A stretch of DNA of 64,000 nt, taken from positions 76,571-140,570 of the forward strand of contig CAYULD010000003.1 in the NCBI GenBank assembly GCA_964445765.1, in the 5' to 3' direction. The DNA comes from an uncultured Rickettsiales bacterium (GTDB taxonomy: Bacteria; Pseudomonadota; Alphaproteobacteria; Rickettsiales; UBA8987). The position numbers were made by a program, and so were the translations under genes. The notes under the pieces were generated by a model that worked only from the letters and a program-made list of their open reading frames with translations, was not told where the DNA came from and ran no database searches. Below are positions 1-64,000 of the stretch, piece by piece. How positions within the stretch are numbered: the stretch's first letter is position 1; each line of letters starts with the position of its first letter.

Positions 1-1
1 G

Positions 2-1687
2 GATTGTGGTATAGGAAAATGCTGTATAAATAAACAATGTGTTTTGTGTGGAGGGGAAACTGATCAGCCTTGCTCCAATCCATCAGATTGTTTAAGTGGA
101 AAAACATGTTGTAATGGTTTGTGTGTTGACACAGGAAGTTTAATAAGTGGTAATTGTAATGATTTACAATGTGATCCAACTTCTAGACCTTGTGCTATGG
201 GCTTTGTATGTTGCAATGGCGTTTGCGAAGAGACAAAAATAAACACATTTGGTAAAGTTGATGGTATTGCAGGTACTTTGGCAAAAGGTGGTGGTGATTT
301 AACGATTGAAGGTTTATCAGAGATTCCTATTTCTTCTGGAGGTGGAGAGGGTTCGGGAGAGCAAGGTTCTATAGCTGGCGATTTAGCTATTACTATAACT
401 CAGCAAGATTTGTGCAATACATGTCAAAGTTCGCAAGATTGCATCGGTGGATTTTGTTGTAATGGAATTTGTAGCCAATCCCTATGTACTAATTTTTGTG
501 GCTCTGATATAGATTGTTCAGATCCAGCTACTCCATTTTGTTGTGGAAATGTATGTCAAGCTGCACCTTGCTCTTGTTCAAATAATTCACAATGTCCATC
601 TAGCTCTCCAAATTGCTGTAATGGAACTTGCAGTCAAGCACCTTGCTCTTGTTCAAATAACTCTCAATGCCCTTCAGGAATGAGTTGTTGTAATAATGTT
701 TGTCAAGTTGGAACTTGCTCTTGTTCAAATAACTCTCAATGCCCTAGCAATAAACCATATTGTTGTGGTGGAAGTTGTCAGTCACAAAATTGTTGCACTA
801 ATAATTCTCAATGTCCGAATGGTCAATGTTGTAATGTAAATAATGGTCAATGTTCATCATCTTATTGTGTTCCTAGTTGTTGTTCAACAGATTCATGCTG
901 TAGCCAAAATTGTCCGGGCTATAATGAGTTTGAGTGTGCGTGTGAAGAGGATCCGTGTATAAGTGGTTTGTGTTCAAATTATAATTTTTGTTTATGCAAT
1001 CCAAATTTATGTAACGGCTCATCTAGTTCTTCAGGTGGTTCAAGCAGTGGTTCTTCAACATCTACCTCATCTAGTTCTTCGGGTGGTAATGGATGTGGTG
1101 CACCTAATTATCAATGTAATAATTATACAATACAAAGTTATAGCTGTGGCTCTCAAGGTTGTTGCGCTCAGGTGGGCTCAATATTTTGGACTAATGCACC
1201 AGACCCTTGTTCAAATACGGTTGGTACAAATTTTCAATTTGAAACTAATATTTCAAACAATTCAGTTATAACATCAGGAAATATAGATGGCTTAAATTGG
1301 GAGTTTAGATTTGGGGGTGTTATCACAAATAATTGCCCTAGTTGCACTGTTCAGCCAATGTGTGCTTTTGTAATTACAAATACTTGTAATGTTATAACAC
1401 AAGATGATCCAGATAATGGAATTTATAGCTTCCCTGTAACTTGTAAATTTGGCGTTGATTATTCTCAAGCAACAATTGTTGAAACTAATATAAATACGGC
1501 AAATCAAGGAAGTGAGCATTGTTCACTTGCAATTAAGTGGAAGAGGGTTCCTGCTGAAAATGGTGTTTGGGCTAGTGCTACAACCACGCAATGTGGCTCA
1601 TCAGGCTGTGGACAATTAGATGGTTTTTGTAGAAATAGCTTCCAAAAATTCCCGATGTATCCTTTAATGTGCACTAATTCTCCTTGA
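2..1687 (+). CDS. Cysteine-rich modular repeat protein, 5'-partial (continues upstream of window)
   Basis: The frame is open from nt 2 (DCGIGKCCINKQCVLCGGE...), so the TTG at 44 in the ORF track is not the real start. About 1 residue in 6 is Cys. At least 9 modules have the form C-x5-C-x4-7-CC-x3-C, followed by a Ser/Gly linker and a Cys-containing C-terminal domain. TGA stop at 1685-1687. Confidence 0.8.
   Translation, partial: DCGIGKCCINKQCVLCGGETDQPCSNPSDCLSGKTCCNGLCVDTGSLISGNCNDLQCDPTSRPCAMGFVCCNGVCEETKINTFGKVDGIAGTLAKGGGDLTIEGLSEIPISSGGGEGSGEQGSIAGDLAITITQQDLCNTCQSSQDCIGGFCCNGICSQSLCTNFCGSDIDCSDPATPFCCGNVCQAAPCSCSNNSQCPSSSPNCCNGTCSQAPCSCSNNSQCPSGMSCCNNVCQVGTCSCSNNSQCPSNKPYCCGGSCQSQNCCTNNSQCPNGQCCNVNNGQCSSSYCVPSCCSTDSCCSQNCPGYNEFECACEEDPCISGLCSNYNFCLCNPNLCNGSSSSSGGSSSGSSTSTSSSSSGGNGCGAPNYQCNNYTIQSYSCGSQGCCAQVGSIFWTNAPDPCSNTVGTNFQFETNISNNSVITSGNIDGLNWEFRFGGVITNNCPSCTVQPMCAFVITNTCNVITQDDPDNGIYSFPVTCKFGVDYSQATIVETNINTANQGSEHCSLAIKWKRVPAENGVWASATTTQCGSSGCGQLDGFCRNSFQKFPMYPLMCTNSP
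560..845. repeat. Tandem 72-75 nt coding repeats (24-25 aa units CSCSNNSQCPxxxxxCCNxxCxxxx)
   Basis: The near-identical string ccttgctcttgttcaaataa recurs at about 566, 641 and 714. A diverged fourth unit lies at about 790-845. Confidence 0.85.
1013..1093. repeat. Low-complexity Ser/Gly-coding tract (NGSSSSSGGSSSGSSTSTSSSSSGGNG)
   Basis: Seen directly in the translation. It separates the Cys-module region from the C-terminal domain. Confidence 0.85.
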
Positions 1688-1732
1688 AATTACTCAACAT
1701 CTTAGATAGAAATTTCTTAAAAAAATCCAATT

Positions 1733-2632
1733 ATGAAATTTGTTGCAACTATAATTGCTGATGATAGCTTTTTGCTAAATCAATCAGAGATAAACTATAT
1801 TGTTGATATGCTTCAACACAATAATGCAATAGTTGAAGATGTAAAAATTTTGGCGGAAAGCAAAGCCTGCGATATTTATTTTTCATATCTAAAAGCAAAT
1901 GAAGCTAGGGAAATTCTAAAAGAGCTTCTAAAAAATGTTAAACTAGATTTTATTGTGCAGGGTTCTGAAGGAAGGAAGAAAAAACTCTTTATTTCTGATA
2001 TGGATTCCACAATTATAAACCAAGAATGTATTGATGAAATTGCTGATTGCTTAGGTATTAAAGATAAAATTTCAGCAATAACAGAAAGGGCAATGAATGG
2101 CGAGCTTGATTTCAAATCAGCATTGCGGGAGCGTGTAGCCCTCTTAAAAGGTCTTGATGAAAGTGAATTGCAAAAAGTTTTTGATAACAAAATTACACTA
2201 ATGAAAGGTGCAAAAACGCTTGTTCAAACTATGAAAAATAATGGTGTTAAATGTATTTTAGTTTCTGGTGGTTTTACATTTTTTACTTCACGAATAAAAG
2301 AAATTTGTGGCTTTGATTTAGATGAATCAAATATTCTAGAAATTGAAAATGGTAAATTAAAAGGCACAGTTAGAGAGCCAATTCTTGATAGCACATCAAA
2401 ACTAAATGCACTTAATTTTTATTGTGAAGAATTAAAAATATCAAATTTTATGGCTTTAGCTGTTGGTGATGGTGCAAATGATATTCCAATGATAAAAAAT
2501 GCAGGGCTTGGCATTGCCTTTCACGCTAAACAAAAAGTTAGAAATGAAACTATTCATCATATTAATATTCCAGATTTAACCCATTTATTATATGCACAGG
2601 GTTATAACAAATCTGAATTTGTAGAGGGATAA
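1733..2632 (+). CDS. serB: Phosphoserine phosphatase
   Basis: HAD motif I FISDMDSTII, later GDGANDIPM, N-terminal ACT-like region, 299 aa. Confidence 0.88.
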   Translation: MKFVATIIADDSFLLNQSEINYIVDMLQHNNAIVEDVKILAESKACDIYFSYLKANEAREILKELLKNVKLDFIVQGSEGRKKKLFISDMDSTIINQECIDEIADCLGIKDKISAITERAMNGELDFKSALRERVALLKGLDESELQKVFDNKITLMKGAKTLVQTMKNNGVKCILVSGGFTFFTSRIKEICGFDLDESNILEIENGKLKGTVREPILDSTSKLNALNFYCEELKISNFMALAVGDGANDIPMIKNAGLGIAFHAKQKVRNETIHHINIPDLTHLLYAQGYNKSEFVEG

Positions 2633-2639
2633 TAGGCGA

Positions 2640-3665
2640 TTATAACTCTTCTAAGCTCCACCTAGCTTTTGGGGTAAAATCTAAATTATGCTTAATATTC
2701 ATTCTAAATTTTTCAAGGCCTGCCCAAGCAATCATTGCGGCGTTATCAGTGCATAATTTTAATGGTGGTGCGTAAAATTTAAGCCTATTTTCATTACAAA
2801 AATTTTGTAAATTTGCGTTAATATATTTATTTGCCGCCACACCACCTGAAATAATAAAATTTTCTAAATTTGGGTTTATCTCTCTTGCTAATTCAACGGC
2901 TTTTTTACTTCTATCAATAATAATATCGCTTGTAGTTTTTTGAAAAGATGCACAAATATCTGCAATTAATTTATCATTAAAATCTTCTTTTCTCAATTTT
3001 TCTACCTCTCTTAAAACTGCTGTTTTTAAGCCTGAGAATGAAAAATCACAATTATTACTTCCAAATAATGGCTTAGTAAATTTGAAAGAATTTTCATCAC
3101 CATTTTTGGCAAGTTTTTCAATTATTGGCCCACCGGGATAACCAAGCCCAAGTAATTTAGCGGTTTTATCAAAGGCCTCACCGGCTGAATCATCAAGGGT
3201 TTGCCCTAATATTTTATAATCTCCTAAATGATTACAATAAATAAATTGGCAATGACCACCAGAAACTAACAATAAAAGAAACGGAAATTCAACCGCATCA
3301 GTTAGCCTACAAGTTAGTAAATGCCCTTCTAAATGGTTGATGCAAATTAAAGGCTTATTTGATGCAACTGCAAGGCCTTTTGCAGTCATCAGACCCACAA
3401 TTAAGCCCCCGATTAAACCCGGGCCAGCAGTTACTGCAATAGCATCTATATCATTTAATTTACAATTTGCTTGGCTTAAAGCCTCATCAATTACCACTGA
3501 GATTTTATCAATATGCGCACGAGAAGCAATTTCAGGCACTACACCGCCATAAATTTTATGCTCATCAACTTGAGAATAAATTATATTTGATAAAATATTT
3601 CTTTTATCATCAACTATTGCACAAGCTGTTTCATCGCAACTTGTTTCTATTCCAAGAATTTTCAT
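2640..3665 (-). CDS. tsaD: tRNA N6-adenosine threonylcarbamoyltransferase
   Basis: MKILGIETSCDETACAIV start, HLEGHLL motif, GGVAAN, 341 aa. Confidence 0.93.
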   Translation of the reverse strand: MKILGIETSCDETACAIVDDKRNILSNIIYSQVDEHKIYGGVVPEIASRAHIDKISVVIDEALSQANCKLNDIDAIAVTAGPGLIGGLIVGLMTAKGLAVASNKPLICINHLEGHLLTCRLTDAVEFPFLLLLVSGGHCQFIYCNHLGDYKILGQTLDDSAGEAFDKTAKLLGLGYPGGPIIEKLAKNGDENSFKFTKPLFGSNNCDFSFSGLKTAVLREVEKLRKEDFNDKLIADICASFQKTTSDIIIDRSKKAVELAREINPNLENFIISGGVAANKYINANLQNFCNENRLKFYAPPLKLCTDNAAMIAWAGLEKFRMNIKHNLDFTPKARWSLEEL

Positions 3666-3735
3666 AAATTTCTAGTTGTAAAAAAAACTATTTTTAGTAA
3701 CTAATTATATTAAGTTTAACCTTGTTATTATAGCT

Positions 3736-4191
3736 TTGCCAACACATTTCAATAAAATAAACTCAAAACATAATGCGGAAAAAATTTTCAACATAATTGC
3801 TGATGTTGAAAAATATCCAGAGTTTTTGCCTTGGGTTGCTGGTGCTAGAATTATTGAAAATAATATTAACGAAAATTATTTTATTGCTGAATTATTGGTA
3901 AAGTTCAAGATGTTTAGCCACAAATATTCTTCAAAAGTTACTTTAACTAAGCCAAAAGATGATGATGGGGTGAAAAGCTATAAAGTTAAAACTGATTTAG
4001 TATCTGGGCCTTTCAAATATTTATATAACAACTGGATTGTTACTGCTAAAGAAAATAATGAAACCGAAGTTATTTTTGAATTAGATTTCAAATTTGAAAA
4101 TATGTTACTAGAAAAATTAATTGGCAGTTTATTTGATAAGGCAACTAAGAAGATGACAGATGCATTCTTAAAACGAGCGGATAATTTATAA
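3736..4191 (+). CDS. SRPBCC/START-fold protein of the RatA/Coq10 type
   Basis: VEKYPEFLPWV motif near the N-terminus, about 150 aa, TTG start. Confidence 0.7.
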   Translation: MPTHFNKINSKHNAEKIFNIIADVEKYPEFLPWVAGARIIENNINENYFIAELLVKFKMFSHKYSSKVTLTKPKDDDGVKSYKVKTDLVSGPFKYLYNNWIVTAKENNETEVIFELDFKFENMLLEKLIGSLFDKATKKMTDAFLKRADNL

Positions 4192-4197
4192 AATTTT

Positions 4198-4446
4198 ATG
4201 GAAGATTTAATTTACAATGCTTTTGGATTAATTGGTGTGGGTTTAATAATTCTTGCCTATTTATTATTGCAAGCTGGAAAAATGAAAGCAGATGAAATTG
4301 CCTATCCAACCCTAAATTTAATTGGTGCAATACTTCATATTATCTCACTAATAAAATTTTGGAATTTTGCCAGCCTAGTTATTGAAATATTCTGGATTGC
4401 AATTAGTGTTTATGGAATTTGGAAAATAAAATTTAGAAAAATTTAA
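4198..4446 (+). CDS. Small three-helix membrane protein, function unknown
   Basis: 82 aa with three hydrophobic segments. Starts 7 nt after the previous gene. Confidence 0.55.
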   Translation: MEDLIYNAFGLIGVGLIILAYLLLQAGKMKADEIAYPTLNLIGAILHIISLIKFWNFASLVIEIFWIAISVYGIWKIKFRKI

Positions 4447-4448
4447 TT

Positions 4449-5852
4449 TTATTTGATAAATAATTTATCAAGCTGGATTGTAGTTGCGTAATATTTTGAA
4501 ATAGTTTTTAGATAATCAAGTTTAGCTAATATATTATTTATTTTTGCTATAGCTGTTTTTTCTTCACGCAAATTAACTACAAAAAAATCTGAAGCACCAT
4601 TTGAAAATCTTTTCATTTCAGCTTCTTCCATTCTTTTTGCCAATAAAACTTCTTCCTCAGTAATGCTTTGTTTTTCAACATTTGCCTCAAGATCAACTTT
4701 AATTGAAGAGATTTCAGCGTTAATTTTTTCAAGTAATAATTGCTTTTGCTTTTCAAGCTGAGAAATATTTGCTCTTGCCTCTGTAATCTGCCCTTCACCA
4801 AGCCTTTGTTGAAGTGGTATTGAAACTTTTGCCATTATATTTGCTTCTTCATCTGCTAAAGTTGGGCTGCCTCTACCCCTATCTTTTGATGCCTCAACCG
4901 CAATATCAAACCTTGGGTTAATGGCGTTTTCACCCATTAAGATTTTATTTTTTTGAATTTCAATTTCTGATATTAAAATTTTAATATCGGGGCGAATTTC
5001 ATTGAAATCAAAATCTAGTTTTTTCTTTTTATCATAAGAAATTTTTTCAAAATTATTAGGTAGATTTTCTTTCCCAGCAATTACAGGGTTGCCTGCCTCA
5101 TCACGATAGAATAAAGATAATTCAAAGGCTTGATTATTCAAAATTCTTTCAGATTCAACAAGTTGAGATTTTCTTTTTAGAATATTTTGCCTATTTTCGG
5201 TGAGGAAAATTTTTGCTAAATCGCCCCTCTTAACCCTTTCTTCAAATGCAGATTGCCTCTTTTCTGCAATTTCTAAAAGGTTTTTATAAACATAATAAAT
5301 TAAACCAGCACTAAGCCAATTATAATATGCGTTAAAAGCCTGATATTGAATAGTTACTTGCGTAAATATTTTTTCATACTCTGCTTGTTTTAGTGCAATT
5401 TGTGATGAAATAAGGTTAAACCTTGGCGTATCAATTGCCCTATCCCTTAGTAAAGAAAACATAAGCCCAATACTATATTCGCCATTTTCATTGGTGTTAA
5501 ATTCATCTTCATAAATTGGGAATGTGCCATCAGAAACTTTATAACCAGTATATATTTTTGAACCAAACTCAGGAAGCCTTTTTTCTAGTTTAGAATCAAC
5601 CACCCTGCCATCATAAAAGCCACTAGCTTTAGAAAATAGATTTTGATTGAATTCTAAATCAAAAAAGCCTTCTTTAGATAAAACCTCACCTTGCTTTTGT
5701 TTGATTTTTTCTTGAGCTTCTAAGATTTTAGGATAATTTTTAACTGAAGAAGAAAGCACATCTTCAAGCTGAAGAGGCTTTGCAATTGAGTTACTGCTAA
5801 AAATTATTGAAAAAAATAATAAGAAAAAAATATGTAAAATTAAATGTTTCAT
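4449..5852 (-). CDS. TolC-like outer membrane efflux protein
   Basis: Signal peptide MKHLILHIFFLLFFSIIFSSNSIA, long coiled regions, 467 aa. Its start overlaps the stop of the upstream membrane-fusion gene by 4 nt. Confidence 0.72.
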   Translation of the reverse strand: MKHLILHIFFLLFFSIIFSSNSIAKPLQLEDVLSSSVKNYPKILEAQEKIKQKQGEVLSKEGFFDLEFNQNLFSKASGFYDGRVVDSKLEKRLPEFGSKIYTGYKVSDGTFPIYEDEFNTNENGEYSIGLMFSLLRDRAIDTPRFNLISSQIALKQAEYEKIFTQVTIQYQAFNAYYNWLSAGLIYYVYKNLLEIAEKRQSAFEERVKRGDLAKIFLTENRQNILKRKSQLVESERILNNQAFELSLFYRDEAGNPVIAGKENLPNNFEKISYDKKKKLDFDFNEIRPDIKILISEIEIQKNKILMGENAINPRFDIAVEASKDRGRGSPTLADEEANIMAKVSIPLQQRLGEGQITEARANISQLEKQKQLLLEKINAEISSIKVDLEANVEKQSITEEEVLLAKRMEEAEMKRFSNGASDFFVVNLREEKTAIAKINNILAKLDYLKTISKYYATTIQLDKLFIK

Positions 5853-6898
5853 TTTTTCTTATTTTCCTCTTTATTAGAAACATTATTAATCGGCGGAAAG
5901 TTATTGAGCCTACGCCATAATTCATATCCAAGGCTTACGGTATCAAGTAATATCCAACCATTTGCTTTTGCACCAAATCTCAGGAAGTTTGAATCTGGCC
6001 AAGGGTCTTTAGGGTCTTCGGTAATAATAACTCTAAATAAACCATTTGGTGAAACAGATTTATCAACAACATTAACCTCACCGCCAAAAGTGCCAACTGC
6101 TACAGAAGGCCAACCACTAAATTGAATAGCTGGCCAACCTTCAAATTGCAGGCGAGCCTTACGCCCTTTATAAACAAGTGGGGCATCTCTACCGCTTATA
6201 TAGATTTCAACAGCAGGTTTAACGCCCTCTGGAACAAAGGTTGCAAGCACATCCCCCTCTTTAATAAAAGTGGAAATATCACCTGCTAGAATACTAACAA
6301 CAACCCCATCTCTAGGTGCTTTTAGAAGCTGAGAAGCCTGCCTTGATAATTTAACTTCTGCCTGCGTGAACTCTGCAAAAGTTGCAGCCTGCTTAGAAAG
6401 CAACTCTTTATATTTTATTTTGGCTTTTTCAATTTCTTTGCGAGAGCTTAAATCTTTCTTAAATAATTCTTGTTGCCTAACAAAATCATTATTAGCAGTT
6501 TCGGCAGCAATTCTAGTGGCTTCCCATTTTTTTTCTGCGGCGTCTCTTTCTGCTTTTAGCCTTTGTAAAATTCTTGGGTCAATATCAACAATTTCAACTA
6601 TTGGATCACCCTTTTTAACCTCTGCACCCTCTCTAACATACCATTTTTTAATTCTACCATTTACCATTGCGTTTAGGTTTTGAAGCCTATCTTCAGGGTA
6701 AAAACTTGTAACCGTTCCAGCACCAGAAGTTGTTTGAACCCAAGGTGTAAAAACTAAAAACAAGGTAAAAACTAAAATTGTAACCTTTATTATATTAGAA
6801 ATTGATCTCGCAACTTTAGGAGTTTTAATAGAGTTATATGTTTTGAAATAAACATTATATTTTGGATTAAACTGAGATTTTTTAGCAAGTTCTTTCAT
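5849..6898 (-). CDS. HlyD-family membrane fusion (periplasmic adaptor) protein
   Basis: N-terminal TM helix, lipoyl-like GRIKKWYVREGAEVKKGDPIVEI, coiled coil, then APRDGVV beta-barrel segment. Confidence 0.82.
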   Translation of the reverse strand: MKELAKKSQFNPKYNVYFKTYNSIKTPKVARSISNIIKVTILVFTLFLVFTPWVQTTSGAGTVTSFYPEDRLQNLNAMVNGRIKKWYVREGAEVKKGDPIVEIVDIDPRILQRLKAERDAAEKKWEATRIAAETANNDFVRQQELFKKDLSSRKEIEKAKIKYKELLSKQAATFAEFTQAEVKLSRQASQLLKAPRDGVVVSILAGDISTFIKEGDVLATFVPEGVKPAVEIYISGRDAPLVYKGRKARLQFEGWPAIQFSGWPSVAVGTFGGEVNVVDKSVSPNGLFRVIITEDPKDPWPDSNFLRFGAKANGWILLDTVSLGYELWRRLNNFPPINNVSNKEENKKK

Positions 6899-6910
6899 AG
6901 GCTTTTTTAA

Positions 6911-8593
6911 CTATACATTTTGCTTTTTAAGTTCTTCAATCGTGTCAAAAAATTTAGCTTCTTGCCAACCTAAATGCATAAATTTATCAAAAGTTCTTAA
7001 GTTAATTCTATTAGTAAAATAGATTAGAGTTAGATTTTCTATTTTGGATAGACGCTCCATAATTCTTTCTCTTCTGGCATTGGCAACCATATCAAAAAGC
7101 TCACCAATAATAAGAATTTTAGGTTTTGAAATAAACGCACCAGCCAGTTTTAGCCTTATAACTTCTGGGTGAGATAAAGGAAAGCCAGTATGCGTGATTT
7201 TAGTATTAATACCATCTTTTAGGCTTTCAATAGTGTTATAAACTTCAAACATTTTTAGGGTTTCAAATATTTCAGTTCGTGAAGCATTAGGCGCACAAAA
7301 TTTCATAAATTGATAAATTGTTCCCTCTAGCAAAAATGCATTATCAACTATTGAAATATTATTACGATAATTATGAATTTCAAAATCATAAATATCATTA
7401 TCATTAATTAAAACCCTGCCTTTTATGGGCTCAACATAACGATTTAACGAATCAATAAAAGTTTTTTCAACAACATATGATGCAGAGCTTGCTAAGATTT
7501 TTAGGTTTTCAGGAATTGCAAAATTAAGAAGAATTTTTTGATCTCTATAGCTAAACTCTGCATTTTCAAATAATATATTTTTTGAGCAAGCATCTAATAT
7601 TTTATCGCCAGTTTCTTTTTCAAGAGGAACATCAAATAAGTGGGTTATTTCTTCAACGGCAGCACATAGCCTATAATAAAGTTTTAAGTAGCCACCAGCT
7701 TTTGATAAAGCATAAAATATTGCGGATAGAATAAGCTCTGAGGCGACTAATTGCCCAAGCGTTAATTGATTTGCAATTACAAGCGAGCCGCCAATTCCAA
7801 GCAGAGATGCACTAAACACTGCATAAAGCAGGAAGAAAACCACTGATTGAGAGAAAACTTGCTTAAAATGCCTTTTCTTATAGTCATTATATTTCCATAC
7901 TAATTCATCTGACTTTTTTAGAGCATAAACAATACTTCTTTCAGACTTAAAATTGCTATTAATTCTAGCAATTTCTTCTAGCCATTTAGCAACATTATAT
8001 TTTGATTTTGAAAGGCTAATTGCCGTTCTAATTGAGGGCATTCCCCAAATTTTAATTACAATAAAAATTGAAGCAATTAAAATTATGTTGAAAATTAATA
8101 ATACGGGGTGATAAAATGAAACAACTAAAATACCAACTATCGTTTGTAAAGTAAGTGCAAAGCCATCTATAAGAAGTTTTGGCATAATTTCTTGCACATT
8201 CATTACATCAAAATAACGATTAATAAGCTCATCTCGGTTAATACTTTCAAAATAAGAATGTTTTGCGTAAATGTTTGTAAGAACAATTTCAGATACAATT
8301 CTGCTAAAAAAATGCCTTTCAAATACTTCTAAAATATACATTTGCAGGGCGTTTAACAAAACATAAAATAATAGCACCACAAATAATATTACTGAAAGCA
8401 CAATAACTGGTCTATAAATTGCTGTATTTGCAACAGCACCAATTAAAGTTTGAACAGCTATAGGAACGGCTAAAGTAAGAATGCTAATTGCAACGCCATA
8501 TACAAGGGCGAGTTTATAAAATTTATGCTCCGGCGATAATACCGCAAGAAGTAAATCAGTAATTTTTACTTTTCTATCGGCTCTAAAATCCAT
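6911..8593 (-). CDS. ABC exporter-like protein (6-TM domain plus NBD fold) with degenerate ATPase motifs
   Basis: 560 aa with type I exporter architecture. The NBD aligns position by position with HlyB-type NBDs, but the Walker A, Q-loop, signature, Walker B and H-loop residues are all substituted. Confidence 0.75.
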   Translation of the reverse strand: MDFRADRKVKITDLLLAVLSPEHKFYKLALVYGVAISILTLAVPIAVQTLIGAVANTAIYRPVIVLSVILFVVLLFYVLLNALQMYILEVFERHFFSRIVSEIVLTNIYAKHSYFESINRDELINRYFDVMNVQEIMPKLLIDGFALTLQTIVGILVVSFYHPVLLIFNIILIASIFIVIKIWGMPSIRTAISLSKSKYNVAKWLEEIARINSNFKSERSIVYALKKSDELVWKYNDYKKRHFKQVFSQSVVFFLLYAVFSASLLGIGGSLVIANQLTLGQLVASELILSAIFYALSKAGGYLKLYYRLCAAVEEITHLFDVPLEKETGDKILDACSKNILFENAEFSYRDQKILLNFAIPENLKILASSASYVVEKTFIDSLNRYVEPIKGRVLINDNDIYDFEIHNYRNNISIVDNAFLLEGTIYQFMKFCAPNASRTEIFETLKMFEVYNTIESLKDGINTKITHTGFPLSHPEVIRLKLAGAFISKPKILIIGELFDMVANARRERIMERLSKIENLTLIYFTNRINLRTFDKFMHLGWQEAKFFDTIEELKKQNV

Positions 8594-8684
8594 TTAATTA
8601 CCAATAAGTTTTAGAAGAAAGTAATCAAAAAATTATATTTTTCAACAATATTGGCAATTAAAATAGATTAAAAATAAATAATAA

Positions 8685-10196
8685 TTATTTCTCGTAAAAT
8701 TTTGAGATTAATCTATCTAAAAGTTGAACACCAAAGCCAGTTGCAACATTAACTGGTGTAAGAGATTTTTCTTTAGTTGCCCACGCAACGCCGGCAATAT
8801 CTAGGTGTGCCCATTTTTTGCCATTTACAAATCTTTGTAAAAATTGAGCTGCGGTAATTGTGCCACCACCTTTCATATTGCTGATATTTTGAACATCTGC
8901 GATTTTAGAATCAATTTGCCTGTCATATTCATCACCCATAGGTAAACGCCAAACATTTTCTGAAACTTCTTCACCAGCTTCAAAAATTTGCTTGGCAAGA
9001 TTATCATCATTTGAAAGAAGCCCCGCTTTATGTTGCCCAAGTGCTATAACACAAGCACCAGTTAGGGTTGCAAGATCAATCATAAATTTAGGATTAAATC
9101 TTTGTTGGCAATACCATAATGCATCAGCAAGAACAAGCCTGCCTTCTGCATCAGTATTAAGAACTTCAACCGTTTGACCACTCATAGAAACAACTATATC
9201 ACTAGGCCTTTGAGCATTACCATCTGGCATATTTTCAACTAGACCAACTATACCAATTGCATTAACCTTTGCCTTTCTAGCAGCTAACGCACGAATTGCA
9301 CCAACCACCGCCGCAGAGCCAGCCATATCATATTTCATATCTTCCATTCCATCACTTGGTTTGATGCTAATTCCGCCAGTATCAAAACAAACGCCTTTAC
9401 CAACAAAAGCAACAGGCTGTTCATCTTTCTTTGATGCACCATTATAAATCATTATAACCATTCTTGATTCTTTAGTGCTACCTTGCCCAACACCCAGAAG
9501 AGTATTCATTCCAAGTTTTTGCATTTGTTTTGCGTCTAAAATTTCAACTTTAACATTTGCGATATTTTTGAAATCATCTTTAATCGCATTTGCATATGCT
9601 TCAGGGAAGATAACATTAGGTGGCTCACAAACATAGTTTCTTGCGGTGTAAACTGCATTTGCGATTGCCTCTAATTTAGTGAATTTTTCTGCGGATTTTT
9701 TATCATTAGCTGAGTTTATAATAAGATTTTTAAGGCTTGGCTTTTCCTCTTCCTTTTTCTTAGTGAAATATTTTGTAAAATTATAACCCTTAAGAATTGC
9801 CCCATAGGCTAAATTTGCTGAGGCCTCCGCATTATCAAGACCATAAAGATTTTTTTCAACCACTATAGAAGCATCAGAAATTCTAGCTTCTTGAAGGTGA
9901 GTTTGAATTTCAGCACCAAGCTCACGAGCTGATTTTTCAGGGTTTTTTTGCTTATCTTCGCCAATGCCAGCCAAAATAACTCTAGATATATTTTTATCGT
10001 TTAAGAAGACTGAAAGAAATTTTTTGCGTTTTCCATCAAACCCCCCTTCCGCAATAGCTTTTTTAATGATATTATTATTTAGGTTATCAATTTTTTTTAA
10101 CTCTTCAGAAAGGCTTAATTTATCATTAACTAGAAAAACTGAGTTAGAATTTTTATTAGTTAGATTCTGAAATTTGATATTAAAGGCTTTTTTCAT
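8685..10196 (-). CDS. pepA: Leucyl aminopeptidase (M17)
   Basis: NTDAEGRLVLADAL signature, VGKGVCFDTGG, 503 aa. Confidence 0.92.
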   Translation of the reverse strand: MKKAFNIKFQNLTNKNSNSVFLVNDKLSLSEELKKIDNLNNNIIKKAIAEGGFDGKRKKFLSVFLNDKNISRVILAGIGEDKQKNPEKSARELGAEIQTHLQEARISDASIVVEKNLYGLDNAEASANLAYGAILKGYNFTKYFTKKKEEEKPSLKNLIINSANDKKSAEKFTKLEAIANAVYTARNYVCEPPNVIFPEAYANAIKDDFKNIANVKVEILDAKQMQKLGMNTLLGVGQGSTKESRMVIMIYNGASKKDEQPVAFVGKGVCFDTGGISIKPSDGMEDMKYDMAGSAAVVGAIRALAARKAKVNAIGIVGLVENMPDGNAQRPSDIVVSMSGQTVEVLNTDAEGRLVLADALWYCQQRFNPKFMIDLATLTGACVIALGQHKAGLLSNDDNLAKQIFEAGEEVSENVWRLPMGDEYDRQIDSKIADVQNISNMKGGGTITAAQFLQRFVNGKKWAHLDIAGVAWATKEKSLTPVNVATGFGVQLLDRLISKFYEK

Positions 10197-10344
10197 AGGA
10201 AGATAAATTTAGTTTTTTATAATTAATATAGCTAATTTATAAAAGGTAAAATTAAAAACTTGATTAATTACTAAGGCTCTTGAATTTGCCTAAACTGTTA
10301 CTAAATCTATACATTAATAATGTATGGTATTTTAGACTAAAGTC

Positions 10345-10400
10345 TGTCATGTTGAGCGTAGCGAAACATCTAGAGATCCTTCGCTTTGCTCAAGATGGCA
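10345..10400. repeat. Palindromic intergenic repeat, family A (GTCATTCTGAGC..GCGAAG..ATC type)
   Basis: The arms tgtcatgttgagcgtagcgaaacatc and gatccttcgctttgctcaagatggca are inverted copies. Related copies lie at 54580 and 58706. Confidence 0.8.
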
Positions 10401-10440
10401 TATCATACCTAAAAATAAGTTACTCTATAACACTAAAGCT

Positions 10441-12345
10441 ATGACTAAAGAAACTCTAAAATTTTCGGCAGAAACTGATAAGGTTTTTAACCTTATGGTG
10501 CATTCCTTATATCAAAATAAAGATATTGTTTTAAGGGAGCTTATTTCTAATGCATCAGATGCTTGTGATAAATTAAGATATTTCGCAATTCAAAAGCCAG
10601 AATTGCTTGGCTCAGACGAATTGAAAATCAGCATTGAGCTTGATAAAAAAAATCGCCTGCTTAAAATTTCTGATAATGGCATTGGAATGTCTAGGGAGAA
10701 TCTAATTGAAAATCTCGGCACAATCGCAAGAAGTGGCACTCAGAAATTTTTAGAAAATGTTGCGAATGATAATTTCAAAGATAACCATCTTATAGGGCAG
10801 TTTGGGGTTGGCTTTTATTCTGCTTTTATGATTGCAGATAATGTGAATGTAATATCACAATATGCAGGTGAAACTCAAGCTCACATCTGGAATTCAAGAG
10901 GTGATGGGGAATTTACTATTGAAGAATCTTCAGCAAATATAGGCAGGGGAACAATTATAACGCTTCATATAAAAGAAGGTGAAGATGATTTTTTAGATAA
11001 ATTTCACCTCAAAAATATTATTAATAATTATTCAAATCATATTGCTTTCAAAATTTATTTCAAAGATGAAGAAAGTCCTGAAATTCTAGTTAATGAAGGC
11101 AAAGCATTATGGCTAAAAAATAAAAATGAAATCTCACAAGAAGAATATAATGAATTTTATGAATCTATTTCATATTTAGGTGATGATAAACCATATTTAA
11201 CCATTCATAATAAAGCAGAAGGCTTGGTTGAATATAATTCTCTATTATATATCCCTTCAAAAAAGCCATTTGATTTATATCACCCTGATAGGTTAACTCG
11301 CTTAAAACTATACATAAAACGAGTTTTAATTTCTGAAAATTTAGATGTAATACCAGCTTATTTAAGGTTTATTCGTGGTGTTGTAGATAGCAATGATTTA
11401 CCGCTTAACATAAGCAGAGAAACTATTCAAAATAATAATGTAATGCAGAAGATTAAAACTTCTATTACTAAAAAAATCTTAAAAGAATTAGCTCAAAAAC
11501 TTAATAATGATAGAGAAAATTATATAAATTTCTGGCAAAATTTTGGTGCCGTTCTTAAAGAAGGTTTATGTGATGGGCTTGAACCTAGAGATGAAATTTT
11601 AGAAGCTTGTTTATTTCAAACCAGTAAATCTGAGGAATTTATCAGCCTTAAACAATATATTGAAAATATTAAAGAAAATCAAAAAGCAATTTATTATATT
11701 AACGCATCTGATAGAAAGTCAGGCCTTGATAATCCTCAAATAGAAGGTTTTATAAAAAGAGGTTTTGAGGTTATAATTTTAACCGATAATGTTGATGATT
11801 TTTGGGTTAATGTTCTGCACGAATATAAAGGGCATAAATTCAAATCAGTTATTAAATCAGGTGATGATTTAGAGGCAATAAATGATGATAATGATTCAGA
11901 TAAAAGCTCAAAAAACGCAGAGGAATCAAAAAATTCTAAAGCAGAAAATAATGAAAATTTAGATAGTTTAATTACTCTAATAAAAGAAGTTTTGGGCGAT
12001 AAGGTAAGCTCAGTTAAAAAGACTTATAAATTATCAGAAAGCCCAGCTTGCCTCTCAGTTCCAGAAGGGGCAATGGATATTAGGCTTGAGAGATTTTTGC
12101 TAGAAAATAAGCAAATTCAAGCACCTACAGCAAAGATTTTTGAAATCAATCCGGAGCATAATATCATCAAAAAATTAGCAAAAATTTCAGCTATGGATAA
12201 AGAAAATAATTCTGAAAATTTAGAAAAGGCAAAAAATTTAATTTTACTTTTATTCGCTGAAGCAAATATTATTGAAGGTGAGCCAGTTCCAGATATTAAA
12301 CATTTTACGAACAACTTAAATAAATTGATTGAGGCAAATTTGTAA
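10441..12345 (+). CDS. htpG: Hsp90-family chaperone
   Basis: LRELISNASDACDKLRY signature, GQFGVGFYSAFM, 634 aa. Confidence 0.95.
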   Translation: MTKETLKFSAETDKVFNLMVHSLYQNKDIVLRELISNASDACDKLRYFAIQKPELLGSDELKISIELDKKNRLLKISDNGIGMSRENLIENLGTIARSGTQKFLENVANDNFKDNHLIGQFGVGFYSAFMIADNVNVISQYAGETQAHIWNSRGDGEFTIEESSANIGRGTIITLHIKEGEDDFLDKFHLKNIINNYSNHIAFKIYFKDEESPEILVNEGKALWLKNKNEISQEEYNEFYESISYLGDDKPYLTIHNKAEGLVEYNSLLYIPSKKPFDLYHPDRLTRLKLYIKRVLISENLDVIPAYLRFIRGVVDSNDLPLNISRETIQNNNVMQKIKTSITKKILKELAQKLNNDRENYINFWQNFGAVLKEGLCDGLEPRDEILEACLFQTSKSEEFISLKQYIENIKENQKAIYYINASDRKSGLDNPQIEGFIKRGFEVIILTDNVDDFWVNVLHEYKGHKFKSVIKSGDDLEAINDDNDSDKSSKNAEESKNSKAENNENLDSLITLIKEVLGDKVSSVKKTYKLSESPACLSVPEGAMDIRLERFLLENKQIQAPTAKIFEINPEHNIIKKLAKISAMDKENNSENLEKAKNLILLLFAEANIIEGEPVPDIKHFTNNLNKLIEANL

Positions 12346-12382
12346 TTGCAACAATTTTTCAAAAATTTATTTTAATTATATA

Positions 12383-12416
12383 CCCTCTCACTTTAGGAGA
12401 GGGCTAGAGTGAGGGC
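12383..12416. repeat. Palindromic repeat, family B (CCCTCTC...GGAGAGGG...GTGAGGGCAAA)
   Basis: ccctctcactttaggagagggctagagtgagggc lies just downstream of the htpG stop. Related copies lie at 44676 and 60329. Confidence 0.7.
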
Positions 12417-12440
12417 AAAATATAAAATAAATAAAACCCA

Positions 12441-12608
12441 ATGATATTTGAATTTACAAAATTAGGCTCTTATGTAAAAGTTTGCGTGGTTGAAGAAGAA
12501 ACCGGCCTAGAAGCAGTTGTTACTTGCCCTTCAAACATTAGCAGATCTGAAATGGAGCAACACGCACTTAACCGCCTAAAATATCTAAAATCTAAAAATT
12601 ATGGATAA
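12441..12608 (+). CDS. Small conserved alphaproteobacterial protein (DUF6898-like), 55 aa
   Basis: Not in the ORF track because it is under 60 aa. Translates as MIFEFTKLGSYVKVCVVEEETGLEAVVTCPSNISRSEMEQHALNRLKYLKSKNYG, which matches my recollection of a family with an IEF..G..VKV.A.D..TG.E core. Overlaps the pdxH 3' end by 10 nt. Confidence 0.5.
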   Translation: MIFEFTKLGSYVKVCVVEEETGLEAVVTCPSNISRSEMEQHALNRLKYLKSKNYG

Positions 12609-13177
12609 AGAAGTTGTTTAACCCAAATTTTATTTTCAAGTTTATAAACTTCTCTCTGGTGAATTCTAAATTCGCCCGCTTGCCAAAATTCAATATAATT
12701 TGGAATTACCCTCCAACCGCCCCAGTTTTTCGGTCTTGGAATTTCTTTGCCTAAAAATTTTTTTCTATTTTCATCTAATTCAGCGAGAAATTTTTCTCTG
12801 CTTTCCATAGTTTGTGATTGCTTAGAAGTTATCGCACCAATTCTGCTTTCAATCGCTCTTGAAGAAAAATATTTATCACTTTCAGCATCTGAAACCTTTT
12901 CAACGCTACCTTCTATACGAATTTGTTTATCTAGTGCTGGCCAATAAAAACAAAGTGCTGCGAAAGGGTTTTCAGCAATTTGAAGGGATTTTCTGCCGTT
13001 ATAATTTGTATAAAAAACAAAACCTCTCTCATCAAAATTTTTAAGAAGAACAATTCTAACTGAGGGTTTGCCAGCTTTATCAGCGGTTGCTAAAGACATT
13101 TCCGTATGATCTTTAACTAAATTATTTTGTGATGCTTCATTATACCACTCAGAAAATTTTTTGATTATTTCTTCCAT
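12599..13177 (-). CDS. pdxH: Pyridoxamine 5'-phosphate oxidase
   Basis: IRIEGSVEKVSDAESDKYFSSR...IGA..SKQS, ends with the typical RLxP-like tail, 192 aa. Confidence 0.9.
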   Translation of the reverse strand: MEEIIKKFSEWYNEASQNNLVKDHTEMSLATADKAGKPSVRIVLLKNFDERGFVFYTNYNGRKSLQIAENPFAALCFYWPALDKQIRIEGSVEKVSDAESDKYFSSRAIESRIGAITSKQSQTMESREKFLAELDENRKKFLGKEIPRPKNWGGWRVIPNYIEFWQAGEFRIHQREVYKLENKIWVKQLLYP

Positions 13178-13276
13178 AAAATTATTTTTTCAAATTAATA
13201 TTGCTAATTTATTACACCGACAATATAACTAAATATAGTATTAAATTTTCTTAAAAAACTCAAAAAATTTTACTTT

Positions 13277-14713
13277 ATGGTTCTCAACTTACAAGTTCCT
13301 GAAAAGATAAATCTTAAGCCAACTATAACCGTTATAGGTGTTGGTGGTGCGGGCGGTAATGCAGTTAATAATATGATAGAATCTGGCGTTGATGGCGTTA
13401 GATTTGTTGTTGCAAATACTGATGCCCAAGCGATTGATGCTGCGAGAGCATCTCATAAAATTCAACTTGGAATTAATGTTACGCAAGGCTTGGGTGCTGG
13501 TTCTTATCCAGAAGTTGGTAAAGCAGCTGCTGAAGAATCTATTGAAGAAATTTTAGATTTTATGCAAGGTAGTAATATGGTTTTTGTAACCGCTGGAATG
13601 GGCGGTGGCACTGGCACAGGTGCAGCACCAGTTATTGCTAGGCTTGCTAGAGAGCAAGGTATTTTAACTGTTGGCGTTGTTACTAAACCATTTCATTTTG
13701 AAGGAACACACAGAATGAGGGTTGCAGAGCTTGGCTTGCAAGAGCTTCAGAAATATGTTGATACAATGATTGTTATTCCCAATCAAAATTTATTCAGGGT
13801 TGCTGATAAAAATACTACTCTAAAACAAGCATTTAACCTTGCAGATTCCGTTCTTAAATCAGGCGTGAGGGGAATTACAGATTTAATGATTATGCCGGGG
13901 CTTGTGAATCTTGATTTTTCAGATGTTCGTGCTGTAATGAGTGAGATGGGCAAAGCTATGATGGGAACAGGCGAAGCAGAGGGTGAAAATAGGGCTATAA
14001 AAGCAGCGGAAGCCGCTATTGCAAACCCACTTCTTGATAATGTTTCTATGCAAGGTGCTAGGGGTGTTTTAATTAACATTACAGGTGGGCCAGATTTAAC
14101 TTTATTTGAAGTTGATGAAGCCGCAAACAGAATTAGAGAAGAAGTTGATGAAAATGCAAATATTATTTTTGGTTCAACTTTTGATAATAGCTTAGAAGGT
14201 AAAATTAGGGTTTCAGTGGTTGCCACAGGTATAGATAGCGAAGTGCAAAAGCCAAAATTAAGCGGTTTTCAAAATAGCCAAAATAATAATTCAAACAAAT
14301 TTAATGCTCGCCCTGAGATTGTTTCAAATAATGCATTTGAAGCACCAAGAAAAAGAGATGAAGAAGATTTTAGAGAAGAAAATAAAGATGTTTTTATCTC
14401 AAAAGAGCCTGTAAATCCTGAGTTTTCACAACCTCAAAATCCTGCTTCCGCATCTTATGCTAGAGGTGGTGAGATAGGAAATAGGGGTAGTAACAACCAG
14501 CAAAATAATGTTGCGAAGCCAGTTTCAACATCAGGTTTATTTAGTTCTATTTTCTCAAGATCACCAAAAAATCAGCCGGAAAAACCTACGCAATTTTCGC
14601 TTATTCAAGAGGAAGCTGAAACTAAAAATGATGCAACGGCAACCCACGCAAGAAAGCCACAAATTGATGAAGATGTTATTGATATTCCAGCTTATCTGAG
14701 AAGGAAAGGTTAA
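13277..14713 (+). CDS. ftsZ: Cell division protein FtsZ
   Basis: [26 protein letters not shown], long disordered linker, C-terminal DIPAYLRRK peptide. Confidence 0.96.
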
Positions 14714-14725
14714 TATTTTACAATT

Positions 14726-15457
14726 TTGAATTTATTTGCTGAAAAAATCTTAAACTTTATTTTACCACCTAGATGCATATGCGGTAAAAAATTTGTTTCT
14801 GAGTGTAATTCAATTTGTGCCGAATGTTTTTCAGAATATTGCATTACAAGTAATTTTGAATGCTCCAAATGTGGCAACCCATTACAATATGATTTTGGTG
14901 AAAATGCTTTATGTGCGGAATGCATTGAAAACCCGCCAAATTTTGATAAAGGCAGGTTTGTTTTTGCTTATAACAAACTTACCAGTAAAATAATTTCAAG
15001 GTTTAAGTATTCAGATAAAACTTTTGCAAGCCAAAAAATTTCTCAATTAATGGTAAATAAAATTTTACCATTTCATAAAAATAATGAATTTGAAATTGTA
15101 ACTAGCATTCCAATATCTCGTAAAAAACTTATTAGCCGAAAATATAATCAATCTGCCTTACTTGCTAATCAAATTGCTGAAATATTAAAATTAAAATGTG
15201 ATAATCAAATTTTATTTAGAAATAGGAATGTTGCACCGCAAGCCTCTCTGAATAGAACAGAAAGATTAAAAAATATGAAAAATGTTTTTGATATATCACC
15301 AAAAAAGAAACGCTTAATTGCTGGAAAAAATATTTTGCTAATTGATGATGTTTTAACAACTGGTGCAACGCTAAATGAAGCCTCAAAAATTCTTAAAAAA
15401 AATGGTGCAAATAAAATTTATACTTTAACTTTTGCAAAAACTTTTTTGGGTGATTAA
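14726..15457 (+). CDS. comF: ComF-family phosphoribosyltransferase-domain protein
   Basis: N-terminal double CxxC zinc ribbon, C-terminal LIDDVLTTGATL PRTase motif, TTG start. Confidence 0.8.
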   Translation: MNLFAEKILNFILPPRCICGKKFVSECNSICAECFSEYCITSNFECSKCGNPLQYDFGENALCAECIENPPNFDKGRFVFAYNKLTSKIISRFKYSDKTFASQKISQLMVNKILPFHKNNEFEIVTSIPISRKKLISRKYNQSALLANQIAEILKLKCDNQILFRNRNVAPQASLNRTERLKNMKNVFDISPKKKRLIAGKNILLIDDVLTTGATLNEASKILKKNGANKIYTLTFAKTFLGD

Positions 15458-15458
15458 G

Positions 15459-16436
15459 TTATATGCTAATTTCATTTTCTGATTTTTTAATATTAGGTGG
15501 AGCAGGAAAAGATTCATTAGGGATATATTCAAAGCATAAATTCTCAATATTTTCTAAATCTTCTATTAAGCCAAATTTTCCTTCCCCTGATGATATTTTA
15601 ACCTTTCCTTTGCATTCAGGATTTTTTAGTAAATCATTTTTCAAACTTATATTTCCATAAGATATAGATATAGTTGGAACTTTATTATTAATTGCATTAT
15701 TAACAAAGCCTAAAACTGCAGAATTTGACATTTGATAATCTGACTTGCCAGAATAAAACATTCCTATAGAAATTGCTCTATTTGAAAATTTATATCCATC
15801 ATTCGGTCTACTAGAAGATAAAAAAGTAGAATAATTATCAGCAAAACTCTGTCTATCTTTTTCGCTCCAATTAGATTTATTTAACGCTAAAATTTTAGAC
15901 TTAAAATCTGGTTGCGCGGATATTTCACCTGATAAATTTCTTGTTAAAAATCTTGAATTATTATGATAAATTTCAATCAAAAGCCCCATATAAAAATCTT
16001 TTGGGATTGAATTAATATCTAAATTTATCCCATATTTGGGGTTTGTTAAAATATTATCTAGGCTTGTTTTTTTACTTTTGATAGTTTCTTTTAGTAAAAT
16101 TTTGGCAAAGCCTTCTGATATAGGTTTGTTGTGCAGTTGTGAAAACGCAGGAGGCTTATCTTTATCTTGATTATTTCCATAGGCTTTTACGGCATTATTA
16201 TAAATTTTTTCGGCATCGTAAGAATATATATTAAAACCATAGCCTATAGTTTTCGCACCATTGGGCCCATCTAAATAGCTGTTAAAACTTAAACCTTCAA
16301 TTTTAATAATTGCATTTGCAACTGCATCTATAACATTTTTGCTATTTTTAAGAGAGTTAAAAAAACTAGGTTTTATAGACAAACTTTCACCCTCATCGGC
16401 TTTAGAAATAATCCTAATTTCTGGAGTATTTACCAT
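15459..16436 (-). CDS. GH24 (phage T4-type) lysozyme-like domain protein with a long unknown C-terminal region
   Basis: IEGLSFNSYLDGPNGAKTIGYG matches the E-x8-D-x5/6-T(I/V)G.G catalytic pattern of T4/P22-type lysozymes. No signal peptide is visible. 325 aa. Confidence 0.6.
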   Translation of the reverse strand: MVNTPEIRIISKADEGESLSIKPSFFNSLKNSKNVIDAVANAIIKIEGLSFNSYLDGPNGAKTIGYGFNIYSYDAEKIYNNAVKAYGNNQDKDKPPAFSQLHNKPISEGFAKILLKETIKSKKTSLDNILTNPKYGINLDINSIPKDFYMGLLIEIYHNNSRFLTRNLSGEISAQPDFKSKILALNKSNWSEKDRQSFADNYSTFLSSSRPNDGYKFSNRAISIGMFYSGKSDYQMSNSAVLGFVNNAINNKVPTISISYGNISLKNDLLKNPECKGKVKISSGEGKFGLIEDLENIENLCFEYIPNESFPAPPNIKKSENEISI

Positions 16437-16439
16437 AAA

Positions 16440-16883
16440 TTAAAAATTGCTTTGATAGATTTGTGGTTGCTCGTTAAGATTTTCATTATTTACAGCAGGG
16501 GTTAATTGCTGATTTTGAAAATTCTGAGTACTGTTTTTTGGTTGAACTGGCGCAATATATTTATCAGGGGTGCCACAACCTTTTATTTCAAAAACCCTTG
16601 TTAAATATTCTTTTCTAGATTGAGCGGCGATAATTGCCTCATCCGCATCCATATATGTATCAATATAGCCAAGTGGCATTACTATAGATTTAACGCCAAT
16701 AGATTTTTTTTCTTGTGCTTGTTTTTTATAAAATTCCGCATCATTAATCTCAAGCATAATATCACTGCAAGAGAAGTCTCTATCAGTTTTTTTCATAGGC
16801 TCCACCTTAACTGATTCTTCACCGCAAGAAGATAAAATTATAGAGATTAAACAAAGTTGAAATGTAGCAAAAATATTTTTCAT
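16440..16883 (-). CDS. Lipoprotein, function unknown
   Basis: Lipobox ILSSC after a hydrophobic leader (MKNIFATFQLCLISIILSSC). Its stop lies 3 nt before the lysozyme-like gene start. Confidence 0.65.
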   Translation of the reverse strand: MKNIFATFQLCLISIILSSCGEESVKVEPMKKTDRDFSCSDIMLEINDAEFYKKQAQEKKSIGVKSIVMPLGYIDTYMDADEAIIAAQSRKEYLTRVFEIKGCGTPDKYIAPVQPKNSTQNFQNQQLTPAVNNENLNEQPQIYQSNF

Positions 16884-17137
16884 AACTTATTAATTTTATT
16901 TATTGGGATTATAGTGATTTAGCATTGAAAATCTATAATTTTCTTGCTTTATCTATAAGCAAAACAGGAATGTTATTGATGATGGGGAAGGCAAGTTTTA
17001 CTTTTTCAGATATTAATTCCATAGTTTTGGGTGAAAATTTTAATGGCGTTTTAGTTAAAGGGCAGGCTAAAACTTTTAATATATTTTCATCAAACTTATT
17101 GTTTTCTAACATTTTTATTTAATATTTTTTTAGAGTT

Positions 17138-17749
17138 ATGCAAGAAACTGAAGGCAAAACAATCATAGAAAAACTTTATATACTGAAAAGTTATAATCAA
17201 GATAAAATATCAATTTTAGAGATAAATCAAATTCTAGGTAGGAATGCAATTCAACTTTTGGTTGCTTTATTTGCAACGCCTATGCTATTGCCAGTTACTG
17301 CATTTCCGGGTTTATCACAAATTACAAGTTTTGTTTTAATATTACTTCTTTCGCAGTTGATAATTGGTAATAGAATAATTTGGCTTCCAAGTAGGGTAAA
17401 AAATTATAAAATTGATAATAATTTTCTTCAAAAAATCTTACAAATAATATTTAAGTATAGAGATAAATTTTCAAATTTTATAAAGCCTAGAATGATTTTT
17501 CTAAGCACTAAAAATTTTAATAAATTTCACTATTTTTATTTAATATTCATAGTTTTGGTTATGGCGTTGCCGATTCCCGCACCTTTTGCAAATACTATAC
17601 CAGCATTATCAATAATTTTAATTACATTTGGAATTATTGAAAGGGAAGGGGCTTCAATTATAATTGGCTATTTATTTGGCTTTTTGGGAACAGCCTATAT
17701 GGTTTTAATGATAATTTTAGGAAAAGAATTTTATAAAATATTATTTTAA
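17138..17749 (+). CDS. ExoD-family membrane protein
   Basis: The ...LLVALFATPMLLPVTAFPGLS... layout and WLP motif are typical of exopolysaccharide synthesis ExoD family proteins. 203 aa. Confidence 0.65.
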   Translation: MQETEGKTIIEKLYILKSYNQDKISILEINQILGRNAIQLLVALFATPMLLPVTAFPGLSQITSFVLILLLSQLIIGNRIIWLPSRVKNYKIDNNFLQKILQIIFKYRDKFSNFIKPRMIFLSTKNFNKFHYFYLIFIVLVMALPIPAPFANTIPALSIILITFGIIEREGASIIIGYLFGFLGTAYMVLMIILGKEFYKILF

Positions 17750-18819
17750 TTCACTATATTTATATGTCCAAGTTTTCTGCCAGATTTTACTTCTTTTTTG
17801 CCATATAAATGGATTTTAGCTTTCGTATTTTTTTGATATTCAGATAAATTATAAATATCTTCACCGATAATATTTTCCATTCTAATTTTATTACATATTA
17901 ACTGGGGTTTAATTAATTTTAAGCCAGTTATTGCCCTGATATGTTGCTCAAATTGGCTGATATTACAGCCATCCATAGTCCAGTGACCAGAATTATGAAC
18001 CCTTGGTGCAATTTCGTTAATTGAAACTTCACCATTTTTTAATACAAAAAATTCAACAGCTAAAACCCCAACATAATTTAGAAGCTCTGCAATTTTAATA
18101 GCGGTTGTAATTGCTTTTTTAGAAGTGTTTTGTGGCAGATTTATAGGCAATTCAGATATTCTTAAAATACCATTTTTGTGAGTATTTTTACCGATTGGAA
18201 AAATTTCAATTTCTCCAGATAAATTTCTGGCTAAAATAACAGAAATTTCAAAATCAAAATCAACAAATTCTTCTAAAATAATTGAGTTAAAATTAAGCTC
18301 TTGCCAAATTTTATCAAAATCATCATTTTTATTAACTCTTGCTTGACCTTTGCCATCATAGCCATAATCTGCGGTTTTCAGAATTGCATTTTCAATTTCA
18401 AGCTCGTTAAATGCTTTGGTAATATCAGAGCTATTAATACAATGCCTAAAACGATGCGTGGGAAGGTTGTTATCTCTAAAAAAACTTCTTTCACGAAGCC
18501 TATTTTGTGCAGTATATATTGCTTTTGAAGGCGGTTGTGTGGGCTTAATTTTTTCTAAAAACTCTATTGATTGATAGGGAATATTTTCAAATTCATAAGT
18601 TATATAATCAGATTCATCTGCCAAATTTTTTAGTGCGGAATAATCATCATAATTGGCAAATATAATTTTATCGCAGATATTTTCAGCGGGCTGTTTTTCA
18701 GAGGTTTTGGGCGTTAAGCAAATAGTTTTGAAGCCTAATTTTTTAGCGGCTTCTACTAACATCATACCAAGTTGTCCAGCACCTAAAATAGCAATTTTAT
18801 TATTATTTTTATTTGTCAT
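17746..18819 (-). CDS. purK: N5-carboxyaminoimidazole ribonucleotide synthase
   Basis: IAILGAGQLGMML, ATP-grasp core, NEIAPRVHNSGHWT, 357 aa. Confidence 0.9.
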   Translation of the reverse strand: MTNKNNNKIAILGAGQLGMMLVEAAKKLGFKTICLTPKTSEKQPAENICDKIIFANYDDYSALKNLADESDYITYEFENIPYQSIEFLEKIKPTQPPSKAIYTAQNRLRERSFFRDNNLPTHRFRHCINSSDITKAFNELEIENAILKTADYGYDGKGQARVNKNDDFDKIWQELNFNSIILEEFVDFDFEISVILARNLSGEIEIFPIGKNTHKNGILRISELPINLPQNTSKKAITTAIKIAELLNYVGVLAVEFFVLKNGEVSINEIAPRVHNSGHWTMDGCNISQFEQHIRAITGLKLIKPQLICNKIRMENIIGEDIYNLSEYQKNTKAKIHLYGKKEVKSGRKLGHINIVN

Positions 18820-18842
18820 TAATCAGATTTTTTTTAGTTCTT

Positions 18843-19820
18843 CTAAATCAAATTCAATATTTCATTAGCTTTAGATTTTTCATTAACAATTTCATAAATT
18901 TTTTGGCATAAATCTAGTTTAATATTTTTATGATTACATAAATCATAAACTGATTTTGCGGTGGCTACACCTTCCACCACTTGTGGTTTATTTTGAGTAA
19001 GCTCATTAGGGGTTTTACCAATTCCTAAGCCATAACCAAATGAAAAATTACGAGATTTTTCACTATTACAAGTAAGAACTAAATCACCAATTCCGCAGGG
19101 TTCAAGCATAGTTTTTCTTCTACCACCTAAATATAATGCAAGCTGTGCAATTTCCTTTGCACCTTGCGTGATAGCTGAAGCCTTGGTATTTTCACCGCAA
19201 CCAAGACCTTTTACTATACCGCAAGCAATTGCGATAACATTTTTTAGTGAGCCACAAAGTTGTGTGCCAACAACATCTTTATTAATTCTAACTTTGAAAG
19301 TTGGAATTTCAATTTCTTGCATAATTTCTTTAGCAAGTAATTCATCTTTACAAGCGAGGCTAAGAGTTGAATAATCACCCACTGCAACCTCTTCAGCAAA
19401 AGAGGGGCCACTTAATATTGAATAATTTTTAGAAGAGGTTACTTCTTCAAAAATTTCCCCCATTAATTTTAGAGTATTATTTTCAATACCTTTGCTACAA
19501 ATTATAAAATGAGGAAATTTTTTTAGAGAATTACCATTAAATATATTCAAAAATTCATTTAATTGACTTCTAAAAAATTGAGAGGGCGTAACATTTAGAA
19601 TATAATCTGAATCAATAATATCCGCTAAATTATTGGTGGCTATTACATTCTTTTCTAGTTTAATATCAGGTAGGAAAATTTTATTTTCATTACTATTATT
19701 AATGCTTTCTGAAACCTCTTTTTCTCTTGCGAAAAGTATAATTTTTCTATTCTTTTTAGCGAGCATATTTGCAAGAGCTGTTCCCCAAGCACCACCGCCA
19801 ATTACTGAAAATTTTTTCAT
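18843..19820 (-). CDS. gpsA: NAD(P)H-dependent glycerol-3-phosphate dehydrogenase
   Basis: VIGGGAWGTALANMLA, GSLKNVIAIACG, 325 aa. Confidence 0.92.
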   Translation of the reverse strand: MKKFSVIGGGAWGTALANMLAKKNRKIILFAREKEVSESINNSNENKIFLPDIKLEKNVIATNNLADIIDSDYILNVTPSQFFRSQLNEFLNIFNGNSLKKFPHFIICSKGIENNTLKLMGEIFEEVTSSKNYSILSGPSFAEEVAVGDYSTLSLACKDELLAKEIMQEIEIPTFKVRINKDVVGTQLCGSLKNVIAIACGIVKGLGCGENTKASAITQGAKEIAQLALYLGGRRKTMLEPCGIGDLVLTCNSEKSRNFSFGYGLGIGKTPNELTQNKPQVVEGVATAKSVYDLCNHKNIKLDLCQKIYEIVNEKSKANEILNLI

Positions 19821-19882
19821 AATGTATAATTTTTTTTCGTAAGCAATATTAGTAAATTAATTATAATAAAATATAAATAGAT

Positions 19883-20383
19883 TTATTTATCAATATCAAT
19901 TTCTGGGGGGTTGAGAGTTAGAAAGCCTTTTTCAACATCAATTTCAGGAAATGTAATTTTAGTAAAAGCGAATAATTCTATTTCATTATTATTGAATTTT
20001 ATTTCAATTATATCATTTGAGCCATTACTAATTACATTTGTAACTATGCCAATTTCTGATTTATTTTTATCTAAAACTTTAAGATTTTTTAGATCTTCAT
20101 AGTAAAAATAATTTTCTGATAGATTTGGCAAATCTTCCCTATTTATATAGAGTTCAAGGTTTTTTAATTCTTCTGCTTGATTACGATTTTTATTATTATT
20201 TATAAGCAAAACCGCTTGGTTTTTATATGATGATAAATATTTGAATATAATTTTATTGCCAGTTTTATCATATAAATTCTTAAAATTTTGAAAATTTTCC
20301 GGCATTTCTAGATAAGAAAAAACTTTTACAGCCCCTTTAATGCCGTGAGCTGAGATAATTTTACCTGCTAATGTCAATTTCAT
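19883..20383 (-). CDS. rimM: 16S rRNA processing protein RimM
   Basis: GKIISAHGIKGAVKV start, PRC-barrel C-terminus, located downstream of rpsP. Confidence 0.85.
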   Translation of the reverse strand: MKLTLAGKIISAHGIKGAVKVFSYLEMPENFQNFKNLYDKTGNKIIFKYLSSYKNQAVLLINNNKNRNQAEELKNLELYINREDLPNLSENYFYYEDLKNLKVLDKNKSEIGIVTNVISNGSNDIIEIKFNNNEIELFAFTKITFPEIDVEKGFLTLNPPEIDIDK

Positions 20384-20402
20384 ATTTTTATTATTTTGAA
20401 AT

Positions 20403-20426
20403 AAAAAAGCCCCTAAAAAGGGGCTT
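20403..20426 (-). terminator. Hairpin plus T-run between rpsP and rimM (intrinsic terminator or attenuator)
   Basis: The minus strand reads aagcccc-ttttt-aggggctt followed by ttttat. Confidence 0.55.
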
Positions 20427-20451
20427 AAATTTATATTTTACTAACTTGAAA

Positions 20452-20856
20452 TTAAGCAGCTTGTTCAGCATTTTTAGCTTCTTCTTCAGCTTTTGCTTTA
20501 GCCTCTTCCTCAGCTTTCTTCTTAGCTTCTGCAGCAAGCCTTGCTTGAACCGCTTTTATAGAAACATCCCTTCTTTTTAATACTTTAGTAATAGTAGTTG
20601 TTTTAGTTCCAACACCTGCTTTATTAAGTAAGATAGCAACTTTTTCAGATGGCTCAGCACCAGATTTAAGCCAAAATTCAATTCTATCATTTTTTAATTT
20701 AAGCCTGTTTGCATCATCTTTGCTTGCAACTGGGTTGAAATTGCCAAGTTTTTCAATGAATTTACCATCTCTTGCTGCTCTTTTATCAGCAACAACTATT
20801 CTGTAATAAGGCTTCTTTTTTGCACCAGCCCTTTGTAATCTAATTACTGTAGCCAT
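20452..20856 (-). CDS. rpsP: 30S ribosomal protein S16 with a Lys/Ala/Glu-rich C-terminal extension
   Basis: [31 protein letters not shown], 134 aa against about 80 aa for the core. Confidence 0.95.
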
Positions 20857-20980
20857 TTTATTATATAATTTTTAAGTTTGGAATGGGCTTTTAGCCTAAA
20901 TAGCCTGTAATGTCAAAGGAATTTTGATTTTGAGAAGCGAAAAGAATTAAAAGAGGTTATGTTTTTGATTTATAATGTTT

Positions 20981-21247
20981 TTACCAAATTTCAGCATCTT
21001 TGAAGATATAAAAAACTATTCTAAGAATAATAAATAAAGTTAAGAGGCAAAAGAATATAAAAAGTAAAATATTTTCAATTGGTATTTCACTTGCAAACTC
21101 ATAACAACCGAAAACCCCTTGTGAGCAAGCGTCAGATAACTCAGAAAAAAATTCAGAATCTTCAAAAGAGAAATCTAGGTAATCATAGTAAAAATCTTCC
21201 AAAGAGGCTATAAATTCTTCGTAATATTCATTTAATTGCTCAAGCAT
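20981..21247 (-). CDS. Small acidic protein with a C-terminal TM helix, unknown
   Basis: 88 aa. Asp/Glu/Phe/Tyr-rich N-terminal part, then LLFIFFCLLTLFIILRIVFYIF. Confidence 0.4.
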   Translation of the reverse strand: MLEQLNEYYEEFIASLEDFYYDYLDFSFEDSEFFSELSDACSQGVFGCYEFASEIPIENILLFIFFCLLTLFIILRIVFYIFKDAEIW

Positions 21248-21255
21248 AATGTTGA

Positions 21256-21438
21256 TTAATTATATTTATCTACAAACATTGCATAAAAGAATAACCAAAC
21301 TAGGTATAATGCACCAAAAATAACTAGCCCCAAAAAAATCTGAATGGGAAAAGGCTGTATTTCAAAAAAATATACGAAGCTATCCCAATCTTCAACTTTG
21401 GCTAATTGCTTAAAAAATATTGAAACTTTATCATCCAT
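21256..21438 (-). CDS. Small membrane protein, unknown
   Basis: 60 aa with one TM helix (IFLGLVIFGALYLVWLFFYAMF). Lies 10 nt downstream of glmU. Confidence 0.4.
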   Translation of the reverse strand: MDDKVSIFFKQLAKVEDWDSFVYFFEIQPFPIQIFLGLVIFGALYLVWLFFYAMFVDKYN

Positions 21439-21447
21439 AGATTCATT

Positions 21448-22755
21448 CTAACTTTTTTTATCTAAAAATTTAAGCTCTTTTTTATTAATGGTAGTTTTTT
21501 GGCTTGGAGCATCTTTGAAAAGTGTTGTTCCTGCACCAATAATTGCATCATCACCTATTTTTATAGGGGCAATTAATGATGAGTTTGAGCCAACAAAAAC
21601 ATTATTTCCAATTTCAGTATTAAATTTATTTTTTCCATCATAATTGCAAGTTATTGTGCCAGCACCAATATTAACATTATAGCCAAGTGATGCATCGCCA
21701 ATATATGAAAGGTGATTAACTTTTGAATTTTTACCAATTTTTGCATTTTTAAGCTCAACAAAATTGCCAATTTTAGCATTTTCAGAGATTATAGTTTTTG
21801 GTCTTATTCTAGCATAAGGGCCAATAACAACGCTTTCTGCTATTTCACAATCTTCTAAATGAGAAAAAGAATTGATAATTGAATTTTTACCAATTTTTAC
21901 TTTGCCCTTAAATACCACGAAAGGCTCAATAACAACACCTGCCTCAATTTCTGCTTCATCAGAAAAATAAACATTTGAGGGGTCAGTGATTATAACACCA
22001 TTATTTAGGTGCTTATTTCTAAGTTTTTCTTGAAAGATTTTTTCAGCATCCGCCCTTTCCTTTTGGCTGTTAATACCAATCACTTCATTTTCATTAGTAA
22101 TAACTAATTTTACATTAAGATTTTTACTTTTTGCAATTTTAATTGCATCAGTAAGATAATATTCCCCTTTAGAATTATTATTATTTATTTCAGAAATTAA
22201 TTGTTTGATATATTTTCCATTAAAAACCATTACGCCTGAATTGCATATATTAATTAATTTTTGAGAGGCGTTGGCTTCTTTTTCCTCAACAATTTCATCA
22301 ACTTCATTATTATCATTAGAAATTATTCTGCCATATCCGCTAGGGTTTTTTGCAACAAATCCTAAAACTGAGATGGCTGTATTATCATCAATTTCAGCAA
22401 GCATTTTATTTATGGTAGCTAATTCTATAAACGGCGTATCACCATATAATATTATTATATTTGAACTCTCTTCAATATAATCAAGTGCAAGCCTTACTGC
22501 GTGGCCTGTTCCTAACCTTTCTAATTGAATTATATTTTTTGATTGATATTTATTTAATATTGTTGATATTTCAGGGCTTAACTCAGATATAATAGTATAA
22601 ATTTCTGAGTTTAACTCTAGTGCGGTTTTTAGTGAGAATTCTATAAGTTTTCTGCCGTTTATAGAATGTAATATTTTGGGAATGTTATTATTCATTCTAG
22701 TGCCTTTTCCAGCACCGAGAATTAAACAAACATTTTTTTTGTTATTATATTTCAT
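21448..22755 (-). CDS. glmU: Bifunctional GlcNAc-1-P uridyltransferase / GlcN-1-P acetyltransferase
   Basis: LILGAGKGTRM, C-terminal hexapeptide repeats, 435 aa. Confidence 0.92.
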   Translation of the reverse strand: MKYNNKKNVCLILGAGKGTRMNNNIPKILHSINGRKLIEFSLKTALELNSEIYTIISELSPEISTILNKYQSKNIIQLERLGTGHAVRLALDYIEESSNIIILYGDTPFIELATINKMLAEIDDNTAISVLGFVAKNPSGYGRIISNDNNEVDEIVEEKEANASQKLINICNSGVMVFNGKYIKQLISEINNNNSKGEYYLTDAIKIAKSKNLNVKLVITNENEVIGINSQKERADAEKIFQEKLRNKHLNNGVIITDPSNVYFSDEAEIEAGVVIEPFVVFKGKVKIGKNSIINSFSHLEDCEIAESVVIGPYARIRPKTIISENAKIGNFVELKNAKIGKNSKVNHLSYIGDASLGYNVNIGAGTITCNYDGKNKFNTEIGNNVFVGSNSSLIAPIKIGDDAIIGAGTTLFKDAPSQKTTINKKELKFLDKKS

Positions 22756-22901
22756 ATAGTTTCTTAATTTATATATGTTGCATTCTATGCACAGTTAAAA
22801 GTTTTGAAAGGGGTTTTTATTAATAAATAGTAATTTTATAGTTGTTATATAAGAAAAGTTAATACTTAATCTAATGTAATATTTTGAATATGGAGAAAAA
22901 A

Positions 22902-23774
22902 ATGCAAAATAGTAAGTTAAAAGGCTTTACTTTGGTGGAGTTGGCGATTGTTTTGGTTATAGTAGGCTTGCTAGTTGGTGGTGTTTTACAGGGGCAAGAG
23001 CTTATTAAACAAGCACAAATTAGGTCTGTGGTAACACAAATTCAAAGTTTGGATACATCGCTTAACACATTTAGAGCTAAATATAGAGAATATCCGGGTG
23101 ATATTTCTCGTGCTAGACAATTTGGCATCAACTGCCCAAGAACTGGAGCTGCTTGCTCTACTTCAACTGATAATGTGGCCGCAACTGATTCTGATGGTGC
23201 GACAGACGGTGCTTTGGGTAATGGTGATGGTGATTTTAACCTAGAGGATAGTGATAATACGGCCACTGATGCAACAGCTTTTGGTAGTTTTTCAGGTGAG
23301 ATAGCCAATTTTTGGGTTCATTTGTCTAATACGCTTTTAGTTAAAGGTAATTATACGCAGTCAACAACGGCTTGTGCTGATGCGACATGTGTTGCTATCG
23401 CTGGTCAAACATTCCCTGATGCGTCAGTTGGTAATGGAATTGTTGCTTTGACGGAAGCGGGTAGAATGTTCTGGGTGGTAGGCGTTGCATCTACATTTGA
23501 TAATACTCTTAATGCTAATGCTGTAATTGGCTCAGCTGAAGGTACTGCAAATACCCCTTGGCAACAGACCTTATCGCCAGAAGAGGCTTATGGTTTAGAT
23601 TCTAAGCTTGATGATGGAATTCCTGCTACTGGAATTGTTAATATGGTTGCTTCTTATAACGGAACATTTACACTGGATGAAGCGGGTGCAGGTGAGTGCT
23701 CAGTAACAGCCGGCTCATATGCACTAGCGTTAGATACTAAAAATTGTGCTTTAAGAGTTAGGGCTTCAGGTTAA
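22902..23774 (+). CDS. Large type IV pilin/pseudopilin-like protein, paralog 1
   Basis: Leader MQNSKLKG then FTLVELAIVLVIVGLL (F+1, E+5). GGAGA lies 5 nt upstream of the ATG at 22902, which I prefer over the TTG at 22884. About 290 aa. Confidence 0.85.
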   Translation: MQNSKLKGFTLVELAIVLVIVGLLVGGVLQGQELIKQAQIRSVVTQIQSLDTSLNTFRAKYREYPGDISRARQFGINCPRTGAACSTSTDNVAATDSDGATDGALGNGDGDFNLEDSDNTATDATAFGSFSGEIANFWVHLSNTLLVKGNYTQSTTACADATCVAIAGQTFPDASVGNGIVALTEAGRMFWVVGVASTFDNTLNANAVIGSAEGTANTPWQQTLSPEEAYGLDSKLDDGIPATGIVNMVASYNGTFTLDEAGAGECSVTAGSYALALDTKNCALRVRASG

Positions 23775-23785
23775 AAAACATTGTG

Positions 23786-24664
23786 ATGAAAAATATAATT
23801 TATAAATCAAGTAAAAAATCAGGTTTTACATTAGTTGAGTTAGCTATAGTTTTGGTTATAGTTGGCTTGCTAGTTGGTGGCGTTTTGCAGGGGCAAGAAT
23901 TAATTGCTCAAGCTCAGATTAGGTCAGTTGTATCTCAAATTCAAAGTTTGGATACATCTCTTAACACATTTAGAGCTAAGTATAGAGAATATCCGGGGGA
24001 TATTAGCAGGGCTTCGGCTTTTGGTATTAACTGCCCAAGAACAGGTGCGGCTTGTTCTGGTGCAACAGACAATGTTGCGGATACTGATTCAGATGGCGGT
24101 GCTGATGGTGCTGATGGTGATGGTGATGGTGATTATAACTTGGAAGATTCTGATAACACAGTTGCAACAACTGCAGCATATAGTGCATTTGAAGGTGAGA
24201 TAGCAAATTTTTGGGTGCATTTATCAAATACACTTTTAGTAAAAGGTAATTTTACGCAAGTTGATGACTGTATAGATAGTGGAACAGCTTGTTTAGCCAC
24301 GGCTGGCGTAAACTTTACTGATGCTCCAATAGGTAACGGTATAATAGCATTAACAGAATTTGGAAGAATGTTTTGGGTATTAGGTGTGGGTAATCCTTCA
24401 GTTGATTTAGATGGTGGTGCTGCAGATGCAGATTCGCCTACAGCACAACAGCTAACACCTGAAGAGGCTTATGGTATAGATTCTAAAATAGACGATGGAA
24501 GGCCAGAAACAGGCATTTCTCAGGCTATATCAGCTTTTAATGCCACAGCTGGTGTGTTCACTTTAGATACAACGGGTGGCAATGGTTGCTTTACTGTTGC
24601 AGGTGCTTATGCATTGGCAACAAATGCTAAAAGATGTTCTATAAGAGTTAGAGCATCTGGTTAA
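23786..24664 (+). CDS. Large type IV pilin/pseudopilin-like protein, paralog 2
   Basis: Leader MKNIIYKSSKKSG then FTLVELAIVLVIVGLL. Collinear with paralogs 1 and 3 and shares the C-terminal C.IRVRASG. The start could instead be the GTG at 23783. Confidence 0.85.
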   Translation: MKNIIYKSSKKSGFTLVELAIVLVIVGLLVGGVLQGQELIAQAQIRSVVSQIQSLDTSLNTFRAKYREYPGDISRASAFGINCPRTGAACSGATDNVADTDSDGGADGADGDGDGDYNLEDSDNTVATTAAYSAFEGEIANFWVHLSNTLLVKGNFTQVDDCIDSGTACLATAGVNFTDAPIGNGIIALTEFGRMFWVLGVGNPSVDLDGGAADADSPTAQQLTPEEAYGIDSKIDDGRPETGISQAISAFNATAGVFTLDTTGGNGCFTVAGAYALATNAKRCSIRVRASG

Positions 24665-24691
24665 TTAGGTTAATCAAACCTTTGGAGTATA

Positions 24692-25546
24692 ATGGTAAAT
24701 ATTAATAAAAATAATAAAGCTTTCACGCTAATTGAGCTTGCGATAGTTTTAGTTATTGTTGGTTTATTGGTGGGTGGTGTTCTACAAGGTCAAGAGCTTA
24801 TCAAGCAATCACAAATTCGTTCTGTTGTTTCTCAGGTGCAAGAAATGGATACTGCAATTAACACATTTAGAGCAAAATATGCTCAATATCCGGGAGATAT
24901 AAGTGATGCATCTTCTTTTGGAATAAACTGCCCTAGGGGTGTTGTATGTGATGCTACAACTGATAATGTATCTGATGTTGTTGCAGCGGGAACAGATGGT
25001 GCAGATGGTGATGGTGATGGTGATTTTAATCTAGAAGACTATCACGCAGATGCTACAAATGCTACAGCTTTTGATACATTCGGTGGAGAGATAGCAAATT
25101 TTTGGGTTCACCTTTCAAATACTCTATTAGTTAGAGGTAATTATACTCAAACCGATGATTGCTCAACCGCTTGTGCGGCAGCAGTAGGGGTAAACTTTCC
25201 ATCATCACCACTTGGTAATGGTTTAATTGCATTAAGTGAGGCCGGAAGAGTTTTTTGGGTTATTGGAACTGGAACTAGCGTTGCAGATTTAGATGGAGGT
25301 GCAGGCGACGGAGATTCACCAACAGCTCAGCAACTAACGCCAGAAGAGGCATATGGTTTAGATTCAAAATTAGATGATGGTGCACCAGATAGTGGTATAG
25401 TTAGGGCTACTGCTGCATATAATACAGTAGTTGGATTTTTTACTGATGATACTACAGGTGGTAATGGTTGTTTCACTGCTGCGGGTGTATATGCACTAGC
25501 AACTGAAGCTAAGAGATGCACTATTAGGGTTAGAGCTTCAGGCTAA
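24692..25546 (+). CDS. Large type IV pilin/pseudopilin-like protein, paralog 3 (Ala at -1)
   Basis: Leader MVNINKNNKA then FTLIELAIVLVIVGLL. GGAG lies upstream of the ATG. Same C-terminal CTIRVRASG. Confidence 0.85.
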   Translation: MVNINKNNKAFTLIELAIVLVIVGLLVGGVLQGQELIKQSQIRSVVSQVQEMDTAINTFRAKYAQYPGDISDASSFGINCPRGVVCDATTDNVSDVVAAGTDGADGDGDGDFNLEDYHADATNATAFDTFGGEIANFWVHLSNTLLVRGNYTQTDDCSTACAAAVGVNFPSSPLGNGLIALSEAGRVFWVIGTGTSVADLDGGAGDGDSPTAQQLTPEEAYGLDSKLDDGAPDSGIVRATAAYNTVVGFFTDDTTGGNGCFTAAGVYALATEAKRCTIRVRASG

Positions 25547-25550
25547 AATC

Positions 25551-26906
25551 TTAATTGCTCTCTTTTTCATCAAATGGGTTTTTACTTCTTTTGAGGCTTA
25601 TTCTTATGGGGGTTCCGATTAATCCGAACTCTTTTTTGAAGCTATTAACTAAATATCTAATATAACTCTCAGGAAAGCCTTTAAGGTTCGTGCTACTAAA
25701 AATTACAATTTTTGGTGGCCTTGAAGAAACTTGCGTGGCATATTTAAGTTTAACCCTTCTTCCTGCACAAATTGGGGGCATATTAGCTTCTAAAGCTGCC
25801 TCAAGCCATTGATTAATTTTTGATGTTGAAATTTTCGCATTCCAATCTTCAAAAACCTTTATAACTTCTTTTAGTAATTTATTAATACCCTTATTTTCTA
25901 ATGCAGAAATGCAATAATAAGGAACATTTTTACCTTGATGAAAAGAAAAATCTAATAGTGATTCAATTTTATCTTTCATTTCTTTCTGTTGCTCACTATC
26001 TAGTTTATCCCACTTATTTAGGGCAATTATCAAGCCTTTACCTTCTTGAAAAATAAGATCAGCTAAGTGTAATTCTTGTTTATCAATTCCAGCTTCAGCA
26101 TCTACAACTAATACTGCTATATTGCAATTATTAAGCGTTTTTATAGTATCATCAACCGATAATTCTTCCTCAATTTCGCCGTTTTTATGTTTTTTACGAA
26201 TGCCTGCTGTATCATAAAGATAAATTTTTTCGCCCTCAAATTCACATTCTACAAAAACTGTATCTCTAGTAGTGCCGGCAATATTTGATATTATTGAGCG
26301 GTTTTCACCCAAAATTGCATTAAATAAAGTGGATTTACCAACATTAGGCCTGCCCAAGATAGCTAGTTTCAGAAGGGGTTTTTCATCTTCAATATCGGGT
26401 GAGATATCAAATTTTTCTGATTCTGCAATTTCTTCAATTCTCTCATAAAGCTCGCCCACGATTGCATGCTCTGCTGAGATAATTACTGGATCACCAAAAC
26501 CTAGAGAGTGAGCCTCAAAAATGCCGGGTGCACGATTTTCATTTTCACATTTATTAACAACAAGTAAAATTTTCTTCTTGGATTTTCTTAATTTTTGAGC
26601 AAAAAACTTATCTTTATCTAAAACGCCCGCCCTGCCATCTATTAAAAATAAAACTAAATCAGCCATTTCTATGGCTTTATCAGTTTGTGTCATCATTAAT
26701 TCTTCAATACTATCTTTTTTAGGAGTTTCTAGGCCAGCCGTATCAATAATTTCAAAATTGATGTCGTTATAATTAACTTTATAGCTTTTTCTATCTCTTG
26801 TAAGGCCGGGCTTATCGTGGGTTAGGGCAATTTTCTTACCAGCTAAACGATTAAATAAAGTGGATTTACCAACATTTGGCCTACCAATTATTGCAATTTT
26901 GAACAT
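25551..26906 (-). CDS. der: Ribosome-associated GTPase Der/EngA
   Basis: Two G domains (GRPNVGKSTLFN twice) and a KH-like C-terminus, 451 aa. Confidence 0.94.
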   Translation of the reverse strand: MFKIAIIGRPNVGKSTLFNRLAGKKIALTHDKPGLTRDRKSYKVNYNDINFEIIDTAGLETPKKDSIEELMMTQTDKAIEMADLVLFLIDGRAGVLDKDKFFAQKLRKSKKKILLVVNKCENENRAPGIFEAHSLGFGDPVIISAEHAIVGELYERIEEIAESEKFDISPDIEDEKPLLKLAILGRPNVGKSTLFNAILGENRSIISNIAGTTRDTVFVECEFEGEKIYLYDTAGIRKKHKNGEIEEELSVDDTIKTLNNCNIAVLVVDAEAGIDKQELHLADLIFQEGKGLIIALNKWDKLDSEQQKEMKDKIESLLDFSFHQGKNVPYYCISALENKGINKLLKEVIKVFEDWNAKISTSKINQWLEAALEANMPPICAGRRVKLKYATQVSSRPPKIVIFSSTNLKGFPESYIRYLVNSFKKEFGLIGTPIRISLKRSKNPFDEKESN

Positions 26907-26971
26907 CTATGATATACGCAGTTAAATTTTTACGATTTTACATTTTATATTAACCAATACAAGCCAAAAAA

Positions 26972-28076
26972 ATGAGACAAGAAGCCCTAGAAGCTATTAA
27001 AAATATTAAAAAATCATTTTCTGTAATTGCGAGGTGTCTTTGACAAAGTAAACCTTGAAAATAAACTTAAAAACCTTGAAGAAAAATCATCTGCAGAAGA
27101 TTTTTGGAATAATCAAAAAGAAGCACAATCCATTCTAAAAGAAAAATCCGCGATAGAAAATAAGCTAAATAGTTATAATAAAATTCTAACTGAATATGAA
27201 GATGCAGAAATATTAAGCCAGCTAGGTGTTGAAGCAAACGATAATTCTGTAATAGAAGAAGCTGAAAAATCTTTCATTGATCTTGAGAAAAAAATAAAAA
27301 AATTTGAGCTTGAAGCGCTTTTTACTGGTGAGGCAGATGCTAATAATGCTTTCTTAGAAGTTCATAGCGGTGCGGGCGGCACAGAAAGTTGTGATTGGGC
27401 AGAAATGTTGCTTAGAATGTATATTAGATGGGCTGAATCTAATAATTTCAAGGCAGAAATATTAGATGAGCTACAAGGCGAAGAAGCCGGAATAAAATCT
27501 GCAACTATTAGAATAATTGGTGAAAATGCTTATGGCTGGTTAAAAGGTGAAAATGGCGTGCATAGGCTGGTTAGAATTTCTCCGTTTGATGCAAACGCAA
27601 AAAGGCATACTTCTTTTGCTTCAATTACAATTTATCCAGAAGTTGATGATAATATTGATGTTAAAATTGAAGATAAAGATGTTAGAATTGATACTTTAAG
27701 AGCTTCAGGGGCAGGGGGGCAACATGTTAATAAAACTGAATCAGCAATTAGATTAACGCATATACCAACAAATATTGTTGTTTCTTGCCAAAATTCTAGA
27801 TCACAACATACAAACAAAGCTGAGGCTTTTAGAATTTTAAGGGCAAAATTATATGAGCTTGAGCTTAAAAAAAGGGAGGCGGAAAAGCAAATAGCAGAGG
27901 ATAATAAATCAGATAATAGTTGGGGTAACCAAATTAGATCATATGTTCTGCACCCTTATCAAATGGTAAAAGATTTAAGAACAGGTTTTGAAACATCTGA
28001 TACAAGTGGGGTTCTTGATGGTAAATTACAAGGTTTTATGAATTCTTGGCTTTCTGGAGAAAGAAGAGAAAATTAA
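26972..28076 (+). CDS. prfB: Peptide chain release factor 2 (requires a +1 programmed frameshift at 27038-27044)
   Basis: Frame 0 reads MRQEALEAIKNIKKSFSVIARCL then TGA at 27041. The +1 frame continues DKVNLENKL... into the SPF and GGQ motifs (RASGAGGQHVNKTESA). The ORF-track start at 27027 is an artefact of the frameshift. Confidence 0.9.
27031..27044 (+). promoter_or_regulatory. RF2 autoregulatory +1 frameshift site (SD-like GAGG, spacer, CTT TGA C)
   Basis: gaggtgtCTTTGAC is identical in its core to the canonical CUU UGA C site. Confidence 0.88.
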
Positions 28077-28082
28077 TTTTAT

Positions 28083-28580
28083 TTACTTAAATTCCTCACC
28101 ATAATAAACACCCCATAGATTTTGAGTTTCAACATATCCGCTAACTTCTGAGGCTTCAACCTCACAAAAACCTTGCTTGCAATAATCTATAACAACTACA
28201 ACGCCATTTTGTAAAATTGCTTTTACTGAAGATTGAACAGAGGCAGAGCCAAATAATTTAGTATTATTATTTTTTATTATTGCTGTTCTTTTACCAGATA
28301 ATTGTGATTTATGAATCCAGCCCTCATCACCTTGAATATCTCTAATTTTTCGCCAATGCTCATATTCTTCAATTATTTCAAGTGGAATTTGCTTTCTAAC
28401 TAGCACCCATTTTATAGGATATCTTTTTCCGGGGCCAGAACGCACATTGGCTTCTTTAGAAGAAAGCGAGGCAAATCTTGGAATTGGAAGGCCAGTTGGT
28501 TTAATTTCTTCCGCAAGTGCATCGACTATATTAAAAGCAAAAAAAAGGCAGAGAAAAATTTTAACTAATTGTTTTTTCAT
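28083..28580 (-). CDS. Secreted SH3-like domain protein (DUF1058 type)
   Basis: Signal peptide, then LPIPRFASLSSKEANVRSGPGKRYPIKWV...WRKIRD..GDEGWIH. Confidence 0.75.
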   Translation of the reverse strand: MKKQLVKIFLCLFFAFNIVDALAEEIKPTGLPIPRFASLSSKEANVRSGPGKRYPIKWVLVRKQIPLEIIEEYEHWRKIRDIQGDEGWIHKSQLSGKRTAIIKNNNTKLFGSASVQSSVKAILQNGVVVVIDYCKQGFCEVEASEVSGYVETQNLWGVYYGEEFK

Positions 28581-28607
28581 AAAAATTATAGGTAAATATC
28601 AGAATTA

Positions 28608-30197
28608 CTATTTTGTGTAGGAAGAAATCTTATTATTAATATCTTCTAGAAGAATTTCATCAGAATTTTCTTTATCATAGTAATCTTTTGCTTTTTTCCA
28701 CTGATATAGTGCTTCTTTTCTACGACCTAACTTCCAATATAAATCACCTAAGTGAGAATTTATAACAGAATTATAAGGTAGGGCTAGTGATGCTTGCTCC
28801 AAAAATGGTAGTGCTTCAACATAATAGCCGAGCTTATATAAAGCCCAACCATAACTATCTAAAATATGAGGTGCCCCACCACTTTTTATAACTGCTGCTT
28901 CAAGCATAGCCCTTGCTTGCTTAATATTTTTATTTTTTACCAGCCAACTATATGCAAGATAATTTAGAACCTCTGGATTTTCAGGGTTAAGTTGAACAGA
29001 TTTTTTAAGATATGATTCAGCATTTTGCCAATCCCCTGTTTTATCATAAGCTATGCCAAGGTTAAAAAACAAATTCCAATGATCAGGAACTAAATTTTTA
29101 ATTTCCTTTTCTGCAATTTTATATTCTTTAATAGCTTGCTTATAGTTTTTCCTATTTAGATTTATACCACCTTTTGCAAAGGCAATTTGGAAGGTAAGCT
29201 CATTATTTGCGTTAAGATTTTTCAAAATTTCAAGGGCGTCTTCATCTTTTTGCAAATTATGCAAATTTATAGCTTTAGAAAATTGAGCATCTTTGTAATT
29301 GGGATCAGATTTTTCAACTTCATCATATACAATATTTGCTTCTTCAAGCCTGTTCATTGATTCAAAAATCATTGCAAGCAATTTTTTTAGCTTGTAAAGC
29401 TCAGGATCTAAATATCTAGCAAGACGAACATATATAACGGCTTCTTCAAGATTTTTGCTTTGTAATGAATATTGAGATAACTCAAAGAAAACTTCTGCAA
29501 TAAATTTTCTAGCTTTAATTTCAACTGGGTAATCTTTACCCTCAATAAGAATAGGCTTATTATTTGCTAAATCATTTATCATTGCCCTATTAAATGAAAA
29601 AACTGAAAGCATATATGTAACTGTTATGTTATCAATAACAGAAAAGGCATTTTTATAATCTTCATTAACCGCATAAGACCAAGCTAAAATTAATGGCAGA
29701 ACCACAGCATCAAGGTGGCTTTTATCTTCAACGGAAGGGCTAGTAATATCTTTTAGAAGCTGATAATTTTGCTTAGTGTTCTTTTCCTTAAAATTTTCTA
29801 ACGCAACAAGAAGATAAGGGATTGGTGATAATTTGCTTGGTTTTGTATTATTTTCTTTATCTAATTCAATATTTCTTTTTGCCTGAATAATAGCATTTTC
29901 GTAATCACCCTTAAAAAGATAAATTCCATATAATTTATTTAATATATCAATATTATCAGGGTCTTGCTCAATAGCTTTTTCATAGAATTTAACAGCGTTA
30001 CTAAAATCACCAGTTTTTTGTGCAACGGAAGCCGTAAGAAAATCTCCGTATGATGAAGATTTTACAGAGTTACTATCATCAACAATTTCAATAGAATCTT
30101 TTTTAATAACTATATTAGCAACATTAAATTTTCTAAGTAACTCAATGCCTATGATAAGCACTAAAAATAAAATAGTTAAATAAAAAATCTTTCTCAT
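28608..30197 (-). CDS. Tetratricopeptide-repeat protein with an N-terminal membrane anchor
   Basis: Multiple TPR-like A..YY..A motifs, N-terminal TM, 529 aa. Confidence 0.75.
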   Translation of the reverse strand: MRKIFYLTILFLVLIIGIELLRKFNVANIVIKKDSIEIVDDSNSVKSSSYGDFLTASVAQKTGDFSNAVKFYEKAIEQDPDNIDILNKLYGIYLFKGDYENAIIQAKRNIELDKENNTKPSKLSPIPYLLVALENFKEKNTKQNYQLLKDITSPSVEDKSHLDAVVLPLILAWSYAVNEDYKNAFSVIDNITVTYMLSVFSFNRAMINDLANNKPILIEGKDYPVEIKARKFIAEVFFELSQYSLQSKNLEEAVIYVRLARYLDPELYKLKKLLAMIFESMNRLEEANIVYDEVEKSDPNYKDAQFSKAINLHNLQKDEDALEILKNLNANNELTFQIAFAKGGINLNRKNYKQAIKEYKIAEKEIKNLVPDHWNLFFNLGIAYDKTGDWQNAESYLKKSVQLNPENPEVLNYLAYSWLVKNKNIKQARAMLEAAVIKSGGAPHILDSYGWALYKLGYYVEALPFLEQASLALPYNSVINSHLGDLYWKLGRRKEALYQWKKAKDYYDKENSDEILLEDINNKISSYTK

Positions 30198-30199
30198 TT

Positions 30200-31081
30200 T
30201 TAGATGGTTTTAATTTTGTTCTTTATTTTGGAAAATGATTCAATCGCAAAATAAATATATATTATGTGAGTAATAAAATAAACTAAATTTGTGTAGTTAA
30301 AAATTTTTACTCCAGCCCCATAAGTTACACATTCAAATATAACAATTGGTGTTAATGTAAAGGCAGAAATTTTTAAGCATAATTTATATTCAAAAATATA
30401 GTTTTTTATCAAGATGCTAAGCATAGCACCAACTATAAAACTATATAATATTGTGCTGATTAAAAACTTCACTAAAAACCATATAAAGCAAAAAAATAAT
30501 ATTACATAAAAAGGGGTGTTAATGATTGATAAAAAATCAAAGTAAAATTTATCAATTCTAAATAATTTTTCATTTTCGTTTTTATTATCAAAATATTTTT
30601 CAAATGAATTAAAAACCTCATTTGCAGGCAGGGAAGTTTGAATATTATTTATTTCATCATTAAAAATTAATTCATTATCTTTCAAAATAACGGGGCTATT
30701 ATTATAGTCTGATTTTGTTAATTTTCTTTCAGTATCAATTATCGCAAGTATTTCATTGCTATGATTTTTAATAATAGTTGGCTCAAAATTATCAGAGTAA
30801 AACTGATTATTCTTATATATAATTTCTGGAGATTGGCTTTTTATAAATTCAATTTCTTTGTCTATAATTTCATTATTAATTGAAGAAAAAATTGGCAATT
30901 CTGATGAAATAATTTGGTTTAAGGTTTTTTTAGCATTCAAAGAAACCGGAATTGCAACAAGCATTGCAAGTATTAATAAATATTTGAAATAGGAAACTTT
31001 TCTTGCAAAAAATAAATTAAAATAAAATTCTCTACAATATAGGCTTTTATAGAGTGATTTTAAGTAAAAAATTTTATTCAT
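30200..31081 (-). CDS. Polytopic membrane protein, unknown
   Basis: 293 aa with several hydrophobic helices. Its start overlaps the kdsB stop by 4 nt. Confidence 0.55.
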   Translation of the reverse strand: MNKIFYLKSLYKSLYCREFYFNLFFARKVSYFKYLLILAMLVAIPVSLNAKKTLNQIISSELPIFSSINNEIIDKEIEFIKSQSPEIIYKNNQFYSDNFEPTIIKNHSNEILAIIDTERKLTKSDYNNSPVILKDNELIFNDEINNIQTSLPANEVFNSFEKYFDNKNENEKLFRIDKFYFDFLSIINTPFYVILFFCFIWFLVKFLISTILYSFIVGAMLSILIKNYIFEYKLCLKISAFTLTPIVIFECVTYGAGVKIFNYTNLVYFITHIIYIYFAIESFSKIKNKIKTI

Positions 31082-31833
31082 AAATTTTGGTAAAATTTTC
31101 TAGCTTTTTCTAAATCTTCAGGCGTATCAACACCAAGTGGCACTTCATTTGTTTCAATCACGCCAATAGATAAATTATTTTCTAAAGCTCTTAATTGTTC
31201 AAGTTTTTCTCGCTTCTCAAGTTCACTAGCTGGTAAATTTACAAATTTTTCTAGAGCTGAAATTTTATAAGCATAGATGCCAATGTGATGCCATAAATCC
31301 CCCTCACCATAAGGTGCGGTAGCCCTAGTAAAATATAAGGTTTTACCAATTTTTATATCATCAGATTTATTTTGATTTTGCCAGCTAACAATCGCTTTTA
31401 CAACATTCGGGTTCGTTTTTTCTTCATCAATATTAATTTTTGCAACGGCAGTTACAATATCAAAATTAAATTCTTTATTTGAAATTGCTTTGATGCATAA
31501 ATTTATAATATCAGGTGAAATTGTTGGCAAATCACCCTGTAAATTGATTACATATTCAAATTTATTTAGTAAGTTGAGCCTTTTTAAGCCTTGATAAATT
31601 CTATCAGTTCCAGATGCAAGCCCTGCATCGGTTATTACCGCTAAACCATTGTTTTTAATAATTACTTCGGTAATTTCAGGTTCTGCCGCGGCAACAAAAA
31701 TATCTTTAATGCTGGTTTTTTTAGCTTGCTCATAAACTCGTAAAATCATTGGTTTTCCTTGAATGTCAGCAAGTGGTTTATTCGGAAGCCTTGTTGAGCC
31801 AAGCCTTGAGGGTATTGCAATAACTACAGACAT
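31078..31833 (-). CDS. kdsB: 3-deoxy-manno-octulosonate cytidylyltransferase
   Basis: IAIPSRLGSTRLPNKPLADIQGKPMI, 251 aa. Confidence 0.92.
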   Translation of the reverse strand: MSVVIAIPSRLGSTRLPNKPLADIQGKPMILRVYEQAKKTSIKDIFVAAAEPEITEVIIKNNGLAVITDAGLASGTDRIYQGLKRLNLLNKFEYVINLQGDLPTISPDIINLCIKAISNKEFNFDIVTAVAKINIDEEKTNPNVVKAIVSWQNQNKSDDIKIGKTLYFTRATAPYGEGDLWHHIGIYAYKISALEKFVNLPASELEKREKLEQLRALENNLSIGVIETNEVPLGVDTPEDLEKARKFYQNL

Positions 31834-31913
31834 ATAAAATTAGAAATTTAGTTGTTGCTTTATAAAATATTTTTTGTATAAGGCAAATTCTTTGAAATTA
31901 AAGGCTTAAAATT

Positions 31914-32228
31914 ATGAAAGCAGGCATACACCCAGATTATCATCAAATCACAGTTAGAAGAACTGATGGTTCTGAATTTGTAACTTTTTCTACTTATGGT
32001 AAAGAAGGCGATGTTCTTCAGTTAGATGTTGATACATTAAACCACAACGCTTGGGTTGGTGGTAAAACTAAAGTTAACGAAAAAGCGGGCAATGTTGCTA
32101 AATTCAACCAAAGATTTGGTGCAGTTAATTTCTCAGCATCTGCTGGTAAGGTTGATGCTTCAACGCTTGCAGAAAAGCCTAAGAAAGCTGATGCATCTAA
32201 AGATGTAGCAAAGAAAAAGAAAAAATAA
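31914..32228 (+). CDS. rpmE: 50S ribosomal protein L31 with a Lys/Ala-rich C-terminal tail
   Basis: MKAGIHPDYHQITV..., FNQRFG, 104 aa. Confidence 0.92.
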   Translation: MKAGIHPDYHQITVRRTDGSEFVTFSTYGKEGDVLQLDVDTLNHNAWVGGKTKVNEKAGNVAKFNQRFGAVNFSASAGKVDASTLAEKPKKADASKDVAKKKKK

Positions 32229-32260
32229 CAATAGAACTTTCTTAGATTATCAAATTTCAA

Positions 32261-32284
32261 AGCCAGCTTTGCTGGCTTTTTTTG
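32261..32284 (+). terminator. Rho-independent terminator of rpmE
   Basis: gccagc-ttt-gctggc followed by seven T. Confidence 0.85.
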
Positions 32285-32286
32285 TT

Positions 32287-32356
32287 GTGTATTAGGTTTT
32301 TGGTATTAACAAAGTTTTTTAATACCAACACCTAAACCCTAGAACCTAGCCCCTAG
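32287..32356. repeat. Hairpin repeat with heptamer-periodic arms, family C
   Basis: The stem is ggtattaa/ttaatacc. The right arm cacctaaaccctagaacctagcccctag has 7-nt periodicity and resembles the copies at 53153 and 60251. Confidence 0.65.
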
Positions 32357-32368
32357 AAAATATTTATA

Positions 32369-32803
32369 ATGAAAAAAGTTGAAATATATACAGATGGTGC
32401 TTGCTCAGGTAACCCCGGAAAAGGTGGTTGGGGGGCGGTGCTTTTATATAATTCTGCACAAAAAGAAATTTCAGGCTTTGAGTCGCAAACTACAAATAAT
32501 AGAATGGAGCTTAAAGCACCAATTGAAGCCTTGAAAATCTTAAAAGAAAAATGTGAAGTTAATATTTATACTGATAGTAGATATGTTCAAGAAGGTATGA
32601 CAAAATGGATTTATTCTTGGCAAAAAAATGGCTGGAGAAATTCAAACAAAGAAGAAATAAAAAACTCTGATTTATGGCTTGAGCTGCTTGAATTATCTAA
32701 AAAGCACGAGGTTAAATGGCACTGGGTTAAAGGGCATTCAAGTAACATCTTAAATAATCAAGCAGATAAACTAGCAAGGCAAGCTATAGAAAATAATAGA
32801 TAA
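32369..32803 (+). CDS. rnhA: Ribonuclease HI
   Basis: IYTDGACSGNPGKGGWGAVL, NNRMEL, 144 aa. Confidence 0.93.
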   Translation: MKKVEIYTDGACSGNPGKGGWGAVLLYNSAQKEISGFESQTTNNRMELKAPIEALKILKEKCEVNIYTDSRYVQEGMTKWIYSWQKNGWRNSNKEEIKNSDLWLELLELSKKHEVKWHWVKGHSSNILNNQADKLARQAIENNR

Positions 32804-32851
32804 ACAAAAGTTTTAGTGTAAATAGGTTTTATCAATAATATTTTATTTTCA

Positions 32852-33790
32852 ATGGAAAAACCAATCTGGCAGTGGGTGATATTTGGGGTGATAGTTCTAA
32901 CCCTATTAATATTAGATTTAGGAGTTTTTAATAAAAAAGATAAAGAATTTTCTTTTAAGGAAAGTGCTATTTTTAGTGCTTTTTATGTTATTATAGCCTG
33001 TTTGTTTGGTTTATATATTTACTATAATCTTGGTTATGAAAGCTCAGCGTTATATTTTACAGGCTATATAATTGAAAAAACCTTATCTTTGGATAATGTT
33101 TTTGTAATTTCTATAATTTTTACATATTTTGCAATACCTAGAATTTATCAGCATAGAGTTTTATTTTGGGGTATAGTTGGCGTTCTAATTTTAAGGGCAA
33201 TTTTAATTGCAGTTGGTGCAACTCTCATTTCTCATTTTCATTGGGTATTATATATATTTGCGGTTTTCTTGATTTTTACAGGGTTCAAAATGTTTTTTGG
33301 AAATGATGAAGAAATTGATCTTGAAAAGAATAAAATTTTAATTTTTTTGAGAAAAAACTTCAAGATTACTAAAGAAATTCAAGGTAATAAATTTTTTGTA
33401 AGAATTTTAGAAAATGGCAAAAAAGCTACTTATATGACACCACTTTTTGTTGCCTTATTAGTAGTTGAATTTGTAGATTTAGTTTTTGCTCTTGATAGCA
33501 TTCCTGCGATTTTTGCTATAACCACTGACCCATATATAGTTTATACTAGCAATATTTTTGCGGTGCTTGGCTTAAGGGCTTTATATTTTTTCTTAGCGGA
33601 AATGGTTCATAGATTTATTTACTTAAAACCTGCACTTGCCATAGTTTTAATATTTATTGGCTCTAAAATTTTTATAAGTGATTTCATTTTAGGCGGAGAA
33701 AAATTCCCAATAAATATTTCAATCTTAATTACAACCGGCATTATTAGTGCAGGGGTTATTTATTCATTAATCAAAACTAAAAATAAGTAA
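32852..33790 (+). CDS. TerC-family integral membrane protein
   Basis: EKTLSLDNVFVI and FALDSIPAIFAIT motifs, 312 aa. Confidence 0.85.
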   Translation: MEKPIWQWVIFGVIVLTLLILDLGVFNKKDKEFSFKESAIFSAFYVIIACLFGLYIYYNLGYESSALYFTGYIIEKTLSLDNVFVISIIFTYFAIPRIYQHRVLFWGIVGVLILRAILIAVGATLISHFHWVLYIFAVFLIFTGFKMFFGNDEEIDLEKNKILIFLRKNFKITKEIQGNKFFVRILENGKKATYMTPLFVALLVVEFVDLVFALDSIPAIFAITTDPYIVYTSNIFAVLGLRALYFFLAEMVHRFIYLKPALAIVLIFIGSKIFISDFILGGEKFPINISILITTGIISAGVIYSLIKTKNK

Positions 33791-33856
33791 AATCTCTTGA
33801 AGGGTTAAAAGTTTAATGTATAAGCCGAAAATAACTTAATTAATTTTAATATTTAT

Positions 33857-34279
33857 ATGGCTATTGAAAGAACATTATCAATTCTAAAACCTGATGCAAC
33901 TAGAAGAAATTTAACTGGCAGAATTAATGCTAGATTTGAAGAAAGTGGTCTTAGAATCGTTGCACAAAGAAGGGTTAGGCTTAGCAGACTACAAGCTAGA
34001 AATTTCTATATAATGCATAAAGATAGGCCTTTTTATGATGAGCTTGTTGAGTTTATGGTTTCTGAGCCAGTTGTTATTCAAGTTTTAGAAGGTGAAAATG
34101 CAGTTGCTAGAAATCGTGAAATTATGGGTGCAACAGACCCAAGCAAAGCGGCTGCTGGCACAATTAGAAAAGACTTTGCACTTAGTATCGGTGAAAATTC
34201 AGTTCATGGCTCTGATAGCTTAGAATCTGCGGAAAGAGAAATCAGATTCTTTTTTGCTGATATTGATATTGTTGGATAA
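33857..34279 (+). CDS. ndk: Nucleoside diphosphate kinase
   Basis: [19 protein letters not shown], 140 aa. Confidence 0.95.
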
Positions 34280-34284
34280 TTTTT

Positions 34285-34851
34285 GTGCAAGGGAATAAGA
34301 TACAGCTTCGTAAAAAATATCGTGAAGCTAGAAATTTATTACCTGAAAACAAAAGAAAATTATTAAGTAGAGAAATTTGTAGAAATTTTTTTGCAAATAT
34401 TAAAGTTCCAAGAAATTCTGTTATAGCTGGCTATATTGCCTCTGAAAGTGAGGTTGATATTTCATTGCTTCTTGATTTATTTGCTGAAGAAAACCACAAA
34501 ATTTGTATGCCTTGCGTTTTAGCAGAAAATAAACCTATGGTTTTTAGGGAATATAAAAAGGGCGTAAATCTTATAAAAAATAAGAAATATAATTTTCTTG
34601 AATTACCTGAAAATCTTCCAGAAATACAGCCTTATTTGATAATAACTCCTTTAGTTGCATTTGATACTGCAAAAAATAGAATAGGGCAAGGTGGTGGCTT
34701 TTATGATAGAACTTTTGAGATGCTACAAGATTATGCAGAGTTCTTAGCGATAGGGGTTGCTTTTGAATGTCAAAAAGCACCTTTCATAATTTCCGAAAAT
34801 AAAGATTATAAACTAGATGCAATAGTTACAGAAAAACAAGTTTATATTTAA
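34285..34851 (+). CDS. 5-formyltetrahydrofolate cyclo-ligase
   Basis: LRKKYREARNLL start, GQGGGFYDR motif, GTG start. Confidence 0.82.
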   Translation: MQGNKIQLRKKYREARNLLPENKRKLLSREICRNFFANIKVPRNSVIAGYIASESEVDISLLLDLFAEENHKICMPCVLAENKPMVFREYKKGVNLIKNKKYNFLELPENLPEIQPYLIITPLVAFDTAKNRIGQGGGFYDRTFEMLQDYAEFLAIGVAFECQKAPFIISENKDYKLDAIVTEKQVYI

Positions 34852-34869
34852 CATTGTCTATAGCTACAA

Positions 34870-35304
34870 ATGAAAGCCTATAACACATTAATTAAATTAT
34901 CTAAGCAACAGCTTGATGAAAAAAGGCGAGAGCTAACAAATTTACTAGATAAAAAAGAAGAATATTTACTAAAAATTAAAAATTTAGAAAATGAATTAAG
35001 GGAAGAATTTAAGAGGATTTCAAACAACAGCAATCTAGATATTGAAATTAAAAGCCAATTTATGAATTATGCAAATGGGGTATTAAATAAGCAAAATGAT
35101 TTAATGAATTTGGCTGAAAAATTAAACCCTGAAATTAACAAACTTAATGATGAAATATTTATTATTTTTGGTGAAATGAAAAAAATTGAAATTTTTAGAG
35201 ATATTAAAATTGAAGAAGAAGAGAAACTATTTCAGAAAAAAAACCAACTTGAATTAGATGAAGTTGCGATAAATAATTTTATTCGTAACCAGAAATTTTT
35301 TTAA
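34870..35304 (+). CDS. Coiled-coil protein, possibly flagellar export protein FliJ
   Basis: 144 aa, all-helical Lys/Glu-rich, with a C-terminal ...E.K....E.LELDE.A pattern reminiscent of FliJ. Not adjacent to fliI. Confidence 0.4.
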   Translation: MKAYNTLIKLSKQQLDEKRRELTNLLDKKEEYLLKIKNLENELREEFKRISNNSNLDIEIKSQFMNYANGVLNKQNDLMNLAEKLNPEINKLNDEIFIIFGEMKKIEIFRDIKIEEEEKLFQKKNQLELDEVAINNFIRNQKFF

Positions 35305-36238
35305 CAGAATGAACTCTATAGGGCGTGGTATCAGCACTTTTGTAATATGTTCTCATTAAAAGTTCCGCAATAAAACCAGTTGTGATAAGTTGCACGCCAG
35401 CAATTAATAGCAATATACCTATAAAGAATAATGGCCTACCACCAATATCTTCACCTAAAATTTTTAAGATAAGCAAATAAAATTCTATCAAAGAGCCAAA
35501 TCCTAGAGAAACCAAGCCTAATGAGCCAAAGAGATGCATTGGTTTTTGGCGGTATTTTATAAAAAAGCCCATCAATAATAAATCACTAGCAACCCTTAAT
35601 GTTCTTGATAAACCATATTTAGAAACGCCAAATTTTCTTGGGTGGTGTTTTACATCAACTTGTGCAATTTTAGCACCTTTTAGGCTTGCGAGAATTGGAA
35701 TGAATCTGTGTAATTCGCCATATAAATCTAAAGATTTCGCAAGCTCTGTTTTCATAACTTTTAGAGTACAACCATAGTCAGAAACTTCAATTTTGCTAAT
35801 GCCATAAATTAATCTATTAGCAATTTTACTTGGTATTTTTCTCAAAATAAGGCCATCTTTCCTTTTTGCTCTTTTGCCAGCAACCATATCCAAATCTTCA
35901 TTCTTAAGTTTTTCTAGCATTAATGGAATATCTGTGGGATCATTTTGTAAATCCCCATCAAGAAAGGCTAAATACTCACCTTCTGCGTATTCTATGCCTG
36001 CTGCCATTGCTGAGGTCTGTCCAAAATTTCTAGTAAATTTAACTAATTTTATGTTACCTTCTTTAAGGTTGTTGATTTTTTCAATGGAAGAATCTTGGGA
36101 GCCATCATCAACAAAAACTATCTCATATTTAAGATTTTTTATGGCGTTTTTAATTGCTTCAACCAGCGGAAATAAATTATCTTCCTCATTATAAATTGGT
36201 ATCACAATTGAAAGATCTATTTTAGAAGAAAAACTCAT
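35279..36238 (-). CDS. GT2 polyprenyl-phosphate glycosyltransferase (GtrB/ArnC/DPM1-like)
   Basis: LSIVIPIYNEEDNL, VDDGSQD, DGDLQNDP, two C-terminal TM helices. Confidence 0.85.
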   Translation of the reverse strand: MSFSSKIDLSIVIPIYNEEDNLFPLVEAIKNAIKNLKYEIVFVDDGSQDSSIEKINNLKEGNIKLVKFTRNFGQTSAMAAGIEYAEGEYLAFLDGDLQNDPTDIPLMLEKLKNEDLDMVAGKRAKRKDGLILRKIPSKIANRLIYGISKIEVSDYGCTLKVMKTELAKSLDLYGELHRFIPILASLKGAKIAQVDVKHHPRKFGVSKYGLSRTLRVASDLLLMGFFIKYRQKPMHLFGSLGLVSLGFGSLIEFYLLILKILGEDIGGRPLFFIGILLLIAGVQLITTGFIAELLMRTYYKSADTTPYRVHSVKKISGYE

Positions 36239-36240
36239 TT

Positions 36241-38253
36241 TTAGAATTTATATTTAACCTGAAGTAAAGCCATTCTTGGAATTTCTGAGGCAGTTGAATA
36301 AATGATTTCATCAAATTCTTGATGGTTATCATCAAATAAATTTTGCCCAGTAAGTGAAATTTCAATATCCTCAGTTGGTGAATACATAAAGCTAGTATCA
36401 AACCTTGTAAAGCTCTCAACAAATCTTTTTCCACCCGTTCCTGTAAAATAGATAATGTCATCATAAAAATATAATGCATTATTCATTGAAAGTTTATCGT
36501 TAAAATTATAATTTGAAATTAAATTATACTGAAAAGTTGGGCTTCTATTTTCATCTCTAGCAAGCCCTGTATCTGTGCTTCCTATGTGGGTATGAAAATT
36601 TTGCTTTATGAAAGAATAACCAAATTTCATATCCCAATTTTGTTTAATTCCCCAAATTGCGAAGGAATCAAAACCATAAGTTTCGCCAAAACCATTATTA
36701 TTTACTCTTAAAATCTGAGTAGGGCCAGAAAACCTATTAAAATCTATGGTTCTAAGGTCGCTATAATCATTGTAAAAGAAACTAGTTTCAAAATATACAT
36801 CCTTTCTAACATTACTTCTAAAGCCCATTTCATAAGCGTTTAGATTTTCTGATTCGTAGTTAGAGTTTCCTTCAATAAATGCAGCACCATATGGTAAGCC
36901 AGCAGGAGCAAATAATTGAAAGCTATTTTCCCCTCTAGATGGTAATCTTACAGCTCTAGAAATTGCCCCCCAAACTGTATGATCATCATTAATATGATAT
37001 AATAGCCTTGCATTTGGTTGAATTTCAAAATTAGTGAAGTCATTATAATCAAATTTTGAACCTAGAATTAAAAATAACTTTTCATCTATGAGTGCAATTT
37101 TATCTTGAAAAAATGTATTAAAAATATTGAAGTTAGTGCTTTCAGGTCTGTAAGCTAAGTGTGCAGTATTACCTAAATTGTCATTTATTACTCTATTGCC
37201 AATGCCTGAGGTAATATTATGCCTGCCAACATTATATTCAAACTGCCAATCAAAATCATAAGTTATTATTTCTTGCTCTAGAATTGGAAGAATATCTCTA
37301 TAAGCATAGTCAACATAGGTTTGAAGTGTTGATTGAACTTCGCCAATTGGAATATTCCATTTAAGCATTACATTACCACCTGAAAAATCTTCCCCCAAAT
37401 CCACATTTGAAATGAAGGGTGATGATGAGGTTGGCATTTGCAAATCAAGGCTTCTTCTACCTGTATAAAAATCCCCTTGTAATGAGTATTTACCATATAC
37501 AGATTCCATTCTAAAACCTGCTTGGCTTTTATTCCAATTATCATCATTGCTTCTTTCAACGCCAACTCTTTTGAAATCTGAAAATTCTTTATGGTTGGCA
37601 TAAATTCTGTAATAATCAAAATCTTCTGTTCTGAATGAATTTCTAGTTTCTATAGCATTTTCGTGAGTTCCTATGGTCGTTTTAGCGTGAGATGTTTGGG
37701 TTTTTCTAGCCTCTTTAGTAATAATATTAATTACACCATTAACTGCATTTGGCCCCCATAATGTTCCACCCGGCCCCCTTATTACTTCTATTCTATCTAT
37801 ATCATCTATTGGATAGTCTTGAATATCCCAATAAACCCCAGAAAATAAAGGGGTATATAAAGTTCTGCCATCAATTAATACTAATAATTTGTTTGAAAAC
37901 TGCCTATTAAAACCCCTTATTGAAATAGCCCAACTATTTGCGGTTGTTCTTGAAACTTGAACACCCGGAACCATTCTAAGAGCTTCTGGAATTGATGTGA
38001 TGCCAGCTTTTTTAATATCTTTTGATTTTAATACATAAACTGAGCCTGCAACTTCTTTAACTTTTTCTGGGCGTTTAGAGCTTGAATAAATATCTAGTTG
38101 ATCATATTCTTCTGCTGACATATTAAGATATTTATCAATCTCTTCTTGCGTTACTGAGGAGAAATCAAAGTTTTCCTCATTACCGTATGCATAAGCTATG
38201 GTAGCTAATTGCATAATCAAAGCTAAAGTGATAATTGCAAATTTATTTTTCAT
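36241..38253 (-). CDS. TonB-dependent outer membrane receptor
   Basis: Start chosen at MKNKFAIITLALIMQLATIAYA (signal peptide). Plug motifs IEVIRGPGGTLWGPNAVNGVINIITK. Terminal ...VKYKF. Confidence 0.88.
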   Translation of the reverse strand: MKNKFAIITLALIMQLATIAYAYGNEENFDFSSVTQEEIDKYLNMSAEEYDQLDIYSSSKRPEKVKEVAGSVYVLKSKDIKKAGITSIPEALRMVPGVQVSRTTANSWAISIRGFNRQFSNKLLVLIDGRTLYTPLFSGVYWDIQDYPIDDIDRIEVIRGPGGTLWGPNAVNGVINIITKEARKTQTSHAKTTIGTHENAIETRNSFRTEDFDYYRIYANHKEFSDFKRVGVERSNDDNWNKSQAGFRMESVYGKYSLQGDFYTGRRSLDLQMPTSSSPFISNVDLGEDFSGGNVMLKWNIPIGEVQSTLQTYVDYAYRDILPILEQEIITYDFDWQFEYNVGRHNITSGIGNRVINDNLGNTAHLAYRPESTNFNIFNTFFQDKIALIDEKLFLILGSKFDYNDFTNFEIQPNARLLYHINDDHTVWGAISRAVRLPSRGENSFQLFAPAGLPYGAAFIEGNSNYESENLNAYEMGFRSNVRKDVYFETSFFYNDYSDLRTIDFNRFSGPTQILRVNNNGFGETYGFDSFAIWGIKQNWDMKFGYSFIKQNFHTHIGSTDTGLARDENRSPTFQYNLISNYNFNDKLSMNNALYFYDDIIYFTGTGGKRFVESFTRFDTSFMYSPTEDIEISLTGQNLFDDNHQEFDEIIYSTASEIPRMALLQVKYKF

Positions 38254-38902
38254 ATAAAACCTCTGGGTTTTCAAAACAAATAACATAAACTTCAATGCCA
38301 GCCTTGGCATAATATTCAACAGCACCTAAATATTTAGTTTCAACAAAATTAAAAAAATTAGAAGCAAAACTCTTAAATAATCTTACCCTAGCTTTTGTTG
38401 AGCTTATAAACAAATATTTTACTTTTAACTCTTTAGTTAATTCATAAAATTTCTTAAATGCAGCCATATAGTGATTTGGGTTTTTCCTGTAATCAGTGTG
38501 CATTGCATATCTAGAAACTTCACAATATTTATTATTTTGTAAATCCAAATCTGGAAAAACATTTTGATATGTAAATCCAAGCATTTCATTGGGTAATGAA
38601 AATTTTGCTTCTTTATTATTTGTTGTTACTCTAACCCCTGATATAAGTTTATTATTGTGAGTAACCCTTAAAAAATGACTATAAAAATCTCTTGGGTCAA
38701 TTTTTTTATATGCATCTGGTAAATTAAGCTCATTTTCATAATATTCGTCTATTAGCCCAGTATATTCCTTCAAAAATTTTGGATCTCTTGACCACTCATA
38801 TTCTATCTCGTCTGAGTTTTTTGTAAGTTCATTTGCAAAAATAGTTGTTGCTGAAAATTTTTCTGCAGAATTTTTAGTTACAGCTGTAAATTTCATATTC
38901 AT
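38243..38902 (-). CDS. GNAT-fold N-acyltransferase of the N-acyl amino acid synthase / OlsB / LuxI-like superfamily
   Basis: 219 aa. The central YCEVSRYAMHTDYR resembles the E.SR(F/L)A...(Y)R core of Acetyltransf_5-type acyl-ACP dependent N-acyltransferases. Confidence 0.5.
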   Translation of the reverse strand: MNMKFTAVTKNSAEKFSATTIFANELTKNSDEIEYEWSRDPKFLKEYTGLIDEYYENELNLPDAYKKIDPRDFYSHFLRVTHNNKLISGVRVTTNNKEAKFSLPNEMLGFTYQNVFPDLDLQNNKYCEVSRYAMHTDYRKNPNHYMAAFKKFYELTKELKVKYLFISSTKARVRLFKSFASNFFNFVETKYLGAVEYYAKAGIEVYVICFENPEVLYEK

Positions 38903-39036
38903 AAATCGAAGATATTAAAAAGGTTGATAAGTAGTATAAAAATTAGATAAAATTTTAGATAATTTTGAAGAAATACAAGATTTGTATTAATTTTGCAACT
39001 GCTTTAGTAACTTAAAGTTGAGTTTTTTGGGGATAT

Positions 39037-41709
39037 TCAACTGATTTTAGTTTTAAGATTATATATTTCTTCTAGTGCTTGCTTTGGCGATAAATTATCT
39101 GGTGAGAGATTTTTAATATATTCAATTAAAATTTTTTCATTTTCCCGTAGGGAATTTTTATTATTTTTTTGCAAAGTATTTATTGAAAACAAGGGTAAAT
39201 CCTCACTAAAAATTTTTGCTGGGTTATGCTGGTTATTTTTTTCTAAAATCTCAAGAATTTGATTTGCCCTATTGATAACTTTATTTGGAATACCCGCTAA
39301 TTTTGCAACATTTATTCCATATGATTTTCCGGCAATTCCGTTAATTATTTTATGAGAAAAAATTATCTCATTATTCCATTCTTTAGTTTCTGTTGTGTGC
39401 AGTGATATTTTATTTAGTTTTTCATTAAGCTCTGTTAATTCATGATAGTGTGTTGCAAAAATTGTTCTGCAACCGATAAAATTATGAATATATTCAAGCA
39501 CTGACCAAGCTATTGAAATACCATCATAGGTGGAAGTGCCCCTGCCTATTTCATCTAGAATTACTAGAGATTTACTGGTGGCATTATTTAGAATTGTTGC
39601 GGTTTCAACCATTTCCACCATAAAAGTTGAATGACCTTTTGCAAGATTGTCAGAAGCCCCAACCCTGCTAAAAATTTTATCTACAACCCCTATTTTTGCA
39701 TAAGAGGCCGGAATAAAACTTCCAATTTGAGCCATAATTGCAATAACCGCATTTTGCCTTAAGAAGGTAGATTTTCCGCTCATATTAGGCCCTGTAATTA
39801 GCCAAATTTTATCTTCTTCACTAAGCGAAATATCATTAGCAATAAATTTAATATTAGATAATTCTTTGAGATTATTTTCAATAACTATGTGTCTTGCGTC
39901 TTTCAAAATAAAATTTTCACTTTCATCAATTTCTGGCTTTGTAAGATTATGATTTTCAGCAAACTCAGCTAGTGAGGAATAAAAATCAATTAAAGCTATT
40001 GAATTTGCATTTTGCAGTATGTTATCAGTTGCTAATTTTATTTTTTCACAAATTTCTCTAAAGATTTCAATTTCTAGTGCAATAGCGTATGATTGAGAAT
40101 TAACAATTTTATTCTCAATTTCCCTTAATTCTTGAGTGGTATAACGAATATTATTCGCCAGAGTTTGCCTGTGAATAAAATAATTTGGGATTTTTTCAAT
40201 TTGTGTGGGTGTAACTTCTAAAAAATAGCCCAAAATATTATTATGCTTAATTTTTAGATTGCTAATTCCACTTTCATTGCGATATTTTTCAATCAAATTA
40301 TTTAATATGCTAACTGAATTTTCTTTAGTTTTGCGATAATCATCAAGTTTTGCATTATAATTTTCTTTAATAAAGCCACCTTCTGAAATGCTTGCTGGGG
40401 CTTGGTTTATAATCGCTTCATCTAGTAAGAATAAAATTTCTTGATTATCATATTTTTGAAATAGAGATTTTATATTACTTGGAATTTCAGAATGATAAGA
40501 ATTTATTAAATAGCAAATATCTAAAAATGCCTTAAGGCTATGTTTTAACGCTTCTAAATCTCTAGGGTTTGAGCGGTTAAGATGTATGCGAGAAATTATT
40601 CTTTCAATGTCAGAAATTTGTTTCAGGCAAGAAATAATATTTTTTCTAAAATCATTATTTAACAATAAAAATTCTACATTGTTAAGTCTAGTTTCAATTT
40701 CATTTTTATTTATTAATGGTTTGGAAAGTGCTTTCTGTAAAAATCTTGCACCATTTGCGGTTTTAGAAAAATTCATTACGCTAAATAGAGAATTTTTACT
40801 GCCCCCGTTTTGAGATTTGAATATTTCTAAATTGCTAAAACTTGCAAAATCAATTTCCATAAAGTCAGAATTGTTTGATTTTTTAGGAAATAAAATATGC
40901 GGTTTTGCATTTGGAAATGTTGAGCTTATATAATCCAGCAAAACGCTACAAGATGCAATTTCTTGGTTTTCAAGGTTAAGAGATTCTAAAGTTTTGATAT
41001 TGTAAAAATTTTTCAGTTTTTCTTTGCCTCTTTTTTCTGAAAATTGCGATTTATCAAAATTGCTAATTATTTTGCGATAATTATTAAAAATGGCGGAAAA
41101 AGACTTATCTGAAAATAATTCATCAGATATTAAAATTTCTTTAGGGTTTAATTTTTCAAGCTCAGAAAATAATTTTTCTTCACTGGTTTTCGTAACAAAA
41201 ATTTCACCCGTAGAAACATCACAATAGGCTAAATAAAAAACCTGCTCATTTTTATTAATGCAAACCAAATAATTGGCAAAGTAGCCTTCAAGCAAGTTTT
41301 CTTCAGTAATGGTTGCAGGTGTTACAATTCTTGTAACTTCCCTTGTTACAACTGCTTTATAGCCCCTTTTTTTCTTAGCTTCTTCTGGGGTTTCAGTTTG
41401 TTCACAAATTGCAACTTTATAACCTTTCTTTATAAGCCTTCCCAAATAGCCCTCGTAAGAATGATGCGGAACTCCACACATAGGGGTTTCAACCCCATTA
41501 TGCTCCCCCCTTTTGGTTAATACAATTTCAAGCTCACTTGAGGCAATAATGGCATCTTCAAAAAAGAGTTCATAAAAATCACCCATTCTAAAAAACAGCA
41601 GAATATCTTTATAATTTTTCTTAATTTCTAGATATTGTTGCATCATTGGGGTGATGCTAATTTGCTCTTCAGATGATGGTTTTTCTGTTTTTTTATCTAC
41701 CAAAGACAT
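39037..41709 (-). CDS. mutS: DNA mismatch repair protein MutS
   Basis: TPMMQQYLEIK, GPNMSGKSTFLRQ, DEIGRGTSTYDG. Start moved to MSLVDKK (ATG at 41709). Confidence 0.94.
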   Translation of the reverse strand: MSLVDKKTEKPSSEEQISITPMMQQYLEIKKNYKDILLFFRMGDFYELFFEDAIIASSELEIVLTKRGEHNGVETPMCGVPHHSYEGYLGRLIKKGYKVAICEQTETPEEAKKKRGYKAVVTREVTRIVTPATITEENLLEGYFANYLVCINKNEQVFYLAYCDVSTGEIFVTKTSEEKLFSELEKLNPKEILISDELFSDKSFSAIFNNYRKIISNFDKSQFSEKRGKEKLKNFYNIKTLESLNLENQEIASCSVLLDYISSTFPNAKPHILFPKKSNNSDFMEIDFASFSNLEIFKSQNGGSKNSLFSVMNFSKTANGARFLQKALSKPLINKNEIETRLNNVEFLLLNNDFRKNIISCLKQISDIERIISRIHLNRSNPRDLEALKHSLKAFLDICYLINSYHSEIPSNIKSLFQKYDNQEILFLLDEAIINQAPASISEGGFIKENYNAKLDDYRKTKENSVSILNNLIEKYRNESGISNLKIKHNNILGYFLEVTPTQIEKIPNYFIHRQTLANNIRYTTQELREIENKIVNSQSYAIALEIEIFREICEKIKLATDNILQNANSIALIDFYSSLAEFAENHNLTKPEIDESENFILKDARHIVIENNLKELSNIKFIANDISLSEEDKIWLITGPNMSGKSTFLRQNAVIAIMAQIGSFIPASYAKIGVVDKIFSRVGASDNLAKGHSTFMVEMVETATILNNATSKSLVILDEIGRGTSTYDGISIAWSVLEYIHNFIGCRTIFATHYHELTELNEKLNKISLHTTETKEWNNEIIFSHKIINGIAGKSYGINVAKLAGIPNKVINRANQILEILEKNNQHNPAKIFSEDLPLFSINTLQKNNKNSLRENEKILIEYIKNLSPDNLSPKQALEEIYNLKTKIS

Positions 41710-41796
41710 TGATGAAATAAATATTTTACAATTAAAAGAATATATCAAAAATTTGATTTCTCAATGTTAGAAAATTTCAAATAAGTTAAAAAATCA

Positions 41797-42630
41797 TTAT
41801 CTCTGATTAGTGCTTTCTTGTATGGTATCTGTTTTTTGAAGGTGCTCTATCATATGTCTTAGCCTTTCTCCAGCTATTGGGTGTGCTCTAGGCTGTTTGG
41901 GGCTTAAAAGATTAGATATTAAACCCTCAGGCTTTGGTAGTCTTAATTTAGGGGTTAAATAAAATTCTGCACAGGCTTTAACAGCTTCTGTGAGGTTTGT
42001 TATTTTAGGTTTTGCCTCACCTAAAACTTCATGAAAATGAATATTTATAAGTGCATTAATGTCATTAAAATTTTGAGTTGCAAAGCTATCGCACTCAAGC
42101 TCTTTTTTACGCCCCCTACTTGAAGTAACATAAATACTAGGTATACTTATTCTTAAAGAATCATTGTGAACAATACTTAGAACTGATGTAGCAAATGCTG
42201 TAATGGCAACCTCATTTGTTAAGAAGTTGCCACCAGCCAATTTAGACGCAATTGCACAGCTTGCTGTAATCAAAATAGGTGAATATCTAAAGAGTGTATT
42301 TGTTCTAGGCGAGAGAATTTTTTCTAAAAAAGATTTGCCGTCCAAGCTGTGTCTTAATTCGTGTTTTAATATATATTCACATTCCCCTTCATCTAACCGT
42401 GATGCAAAATTTGCAGAAAGATTTATTGTGTTAGAATCAGGTGAGTAACTTGCACCTCCTCCATAATTTAAAATTCTTAATTGGGGTGGTTGCCAGTCTT
42501 TTCTTCTATTTGGAATTGTATGTAAATTCTTCAAGGTATACTTAATTGCATTTTCATATGCTCTAAAAGCACTTGGAAAACTGCGAGACAAGTTTGCCGT
42601 TTCTGATATATATATATATATATATATCAT
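41797..42630 (-). CDS. HExxH metalloprotease-like protein (M48-like: HELRH ... ELECD ... HPIAGERL)
   Basis: 277 aa ORF starting with an ATG placed immediately 5' of an (AT)11 tract (MIYIYIYISETANL...). Two hydrophobic segments follow the HExxH motif. Confidence 0.6.
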   Translation of the reverse strand: MIYIYIYISETANLSRSFPSAFRAYENAIKYTLKNLHTIPNRRKDWQPPQLRILNYGGGASYSPDSNTINLSANFASRLDEGECEYILKHELRHSLDGKSFLEKILSPRTNTLFRYSPILITASCAIASKLAGGNFLTNEVAITAFATSVLSIVHNDSLRISIPSIYVTSSRGRKKELECDSFATQNFNDINALINIHFHEVLGEAKPKITNLTEAVKACAEFYLTPKLRLPKPEGLISNLLSPKQPRAHPIAGERLRHMIEHLQKTDTIQESTNQR

Positions 42631-42865
42631 TTTCAGGCATTTTTAAGGCACTTGGTCCGGAGATTATAAATTTATTTTTATTAAAATCTAATGTAGGTAA
42701 TCCCTTATATTTAAGGTCTACTTCAATTTCTGGAAATATCCAGCCATTCGGATTAAGAGGGGAGTCTTTGAGGGGTTCAAATTCATTTTTTGCTCTAGTG
42801 TAGGCATTATAAACTTTTGGAAAGTTTGATTTTAATTCGTTTAGATTTGCTTCTTCTAAAGCCAT
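42563..42865 (-). CDS. 100-aa ORF paralogous to the N-terminal module of the downstream HExxH protein; a frame-shifted upstream part or a separate small gene
   Basis: It reads through the same (AT)11 tract (..ENDIYIYIYI) in another frame and stops 22 codons later. Collinear similarity to the next ORF (ANL..SFP...AY..A....W..P....Y.G....N.I.LS). Confidence 0.45.
   Translation of the reverse strand: MALEEANLNELKSNFPKVYNAYTRAKNEFEPLKDSPLNPNGWIFPEIEVDLKYKGLPTLDFNKNKFIISGPSALKMPENDIYIYIYIRNGKLVSQFSKCF
42606..42627. repeat. (AT)11 dinucleotide microsatellite inside coding sequence
   Basis: Counted directly: g-atatatatatatatatatatat-c. Confidence 0.95.
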
Positions 42866-43037
42866 ATGATTTTTTTATTTCATTTGTATCATAAAATAAT
42901 TAAAAAATCGTTAAACAAGATGTGTGTTTTTTATTTTTTTACAGAATTTTTCTTAAAAAAACACTATAATTAACAAAATTTGTTGATAACATTTCTTTAA
43001 CCAGTCTAAATTGCTTCAAATAATCAAAGAAATATTT

Positions 43038-44162
43038 ATGAAAAATGCTGTAATTGTAGATTTTTTGAGAAGCCCATTTACTAGGGCAACTAAAGGCGAA
43101 TTTGCAGAAATCAGACCAGATGATTTAGCTGGAAGCGTTATAAAAGATATAGTTTCACGAAATAAATTAAAGGTTGAAGATATTGAAGATCTTAAAATGG
43201 GTTGTGCATTTCCTGAGGGGGAGCAAGGCTTGAATATAGGTCGTCAAGTTTGTTTTATAGCTGGGCTACCGATTTCTGTTGCGGGTGTTACAACAAATCG
43301 TTTTTGTGGCTCATCAATGCAAACTATTCACGATGCAGTTGGCTCAATTATGGCAGGTGCTGGTGAGTTATATATTTGTGCTGGCGTTGAATCAATGTCT
43401 AGAATACCAATGGGGGGCTTAAACCCCGGGCCTAACCCTGCTTTATATGAAAGCTATCCAGAAACTTATGACGGAATGGGCATTACCGCAGAAAGGCTTG
43501 CGGTTAAATATAAAATCTCTCGCAGGGAGCAAGATGAATTTGCTACTTTAAGCCATAAAAAAGCTGCAAAAGCTCAAGATGAGGGCAAGTTTGTTCAAGA
43601 AATTTCTCAATTTGGCGGAATTTCAAAAGATGGTTGCATTAGAAGGGATACTTCGCCTGAAACTCTATCTACTCTAAAGCCTGCTTTTGATGCGAAGGGA
43701 ACGGTTACCGCTGGAACTTCTTCGCCATTAACTGATGGTGTGGCGGCAGTTATAGTTGCAGAAGAAGAATATGCTCGGAAAAATAATCTTAAAATTTTAG
43801 CAAGGGTGAAATCAATAGCGGTTTCTGGTTGTGCACCTGAAATAATGGGTATAGGGCCAGTTCCTGCAACTAAGAAGGCTCTGCAAAGGGCTGGTTTGGA
43901 GCTTAAAGATATTGATATTATTGAGCTTAATGAAGCCTTTGCTGCACAATCTATTTCAGTCATTCGTGAGCTTGGTGCGGATATGAGCAAAATAAATCTT
44001 GATGGCGGGGCGATTGCATTAGGGCATCCGCTAGGTGCATCTGGTGCTAGAATTACCGGCAAAGCGGCATCTTTGCTTCAGCGTGAGGGTAAAAAATATG
44101 CCCTTGCAACGATGTGTATTGGTGGCGGGCAAGGTATCGCAACAATTTTGGAAAGGGTCTAA
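43038..44162 (+). CDS. fadA: Acetyl-CoA C-acyltransferase (3-ketoacyl-CoA thiolase)
   Basis: NRFCGSSMQ active-site Cys, NEAFAAQ, CIGGGQG. Start moved to MKNAVIVDF. Confidence 0.92.
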   Translation: MKNAVIVDFLRSPFTRATKGEFAEIRPDDLAGSVIKDIVSRNKLKVEDIEDLKMGCAFPEGEQGLNIGRQVCFIAGLPISVAGVTTNRFCGSSMQTIHDAVGSIMAGAGELYICAGVESMSRIPMGGLNPGPNPALYESYPETYDGMGITAERLAVKYKISRREQDEFATLSHKKAAKAQDEGKFVQEISQFGGISKDGCIRRDTSPETLSTLKPAFDAKGTVTAGTSSPLTDGVAAVIVAEEEYARKNNLKILARVKSIAVSGCAPEIMGIGPVPATKKALQRAGLELKDIDIIELNEAFAAQSISVIRELGADMSKINLDGGAIALGHPLGASGARITGKAASLLQREGKKYALATMCIGGGQGIATILERV

Positions 44163-44246
44163 TTTAAGCAATTATTAGTGCAAAGTGTAATTAATCTTTG
44201 TGCTTATTAATAACATGCACTTGAGATAGTAACTTGCACTGTAACT

Positions 44247-44669
44247 ATGGTTGAGCAACAATATAAACAGCAGGAAAATTTGGATAGTAAAATCCAAAAA
44301 ATTCTTGGTGTTGAAGAGGCAAAAAAAATTCACGGTATTTTAGAGGAGATTAAAGAAGCATTGGGAAAAGATTTTGATGTGCTTGTTGAGTTACTAGGGC
44401 AAGCAGAAGTTGAAAGTTTGGAGAAAGATACTGAAAAATTAATTGCTTTTATAGTTAGTAGCTTAAAAATTGATAAAAAATATTTGCTGAAACCTAAGCT
44501 CAAAAAGGCTTTATTGAAATATGTAAAATATATTAATGAGCTTACAGAGGGTATGAAAAAAAATTCTTTGCTTAATAAGTTAAGATCTTTTGGGCAAGAT
44601 ATTATGGAGATGATAAACCGCCAAGAAGTTGCTATAGGTAAAGGGCAAGATATTATGGAGATGAGGTAG
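44247..44669 (+). CDS. Hypothetical helical protein inserted in the beta-oxidation operon
   Basis: 140 aa, Lys/Glu/Leu-rich. The C-terminus carries a duplicated GQDIMEM encoded by a 22-nt direct repeat. Confidence 0.45.
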   Translation: MVEQQYKQQENLDSKIQKILGVEEAKKIHGILEEIKEALGKDFDVLVELLGQAEVESLEKDTEKLIAFIVSSLKIDKKYLLKPKLKKALLKYVKYINELTEGMKKNSLLNKLRSFGQDIMEMINRQEVAIGKGQDIMEMR

Positions 44670-44675
44670 TTTTTA

Positions 44676-44715
44676 CCCCTGCCCTCTCCCTACTTGTAGG
44701 GAGAGGGAATAGAGG
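44676..44715. repeat. Palindromic repeat, family B (perfect 11-bp stem ccctctcccta/tagggagaggg)
   Basis: Stem arms at 44682-44692 and 44697-44707 with loop cttg. Confidence 0.8.
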
Positions 44716-44752
44716 ATGGATATAATTATAAAAATAAAAAAAGGTCAAAATT

Positions 44753-47149
44753 ATGACAATAAATAAAGTAGCAGTGATTGGTTCTGGTGTAATGGGAAGC
44801 GGTATAGCTGCGCATATTGCGAATAGTAACACTAATGTTTTGCTCTTGGATATTCTGCCACAAGGGCAGGCTAATCGTAATGCGTTGGTTGATGGTGCGC
44901 TTGAAAAAATGCAGAAATCTGATCCTGCAATGCTTACGCACAAATCTAAGCTGAAATATATTCAAGTTGGCAATTTAGAAGATGACCTTGCGAAGCTGAA
45001 AGATTGCGATTGGATTATTGAAGTTGTGCTTGAAGATATAAAAGTTAAGCAAGAAACTTACAAAAAAATTAATCAGAATCGTAAAAAAGGATCAATTGTT
45101 TCTTCTAACACTTCAACAATTCCCCTAGAAAAATTGGTTGAAGGTTTGGGTTCTGAATTTGAGCAAGATTTTCTTATCACTCATTTCTTTAATCCGCCAC
45201 GCTATATGAAATTGCTGGAGCTTGTTTCTGGCAAGAATACTCGTGCGGATGCAGTGAAAGAAATTGAAGGGTTCTGTGATGTTAAGCTCGGCAAAGGTGT
45301 AGTGAAATGCTTTGATAGGCCGGGTTTTATTGCTAATCGTATTGGCACATTCTGGCTAATGCGCGCGTTAAATGAAGTGGTTGATACGGGTGCATCTATT
45401 GAGCTTGCAGATGTTATGATGGGCAAGCCGATTGGCGTTCCAAAAACAGGTGTGTTCGGTTTAATGGATTTAATTGGTATTGATTTGCTGCCGCTTATTG
45501 CTCGCTCATTTGCACATAATTTGCCTAAAGAAGATGAGTTCAATAAAATTTTCAATCTGCCTGCGACTATTCAGAAAATGATTGCTGATGGTTATACTGG
45601 CAGAAAGGGCAAGGGTGGTTTTTATCGTATTAATCCTGAATCAAAAGAGAAGAAGGAAAAGCAAGCGATAGACCTAAAAACTGGTGAATATAGAAAAGCA
45701 TCTAAGCCACGCCCTGCAAGTGCGGAAGCTGGCAGAAAATCTTTGGCGAATATTTTTGAAACTAAAGATGAAGGTTCAAAATATTTATGGCCAGTGTTGC
45801 GTGATACATTAATATATACGGCAAATTTAGTTGGTGAAATTGCATCTGACATCAAGCAGATAGATGAGGCGATGAAGCTAGGTTATAATTGGAAGATGGG
45901 GCCGTTTGAGATAATTGATAAAATGGCGATTGATGGTAAATCTGGTGCGAAATATTTTTCTGAAAAATTGAAATCAGAAGGTAAGCAAGTTCCAAAAATT
46001 ATTGAGCAAATCGGTGATGGCTCTTTCTATAAAGTTGAAGGCGGTGCTAAGAAATTCTATGCCAATAATAATTACAATATAATTCCATTTGATAGTAATA
46101 CTTTCACATTAGATGATATAAAAATCAACGCGAAACCAGTTCTTAAAAATGGCTCTGCCAGCGTGTGGGATATTGGTGATGGCGTGCTTGCGTTTGAGTT
46201 TACTTCAAAAATGAATTCGCTTGATCCAACAACTTTGGAATTAATAAATACGACAGTTGAAGAAGTTAAGAAGAATCACAAAGGGCTTGTGATGTATAAT
46301 GATTCTGACAATTTCTGCGTTGGTGCAAATATTGGCGTGCTTTTGTTTGCGGCTAATACTGCCGCTTGGAAGGAGATTGATGGAATCATCAAACAAGGGC
46401 AAGATGCATATATGAATTTGAAATATGCGCCGTTCCCAGTAATTGGTGCACCTTCAGGTATGGCTTTGGGTGGCGGTTGTGAGATGATGCTTCATTGTGA
46501 TGCAGTGGTTTCTCATGTGGAGTTATATTCGGGGCTTGTTGAAGTTGGTGTTGGTTTAGTGCCGGGTTGGGGTGGATGTAAAGAATTTGTTTATCGCCAA
46601 CTTAAAAAGCGTGCTGAAGATGATAGATGGGCTGCAAAATTTGGTGGTTGGTTTAGTTGGCTATCACCAATTAAAACGCTGAACACAATGCCGCCGATAA
46701 TTGAAACAATGACAAATATCTCAACGGCGAAAGTTTCAAAATCTGCTGAAGAAGCTAAGAGAATGCTTATCTTAAATGAAAAATCTGAAATTGTGATGAA
46801 TCGCAAACGCCTACTTTCACAAGCTAAGAAAAAGGCGTTAGAGCTTTCAGTAAATTATAAAGCCCCAGAAACTTATTCAGTTAATTTGCCGGGTAAAACG
46901 GCTCGCACAGCTATTGAAATGAAGCTTCGTGAGATGGAGAAAACCAATCAGGTTACGCCATATGATATGATAGTTTCTCGTGCGGTTGCTTATGTAATTA
47001 CGGGTGGTGATACATCAATCACTAAGCAAATTACAGAGCAACAATTGCTAGATTTAGAGCGTGAAGCTTTCATGGATCTTATCAAGAAAGCCGGAACGCT
47101 AGACCGTATCGAGCATATGCTTGATACTGGAAAACCATTGAGGAATTAG
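44753..47149 (+). CDS. Bifunctional 3-hydroxyacyl-CoA dehydrogenase / enoyl-CoA hydratase (dehydrogenase domain first, FadN-like order)
   Basis: VAVIGSGVMGSGIA Rossmann motif at the N-terminus, crotonase-like C-terminal half (GGGCEM), 798 aa. Confidence 0.88.
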   Translation: MTINKVAVIGSGVMGSGIAAHIANSNTNVLLLDILPQGQANRNALVDGALEKMQKSDPAMLTHKSKLKYIQVGNLEDDLAKLKDCDWIIEVVLEDIKVKQETYKKINQNRKKGSIVSSNTSTIPLEKLVEGLGSEFEQDFLITHFFNPPRYMKLLELVSGKNTRADAVKEIEGFCDVKLGKGVVKCFDRPGFIANRIGTFWLMRALNEVVDTGASIELADVMMGKPIGVPKTGVFGLMDLIGIDLLPLIARSFAHNLPKEDEFNKIFNLPATIQKMIADGYTGRKGKGGFYRINPESKEKKEKQAIDLKTGEYRKASKPRPASAEAGRKSLANIFETKDEGSKYLWPVLRDTLIYTANLVGEIASDIKQIDEAMKLGYNWKMGPFEIIDKMAIDGKSGAKYFSEKLKSEGKQVPKIIEQIGDGSFYKVEGGAKKFYANNNYNIIPFDSNTFTLDDIKINAKPVLKNGSASVWDIGDGVLAFEFTSKMNSLDPTTLELINTTVEEVKKNHKGLVMYNDSDNFCVGANIGVLLFAANTAAWKEIDGIIKQGQDAYMNLKYAPFPVIGAPSGMALGGGCEMMLHCDAVVSHVELYSGLVEVGVGLVPGWGGCKEFVYRQLKKRAEDDRWAAKFGGWFSWLSPIKTLNTMPPIIETMTNISTAKVSKSAEEAKRMLILNEKSEIVMNRKRLLSQAKKKALELSVNYKAPETYSVNLPGKTARTAIEMKLREMEKTNQVTPYDMIVSRAVAYVITGGDTSITKQITEQQLLDLEREAFMDLIKKAGTLDRIEHMLDTGKPLRN

Positions 47150-47160
47150 TAGGAGGTTTT

Positions 47161-48966
47161 ATGCCAACATATCGTGCACCAGTTAGAGATTTTCAATTTG
47201 CTCTGAAAGAGTGGTTGAATATTGAACAATATCAAAATTCGGGAATGGAGGGTTTTGAGGATCTCTCCTTCGTTGATGCAATTTTAGAAGAAGGGGCAAA
47301 ATATTGTGAAGATGTTCTGCACCCAATAAATCAATCAGGTGATATAGAGGGCTTAAAGCTAGAAAAAGGTGAAGATGGCTATAACAAAGTTATTCTGCCA
47401 CAAGGCTTTAAGGAGGCTTACCAACAATATGTTGAAAATGGCTGGGGCAGTTTTGCTTGCGATAAAGCATATGGCGGGCAGGGCTTGCCGAATGTTATAA
47501 ATACGCCTTTCATTGAGATGGTTTGCTCTTCAAATCTATCATTTGGGCTAATCCCGGGTTTAACGCATGGTGCTTACTCAGCACTTCATTTATATGGCTC
47601 TGATGAGCAAAAACAAAAATATTTACCTAAGCTTTCAACCGGTGAGTGGACGGGTATAATGTGTTTAACAGAGCCACAAGCTGGAACGGATTTAGGTTTA
47701 ATAACAACTCGTGCAGAAGCAAATTCTGATGGTAGTTATGCAATTTATGGTAATAAAATATTTATTTCTTGTGGAGAGCACAACGCTGCAGAAAACATAG
47801 TGCATCTTATTCTTGCGAGGTTACCTAATGCTCCGGAAGGCGTGAAGGGTATTTCACTATTTGTTTCTTCAAAATATGATGTTCTGCAAGATGGCTCTAT
47901 GGGTGAAAGAAACAAGGTAAATTGTGCCTCTTTTGAACATAAAATGGGTCTTCACGCAAGCCCAACTTGTGTGATGAATTATGATGGGGCTAAGGCTTGG
48001 CTTGTGGGTGAGCCTCACAAAGGCTTGCGTGCAATGTTTGCAATGATGAATGAAGCCCGCTTATTAGTTGGCATTCAGGGGCTTGGTATTGGTGAAATAT
48101 CATATCAAAATGCACTTGCTTATGCAAAGGAAAGATTGCAGGGCAGGGCGCTTGCTGGTGCGAAATATCCTAATAAAAAAGCGGATCCAATCACTGTTCA
48201 CCCAGATGTTCGCAGAATGTTATTATCTCAGCGTGCATTTGCTGAAGGTGGTAGAATTCTTGCACTTTGGATGGCATTAAATGTAGATATAATGCATAAA
48301 CACCCAAATGAAGAGGAGCGAAAAATTGCTGATGATTTTGTTGCATTGATGACACCAATTACCAAAGCATATTTAACTGGTGAAGGAACGCAAGTTGCAC
48401 ATACTGGAATGCAGGTTCTTGGCGGTTATGGCTATATTAAAGAATATGGTATGGAGCAATTTTTGCGTGATTGCCGTATTACAGAAATTTATGAAGGAAC
48501 AAACGGCGTGCAGGCGTTAGATTTAGTTGGGCGTAAAATGCCTATGGGAACAGGGCGTTTGTTGAGGCGTTTCTTCCACCCAGCACAAGAATTTGTAGAT
48601 AGCAACAAAGATAATGAGCAAATGGCAGAATTTACAAAACCTTTCTATCAAGGGTTAAAATCTCTGCGTCAAGCATCTCTCTGGATAGCTCAGAAATCCT
48701 TGGCTAATAAAGATGAGGCTGCAGGTGCATCAGTTGATTATTTGAGGTTATTTTCATTAGTTGCAATAGGTTTCATCTGGACGAAATCTGCAAAAATCGC
48801 TCTTGATAAATTATCAGCAGGAACAGTAGAAAAAGCTTTTTATGAAGCCAAACTTGCAACCGCAAGGTTCTTCTTAAATCGTATTCTGCCTGAGCATTTC
48901 TCGCTACTGGCAAAAATCACAGCCGGTGTAAAACATATGGAAATCCCTGATTTAGAAGCGGCATAG
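47161..48966 (+). CDS. Long-type acyl-CoA dehydrogenase
   Basis: 601 aa, TEPQAGTDL, GGYGYIKEYGMEQFLRDCRITEIYEGTNG. Confidence 0.9.
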   Translation: MPTYRAPVRDFQFALKEWLNIEQYQNSGMEGFEDLSFVDAILEEGAKYCEDVLHPINQSGDIEGLKLEKGEDGYNKVILPQGFKEAYQQYVENGWGSFACDKAYGGQGLPNVINTPFIEMVCSSNLSFGLIPGLTHGAYSALHLYGSDEQKQKYLPKLSTGEWTGIMCLTEPQAGTDLGLITTRAEANSDGSYAIYGNKIFISCGEHNAAENIVHLILARLPNAPEGVKGISLFVSSKYDVLQDGSMGERNKVNCASFEHKMGLHASPTCVMNYDGAKAWLVGEPHKGLRAMFAMMNEARLLVGIQGLGIGEISYQNALAYAKERLQGRALAGAKYPNKKADPITVHPDVRRMLLSQRAFAEGGRILALWMALNVDIMHKHPNEEERKIADDFVALMTPITKAYLTGEGTQVAHTGMQVLGGYGYIKEYGMEQFLRDCRITEIYEGTNGVQALDLVGRKMPMGTGRLLRRFFHPAQEFVDSNKDNEQMAEFTKPFYQGLKSLRQASLWIAQKSLANKDEAAGASVDYLRLFSLVAIGFIWTKSAKIALDKLSAGTVEKAFYEAKLATARFFLNRILPEHFSLLAKITAGVKHMEIPDLEAA

Positions 48967-49236
48967 GGCGTGTTGAAATTTAATTAGTAGAAGCGTTGCT
49001 TTATCAATTTTGGCAGAGAACAAGATAAATTTTGAAGGAATAGTTATTCATATTTCAAAAAATTTATCGTAGTCAGTATGCCAAAATTGATAGCAACCCG
49101 AAGGGAAATGGCTATTTTTGCTATCTAGCTACTAAAATTTGTTCGCAGATATGATTAACTATCTGTCTCCAAATTTTCTTGCTATATAACAAAAATAGCT
49201 CATTTCGCTTGCAACGAATTAAATGTCAACACGCCC
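48966..49236. mobile_element. 271-nt non-coding element with 20-bp terminal inverted repeats and nested internal hairpins (MITE-like), flanked by TA
   Basis: The left end is gggcgtgttgaaatttaatt. The right end aattaaatgtcaacacgccc is a 19/20 reverse complement. Internal inverted pairs lie at 48994-49013/49080-49097 and 49105-49120/49190-49205. TA is present on both flanks. Confidence 0.4.
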
Positions 49237-49250
49237 TAGTATTATAAAAA

Positions 49251-50567
49251 CTAACCTTCTAATATCTTTTTAAGCTCTTGGTAACAGGTTTGCAGGTTCA
49301 TTGCTTCCTTTGGGTTTTGATTGAGAAAAGCCTCAATTTTAGGGAAATATTTAATCGCGTTATCTATCTGTGCATCACTGCCTTTTCTATAAGCCCCAAG
49401 CCTAATAAGCTCCGCCATATCATTATAGGTGGAGAGTAAATTTTTTGCAGTGCCAATAATTTTATTTTCATCATCACTATTACAAGCTGGCATTGTTCTT
49501 GAAACCGAGCGAAGAACATCAATAGCTGGGTATCTGCCCCTTTCAGCGATTTTTCTATCCATTATAATATGGCCATCTAAAATACCGCGAACTGTATCAG
49601 AGATTGGCTCATTATGATCATCACCTTCAACTAAAACTGTGAATAAGCCAGTTATATCACCTTGGTTTTCACCGCCGGGGCCCGCCCTTTCTAAAAGTTT
49701 TGGCATTTCAGCAAATACTGAGGGGGTATAACCCCTTGTGGCGGGTGGCTCACCAACTGAAAGCCCAATTTCCCTTTGTGCCATTGCGAAACGAGTTACT
49801 GAGTCAAGTAAGCATAAAACATTTTTACCAATATCTCTAAAATATTCAGCCACAGAAAGCGTTAGATAAGCGGCTTGCCTTCTCATTAATGCAGATTCAT
49901 CAGAGGTTGCAACTATAATAACCGCATTTTTAAGACCTTCTTCACCAAGGTAATTATCTAAGAATTCTTTAAGCTCTCTGCCCCTTTCACCAACTAGGCC
50001 TATAACTTTAATATCTGCATCTGAATATTTTGTAAGCATTGAAATTAACATTGATTTTCCAACGCCTGATCCTGCAAAAATACCAAGCCTTTGGCCAACG
50101 CAACAACTGGTGAATAAGTTTACAGCTTTCACGCCTAAATCAATTTTTTTGCCAACTGCCTTCCTTTTATGAGCAGGAATTGGTTGGTTTTTAATCGCAT
50201 AAGCTTTTTGCCCTTGTGATAAAATTCCTTTATCATCAACTGCTTGCCCTAAGGCATTTAATATTCTGCCTCGCCATTCTTCAGTTGGATAAATATAAGA
50301 CATTGAGTTTTCAACCTCTACCCTGCAACCAATAGAAACTTCAACAATCTCTGAAAAAGCCATTAAAAAAACTTTTTCATTTTCTAAGGCAATTACTTCG
50401 GTTAAAATTTTATCACCTAAATTATTAATGATAGAGCATTTTGAGCCTTGAGAAGTAAAACTACCAAGCCCTTCTGCTTCAATCATCAAGCCTTTGATTG
50501 CGGTAATTTTACCAAAAATTTTGAAGTCTGAAATTTTAGAAATTTTATCTAAAGTGGCATCAAACAT
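49251..50567 (-). CDS. fliI: Flagellum-specific ATP synthase
   Basis: GIFAGSGVGKSML Walker A, LLDSVTRFA, F1/T3SS-ATPase layout, 438 aa. Confidence 0.92.
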   Translation of the reverse strand: MFDATLDKISKISDFKIFGKITAIKGLMIEAEGLGSFTSQGSKCSIINNLGDKILTEVIALENEKVFLMAFSEIVEVSIGCRVEVENSMSYIYPTEEWRGRILNALGQAVDDKGILSQGQKAYAIKNQPIPAHKRKAVGKKIDLGVKAVNLFTSCCVGQRLGIFAGSGVGKSMLISMLTKYSDADIKVIGLVGERGRELKEFLDNYLGEEGLKNAVIIVATSDESALMRRQAAYLTLSVAEYFRDIGKNVLCLLDSVTRFAMAQREIGLSVGEPPATRGYTPSVFAEMPKLLERAGPGGENQGDITGLFTVLVEGDDHNEPISDTVRGILDGHIIMDRKIAERGRYPAIDVLRSVSRTMPACNSDDENKIIGTAKNLLSTYNDMAELIRLGAYRKGSDAQIDNAIKYFPKIEAFLNQNPKEAMNLQTCYQELKKILEG

Positions 50568-50765
50568 TTACTCACCCATAAAAGATTTGCTAGCTTCTTG
50601 GTTTTGTTCAACAATTTTTTCGTAAATTTCTTTTCTTAGAACGCTTGCAGTTTTTGGAAATTCTAAACCGATTTTAACGGTTTTGCCTTTCACCTCTACA
50701 ATTTGAACTTCAATATTGTCGTTAATGATAATAGATTGCCCTAATTTTCTAGTAAGATATAGCAT
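50568..50765 (-). CDS. csrA: Carbon storage regulator / translational repressor CsrA
   Basis: MLYLTRKLGQSIIINDNIEVQIVEVKGKTVKIGLEFPKTASVLRKEIYEKI aligns along its length with E. coli CsrA. Confidence 0.9.
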   Translation of the reverse strand: MLYLTRKLGQSIIINDNIEVQIVEVKGKTVKIGLEFPKTASVLRKEIYEKIVEQNQEASKSFMGE

Positions 50766-50901
50766 ACCTGCACCCCTAAGCCTACTGGCGATTTGTTATT
50801 GAGTTTATGTTAAATAAATTGTTAGAAAAGTAAATAAAATTTATTTAACTATTAATAGTTGAGGAATATTTTATTTTATCATTAAATCAAATTTTCTTTG
50901 T

Positions 50902-51459
50902 ATGAAATTTATCAAAACCCTAATAATTATTTCTATGTTTTTCTTTTCAAATGCCAAGGCGGAAGATTCATCAAAACCAGTAGATATTTATAGTTTTGAA
51001 TTTGAATCTATTGATGGCAAAACCATTAAACTTTCTGATTATAAAGATAAAGTTATTTTAATTGTTAATACTGCTTGCCTTTGTGGTTTTACCCCTCAAT
51101 TTGCTGAGCTTGAAGCTTTGTGGCAAAAATATAAAGATAAGAATTTTATTTTAATTGGTGTTCCATCTGATAATTTTGGTGGGCAAGAGCTTGATTCTGA
51201 AAAAGAGGTGATGGAATATACTCAAAAAAATTATAAAATTACATTTCCACTTACAAAAATTTATAATGTGAAGGGTAAAGAAGCTCACCCGTTTTATAAT
51301 TATGTTAGTGATAATGTATCTGCACTTGGTGCTCCCAAATGGAATTTTCATAAATATCTAATTGGTAAAGATGGCAAAATAGCTGAGTGGTATGCCTCTA
51401 CAACATCTCCAAATTCAGAAAAATTAATTAGCAAAATTGAAGAATTATTAAATAAATAA
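50902..51459 (+). CDS. Glutathione peroxidase (Cys type), secreted or periplasmic
   Basis: Signal peptide, VNTACLCGFTPQ, WNFHKYLIGKDG. Confidence 0.88.
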   Translation: MKFIKTLIIISMFFFSNAKAEDSSKPVDIYSFEFESIDGKTIKLSDYKDKVILIVNTACLCGFTPQFAELEALWQKYKDKNFILIGVPSDNFGGQELDSEKEVMEYTQKNYKITFPLTKIYNVKGKEAHPFYNYVSDNVSALGAPKWNFHKYLIGKDGKIAEWYASTTSPNSEKLISKIEELLNK

Positions 51460-51512
51460 ATTTGCTAATTTTTCATACAAAGCTATCTTAGGCAATGTTT
51501 TCTTAAAAGTTT

Positions 51513-52082
51513 ATGGAATATATTGCTTATATTTTGATACTTATTGCTTCAATAATTTTGATTGCAGTTATTATAATTTCTGCACTTAATATAATTTATC
51601 TCTCAACTATAATTTTTGGCGTTTGGCCGCCTAGTGTTCCAACTGATAGAAGAACCATAAAGCTCGCAATAGCTCAGCTTCAAAAATATTTTGAAAAGGA
51701 AGAAAATTTTATAATATATGATTTAGGTGCTGGCTATGGCAAATTTATAAATGCGTTTTCAAAAGCCTTTCCTAAAGCTAAAATTTATGGTGTTGAAATT
51801 TTATATTTGCCTTATTTTATTAGTAAATTTAGATTTAGAAAAAATAAAAATATTGAAATTATAAAACAAGATTTATTCAATAGTGATATTTCAAATGCAA
51901 ATGCAGTTTTTTGTTTTTACTGCGGAAATATTAAGAGATTATCAGATAAGTTGAAATCTGAGCTTTCTGAAAATACTATTGTAATCAGCAATAATTTTAG
52001 GCTAGAAAACTGGCAGGAACAGGAAATTATAAACATCAAAGATGTTATAAAATATAGAAAATTATATATCTATAAAAAATGA
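51513..52082 (+). CDS. Class I SAM-dependent methyltransferase with an N-terminal TM segment
   Basis: Motif I IIYDLGAGYGKF, 189 aa. Confidence 0.65.
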   Translation: MEYIAYILILIASIILIAVIIISALNIIYLSTIIFGVWPPSVPTDRRTIKLAIAQLQKYFEKEENFIIYDLGAGYGKFINAFSKAFPKAKIYGVEILYLPYFISKFRFRKNKNIEIIKQDLFNSDISNANAVFCFYCGNIKRLSDKLKSELSENTIVISNNFRLENWQEQEIINIKDVIKYRKLYIYKK

Positions 52083-52618
52083 ACTACATTTTACCATATA
52101 AAAATATTTATCCAAAAATTCATCCATCGGTTTATATAGGTGCGGGTGCGGTGATTATTGGTGATGTTGAAATTGGTGAAGATTCTAGCATCTGGCCAAA
52201 TTGCGTGATTAGAGGTGATGTAAATTATATACGCATTGGCAAACGCACAAATATTCAAGATGGCACAATTATCCATGTTTCAAGGCCTTCGGTTGCAGCA
52301 AATACCGCAGGGCAGGGAAGTGGAATGACAATTATTGGTGATAATGTTACGATAGGTCATAAATCTATGCTCCACGCTTGCACATTAGAAAATGAATCCT
52401 TTGTTGGTATGAGTGCAACTATTATGGATGGTGCAATTGTTAGAACTGGCGGAATGGTTGCAGGGGGTGCGGTGGTAACATATAAAAAAGAAATTCCAGC
52501 AGGGCAGATATGGGCGGGAAATCCTGCAAAATTCATCCGAGAAATGAAACAACAAGAAAAAGATTTTATTCTAATTTCTGCACAAAATTATGTTAATGAT
52601 GCGAGGGAGTATATTTAA
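52079..52618 (+). CDS. Gamma-class carbonic anhydrase-like hexapeptide-repeat protein
   Basis: IHPSVYIGAGAVIIGDVEIGEDSSIWPNCVIRGDVN.IRIG.RTNIQDG, 179 aa. Confidence 0.85.
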   Translation: MNYILPYKNIYPKIHPSVYIGAGAVIIGDVEIGEDSSIWPNCVIRGDVNYIRIGKRTNIQDGTIIHVSRPSVAANTAGQGSGMTIIGDNVTIGHKSMLHACTLENESFVGMSATIMDGAIVRTGGMVAGGAVVTYKKEIPAGQIWAGNPAKFIREMKQQEKDFILISAQNYVNDAREYI

Positions 52619-52642
52619 TGGTTTGTCTAAAATAACCATCAA

Positions 52643-52672
52643 CTATTAACTATTAACGATTAACTATTAACG
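52643..52672. repeat. Tandem heptamer array (CTATTAA/CGATTAA) x4 directly upstream of the GT4 start codon
   Basis: ctattaa ctattaa cgattaa ctattaa cg, ending 3 nt before the ATG at 52676. Confidence 0.85.
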
Positions 52673-52675
52673 AAA

Positions 52676-53761
52676 ATGAGCGATAAACGAATCATAAACG
52701 CAATGTTTGCAAAGGGTTTAGGTGGTATTGAGCAAGCCTTTGTGGATTATACGCAAGCTCTATTATTACAGGGTTATGAAGTTATTTGCGTGGTGAGTAA
52801 AGGGGCGAAGATAGTTTCGGAGCTTCAAAATCTTGGAAATTCTAGAGTTCAAGTAATTCAAATCACACAATTAGGTAAATGGGATTTTTTAGCAAAATTG
52901 AAATTATATAATATTCTTAAAAATGAAAAGCCAAAAGCAGTTATAGCACATGGAAATAGGCCAACTTCATTATTTAGGTGGGCTTGCACAAAAAATAAAA
53001 TAAAACTTATTGCGGTTGCACATAATTATAAAATTAAGCCCTTACTTATGGCTGATTATATTTTTTCAATTACCCAAAATTTGAAAAACTATATTGGTGG
53101 AAGCAGGTTTCCACTTAATAGAATTTTTGTGATACCGAATATGTTGAAGATCGGGATTGGGGATTGGGGATTGGGGATTAGAAAAAACAAATTTAATTAC
53201 CAACCCCTAAGCCCTCACCCCCAAGCCCCAACTATCGGTGTAATGGTTCGTTTTGTAAAGAAAAAAGGGGTTGATGTTTTTCTTAAAGCCTGTGGTGCAT
53301 TAAAAGATAAGGGCTATAAATTCAACGCAATAATAGGTGGCACTGGGGAGGAACAATTTGCCCTGCAAGCCTTGCGTGATGAGCTGAAACTAAATGATTA
53401 TGTTAAATTTATTGGCTGGGTAAAAGATAAGCAAGAATTTTATAATTCTATTGATATTTTTTGCTTGCCATCACTTCACGAGCCTTTTGGAATTGTTATT
53501 CTGGAGGCGTTTTCCTATAAGAAACCAATTATAACAACAAATTCTGAGGGGCCAGAAGAGACATGTGAAGATGGTATAGATTGCTTAATGATTGAAAAAA
53601 ATCACGCTGGAAAACTTGCGGAATCTCTAGCTAAATTAATTGATAATCAAAATTTAGCTGAAAATTTAGCTGAAAATGGTTACAAAAAATTGATTGAAAA
53701 TTATTCACTTGAAAAAATTTCCGTGAAATTAAATAATAGTTTGGAAAATATTTTGTTGTAA
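52676..53761 (+). CDS. GT4-family glycosyltransferase
   Basis: C-terminal half has the EPFGIVILEA E-x7-E type motif. Two Rossmann halves, 361 aa. The inter-domain linker is encoded by a repeat element. Confidence 0.85.
   Translation: MSDKRIINAMFAKGLGGIEQAFVDYTQALLLQGYEVICVVSKGAKIVSELQNLGNSRVQVIQITQLGKWDFLAKLKLYNILKNEKPKAVIAHGNRPTSLFRWACTKNKIKLIAVAHNYKIKPLLMADYIFSITQNLKNYIGGSRFPLNRIFVIPNMLKIGIGDWGLGIRKNKFNYQPLSPHPQAPTIGVMVRFVKKKGVDVFLKACGALKDKGYKFNAIIGGTGEEQFALQALRDELKLNDYVKFIGWVKDKQEFYNSIDIFCLPSLHEPFGIVILEAFSYKKPIITTNSEGPEETCEDGIDCLMIEKNHAGKLAESLAKLIDNQNLAENLAENGYKKLIENYSLEKISVKLNNSLENILL
53153..53230. repeat. Family C heptamer-arm hairpin element lying in-frame inside the GT4 gene
   Basis: gggattggggattggggattggggattag ... 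ttaccaacccctaagccctcacccccaagcccca. The centre and right arm resemble the intergenic copy at 32287-32356 (taataccaacacctaaaccct against taattaccaacccctaagccct). Confidence 0.7.
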
Positions 53762-53764
53762 ATT

Positions 53765-54577
53765 ATGCAGTTTATTAAGTTAAATCGTGGGTTGATTTTA
53801 GTTTCTGGTGCGGATTCTGAAAAATTCCTGCAAGGAATAATTTCAAATGATATTAAAAAATTAAATGGTGAAAACGCAATCTATACTTACTTTCTAACAC
53901 CACAAGGTAAATATATTTCTGATTTTTTTGTTATTGGTTTTAATGCGGGATATTTAATTGATTGCCCATATATTGATAAAGATTTACTTATCAAAAAATT
54001 TAGCCTCTATAAACTTCGCTCTGATGTAAAAATTTCAGATGAATCAGAAAATTTTGAGGTTTACCAAATTATAAACGCTAAAAAAGAAGATATAAAAATC
54101 TCTCAAAATTCCATTGTTTTCCTAGATACTCGCAGTGAAAATATGGGTTTTAGATTATTAAAAAATAAATTTGAAAATTTGGAAATTCAAAATTCTGAAA
54201 TTAAATTATATCATCAACTAAGAATTGATAATTTAGTTGCTGAGGGTGAATTTGATTTGGAAAAAGAAAAATCTTTTCCATTACAATTTAGAATGATTGA
54301 AAACCAAGCCGTTGATTTCAAAAAAGGTTGTTATGTTGGGCAGGAAGTTACCGCTAGAACGCATCATAGAGGCACAATTCGCAAAACAATTTATAAAGTT
54401 TCAAGCGAACAAAATTTAGAAAATTTATCTGAAAAAGAAATTTATTCAGGTGAAGTTTCATTAGGAAAGCTTCTGACTATAAATGGCAACAATGCCCTTG
54501 CACAGATTGAAGTTGATGCTGTTGAACAAAATAAACCTTTATCTGTTTCTGGAGTTAAGATAGTTGTTAATTTGTAA
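53765..54577 (+). CDS. ygfZ: Folate-binding YgfZ/GcvT-like Fe-S cluster repair protein
   Basis: KGCYVGQEVTARTHHRG signature, 270 aa. Confidence 0.85.
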   Translation: MQFIKLNRGLILVSGADSEKFLQGIISNDIKKLNGENAIYTYFLTPQGKYISDFFVIGFNAGYLIDCPYIDKDLLIKKFSLYKLRSDVKISDESENFEVYQIINAKKEDIKISQNSIVFLDTRSENMGFRLLKNKFENLEIQNSEIKLYHQLRIDNLVAEGEFDLEKEKSFPLQFRMIENQAVDFKKGCYVGQEVTARTHHRGTIRKTIYKVSSEQNLENLSEKEIYSGEVSLGKLLTINGNNALAQIEVDAVEQNKPLSVSGVKIVVNL

Positions 54578-54579
54578 TT

Positions 54580-54631
54580 GTCATTCTGAGCAAAGCGAAG
54601 AATCTAGATCTTTCGCTCCGCTCAAGATGAC
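54580..54631. repeat. Palindromic intergenic repeat, family A
   Basis: gtcattctgagcaaagcgaagaatc-tagatc-tttcgctccgctcaagatgac, between ygfZ and proB. Confidence 0.85.
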
Positions 54632-54644
54632 TAAAACCTTATAA

Positions 54645-55754
54645 ATGAAAATAGAATCAGCAAAAACTATTGTAATCAAAATTGGATCATCAACCTTAGT
54701 TGATGAAAAATTTTCTCTTAGAGAAAAATGGCTAAAAAATTTTAGCTCTGATGTTTCTAATTTAATTGAGCAAGGTAAAAAAATTGTTATTGTTTCATCA
54801 GGTGCAGTGGCACTTGGCAGAAAATCTTTTGGTAAGGAAAAGGGCAAGCTAAAACTTGAGGAAAAGCAAGCCATATCTGCAATTGGGCAGCCTATTTTAG
54901 TTTCTCAATATCAAAAATTCTTCGCTAAAAATAAGTTGCAGACCGCACAAATTTTGCTCACAATTTCTGATACTGAAAATAGAAGAAATTATCTAAACGC
55001 TAGGAATACCTTTCAAACTTTACTTTCAAAAAAAATTATTCCCATAGTTAATGAAAATGATTCTGTTGCAACTGAGGAGCTTAAATTTGGTGATAATGAT
55101 AGGCTTTCTGCCTATGTGGCACAAATGATTTCCGCAGATTTACTTGTCATATTATCTGATGTTGATGGTTTATATTCTGAAAACCCTTCTAAAAATAAAA
55201 ATGCAAAACATATTAATTTGGTTGAGAAAATTACCCCAGAAATTGAAGCACTTGCAGGCGGTGCTTCATCTAATATTGGCACAGGCGGTATGATTACAAA
55301 AATTAAAGCTGCTAAAATTGCGGCTGAAAGTGGCTGTAATACAATAATTTCATCAAGTTTATTTAATCATTCTATTAAAAATATTTTTGAAAATAAGCAA
55401 AAATATACTTTGTTTTTATCGCAGGAGAAGCCAGAAAAAGCTCGTAAAACTTGGATATTAAACTCTTTAGTTAGTAAAGGTAAAATTGTGGTTGATAATG
55501 GTGCAGAAATTGCTCTTAAATCTCATAAAAGCCTTTTACCAGTTGGTGTTTTAGCGGTTGAAGGTTTATTTGAAAGGGGTGATAAAATTTCAATATTTTC
55601 TGCAAAAAATATTGAAATTGCAAAGGGTATTGTTGCTTATTCCTCTCAAGATATTAACTTGATAAAAGGTAAAAAATCATCAGAAATAGAAAAAATATTA
55701 GGTTTTTCCGGCAGGGAAGCAGTTGTTCATATTGATGATATGGTGGTGGTATAG
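54645..55754 (+). CDS. proB: Glutamate 5-kinase (with PUA domain)
   Basis: VIKIGSSTL, VSSGAVA, FGDNDRLSA, 369 aa. Confidence 0.92.
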   Translation: MKIESAKTIVIKIGSSTLVDEKFSLREKWLKNFSSDVSNLIEQGKKIVIVSSGAVALGRKSFGKEKGKLKLEEKQAISAIGQPILVSQYQKFFAKNKLQTAQILLTISDTENRRNYLNARNTFQTLLSKKIIPIVNENDSVATEELKFGDNDRLSAYVAQMISADLLVILSDVDGLYSENPSKNKNAKHINLVEKITPEIEALAGGASSNIGTGGMITKIKAAKIAAESGCNTIISSSLFNHSIKNIFENKQKYTLFLSQEKPEKARKTWILNSLVSKGKIVVDNGAEIALKSHKSLLPVGVLAVEGLFERGDKISIFSAKNIEIAKGIVAYSSQDINLIKGKKSSEIEKILGFSGREAVVHIDDMVVV

Positions 55755-55758
55755 TAAA

Positions 55759-57006
55759 ATGAATCTAAGTATTAAGAAAAAATTATTTGAAATTATAATT
55801 AATAATCAAAGCGAGATTGAAAATTGGTTTGCAAGCAAATATAACCAAAAATCTCCGCCATTTTATAGCTCTGTTGATATAAGGCATAGTGGCTATAAAA
55901 TTGCACCAGTTGATACAAATTTATTTCCAGCAGGCTTTAATTTACTTTCTGAAAAGCAAACCGCAAACGCAACTTTGCAGGCTAAAGAATATTTTACAAA
56001 ATTTTACCCAGCCGCTTCTAAAGTGCTGTTGATTGCAGAAAATCATACGAGAAATAAATTTTACTTAGAAAATGTTTTTGCCATTCAGAATATACTTAAA
56101 AATGCTGGGCTCAATGTAATTACCGCAAAGTTTAACTATGATGAGAATGATAAAATTTTAGAAACTGCCAATGGAAATAAAATTTTTTACCACCAAATTT
56201 TTAGAGAAAATGATATTATTTTCATTAATCAGAATGGCTTAGAAAAATTTATACCTGATGTTATTTTGGTTAATAATGATATGTCTTCTGGTGCTCCAGA
56301 GATATTAAAAAACCTTGCTCAGCCAGTTTTTCCGGCGATTGGAATGGGTTGGTATCAACGCAAGAAAACCAAGCATTTTGCTTCATATAATTTAATCGCA
56401 AGAGAATTTGCAGAAAAATTTGGGTTTGATCCGTGGCTGATTTCCTCAGCATTCACCAAGTGTGAAAAAATAAATTTTAGAGAAAAAGAGGGCTTAGAAT
56501 GTGTTGCTTTTAATGCCTCAGAGCTATTACAAAAAATAAAAGCAAAATATGATGAATATCAAATTTCAGAAAAGCCATATTTATTCGTTAAGGCAAATAG
56601 TGGCACTTATGGAATGGGCATAATGGTTTTGAAAGAGCCTTCAGATATTTTAGAAATTAATAAAAAAGATCGCCATAGCTTAGATAAAATTAAAGAGGGT
56701 TTAGAAAATAGTGAGGTTATTATTCAAGAGGGCATACCCACTATTGATGAATTTCAAGGCAAAACCGCTGAGCCAATGATTTATTTAGTTAATGGCAATA
56801 CAATTGGTTGCACTTATAGAATTAATAGTAACCAAGATAAATTTGGTAATCTCAATTCAAAAGGTATGGAATTTTTTAGCTTTGATAGAGATTGCAATTC
56901 TGAAATTAATAAGAATTTACTTGATAGAGAAAATTCAATGGATTGCCCTGTGCAATCGCTAATTGCAAGGCTTGCAACTTTGGCGGCAAGTAAAGAGGGG
57001 GCATAG
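55759..57006 (+). CDS. gshA: Glutamate-cysteine ligase (the type I recall as the Acidithiobacillus ferrooxidans-type GshA family)
   Basis: PPFYSSVDIRHSGYKIAPVDTNLFPAGFNLL matches my recollection of that family's N-terminal signature. Start moved to MNLSIKK (ATG 55759), just after the proB stop. Confidence 0.7.
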   Translation: MNLSIKKKLFEIIINNQSEIENWFASKYNQKSPPFYSSVDIRHSGYKIAPVDTNLFPAGFNLLSEKQTANATLQAKEYFTKFYPAASKVLLIAENHTRNKFYLENVFAIQNILKNAGLNVITAKFNYDENDKILETANGNKIFYHQIFRENDIIFINQNGLEKFIPDVILVNNDMSSGAPEILKNLAQPVFPAIGMGWYQRKKTKHFASYNLIAREFAEKFGFDPWLISSAFTKCEKINFREKEGLECVAFNASELLQKIKAKYDEYQISEKPYLFVKANSGTYGMGIMVLKEPSDILEINKKDRHSLDKIKEGLENSEVIIQEGIPTIDEFQGKTAEPMIYLVNGNTIGCTYRINSNQDKFGNLNSKGMEFFSFDRDCNSEINKNLLDRENSMDCPVQSLIARLATLAASKEGA

Positions 57007-58013
57007 TGGATCCCTTCTCTCACGGCTTTTTAGCAAGTATCGCCGCACAAAATATTTCTAAAAAAGAAAATGTAAAAAAAGCAACCATTTACGGCTTTTT
57101 AGCAGGTATTGCACCAGATTTAGATATTTTTATAAGATCCAAAACAGATACATTACTTGCGATTGAATTTCATAGGCATTTTACTCATTCAATCTTTTTT
57201 GTGCCAATTGGTGCTTTAATAGTTTCTGTTTTTTGGTGGTTAATATTTAGAAAAAATATTAAGTTTAAGTATGCATATTTATTTAGCTTTATAGGTATGT
57301 TTACCCACGGGCTTCTTGATGCTGCAACCTCATATGGAACAAGGCTTTATTGGCCATTATCTAATGAGCGAATTAGCTGGAGTATCATTTCAATTATTGA
57401 TCCATTATTTACTATTCCAATAGCTATTTTAGTAATTTTTATTTTTTTCAATAACTCAATTAAATTAAAAATATTTTCCTTAATTTTTATTTTTTCCTAT
57501 CTTTTTATTGGTTATATTCAACGCGAAAGAATTGAAGGCAACATTGAAATTTTAGCGAAATCTCGTGGGCATCAAATCCAGCATTTAGAAGTTAAGCCAA
57601 CAATTGGAAATAATATTTTATGGCGAACAAATTATATATTTAATGATAAAATTTATATTGATGCAATTAGAAGTAACTGGCTTGGCGATATAAAAATTTA
57701 TCAAGGTGAAAGCCTAAAATATACAAAGTTTCCAGACGATTTTAGTGATTTAGATAAAAATTCTGTTTTGTATAAAGATATTGAAAGATTTAATTTTTTC
57801 TCAAATAAATTTTTAGGCGTTAGGGAAGATTTTCCAAATGTAATTATAGATGCAAGATACAGCATTTCTGCCAATTCTTCACAGCCAATGTGGGGTGTTA
57901 TAATTGATAAAAAGCAACAGAATAATCACACAATTTTCAAAAATTTTCCAAGAAATATTACAGATAAAAAAATAGCAATTTTCAAAAAGCAATTAAAAGG
58001 TGAAGATTTATAA
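57006..58013 (+). CDS. Membrane-bound metal-dependent hydrolase, YdjM/DUF457-like
   Basis: MDPFSHGFL start, HR.FTHS, HGLLD motifs, multiple TM helices. The GTG start overlaps the gshA stop by 1 nt. Confidence 0.7.
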   Translation: MDPFSHGFLASIAAQNISKKENVKKATIYGFLAGIAPDLDIFIRSKTDTLLAIEFHRHFTHSIFFVPIGALIVSVFWWLIFRKNIKFKYAYLFSFIGMFTHGLLDAATSYGTRLYWPLSNERISWSIISIIDPLFTIPIAILVIFIFFNNSIKLKIFSLIFIFSYLFIGYIQRERIEGNIEILAKSRGHQIQHLEVKPTIGNNILWRTNYIFNDKIYIDAIRSNWLGDIKIYQGESLKYTKFPDDFSDLDKNSVLYKDIERFNFFSNKFLGVREDFPNVIIDARYSISANSSQPMWGVIIDKKQQNNHTIFKNFPRNITDKKIAIFKKQLKGEDL

Positions 58014-58640
58014 AACTAAATTTCCAATTTTAAGATTTCTTAGAAATATTTCATCAAATTCTGTGGTTGAAATATTTATCCCTAATTCTTTTAGAGAAGT
58101 AACGCCAAATTCTGAAATTCCGCAGGGAATTATCCCCTCAAAATGTTTTAAGTTGGGGTTAATATTTATTGATAAGCCGTGAAAAGAAACCCATTTACGA
58201 ACCCGAATCCCTATTGCCCCAATTTTTTTCTCTAAGCCTTTTTTATCATAGCACCAAATACCAACTCTACCCTCTCTTATAAAGCCTTTTACGCCTATTT
58301 CTGCAAGGCTATCTATGGTTGAATTTTCAATATCTTTAACAAATTGCCTTAAATCTGGTGTTTTGTAATGTTTTTTGAGATTTAACATCAAATAGCAAAT
58401 TCTCTGTCCGGGACCGTGATAGGTATATTTTCCACCCCTTCCAACATTGAAAATCGGAAAGCCATTATCATCAATTAAATCTTCTGATTTTGCAGAAGTG
58501 CCAGCGGTATAAACTGGTTTATGCTCAAGAAGCCAAATTTCCTCAGAGTTTTTATTGTTGATAATATCTTCAACTCTTTGCTCCATATGCTTCAGAGCTT
58601 CTTGATAATCAACCACATTATTAGAAATTGTAACTTGCAT
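58008..58640 (-). CDS. lipB: Octanoyltransferase
   Basis: LLEHKPVYTAGT, RGGKYTYHGPGQ, KIGAIGIR. Start moved to MQVTISN. Confidence 0.9.
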   Translation of the reverse strand: MQVTISNNVVDYQEALKHMEQRVEDIINNKNSEEIWLLEHKPVYTAGTSAKSEDLIDDNGFPIFNVGRGGKYTYHGPGQRICYLMLNLKKHYKTPDLRQFVKDIENSTIDSLAEIGVKGFIREGRVGIWCYDKKGLEKKIGAIGIRVRKWVSFHGLSININPNLKHFEGIIPCGISEFGVTSLKELGINISTTEFDEIFLRNLKIGNLVL

Positions 58641-58705
58641 ATTTATTAAAAATAAAGGGGCTGACACCTAATAACACTTTTTTTAGAATAGATTTTTGCT
58701 CTTAG

Positions 58706-58786
58706 GTCATTCTGAGCTTGAGCAAAGCGAAAGGGAAGGATCTAAAAAAATCAATATATTAGATTCTTCGCTTTGCTCAGAAGGAC
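58706..58786. repeat. Palindromic intergenic repeat, family A (longer spacer)
   Basis: gtcattctgagcttgagcaaagcgaaagggaaggatc ... agattcttcgctttgctcagaaggac. Confidence 0.8.
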
Positions 58787-58827
58787 ATATTAGTCTAATA
58801 TTATCTAATAATTCAAGAATTTTATTT

Positions 58828-59328
58828 TTATTGAAAAGGAATATAATGTTTGTTGTTAATATATTCCAATATTATTTCTAGGGCTTTTTGGCTGGCTTGA
58901 TTTCTAATTTCTGTTCTATTTCCGCTAAAATTAAATTTATAAGCCTTATTTCTGCCGGTTAATTTTTCAGCAAGTGCAATATAAACAAGCCCTATTGGTT
59001 TATTCTCTGAGCCACCATTAGGCCCAGCAATTCCAGTGATTGAAAGGGCGATAGTTGCATCTGATTTAGCCATTAAGCCATAAGACATTTCCTTTGCGGC
59101 CTCTTCAGAAACAGCCCCAAATTTTTCTAATGTTTCAAGTTTTACATCTAAAAATTTATGTTTTGAGGCGTTGCTGTAAGAAATAATTGCCATATCAAAA
59201 ACTTCAGAAGCCCCTGATAAACTGGTGATTTCTGATGCAACTAAACCCCCGGTGCAACTTTCTGCGGTTGCAATTTTTACTGATTTTAATTTAGCCTTTT
59301 CTATTATTTCTTTAACTATTTTTTCCAT
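58828..59328 (-). CDS. CinA C-terminal domain / nicotinamide-nucleotide amidase (PncC-like)
   Basis: IATAESCTGGL, SITGIAGPNGG, 166 aa. Confidence 0.88.
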   Translation of the reverse strand: MEKIVKEIIEKAKLKSVKIATAESCTGGLVASEITSLSGASEVFDMAIISYSNASKHKFLDVKLETLEKFGAVSEEAAKEMSYGLMAKSDATIALSITGIAGPNGGSENKPIGLVYIALAEKLTGRNKAYKFNFSGNRTEIRNQASQKALEIILEYINNKHYIPFQ

Positions 59329-59418
59329 AAGTTTTATTATTTACTTGTTAGTTTCTTGGTTGCATAGTTTATTTAATTTCTATAAAACCCCAATCCAAAT
59401 AAACTAATATTTCAGAAA

Positions 59419-60255
59419 ATGGATAGACTTAAATCAATTATTGAAAAATCTTGGGATGAAAGAGATGGAATAAACCTTCAAACTAAAGGTGAAGTTAGAG
59501 AAAGCGTTGAAGAAACTCTTTCACTACTTGATAAAGGCGTTATTAGAGTTTGTGATAAAATTGGTGCGGATTGGCAGGTTAACCAATGGGTAAAGAAAGG
59601 GATTTTATTATCATTTCGCCTTAATGATAACAGCCTTATGCCAAGTGGCACTTATTATGGAAATCATCAGGCGAGTTATTTTGATAAAGTTCCCCTAAAA
59701 TTTAATGGCTGGAGTGAGCAAGATTTCAGAAATGCTGGTTTTAGGGCAGTTCCGGGTGCGGTGGTTCGTAAATCTGCATATATTGGTAAAGGCGTCGTAT
59801 TAATGCCTTCTTTTGTAAATTTAGGTGCAAATGTCGGTGATGGAACAATGGTGGATACTTGGGCAACTGTTGGTTCTTGTGCACAAATTGGTAAAAATTG
59901 TCATATTTCAGGTGGTGCTGGAATTGGCGGAGTGCTTGAGCCTCTTCAAGCAAACCCAGTTATTATTGAAGATAATTGCTTTATTGGTGCTAGAAGTGAA
60001 GTTGCTGAAGGTGTTATAGTTGGCGAAGGATCAGTGCTTTCAATGGGCGTATATTTAGGTGCATCAACAAAAATTATTGATAGGGAAACTGGTGAAATAT
60101 TCTATGGAAAAGTTCCGCCATATTCAGTGGTAGTTGCTGGCAGTTTACCTTCCAAAAATCCAAATTCACCTGCATTATATTGTGCAGTAATTGTTAAAAG
60201 AGTTGATGAAAAAACCCGCAGTAAAACTGGTATTAATGAATTACTGAGGGATTAG
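59419..60255 (+). CDS. dapD: Tetrahydrodipicolinate N-succinyltransferase
   Basis: Hexapeptide repeats, GGVLEP, ...[14 protein letters not shown]-terminus, 278 aa. Confidence 0.92.
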
Positions 60256-60306
60256 GTTTTAGGTTCTAGGTTTTAGGGAAGAAGTAAACTAGAAGCTGGA
60301 ACTTGA
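60251..60306. repeat. Family C heptamer-arm element
   Basis: attaggttttaggttctaggttttaggg, then the partly complementary actagaagctggaacttg. Begins within the dapD stop codon region. Confidence 0.6.
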
Positions 60307-60328
60307 TTCAGAATATACTCAAAAAATT

Positions 60329-60361
60329 TCCTCTACCTCTGGGATAGGGGAGGGTGAGGGC
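60329..60361. repeat. Palindromic repeat, family B
   Basis: cctctacctctgggataggggagggtgagggc. Shares the ..g(a/g)gtgagggcaaa end with the copy at 12383. Confidence 0.65.
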
Positions 60362-60378
60362 AAAGGCAAAGAAAAAAT

Positions 60379-61137
60379 ATGCAAAGCACAATTGAAAAAC
60401 AAGATTTTGGCAGATTTTTAATCTTAGGGATTGGCTTTTTGATTTTATTTTTGGCAAATATTTTCTTAATCCTAAATGCTAATTTTGAATATAATTTTTG
60501 GATTTTAATTCCGCTATTATTTGTTAGTATTTACCTTGCGGATTTCACCTCTGGAATTTTACATTTTATCGTAGATTTTACTCCTTGCAAAAAAGGTGTT
60601 GGCTTAGATAGGCTTTTTTATTTTGAAGACAAAAGAGATAGTGATGAATATCGCAATTTGAGACTACAAGTGATGAAAAAAGCCGGCGTATTTCAGCATT
60701 TCGTTTACTTTTTTAAGCACCATCATTTAGTTAGCCCTGCAAATATTGCTCGCAGAAGTGCTTTTACAACTTTTCTTCCAACAATTCCAATTAGTTCTGG
60801 ATATTTGTTTATAAATTTAATCTTACTTTTATCAGGCTTTAATTTGCCAAATTTAACTATGCTATTTTTTCTTACAGGCTTTATAGTTTTATTTGCACAA
60901 TATTTTCATTCTTGCACACATGGCAGAAAATATGTGCCACTAATTGTAAAATTTTTACAAAATATTGGTTTAATTCTAACTGTTAAAAAACATATTTTGC
61001 ACCATAAAGACCCCACAAAATATTTTTGTTTTGTTAATGGCTGGGCGGATCCCGCGGTGAATTTTATAACTTCTAAATTAGTAAATTTAGGTATATATAG
61101 CAATGCAGGCCTATCTGCACCTGAGAAAGAATTTTAA
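60379..61137 (+). CDS. Membrane histidine-motif lipid desaturase of the CarF/TMEM189(PEDS1)/FAD4 family
   Basis: LADFTSGILHFIVD, FKHHHLVSPANI, HSCTHG, HILHHKDPTKYFCFVNGW. Confidence 0.75.
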   Translation: MQSTIEKQDFGRFLILGIGFLILFLANIFLILNANFEYNFWILIPLLFVSIYLADFTSGILHFIVDFTPCKKGVGLDRLFYFEDKRDSDEYRNLRLQVMKKAGVFQHFVYFFKHHHLVSPANIARRSAFTTFLPTIPISSGYLFINLILLLSGFNLPNLTMLFFLTGFIVLFAQYFHSCTHGRKYVPLIVKFLQNIGLILTVKKHILHHKDPTKYFCFVNGWADPAVNFITSKLVNLGIYSNAGLSAPEKEF

Positions 61138-61149
61138 TTTTTTTATAAG

Positions 61150-62883
61150 ATGAATATTTATAATTTATTTAAGGATAAAATTTTTGAGGTTACAAAGCTC
61201 AGCTTTTCTGAATTAGCTGATAATAATTTCTATCAAAATTTTATCGTTGAAGCCCCAAAAGAAGCAAAATTTGGTGATTTATCAACTAATATTGCGATGG
61301 TTTTAGCTAAACCACTTTCCAAAAAACCGCTAGAAATTGCAAATATTTTAATAGAAAAATTAAAAAATTTAGAATTTGTTTCTAAATGTGAAATTGCAGC
61401 TGCCGGCTTTATAAATATATCTTTAAGTAATAAAATTTATTACCAAATTTTATCTGAAATATTAAAGCAGAAAAATGATTTTGGAAAATCTAACTTAGGT
61501 AAAAATCTTAGTGTAAATCTTGAATTTCTATCAGCTAACCCAACTGGGCCAATGCATATAGGCCACGCTAGAAACGCCGTTGTTGGCGATGTTCTTGCAA
61601 ATATTTTGATGGCAACTGGTTATAAAGTTACAAAAGAATATTATGTGAATGATGCAGGCGGACAAATTGAAGTTTTAGCTAAATCTGCTTTTTTAAGGTA
61701 TAAAGAAAAACTCGGCATAAATATTGGTGAAATTCCTAAAGGTTTATATCCGGGGGAATATTTAATTGAAGTTGCTGAGAAATTTATTGAAAAATATGGC
61801 GATAAATTTCTTAATGATGAATATTATCCGCAGGAATTAAAAGAGTTTGCAACCTCTGAAATGTTAATGCTGATTAAAAAAGATTTAGCAAATCTTGGCG
61901 TTAATTTTGATATATGGTCATCAGAAAAAAAGCTCTATGATGATAAAAAACTTGAGGAGTCCCTCGCTTATCTTCAAAATCAAAACTTACTATATCGTGG
62001 TATATTAGAAGCCCCAAAAGGCAAGCCCATTGAAGATTACGAGCCTAGAGAGCAATTATTATTCAAAGCAAAAGAATATGGTGATGATACTGATAGACCA
62101 TTACAAAAATCAGATGGCACATATACTTATTTTTCAGGTGATATAGCTTATCATTTTGATAAAATTTCTCGTGGTTTTGAAAAATTATTTTTGGTTTTAG
62201 GGGCAGATCACGCAGGTTATGTTAAAAGGCTATCAGCTGTTGTTTCTGCACTTTCAAATAAGAAAACTGAAATAAAAATTTTGCTTTCTCAGCTAGTTAA
62301 GGTGGTTGAAAACGGCTTGCCAGTTAAAATGTCTAAACGAGCAGGTAATTTTATTACAATGTCTGAAGTTTTAGAAAAAGTTGGTAAAGATGTTCTTCGC
62401 TTTATAATGCTTACTAAAAAATCGGATACTCAATTAGATTTTGACTTGGCAAAAGTTTTGGAAACCTCAAAAGATAATCCAGTTTTTTATGTGCAATATG
62501 CATATGCAAGAATAAATTCTGTAAAAAGAAAATTCCAAGAAATTTTTAATGATGATTTTGAAAATTCTAAAATTAATTTAGAAAATTTAGGGCTTTTAAC
62601 TCATAATCTTGAAATTTCGCTTATTAAAAAATTATCTGACTACCCCAAGATTCTTGAGCTTTCATCTATACATTCTGAGCCTCACAGAATAACTTTTTAC
62701 CTCTATGAGCTTGCGAGTGATTTCCATCAATTATGGAATGTTGGTAAAGATGAAAATATTAATTTTGTTGATGAAAATAATAAAAATCTTTCAATCGCAA
62801 GGCTTAAATTAATATCTGCCGTTCAAATAACCATAAGAAACGCTCTTAATATTTTGGGAGTAACGCCAGTTGAAAAAATGTAA
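61150..62883 (+). CDS. argS: Arginyl-tRNA synthetase
   Basis: ANPTGPMHIGHARN (HIGH), VKMSKRAGN (KMSK), 577 aa. Confidence 0.95.
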   Translation: MNIYNLFKDKIFEVTKLSFSELADNNFYQNFIVEAPKEAKFGDLSTNIAMVLAKPLSKKPLEIANILIEKLKNLEFVSKCEIAAAGFINISLSNKIYYQILSEILKQKNDFGKSNLGKNLSVNLEFLSANPTGPMHIGHARNAVVGDVLANILMATGYKVTKEYYVNDAGGQIEVLAKSAFLRYKEKLGINIGEIPKGLYPGEYLIEVAEKFIEKYGDKFLNDEYYPQELKEFATSEMLMLIKKDLANLGVNFDIWSSEKKLYDDKKLEESLAYLQNQNLLYRGILEAPKGKPIEDYEPREQLLFKAKEYGDDTDRPLQKSDGTYTYFSGDIAYHFDKISRGFEKLFLVLGADHAGYVKRLSAVVSALSNKKTEIKILLSQLVKVVENGLPVKMSKRAGNFITMSEVLEKVGKDVLRFIMLTKKSDTQLDFDLAKVLETSKDNPVFYVQYAYARINSVKRKFQEIFNDDFENSKINLENLGLLTHNLEISLIKKLSDYPKILELSSIHSEPHRITFYLYELASDFHQLWNVGKDENINFVDENNKNLSIARLKLISAVQITIRNALNILGVTPVEKM

Positions 62884-62984
62884 CTTAGTAAAATTTACCT
62901 TAAGATTTTCTAAAAAAGCATTTTTTTACTTTCATTATTTTCTTATTCAATTTAACCTACAAGCTAGAACCAAAAATTTTCTTT

Positions 62985-63926
62985 ATGGATAAAAGACCAT
63001 CAAACCTAGATGAAGAACAAAAATCAGGCTCTATATTGCTTCCATTATTTGCATTTGTTGCGCTTGGCCTATTTTTAACATTATGCTGGTATGCCTATAA
63101 TTACTATATAAACTCTCAAAAAGCGGATGGTGTTTATTACATAAAAGCTGATAAATCTGCTTTCAAAGTTAAGCCAACTGAGCCGGGTGGAATGGAAATT
63201 AGCAATCAAGATAAGCAAATTTTCAACGCTATGAAAGGCGATTCTGAAAATATTGATGGTGAAGTTAATATCGTTGAAAATTCTCAAGAAGAAGTTGTAA
63301 AAATCAATCTTCCAGATGAAAATAAATCTAACTTAGAAGATGGTGGCTTAGTTTCTGCGGTTGAAAGTGAAGTTAAGAAAATTGAAAATAATCTTGATGA
63401 AAAAGATAAAAAGAAACTTGAAGTTATTCAAAAAGAAAATGAAAAACTTATTAATGAAGCTAAGCAAATTGCTGAGGCTAAACCTAATCAGGATATAAAA
63501 TTAATTGAGCAAAAACAAACGGAAGAAATTTCTAAAAAAGAAATTGTTCAAGAAAAAGTTGAAACGAAAATCAATGCTGAGAAAAAAGTTGAAAGCATAT
63601 CTAACTCTGAAGATTCCTCAACGGGTGTTAACAAAACAACCATTGCACTAAAAAGCTCTAGTAAAGAAGCAGTTGGTGGCAAGGGCTTTTATGTGCAAAT
63701 TAGCTCTCACAGGTCAATTTCTGATTTAGAAAATGGCTGGAATAGATTCCTCAAAAAAATTCCAAATGGCAATGATGGTAAAGCCAAAAATATTTCTGAA
63801 GCAATGGTTAATGGTGCAAAATATTTCCGCTTAAGTTTTGGCCCTTATACACAGAAATCTGAAGCTGTTTCAAAATGCACCGCTCTAAAATCTAAAGGTC
63901 AAGATTGCTTAATTCAGGTATATTAG
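62985..63926 (+). CDS. SPOR-domain (peptidoglycan-binding) membrane-anchored protein
   Basis: N-terminal TM, Lys/Glu-rich linker, C-terminal FYVQISSHRS...FRLSFGPY SPOR-like domain. Confidence 0.75.
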   Translation: MDKRPSNLDEEQKSGSILLPLFAFVALGLFLTLCWYAYNYYINSQKADGVYYIKADKSAFKVKPTEPGGMEISNQDKQIFNAMKGDSENIDGEVNIVENSQEEVVKINLPDENKSNLEDGGLVSAVESEVKKIENNLDEKDKKKLEVIQKENEKLINEAKQIAEAKPNQDIKLIEQKQTEEISKKEIVQEKVETKINAEKKVESISNSEDSSTGVNKTTIALKSSSKEAVGGKGFYVQISSHRSISDLENGWNRFLKKIPNGNDGKAKNISEAMVNGAKYFRLSFGPYTQKSEAVSKCTALKSKGQDCLIQVY

Positions 63927-64000
63927 TATTTAGATCTTTTTTATAATTTATAGATTTATTAAAGGTGTTTTGATTTTTAATTATGCCTTTAGTTTTTTCG

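What the first reader, a model, noticed from the sequence alone, without database searches (positions are those of the whole stretch)
6911..7591. ABC exporter whose nucleotide-binding domain has lost every catalytic motif
Aligned column by column with HlyB-type NBDs (same length, no gaps needed around Walker A), every catalytic motif differs:

| Motif | HlyB-type | This protein |
|---|---|---|
| Walker A | GRSGSGKST | SASYVVEKT (three Gly lost, the Lys column is Glu) |
| Q-loop | Q | D (SIVDNAFLL) |
| Signature | LSGGQ | LSHPE |
| Walker B | ILIFDE | ILIIGE (Asp to Gly) |
| H-loop | His | Asn (YFTNR) |

- The TM domain and the overall NBD fold length are retained, and the ORF is intact.
- A homodimer of this protein would have two dead ATP sites.
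- Either it needs an unlinked catalytically active partner, or the tripartite machine is energised differently or acts as a passive or regulatory scaffold.
- I am not aware of a characterised T1SS whose only ABC subunit is fully degenerate.
Basis: partly seen in the sequence, partly recalled or inferred. Interest (0 to 1): 0.62.

Follow-up and report, generated by a model that had tools for sequence, protein, structure and literature searches.

The report
ABC-type exporter with dead ATPase
This intact, strongly conserved gene encodes the inner-membrane part of a three-gene, envelope-spanning export pump whose ATP-burning domain has lost every catalytic residue, and related bacteria have deleted that domain altogether, so this pump family almost certainly runs on something other than ATP.

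Summary
The ORF at 6911-8593 (-) is a 560-aa ABC-exporter-fold protein. Its C-terminal domain folds as an NBD (pLDDT 91-97). It has no Walker A, Q-loop Gln, LSGGQ, Walker B Asp or H-loop His, there or anywhere else in the protein.

It is not decay:
- All 120 closest homologues lack a Walker A.
- The NBD is under purifying selection (dN/dS 0.066; TMD 0.051; neighbouring pepA 0.071).
- The cassette of ABC-like gene, about 350-aa adaptor and about 470-aa TolC-like protein recurs in 6/6 loci with unrelated flanks.

New here:
- At least 35 diverged relatives lack the NBD entirely. Their TMD is fused directly to the adaptor, they are under selection, and they interleave with dead-NBD forms on the TMD tree.
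- Longer relatives carry an HlyB-like N-domain and a half-degenerate NBD.
- All forms share a mid-membrane Glu in TM6 (365/368 sequences).
- The genome holds no second family member, only MsbA and a complete PrtD/HlyD pair.

Best reading: an HlyB-derived tripartite exporter that no longer uses ATP hydrolysis, probably driven by the proton gradient, with the dead NBD kept as a structural or gating module. The substrate is unknown. I found no description of this family in the searchable literature.

The parts
6911..8593 (-). Gene for the 560-aa ABC-exporter-fold protein (P0001): six-helix TMD plus a catalytically dead NBD-like domain
   Evidence: ORF list and translation. Pfam PF00664 is above its cut-off and PF00005 is below it. 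AF2 model: pLDDT 83, pTM 0.80. Full-length Foldseek hits to TM287/288, PCAT1 and HlyB.
7619..8593 (-). Transmembrane domain, residues 1-325. This is the most conserved part of the family.
   Evidence: Hydropathy gives six TM segments. Mean pairwise identity in the family is 56% for the TMD against 40% for the NBD, the reverse of MsbA versus PrtD at 15% and 35%. The TMD alone finds 1043 representative clusters at E<=1e-30.
7724..7765 (-). TM6 core motif LTLGQLVASELILS (residues 277-290), with Glu286 (7736-7738) in the middle of the hydrophobic segment. Glu286 is the proposed proton or cation (or substrate) site.
   Evidence: Glu286 is conserved in 251/251 ~560-aa forms, 33/33 NBD-less fusions, 68/71 forms with an N-terminal domain and 13/13 short forms. 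MsbA has Phe and PrtD has Ser at this column. TM6 spans 277-295 by hydropathy.
8105..8116 (-). FYHP motif (residues 160-163) in the periplasmic TM3-TM4 turn, a family hallmark
   Evidence: Y161, H162 and P163 are nearly invariant in all architectural forms.
8450..8464 (-). PIAVQ motif in TM1 (residues 44-48), a family hallmark
   Evidence: P44 and Q48 are conserved (Q or E in the forms with an N-terminal domain).
7943..7954 (-). Coupling helix 2 (NFKS, residues 214-217), conserved only where an NBD is present
   Evidence: F115, N212, F214, K216, S217 and E325 are at least 85% conserved in dead-NBD forms. They are deleted or variable in the NBD-less fusions.
6914..7591 (-). NBD-like domain, residues 335-560: fold kept, catalytic residues gone
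   Evidence: pLDDT 91-97 with NBD secondary-structure order. dN/dS is 0.066 against a 90%-identical orthologue.
7460..7486 (-). Walker A-equivalent SASYVVEKT (residues 370-378). All three Gly are lost and the Lys column is Glu376.
   Evidence: In the model, DSSP shows a 2-residue turn and an early helix start in place of the P-loop.
7328..7354 (-). Q-loop-equivalent SIVDNAFLL (residues 414-422). The Gln column is Asn418 and the conserved Asp417 is one column before it.
   Evidence: In the family the Gln column is R95/121 and the preceding column is D107/121.
7163..7177 (-). Signature-equivalent LSHPE (residues 473-477). The family consensus is P-L-S-x-x-E.
7091..7117 (-). Walker B-equivalent ILIIGE plus LFD (residues 493-501). 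The Asp column is Gly497. Asp501, at the D-loop position, is invariant.
   Evidence: D120/121 at the D-loop Ser column. Invariant-column lists.
7007..7021 (-). H-loop-equivalent YFTNR (residues 525-529). The His column is Asn528.
   Evidence: N81, Y14, H9 of 121.
5849..6898 (-). Gene for the 349-aa membrane-fusion (periplasmic adaptor) protein P0002. It starts 12 nt after the ABC-like gene ends.
   Evidence: Pfam HlyD_3 and Biotin_lipoyl_2. One N-terminal TM helix. It is orthologous (34% identity, E 1e-82) to the adaptor of the Walker-A-bearing cassette, but its hairpin is about 93 residues shorter.
4449..5852 (-). Gene for the 467-aa TolC-like outer-membrane factor P0003. It overlaps the adaptor gene by 4 nt.
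   Evidence: Pfam OEP, 80.5 bits, two repeats. It is one of five OEP proteins in the genome.

Best explanation
**What it is**
The gene encodes the inner-membrane subunit of a self-contained three-gene, envelope-spanning exporter. The parts are an ABC-fold protein, a short HlyD-type adaptor and a TolC-like duct. The lineage descends from HlyB-like type I secretion ABC transporters.

**Shown**
- The cytoplasmic domain keeps the NBD fold but has lost every residue needed to bind and hydrolyse ATP.
- The loss is family-wide and is maintained by purifying selection.
- The NBD is evolutionarily dispensable. Sister proteins join the same TMD directly to the same adaptor with no NBD.

**Inferred**
- Transport does not depend on ATP hydrolysis by this protein.
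- The type IV exporter TMD dimer alternates access as a secondary transporter. It is most probably driven by the proton gradient through the invariant mid-membrane Glu286 in TM6, with Gln48, Tyr161-His162 and Gln281 nearby.
- The dead NBD pair survives as a non-catalytic dimerisation or gating module. It is still coupled to the TMD through the conserved coupling helices.
- The TMD::adaptor fusions force a 1:1 ratio. This fits a HlyB6:HlyD6-type assembly under one TolC-like trimer.

**Substrate**
Unknown. No cargo gene is linked, and MarR or ArsR-type regulators flank some cassettes. This leans towards a small molecule or peptide rather than a large RTX-type protein.

**My odds for the layers**

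| Claim | Odds |
|---|---|
| Functional and independent of ATP hydrolysis | about 0.85 |
| Proton-driven specifically | about 0.45 |
For: - **Motifs absent.** They are absent at the aligned columns and everywhere else.
- **Family-wide loss.** 0/120 homologues have a Walker A, and the Lys column is Q98, E10, K1.
- **Selection.** dN/dS is 0.066 for the NBD, 0.051 for the TMD and 0.071 for pepA.
- **Fold kept.** NBD pLDDT is 91-97, with full-length Foldseek matches to ABC exporters.
- **Constraint moved to the TMD.** TMD identity is 56% against 40% for the NBD, the reverse of MsbA versus PrtD.
- **Conserved cassette.** It recurs in 6/6 loci with unrelated flanks.
- **NBD-less forms.**
  - At least 35 TMD::adaptor fusion clusters of 655-700 aa have no NBD segment.
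  - Each of 3/3 fusion loci examined is followed by an OEP gene.
  - The fusions are under purifying selection, omega about 0.04-0.07.
  - They interleave with dead-NBD forms on the TMD tree, and well-supported branches force at least 3-4 changes of form.
- **Coupling helices.** Their residues are conserved only where an NBD exists.
- **Glu286.** It is conserved in 365/368 sequences across all architectures and sits in the middle of TM6.
- **Graded decay in longer relatives.** Walker A is kept in 40/59, but catalytic Glu in 18/59, His in 10/59, with no Q-loop Gln or SGG.
- **No partner in the genome.** There is no second family member, only MsbA and PrtD.
- **Stoichiometry.** PDB entries for the HlyB/D complex list 6 HlyB and 6 HlyD chains.
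- **Precedents.** SbmA is a proton-driven transporter with the ABC-exporter TMD fold (PMC13316013). NBD-less MsbA-MD carries out delta-pH-dependent ethidium transport (PMC4979069).
Against: - Nothing here measures transport, proton coupling, ATP binding or expression.
- A conserved membrane Glu could bind a cationic substrate or a metal rather than a proton.
- The NBD is under as much constraint as the TMD between close orthologues. It therefore does something specific that this model describes only vaguely.
- dS is near saturation (pS 0.59-0.71), so the omega values are approximate.
- The tree used the quick method with long outgroup branches. The number and direction of NBD losses are uncertain.
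- No substrate is identified.
- The cassette is rare, in 2/300 genomes sampled across the class. Its role is therefore accessory.
Confidence: 0.55

Rival explanations
1. It is a passive or gated conduit, or a structural scaffold. The ABC-fold dimer, adaptor and TolC-like protein form an un-energised channel or envelope tether. This would be CFTR-like, with the dead NBD pair as the gate, and any net flux would follow the substrate's own gradient.
For: - No ATPase residues remain.
- The NBD is kept and coupled to the TMD, as expected for a gate.
- No energy-coupling partner is encoded in the cassette.
Against: - NBD-less fusions would lack the proposed gate, yet they are conserved.
- The invariant buried Glu286, with its Gln and His hallmark residues, looks more like a coupling or binding site than a pore lining.
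- An ungated duct to the outside would be costly to the cell (inference).
Confidence: 0.2
2. It is a half-transporter that needs an unlinked, catalytically active ABC partner (MsbA or PrtD in this genome) to form a heterodimer with one working ATP site.
For: - Heterodimeric exporters with one degenerate site are well known, and TM287/288 and TmrAB are top structural matches.
- The genome encodes two intact ABC exporters.
Against: - Both the Walker A and the signature of P0001 are dead. Both composite sites of any heterodimer would therefore be defective (established ABC mechanism).
- TMD identity to MsbA and PrtD is 14-15%.
- PrtD has its own HlyD adaptor.
- The genome has no second member of this TMD family.
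- No second ABC exporter gene is linked in the 10 loci examined. The only nearby ABC ATPase, in L016, belongs to an OpuA-type importer.
- NBD-less fusions exist.
Confidence: 0.07
3. The NBD-like domain still binds a nucleotide or another ligand in a non-canonical way. It then powers or regulates transport through new family-specific residues (Asp417, Pro472-Leu473, Glu477, Asp501).
For: - The NBD is under strong purifying selection, with its own conserved residues.
- Longer relatives keep the Walker A and the Walker B Asp. In those proteins nucleotide binding without hydrolysis is plausible.
Against: - No P-loop of any kind remains. The model replaces it with a 2-residue turn.
- The Walker A region is among the most variable stretches in the family.
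- The whole domain is dispensable in sister clades.
Confidence: 0.1
4. It is a decaying pseudogene or a relic with no function.
For: All catalytic motifs are lost.
Against: - The 560-codon frame is intact.
- dN/dS is 0.057.
- Hundreds of homologues share the same features at 36-49% identity.
- The cassette is conserved and the genes are tightly packed, with a 12-nt gap and a 4-nt overlap.
Confidence: 0.01

Closest known systems
HlyB-HlyD-TolC and related type I secretion systems (LssB/LssD, PrtD/E/F); PDB 7sgr, 8dck
   Same: - The cassette logic is the same: a type IV ABC-fold inner-membrane protein, an HlyD-type adaptor and a TolC-like duct.
- The best NCBIfam hit of P0001 is TIGR01846 HlyB.
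- Longer family members match full-length HlyB and PCAT1, including the N-terminal C39-like domain.
- HlyB and HlyD are present at 6 chains each, which matches the 1:1 ratio forced by the TMD::adaptor fusions.
   Different: - Every ATPase motif is lost here.
- Scores fall far below the family cut-offs (103 bits against 725).
- This clade has no N-terminal C39-like domain.
- The adaptor is short (349 aa against 478 aa).
- No RTX or other cargo gene is linked.
- The TMD carries its own hallmark residues (Glu286, YHP, PIAVQ) that HlyB, PrtD and MsbA lack.
SbmA/BacA (SLiPT family): proton-driven peptide importers with the ABC-exporter TMD fold and no NBD (PMC13316013)
   Same: An ABC type IV TMD fold works without ATP. 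It is thought to have arisen from a full ABC transporter (a YddA-like ancestor) by losing its NBD. This parallels the dead-NBD and NBD-less forms found here.
   Different: - It is a different lineage. P0001 gives no PF05992 or PF06472 hit, only PF00664.
- SbmA is a stand-alone importer, with no adaptor and no outer-membrane partner.
- Here the NBD fold is retained in most members.
Engineered NBD-less MsbA-MD and LmrA-MD (PMC4979069)
   Same: The membrane domain of an ABC exporter alone carries out delta-pH-dependent substrate transport. The family here would be the natural counterpart.
   Different: - Those are laboratory truncations of active ATPases and are less efficient than the wild type.
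- The carboxylates implicated in MsbA (D41, E149, D252) are not the TM6 Glu conserved here.
Heterodimeric ABC exporters with one degenerate site (TM287/288, TmrAB, LmrCD, TAP1/2)
   Same: They tolerate non-canonical residues in the NBD motifs, and they are the top structural matches.
   Different: They always keep one fully consensus site. Here both sites of the homodimer would lack the Walker A, Walker B Asp, signature, Q-loop Gln and H-loop His.
EmrAB-TolC and other secondary (MFS or RND) tripartite pumps
   Same: The proposed energy source is the proton gradient. The adaptor is short and has no membrane-proximal domain detected by sequence. MarR-type regulators sit next to some cassettes.
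   Different: The inner-membrane component has the ABC-exporter fold, not an MFS or RND fold.

Membership tests
ABC transporter (ATP-binding cassette) superfamily, type IV exporter | Six-helix type IV exporter transmembrane domain (Pfam PF00664) | tested here: met
   PF00664 scores 36.4 bits against a cut-off of 28. Foldseek gives full-length matches to TM287/288, PCAT1 and HlyB at E about 1e-22.
ABC transporter (ATP-binding cassette) superfamily, type IV exporter | NBD scoring above the Pfam PF00005 gathering threshold | tested here: not met
   24.4 bits against a cut-off of 25. The match covers profile positions 26-134 only and so skips the Walker A.
ABC transporter (ATP-binding cassette) superfamily, type IV exporter | Walker A GxxGxGK[ST] | tested here: not met
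   SASYVVEKT sits at the aligned columns and no P-loop-like pattern occurs anywhere. 0/120 homologues have one.
ABC transporter (ATP-binding cassette) superfamily, type IV exporter | ABC signature LSGGQ | tested here: not met
   LSHPE here; the family consensus is PLSxxE.
ABC transporter (ATP-binding cassette) superfamily, type IV exporter | Walker B hhhhDE, Q-loop Gln and H-loop His | tested here: not met
   ILIIGE (Asp column is Gly), Gln column is Asn418 and His column is Asn528.
ABC transporter (ATP-binding cassette) superfamily, type IV exporter | ATP binding and hydrolysis | not testable with these tools
   Needs purified protein.
Type I secretion system ABC component (HlyB / LssB / PrtD subfamilies) | Score above the NCBIfam subfamily cut-offs (TIGR01846, TIGR03375, TIGR01842) | tested here: not met
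   103 against 725.6, 86 against 693 and 73 against 510 bits. The genome's real PrtD scores 594 bits.
Type I secretion system ABC component (HlyB / LssB / PrtD subfamilies) | Operon with an HlyD-type adaptor and use of a TolC-like outer-membrane factor | tested here: met
   The adaptor and OEP genes lie directly downstream. The same order is found in 6/6 homologous loci.
Type I secretion system ABC component (HlyB / LssB / PrtD subfamilies) | Linked cargo gene (RTX or other protein with a C-terminal secretion signal, or a GG-leader peptide) | tested here: not met
   The flanks are housekeeping genes (TsaD, START-like, HAD, PepA, HtpG). No common neighbour appears across the 10 loci.
Type I secretion system ABC component (HlyB / LssB / PrtD subfamilies) | N-terminal C39 peptidase or C39-like domain (HlyB/LssB groups) | tested here: not met
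   P0001 begins about 20 residues before TM1. About 730-aa relatives have such a domain by fold, so the ancestry fits but this clade has lost it.
SbmA/BacA (SLiPT) secondary transporters | Sequence membership (PF05992 SbmA_BacA or PF06472) | tested here: not met
   No such Pfam hit at E<=1.
SbmA/BacA (SLiPT) secondary transporters | Proton-gradient-driven transport by an ABC-fold TMD without ATPase | not testable with these tools
   This is the proposed mode of action. It rests only on sequence logic and precedent (PMC13316013, PMC4979069).

The most novel reading that the evidence does not exclude
This protein belongs to a natural, widespread class of at least 1000 clusters at 50% identity. 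Its members are TolC-coupled exporters in which an ABC-type (type IV) membrane domain is powered by the proton-motive force through a buried TM6 glutamate. That would be a further energisation class for tripartite pumps, beside ABC/ATP, RND and MFS. The family would preserve every stage of the change from primary to secondary transport: a half-degenerate NBD, a fully dead NBD, and no NBD with the TMD fused to the adaptor.
Probability: 0.4. Interest if true: 0.85.

Novelty: new variant of a known kind. Interest (0 to 1): 0.72.

Why it matters
- **The open question.** How far the membrane domains of ABC exporters can work without ATP has been argued mainly from engineered truncations (LmrA-MD, MsbA-MD) and from one natural case, SbmA.
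- **What this family adds.** It offers a natural, selected series within one lineage and inside a tripartite, TolC-coupled machine. The series runs from ATP-binding but probably non-hydrolysing, to completely dead, to NBD-deleted.
- **Direct tests it allows.**
  - What a non-catalytic NBD is kept for.
  - Whether a single buried carboxylate can replace the ATP power stroke.
  - Whether the HlyB6:HlyD6 architecture is general, since the fusions force a 1:1 ratio.
- **Annotation.** These proteins are annotated as 'ABC transporter ATP-binding protein', which is misleading for metabolic and resistance predictions.

Tried and rejected
- **Hidden motifs.** I looked for an intact Walker A or B elsewhere in the protein with loose patterns. 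None was found.
- **Pseudogene.** Rejected on dN/dS and on family conservation.
- **Partner within the same family.** Rejected: only one match in the genome.
- **Linked cargo or a second ABC exporter gene.** None was found in 10 loci. The ABC ATPase in L016 belongs to an OpuA-type importer next to it.
- **Anti-phage defence role.** No PADLOC hits.
- **Curated family.** NCBIfam has none. All hits are far below their cut-offs.
- **Promoter and terminator scan.** Not above the shuffled expectation in this AT-rich DNA, so uninformative.
- **Sequence identification of the ~180-aa N-domain of longer relatives.** Pfam and PDB phmmer found nothing. It was resolved only by fold.
- **Equivalence of Glu286 to LmrA Glu314.** By position counting from the NBD boundary they are about 20 residues apart, so I make no such claim (own reasoning; LmrA was not aligned).
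- **Literature.** Six full-text searches found no description of a fully degenerate or NBD-less ABC-fold tripartite exporter. Two reviews of tripartite pumps (PMC8277102, PMC13328181) list only ATP-driven ABC pumps and PMF-driven secondary classes. I read the first only by term search within its first 300,000 characters.
Full report
**1. What is in the window**

Three tightly packed genes lie on the minus strand:

| Gene | Coordinates | Product | Spacing |
|---|---|---|---|
| P0001 | 8593-6911 | 560 aa | first of the three |
| P0002 | 6898-5849 | 349 aa | 12-nt gap after P0001 |
| P0003 | 5852-4449 | 467 aa | 4-nt overlap with P0002 |

- Pfam calls them ABC_membrane plus a sub-threshold ABC_tran, an HlyD-type adaptor and an OEP/TolC-like protein.
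- The neighbours are housekeeping genes: pepA and htpG upstream; a START-like gene, tsaD and a HAD hydrolase downstream.
- The window is about 31% G+C.
- The closest homologue is 90% identical and comes from a MAG labelled Rickettsiales bacterium.
- The genome is 1.69 Mb in 6 contigs and 99% complete.

**2.

I aligned P0001 with the same genome's intact MsbA and, independently, by phmmer with PDB ABCB proteins.

| Motif | Canonical | P0001 |
|---|---|---|
| Walker A | GHSGGGKST | SASYVVEKT (Lys column = Glu376) |
| Signature | LSGGQ | LSHPE |
| Walker B | ILLLDE | ILIIGE (Asp column = Gly497) |
| H-loop | AHR | TNR (His column = Asn528) |

- The Q-loop Gln column is Asn418. This is a trivial correction.
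- The Pfam ABC_tran match scores 24.4 bits against a cut-off of 25. It begins at profile position 26, so the HMM finds no Walker A either.
- Loose pattern searches find no P-loop, hhhhD[DE] or SGG anywhere in the protein.

**3. It is a family trait under selection, not decay**

- None of the 120 best homologues (36-90% identity; Alpha- and Gammaproteobacteria) has G....GK[ST].
- Column counts over 121 sequences:
  - Walker A Lys column: Q98, E10, K1.
  - Walker B Asp column: S47, T37, N29.
  - Catalytic Glu column: Q35, R32, E17.
  - H-loop His column: N81, Y14, H9.
  - Signature: L-S-x-x-E.
- Against the 90%-identical orthologue (L007), dN/dS is 0.051 for the TMD, 0.066 for the NBD, 0.066 for the adaptor, 0.100 for the OMF and 0.071 for pepA. 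dS is close to saturation, so these are approximate, but pN is far below pS.
- AlphaFold2 with a 120-sequence alignment gives pLDDT 83 and pTM 0.80. The NBD scores 91-97 and has the normal order of strands and helices. DSSP shows a two-residue turn where the glycine-rich loop should be.
- Foldseek aligns the whole chain to TM287/288, PCAT1, HlyB, TmrAB and MsbA.
- Canonical exporters conserve the NBD more than the TMD (MsbA versus PrtD: 35% against 15%). This family does the reverse: TMD 56%, NBD 40%.

**4. The cassette is the unit**

In six of six homologous loci from unrelated genomes the order is the same: ABC-like gene, then a 314-350-aa adaptor, then a 461-493-aa OEP protein. The flanks are unrelated. 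No second ABC gene and no common candidate cargo gene is linked. An ArsR/HTH_5-type regulator adjoins two of the cassettes.

**5. The NBD can be dispensed with altogether**

- A search of relatives turned up a 712-aa open frame (L015). In it the family's TMD runs straight into the adaptor, with no NBD between them.
- A search on the junction found at least 35 distinct clusters of such TMD::adaptor fusions.
  - They are 655-700 aa long.
  - They are 33-49% identical to P0001's TMD and 44-58% identical to P0002.
  - None has an NBD segment.
- Hydropathy gives them seven TM helices. This places the adaptor in the periplasm, as required.
- In three of three fusion loci the next gene is an OEP-type protein.
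- Two fusions that are 83% identical give omega 0.04 for the TMD and 0.07 for the adaptor.
- On a tree of the TMD, fusions and dead-NBD forms interleave. Well-supported branches force at least 3-4 changes of architecture. This was the quick method with long outgroup branches, so the exact count is uncertain.
- Planctomycete proteins of about 1200 aa join N-domain, TMD, NBD-like domain and adaptor in one chain.

**6. What is conserved with and without an NBD**

- Residues conserved only in NBD-bearing members lie in the two coupling helices and the TMD-NBD linker: F115, N212, F214, K216, S217 and E325. In the fusions they are deleted or variable. The dead NBD is therefore still docked on the TMD.
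- Residues conserved in every form lie in the membrane core and at the periplasmic turns:
  - P44 and Q48 in TM1.
  - Y161-H162-P163 in the TM3-TM4 turn.
  - G280-Q281 and E286 in TM6.
- Glu286 is present in 365 of 368 sequences.
- It sits in the middle of the TM6 hydrophobic segment, residues 277-295.
- It is Phe in MsbA and Ser in PrtD.

**7. The wider family and its origin**

- The TMD alone, run by phmmer against 1.84 billion representatives, finds 1043 clusters at E<=1e-30 and 1870 at E<=1e-3. This is a discrete family, not ABC exporters in general.
- About 40% of the 150 best hits are 677-790 aa long and carry an extra N-terminal domain of about 180 aa.
- Their NBDs are half-degenerate:
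  - Walker A in 40/59.
  - Walker B Asp in 58/59.
  - Catalytic Glu in 18/59.
  - H-loop His in 10/59.
  - No Q-loop Gln.
  - Signature PLSxGQ.
- One such gene sits in the same cassette, with a 445-aa orthologous adaptor, an OEP gene and a divergent MarR-type regulator.
- Its AlphaFold2 model (pLDDT 86) matches full-length HlyB (8dck, 7sgr) and PCAT1 over about 700 columns, so the match includes their N-terminal C39-type domain. Sequence methods did not detect this domain.
- The lineage therefore descends from HlyB-like type I secretion ABC proteins. The window's clade has lost the N-domain and all ATPase chemistry, and has a shortened adaptor hairpin.

**8. A partner is unlikely**

- The genome has three PF00664 proteins: MsbA, a PrtD-type T1SS ABC with intact motifs, and P0001.
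- PrtD has its own 463-aa HlyD adaptor. The genome has five OEP proteins, so the systems need not share parts.
- The genome holds no second member of this TMD family.
- In an ABC dimer each site is built from the Walker A, Walker B and H-loop of one subunit and the signature of the other (established mechanism). P0001 lacks both halves, so even a heterodimer would have no intact site.

**9. Mechanism**

Shown:
- ATP hydrolysis by this protein is excluded, as far as sequence can exclude it.
- The protein is functional.
- The NBD is dispensable in sister lineages.

Inferred:
- The TMD dimer works as a secondary transporter.
- It is probably proton-coupled through Glu286.
- The dead NBDs act as a dimerisation or gating module.

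Precedents:
- SbmA has an ABC-exporter TMD fold, is proton-driven, and is thought to derive from a YddA-like ABC transporter by NBD loss (PMC13316013).
- NBD-less MsbA-MD performs delta-pH-dependent ethidium transport (PMC4979069).

The fusions force a 1:1 ratio of TMD to adaptor. This matches the six HlyB and six HlyD chains in 7sgr and 8dck.

The rivals are a passive gated conduit, a hidden partner, and non-canonical ligand binding by the NBD. They are weighed in the Rival explanations section.

**10. Distribution and novelty**

- The cassette is sporadic. It is present in all three genomes of the window's genus and absent from the 15 other genomes sampled in its family. It occurs in 3 of the 23 other families of the order that were sampled.
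- It is present in 2 of 300 genomes sampled across the class.
- No curated NCBIfam model covers it.
- Six full-text searches and two reviews of tripartite pumps gave no description of a fully degenerate or NBD-less ABC-fold tripartite exporter.
- Earlier unchecked notes of this scan report similar dead-ATPase or ATPase-less HlyB-like systems in Bacteroidota, Phycisphaerales and Nitrospira. I read them after finding the fusions independently, and I treat them as leads only.

**Limits**

The placement of residues rests on hydropathy, DSSP and alignment.

Noticed in passing
L015:469-2607 (-), a genome of the same order; also L016:7001-8998, L017:7001-8980, L018:7001-9085: These 655-712-aa proteins join the family's TMD directly to the HlyD-type adaptor with no NBD. 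Each is followed by an OEP gene. There are at least 35 diverged clusters, all under purifying selection.
   Followed up: yes
L019:6405-8606 (P0267) and 58 other representatives of 677-790 aa: These longer relatives have a Cys-less, C39-like N-terminal domain that is detectable only by fold. Their NBD is half-degenerate: it keeps the Walker A and the Walker B Asp but mostly lacks the catalytic Glu, Q-loop Gln, SGG and H-loop His. They sit in the same three-gene cassette, with a divergent MarR-type regulator.
   Followed up: partly
P0162, P0163, P0165 (Tautonia, Planctomycetota; about 1200 aa): A single chain holds the N-domain, the TMD, an NBD-like domain (GPDASGRS, with no Walker A Lys) and a long-hairpin adaptor.
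   Followed up: partly
L021:2307-6399 (genome C3:140806-144898, just beyond the window end): A canonical PrtD-type T1SS ABC gene (594 bits to TIGR01842) is followed by an unannotated 146-aa ORF and a 463-aa HlyD adaptor, with secB immediately upstream. No OMF or obvious cargo gene is adjacent.
   Followed up: partly
window 5849-6898 (-) compared with L019:8603-9940: The window's adaptor lacks about 93 residues of the alpha-helical hairpin that is present in the orthologous adaptor of the Walker-A-bearing cassette. The C-terminal motif FEGWPA(I/V)QF(S/A)GWPSVAVGTFGG...GYELWR..N(N/G)FPP is almost unchanged.
   Followed up: partly
L006:7568-7876, L009:7482-7859, L019:5928-6335: Small ArsR/HTH_5 or MarR-type regulator genes lie immediately upstream of the cassette in three unrelated genomes. 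This hints at induction by a small molecule or metal. The window has no such gene.
   Followed up: no
window 44-1687 (+): A 547-aa ORF has no Pfam match at E<=0.001.
   Followed up: no
Representatives P0252, P0261, P0263, P0269, P0270, P0290, P0309, P0311 (314-353 aa): These TMD-only proteins of the family may be stand-alone membrane domains or fragments at contig ends.
   Followed up: no
L015:2614-3906 (-): The gene upstream of the NBD-less fusion in that genome is a 430-aa protein of unidentified type (not searched). Some called versions of the fusion there carry a 28-66-aa N-terminal extension, so its true start codon is uncertain.
   Followed up: no

What the first reader, a model, noticed from the sequence alone, without database searches (positions are those of the whole stretch)
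41797..42865. (AT)11 microsatellite sets the reading frame of an M48-like HExxH protease: candidate phase-variable switch
- A perfect (AT)11 tract at 42606-42627 lies in coding sequence on the minus strand and is read as Ile-Tyr repeats in two frames.
- The upstream 100-aa ORF runs through it (..PENDIYIYIYI) and stops 22 codons later.
- The downstream 277-aa ORF begins with an ATG immediately 5' of the tract (MIYIYIYISETANL..). It carries HELRH, two hydrophobic helices, ELECD and HPIAGERL, which together form an M48 (HtpX/Ste24-like) pattern.
- I checked the frames by hand. (AT)12 or (AT)9 would fuse the two ORFs into one protein of about 355 aa, whereas (AT)11 gives the split state.
- The upstream ORF is also weakly but collinearly similar to the N-terminal ~75 aa of the downstream ORF. 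The fused form would therefore have a duplicated N-terminal module joined by an (IY)n linker.
- Dinucleotide tracts of this length are classic slipped-strand contingency loci, and also classic sites of sequencing or assembly error.
Basis: partly seen in the sequence, partly recalled or inferred. Interest (0 to 1): 0.7.

Follow-up and report, generated by a model that had tools for sequence, protein, structure and literature searches.

The report
AT-repeat frameshift splitting a metalloprotease gene
A run of eleven AT pairs has knocked a rare, fast-evolving zinc-protease-like gene out of frame in a hot-spring Rickettsiales-like bacterium; adding or losing repeat units would restore it, so it may be a reversible on/off switch, but no variation in repeat number has been seen.

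Summary
A perfect (AT)11 tract at 42606-42627 is the only dinucleotide run of 5 or more units in the 64 kb window. It lies between a 100-aa and a 277-aa minus-strand ORF, and repeat numbers of 6, 9, 12 or 15 fuse them.

Only two relatives exist in about 7 billion searched proteins. Both are single intact ORFs (362 and 353 aa) that read through the junction, so the window holds one gene, frameshifted.

The tract grew from an old Ile-Tyr-coding stretch: no tract in the distant relative, an interrupted (AT)5 in the close one, and (AT)11 here.

Two metagenome samples both assemble (AT)11, so it is the dominant allele and not an assembly slip. Minority repeat lengths cannot be seen in contigs.

The gene shows no other decay. 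It has no extra stop codons, all motif residues are kept, and its lineage is not accelerated (33 vs 38 unique substitutions). It evolves 2-14 times faster than each of its neighbours, but dN/dS of 0.31 is still under 1.

I read it as a slippage-prone on/off locus caught in the off state. That reading is plausible but not shown to vary or to be adaptive. A recent plain pseudogene is the main rival.

"M48-like" is only partly supported. The protein is an orphan HExxH zincin, internally duplicated and closest to minigluzincin/M48/M56 folds, and no family threshold is met.

The parts
41797..42865 (-). The whole ancestral gene: one ~354-356-aa orphan HExxH zincin, currently frameshifted.
   Evidence: Orthologues P0002 (362 aa) and P0003 (353 aa) align end to end with the (AT)12 fusion at 52% and 43% identity. 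Synteny with L001 holds upstream of mutS and through nine further genes.
42606..42627 (.). Perfect (AT)11 microsatellite, the site of the frameshift. It encodes (Ile-Tyr)n in both relevant frames.
   Evidence: It is identical in Logan contigs from two samples. The orthologous codons are GAT ATA TAT ATC TAT CTA TCA in L001 and GCC ATT TAC GAA TAT ATA AAA in L003.
42563..42865 (-). Upstream ORF of 100 aa: the N-terminal module (residues 1-87, a catalytically dead copy of the zincin N-subdomain) plus 13 out-of-frame codons and a stop.
   Evidence: It is 47% and 44% identical to the N-termini of P0002 and P0003, with dN/dS 0.30. Duplication z = 5.8-8.9. The secondary-structure unit helix, three strands, two helices occurs twice in the model.
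41797..42630 (-). Downstream ORF of 277 aa: (IY)n, then the catalytic zincin module, a hydrophobic hairpin and a C-terminal helical part.
   Evidence: The chance of 277 open codons at this base composition is about 2e-10. The gene caller's 264-aa version is P0001.
42628..42630 (-). ATG abutting the tract, in frame with the catalytic module only when n = 11 (or 8, 14). It is specific to the window lineage.
   Evidence: It is created by AAT GAT (Asn-Asp). L001 has GAA GAT and L003 has AAA GCC at this place. A TAA lies five codons upstream in that frame. This genome hardly uses Shine-Dalgarno motifs (3 of 49 ORFs, background 4%), so the missing motif is uninformative.
42349..42363 (-). HELRH, the zinc-binding and catalytic HExxH motif.
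   Evidence: H, E and H are invariant in all three orthologues. The motif lies in a modelled helix with pLDDT 72-87. Sub-threshold zincin Pfam matches centre on it.
42169..42276 (-). Two adjacent hydrophobic segments between HExxH and ELECD.
   Evidence: Kyte-Doolittle 19-residue maxima are 1.55 (window), 1.34 (P0002) and 1.01 (P0003), which is marginal for membrane helices. This is the fastest-evolving part of the gene, with dN/dS 0.67.
42088..42102 (-). ELECD, a candidate third zinc ligand (Glu) in a gluzincin-type motif within SSRGRKKELECDSFA.
   Evidence: E256, E258, C259, D260 and F262 (fusion numbering) are invariant in all three orthologues. The structural role could not be tested because pLDDT is below 50 here.

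Best explanation
One gene for a lineage-restricted, fast-evolving zinc metallopeptidase-like protein has been put out of frame by slipped-strand change in an internal (AT)n tract.

The protein consists of a dead copy of the zincin N-subdomain, an (Ile-Tyr)n helix, a catalytic HExxH module, a hydrophobic hairpin, an ELECD motif and a helical tail.

The tract arose from an ancestral Ile-Tyr-coding stretch (IYEYIK, then IYIYLS). That stretch lost its interruptions to become the equivalent of an in-frame (AT)9, and then changed length to (AT)11.

In the sampled hot-spring population the dominant allele is out of frame, so the full-length protein is off.

Eleven perfect dinucleotide units are far above the length at which slippage becomes frequent. 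Revertants such as (AT)12 or (AT)9 should therefore arise at a high rate, and the locus should behave as a mutational on/off switch.

Shown:
- single-gene ancestry;
- the frame logic;
- the origin of the tract;
- the dominant off state in two samples;
- the absence of any further decay.

Inferred:
- that the tract actually varies in this population;
- that switching matters to the organism;
- that the protein is an active protease.
For: - Two intact single-ORF orthologues span the junction.
- The gene sits in the same place, upstream of mutS, in the close relative.
- A graded series of tract states runs across the three orthologues.
- Codon choice alone would yield a perfect tract from IYIYIYI with P of about 0.004, because ATA makes up only 27% of Ile codons. 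The tract is therefore a slippage product.
- It is the only long dinucleotide run in 64 kb, and none is expected by chance.
- (AT)11 appears in contigs from two samples at 10.6x and 11.4x depth.
- Both halves remain open, all motif residues are retained, and 277 open codons have a chance probability of about 2e-10.
- dN/dS is 0.31 overall and 0.30 in the N-module, which is below neutrality.
- The window lineage is not accelerated: 33 vs 38 lineage-specific substitutions, p = 0.64.
- The tract lies in the 5' quarter of the gene, and both wrong frames stop within 13 or 24 codons. This is the layout of known intragenic dinucleotide switches such as Mycoplasma mycoides mmyCImod, where (AG)12 is off and (AG)10 is on (PMC3498834), and H. 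pylori oipA with its CT repeats (PMC10564699).
- Indel variability of simple repeats rises steeply with length across prokaryotes (PMC3315296).
Against: - No tract-length heterogeneity has been seen. Both samples show the same length, and contigs hide minority alleles.
- The orthologues lack a long tract, so there is no sign of a conserved switch.
- No other candidate simple-repeat locus lies in the window.
- The adjacent mutS is intact and conserved, with dN/dS 0.13. Mismatch repair should damp dinucleotide slippage.
- The gene is under weaker constraint than each of its nine neighbours: dN 0.46 vs 0.03-0.21. That also fits a dispensable gene drifting into loss.
- Protease activity and any surface or host-facing role are unproven.
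Confidence: 0.5

Rival explanations
1. Plain, recent pseudogene. A weakly constrained accessory gene let its AT tract grow by drift, slippage then frameshifted it, and the off allele has fixed. Reversion may occur physically but has no biological role, and the gene is on its way out.
For: - The gene evolves 2-14 times faster at non-synonymous sites than each of its nine syntenic neighbours, with dN/dS 0.31 vs 0.04-0.15.
- The orthologues have no long tract.
- The same off length dominates in both samples.
- There are no other simple-repeat loci in 64 kb.
- The family is tiny and patchy, with three members and a different genomic location in L003. That is typical of dispensable genes.
Against: - There is no second lesion in 1 kb of 32% GC sequence, where stops arise easily (30 and 37 stops in the two non-coding frames).
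- All conserved motif residues are kept.
- There is no lineage-specific acceleration.
- The surrounding region is densely packed with intact genes, so pseudogenes are not common here.
- All of these points only show that any inactivation is very recent.
Confidence: 0.3
2. Functional split or isoform switch. In the (AT)11 state the catalytic module is translated on its own from the lineage-specific ATG at 42630 (M-IYIYIYI-SET...), and the 100-aa N-module is made separately. Repeat number modulo 3 would then choose between a long form, a short form and no product.
For: - The break falls exactly at the boundary between the two duplicated modules.
- The ATG abuts the tract, is in frame only for n = 8, 11 or 14, and is absent from both orthologues.
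- The genome does not rely on Shine-Dalgarno motifs, so internal initiation on an A-rich leader is not excluded.
- The 277-aa product contains the complete zincin module.
Against: - A start codon within the 5 open codons before the tract has a chance probability of roughly 0.1-0.25 at this composition. This is my own estimate from the base frequencies.
- There is no expression data of any kind.
- Both orthologues keep the two modules fused.
- The upstream ORF overlaps the downstream one by 68 nt, which is poor geometry for translational coupling.
Confidence: 0.1
3. Sequencing or assembly artefact. The true tract is in frame, (AT)12 or (AT)9, and the gene is simply intact.
For: Dinucleotide tracts are prone to PCR stutter, and depth is only about 11x.
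Against: The same length appears in the source assembly and in independently built Logan contigs from two different samples. Neither sample yields an alternative contig. Stutter normally produces minority products, not a shifted consensus.
Confidence: 0.05
4. Recoding. The full-length protein is made from (AT)11 by ribosomal +1 frameshifting or by transcriptional slippage on the tract.
For: Gene function is known to be rescued by polymerase slippage on long homopolymer tracts in AT-rich endosymbionts (from my own memory, not checked here).
Against: - ATA/TAT codons offer no re-pairing for a +1 shift.
- I know of no precedent for productive transcriptional slippage on dinucleotide tracts.
- Rfam finds no element in the window.
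- Both orthologues encode the junction in frame without recoding.
Confidence: 0.03

Closest known systems
Intragenic dinucleotide-repeat phase variation, e.g. Mycoplasma mycoides mmyCImod (AG)12 off / (AG)10 on (PMC3498834) and Helicobacter pylori oipA (CT)n (PMC10564699)
   Same: - A perfect dinucleotide tract of about 10-12 units in the 5' part of the coding sequence.
- Unit changes toggle the frame.
- Wrong frames stop shortly after the tract.
- The rest of the gene is intact.
   Different: - The repeat is AT, which is self-complementary and encodes Ile-Tyr, whereas the known cases use AG or CT.
- No length variants have been observed.
- Orthologues do not share a long tract, whereas several Mycoplasma mod genes do.
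- The host is an environmental hot-spring Rickettsiales-like MAG with an intact mutS, not a mismatch-repair-poor animal pathogen.
- The gene product is not a known surface or restriction-modification protein.
Minigluzincins (selecase, projannalysin, proabylysin; Lopez-Pelegrin et al. 2013, as cited in PMC4559962)
   Same: - These are the best fold matches to the confident part of the model: 4qhi E = 0.003, TM about 0.5 on the target, about 22% identity.
- A compact N-subdomain of helix, three strands and the HExxH helix.
   Different: - Those proteins are about 105-110 aa, soluble and archaeal.
- This protein is about 355 aa, with an extra dead N-module, a hydrophobic hairpin and a long C-terminal part.
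- There is no significant sequence match.
Peptidase families M48 (HtpX/Ste24/BepA) and M56 (BlaR1/MecR1)
   Same: - HExxH, then hydrophobic segments, then a conserved acidic Glu-x-x-x-Asp-like motif (ELECD).
- A sub-threshold PF05569 hit.
- BlaR1, HtpX, 3c37 and BepA appear among the weak fold hits.
   Different: - No PF01435 (M48) hit at all.
- The M56 hit scores 17.9 bits against a cut-off of 31, in one of three orthologues.
- There are no N-terminal membrane helices.
- Hydrophobicity is marginal.
- Fold-match E-values are 0.4-6.
Slippage-generated split genes and pseudogenes in reduced alphaproteobacterial genomes
   Same: A single frameshift splits a gene into two called ORFs in an AT-rich Rickettsiales-like genome.
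   Different: The lesion lies in a long perfect microsatellite, so it is readily reversible. There is no other decay or rate acceleration, and the neighbourhood is not pseudogene-rich.

Membership tests
SSR-driven phase-variable (contingency) locus | A perfect simple repeat, long enough to be hypermutable, inside or just upstream of a gene. | tested here: met
   (AT)11 is perfect, lies at nt 239-260 of a 1071-nt gene and is unique in 64 kb.
SSR-driven phase-variable (contingency) locus | Gain or loss of repeat units switches between a full-length and a truncated product. | tested here: met
   n = 6, 9, 12 and 15 give 352-358 aa. Other n give 98-112 aa.
SSR-driven phase-variable (contingency) locus | Repeat-number polymorphism within a population or between close strains. 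| tested here: inconclusive
   Two samples both give (AT)11, but only assembled contigs were available and these drop rare variants. No conspecific sequence was found in the SRA index, JGI metagenomes or GTDB genomes.
SSR-driven phase-variable (contingency) locus | The coding sequence is otherwise intact and under selection. | tested here: met
   No extra stops, motifs retained, dN/dS 0.31, no lineage acceleration.
SSR-driven phase-variable (contingency) locus | The repeat is conserved, with varying length, in orthologues; other such loci occur in the genome. | tested here: not met
   L001 has (AT)5 followed by interruptions and L003 has no tract. No other dinucleotide run of 5 or more units, and no A/T homopolymer run of 9 or more, occurs in the window. 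Only 64 kb of the genome could be examined.
Peptidase M48 (HtpX/Ste24) | Match to the family profile (PF01435) at the gathering score. | tested here: not met
   No PF01435 hit at E <= 10 for any of the three orthologues. NCBIfam gives none.
Peptidase M48 (HtpX/Ste24) | An HExxH zinc site plus a downstream Glu as third ligand. | tested here: inconclusive
   HELRH/HEIRH and E-[LI]-E-C-D are invariant. The geometry could not be tested because pLDDT is below 50 around ELECD.
Peptidase M48 (HtpX/Ste24) | Integral membrane topology, with membrane helices flanking the catalytic site. | tested here: inconclusive
   Only two central hydrophobic segments exist, with KD19 maxima of 1.55, 1.34 and 1.01, at or below the usual threshold of about 1.6. 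There are none at the N-terminus.
Peptidase M56 (BlaR1) | Match to PF05569 at the gathering score. | tested here: not met
   17.9 bits against a cut-off of 31, covering 61 residues around HExxH, in the window protein only.
Zincin metallopeptidase fold (minigluzincin-like) | N-subdomain with a mixed sheet plus an active-site helix carrying HExxH; structural similarity to solved zincins. | tested here: inconclusive
   All of the top 21 PDB hits are zincins. The best is selecase 4qhi, with E = 0.003, probability 1.0 and target TM 0.49, but no hit reaches E <= 0.001. Overall model pLDDT is 53, rising to 72-87 in this subdomain.
Decaying pseudogene | Several disabling lesions and/or a neutral, accelerated substitution rate. 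| tested here: not met
   A single frameshift only. 33 vs 38 lineage-specific changes, p = 0.64. dN/dS 0.31.

The most novel reading that the evidence does not exclude
The tract is a three-state translational selector in an environmental (hot-spring) Rickettsiales-like bacterium. Repeat number modulo 3 would choose between three outcomes:
- n = 0 mod 3: the full two-module protein;
- n = 2 mod 3 (the observed state): a catalytic-module-only protein started at the lineage-specific ATG that abuts the tract, plus a free N-module;
- n = 1 mod 3: no product.

In-frame steps of three units would also lengthen the (Ile-Tyr)n helix that links a dead zincin half-domain to the live one. This would be an (AT)n coding-region contingency locus outside the usual animal pathogens, acting on an uncharacterised protease family.
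Probability: 0.1. Interest if true: 0.6.

Novelty: new member of a known kind. Interest (0 to 1): 0.35.

Why it matters
If tract length does vary in the population, this would extend repeat-driven on/off switching to an uncultured, environmental Rickettsiales-like lineage. It would also extend it to an AT dinucleotide inside a coding region. Both are rarely reported, since most known cases are G/C homopolymers, tetranucleotides, or AG/CT repeats in animal pathogens.

It would also mark an uncharacterised, very rare and fast-evolving zincin family as likely to matter in interactions with a host or competitor.

If the tract does not vary, the locus is still a clean snapshot of how a coding Ile-Tyr stretch turns into a microsatellite and kills its gene. 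Annotators should also merge the two called ORFs (100 aa and 264 aa) into one frameshifted gene.

Tried and rejected
- Sequence-family assignment. Pfam gave only sub-threshold zincin hits in one orthologue. NCBIfam, PADLOC, PHROGs and PDB sequence and profile searches gave nothing. I therefore did not file the protein under M48 or M56, or as a defence or phage protein.
- More relatives. The word-indexed search of 5.8 billion proteins found one. The exhaustive HMMER search of 1.84 billion representatives found one more, plus a spurious low-complexity hit, P0005. GTDB genome scans re-found only the P0003 genome. JGI metagenome scans by protein pattern, and by a DNA pattern anchored on the tract flanks with a free tract length, found nothing.
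- Population heterogeneity. The SRA index finds only two runs holding the sequence. For these 2020 runs only Logan contigs can be laid, not raw reads, so minority tract lengths are invisible.
- Structure. Two AlphaFold2 runs with 2- and 3-sequence alignments gave pLDDT 50 and 53. Only the N-subdomains are usable, and the C-terminal 180 residues, including ELECD, are not.
- Expression signals. No terminator-like site was found and only weak promoter-like sites. Shine-Dalgarno analysis is uninformative because the genome hardly uses the motif.
- Structured RNA or recoding. Rfam and tRNA scans of the window are empty.
- Mobile-element signature. No flanking repeats were found around the oddly placed L003 orthologue.
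- dN/dS. dS is near saturation (1.2-1.6), so ratios are used only comparatively.
Full report
**1. The observation**

- The minus strand of 41797-42865 reads as described.
- TRF finds a perfect (AT)11 at 42606-42627.
- A regex scan shows it is the only dinucleotide run of 5 or more units in the 64 kb window (32% GC). There are no A/T homopolymers of 9 or more.
- Even a 7-unit AT run never occurs in 100 dinucleotide-preserving shuffles.
- Two minus-strand ORFs flank or overlap the tract. One runs 42865..42563 (100 aa) and the other 42630..41797 (277 aa).
- I rebuilt the tract with 6-15 units and translated from the upstream ATG.
  - n = 6, 9, 12 and 15 give one ORF of 352-358 aa.
  - n = 8, 11 and 14 stop 13 codons past the tract.
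  - n = 7, 10 and 13 stop 24 codons past it.
The phrase 'stops 22 codons later' is correct only if counted from the start of the tract.

**2. One gene or two?**

- The (AT)12 fusion product was searched against 5.8 billion proteins. The search returned only the window's own 264-aa call (P0001) and one relative, P0002.
- P0002 is 362 aa, 50% identical and covers 95% of the fusion. It comes from a MAG labelled Rickettsiales bacterium.
- An exhaustive HMMER search of 1.84 billion cluster representatives added a third member, P0003. It is 353 aa with E = 8e-87, from a MAG labelled Alphaproteobacteria bacterium. That search also returned the window's own 100-aa piece (P0004) and a spurious low-complexity hit.
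- Both relatives are single intact ORFs that align end to end with the fusion.
- They read through the junction as EEDIYIYLSNT (P0002) and EKAIYEYIKNT (P0003). The window reads ENDIYIYIYISET.
- In P0002's contig the gene lies directly upstream of mutS. It is followed by the same further genes as in the window: a FeeM-like gene, a TonB-dependent receptor, a GT2 glycosyltransferase, fliJ, 5-FTHF cyclo-ligase, ndk, terC and RNase H.
- The window therefore holds one ancestral gene that is frameshifted inside the tract.

**3. Origin of the tract**

Codon-level comparison:

| Source | Junction codons | Peptide |
|---|---|---|
| L003 | GCC ATT TAC GAA TAT ATA AAA | AIYEYIK |
| L001 | GAT ATA TAT ATC TAT CTA TCA | DIYIYLS |
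| Window | GAT followed by AT repeats up to 11 units | frame lost |

- The L001 sequence equals an (AT)9 tract with two A-to-C interruptions. It is exactly collinear with the in-frame (AT)9 version of the window.
- ATA is the minority Ile codon in this genome (27%). Codon choice would give a perfect tract from IYIYIYI with P of about 0.004.
- The tract is therefore a product of purification and slippage, not of codon bias.

**4. Is (AT)11 real?**

- A Logan contig from SRR12997672 is 100% identical to window 40219-45591, including the tract.
- The SRA word index finds two runs, from two samples of one hot-spring metagenome study, that hold the region completely. No run holds it partially.
- Laying their contigs gives one contig per run at depth 10.6 and 11.4. 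There are no differences and no alternative contig.
- (AT)11 is therefore the dominant allele in both samples, and a one-off assembly error is unlikely.
- Raw reads could not be inspected for these runs, so minority tract lengths, which are the decisive evidence for switching, remain unknown.
- Scans of JGI metagenomes found no conspecific sequence. I used both a protein pattern and a DNA pattern anchored on the flanks with a free tract length.

**5. State of the gene**

- Apart from the frameshift there is no lesion.
  - The downstream frame stays open for 277 codons. At this composition the chance of that is about 2e-10, and the two non-coding frames carry 30 and 37 stops.
  - All residues invariant among the orthologues are kept, including H169, E170, H173, E256, E258, C259 and D260.
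- Against L001, the nine syntenic neighbours are 75-96% identical at the protein level. This gene is only 51% identical.
- Nei-Gojobori estimates:

| Genes | dN | dS | dN/dS |
|---|---|---|---|
| This gene | 0.46 | 1.49 | 0.31 |
| Nine neighbours | 0.03-0.21 | 0.57-2.7 | 0.04-0.15 |

- dS is near saturation, so the ratios are used only for comparison.
- The N-module has dN/dS 0.30, so it has been under selection as coding sequence.
- A relative-rate test with P0003 as outgroup gives 33 window-specific and 38 P0002-specific substitutions (p = 0.64). There is no excess in either half.
- The window copy has therefore not evolved as a pseudogene for any measurable time. Either the frameshift is very recent or the gene is still maintained.

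**6. What the protein is**

- Sequence profiles give no family assignment.
  - Pfam returns only sub-threshold zincin hits centred on HELRH: M56 at 17.9 bits against a cut-off of 31, plus SprT-like, PhageMetallopep and DUF6782. These appear for the window protein only, and there is no M48 hit.
  - NCBIfam, PDB sequence and profile searches, PADLOC and PHROGs give nothing.
- AlphaFold2 with the very shallow alignments gives usable confidence only for the N-terminal half.
- In that half the unit 'helix, three strands, short helix, long helix' occurs twice, at residues 16-95 and 98-176.
- HELRH sits in the long helix of the second copy. The (IY)n stretch sits in the equivalent helix of the first copy.
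- This agrees with the sequence-level duplication (BLASTP E = 0.001; z = 5.8-8.9 in four comparisons).
- The N-module is thus a dead copy of the zincin N-subdomain.
- Foldseek against the PDB returns only weak hits, with a best E of 0.003. Every one of the top 21 is a zincin:
  - selecase, jannalysin and abylysin (minigluzincins);
  - IrrE;
  - BlaR1 (M56);
  - HtpX, 3c37 and BepA (M48);
  - Wss1.
- The two hydrophobic stretches reach Kyte-Doolittle 19-mer maxima of only 1.55, 1.34 and 1.01 in the three orthologues. Membrane insertion is uncertain.
- Conclusion: this is an orphan, internally duplicated HExxH zincin with a gluzincin-like ELECD motif. It is nearest to the minigluzincin/M48/M56 group, and membership of M48 is not established.

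**7. Mechanism and rivals**

- The layout matches known intragenic dinucleotide switches.
  - The perfect tract lies in the 5' quarter of the gene.
  - Both wrong frames terminate early.
  - The rest of the gene is intact.
  - Examples are mmyCImod, where (AG)12 is off and (AG)10 is on (PMC3498834), and oipA with CT repeats (PMC10564699).
- Repeat indel variability rises steeply with length across prokaryotes, and long dimeric repeats are generally avoided in coding regions (PMC3315296).
- I therefore favour a slippage-prone on/off locus observed in the off state (confidence 0.5).
- The main rival is a recent plain pseudogene of a weakly constrained accessory gene (0.3). In its favour:
  - the high dN;
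  - the lack of a long tract in the orthologues;
  - identical length in both samples;
  - no other repeat loci in 64 kb;
  - an intact mutS next door.
- A further possibility (0.1) is that the split state is itself functional.
  - The break falls at the module boundary.
  - A lineage-specific ATG (AAT GAT here, GAA GAT in L001) abuts the tract in the frame that is productive only at n = 8, 11 or 14.
  - The genome hardly uses Shine-Dalgarno motifs: 3 of 49 ORFs, against a background of 4%.
- Artefact (0.05) and recoding (0.03) are unlikely.

**8. Context**

- No terminator-like site separates the gene from mutS, and weak promoter-like sites precede mutS. I make no claim of a functional link.
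- The window has no tRNA or Rfam match.
- In the P0003 genome the orthologue sits on the opposite strand between secY and rplO, without flanking repeats. This suggests an accessory gene that has moved.

**9. Verdict**

Single-gene ancestry, the frame logic and the duplication are right. The switch is plausible but not demonstrated. The M48 label is too specific.
- In kind, this is a new member of a known class, simple-repeat frameshift switching, acting on an uncharacterised protein family.
- Interest is moderate to low (0.35) until read-level tract counts are made.

Noticed in passing
window 53148-53233 (+), inside ORF 52676-53761: A locally GC-rich, in-frame imperfect palindrome of about 86 nt. 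It consists of (GGGATTG)x4, a 12-nt A-rich spacer and a C-rich arm. The arms are 37 nt and 70% complementary, and the inner 18 nt are 83% complementary. Single-stranded DNA folds at -16.7 kcal/mol, z = -2.2. It occurs once in the window. It sits within what looks by eye like a glycosyltransferase and encodes ...GIGDWGLGIRKNKFNYQPLSPHPQAPT.... From memory it resembles the Rickettsia palindromic elements that insert in frame into genes. I did not test this.
   Followed up: partly
window 22884-25546 (+): Three tandem paralogues of 296, 293 and 284 aa, 63-68% identical. They have type-IV-pilin-like N-termini (K-G-FTLVELAIVLVIVGLL) and Asp/Gly-rich repeats (DGADGDGDGD) that TRF flagged as short tandem repeats. 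This is a possible pilin gene array. No profile search was run.
   Followed up: partly
window 32369-42865 vs L001 319-11222: The zincin gene is the outlier of its syntenic block: 51% protein identity and dN 0.46, against 75-96% and dN 0.03-0.21 for the nine neighbours. Its hydrophobic segment has dN/dS 0.67. Either relaxed or diversifying selection could explain this, and the two were not distinguished.
   Followed up: partly
L003 10001-11062 (GCA_031426355.1, JANPLD010000118.1): The most distant orthologue (P0003) lies on the opposite strand between secY and rplO, interrupting the otherwise standard ribosomal-protein/secY/adk cluster. No flanking direct or inverted repeats were found. This is an unusual insertion site, suggesting the gene has moved.
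   Followed up: partly
whole window: Shine-Dalgarno core motifs precede only 3 of 49 long ORFs, which equals the random background of about 4%. This organism apparently initiates translation without a Shine-Dalgarno motif. The window also has no tRNA or Rfam hit in 64 kb.
   Followed up: no
window 44247-44669 (+): A 140-aa ORF with no Pfam hit on record lies between the thiolase and the fadB-like gene. It ends in a direct peptide repeat...FGQDIMEMINRQEVAIGKGQDIMEMR.
   Followed up: no
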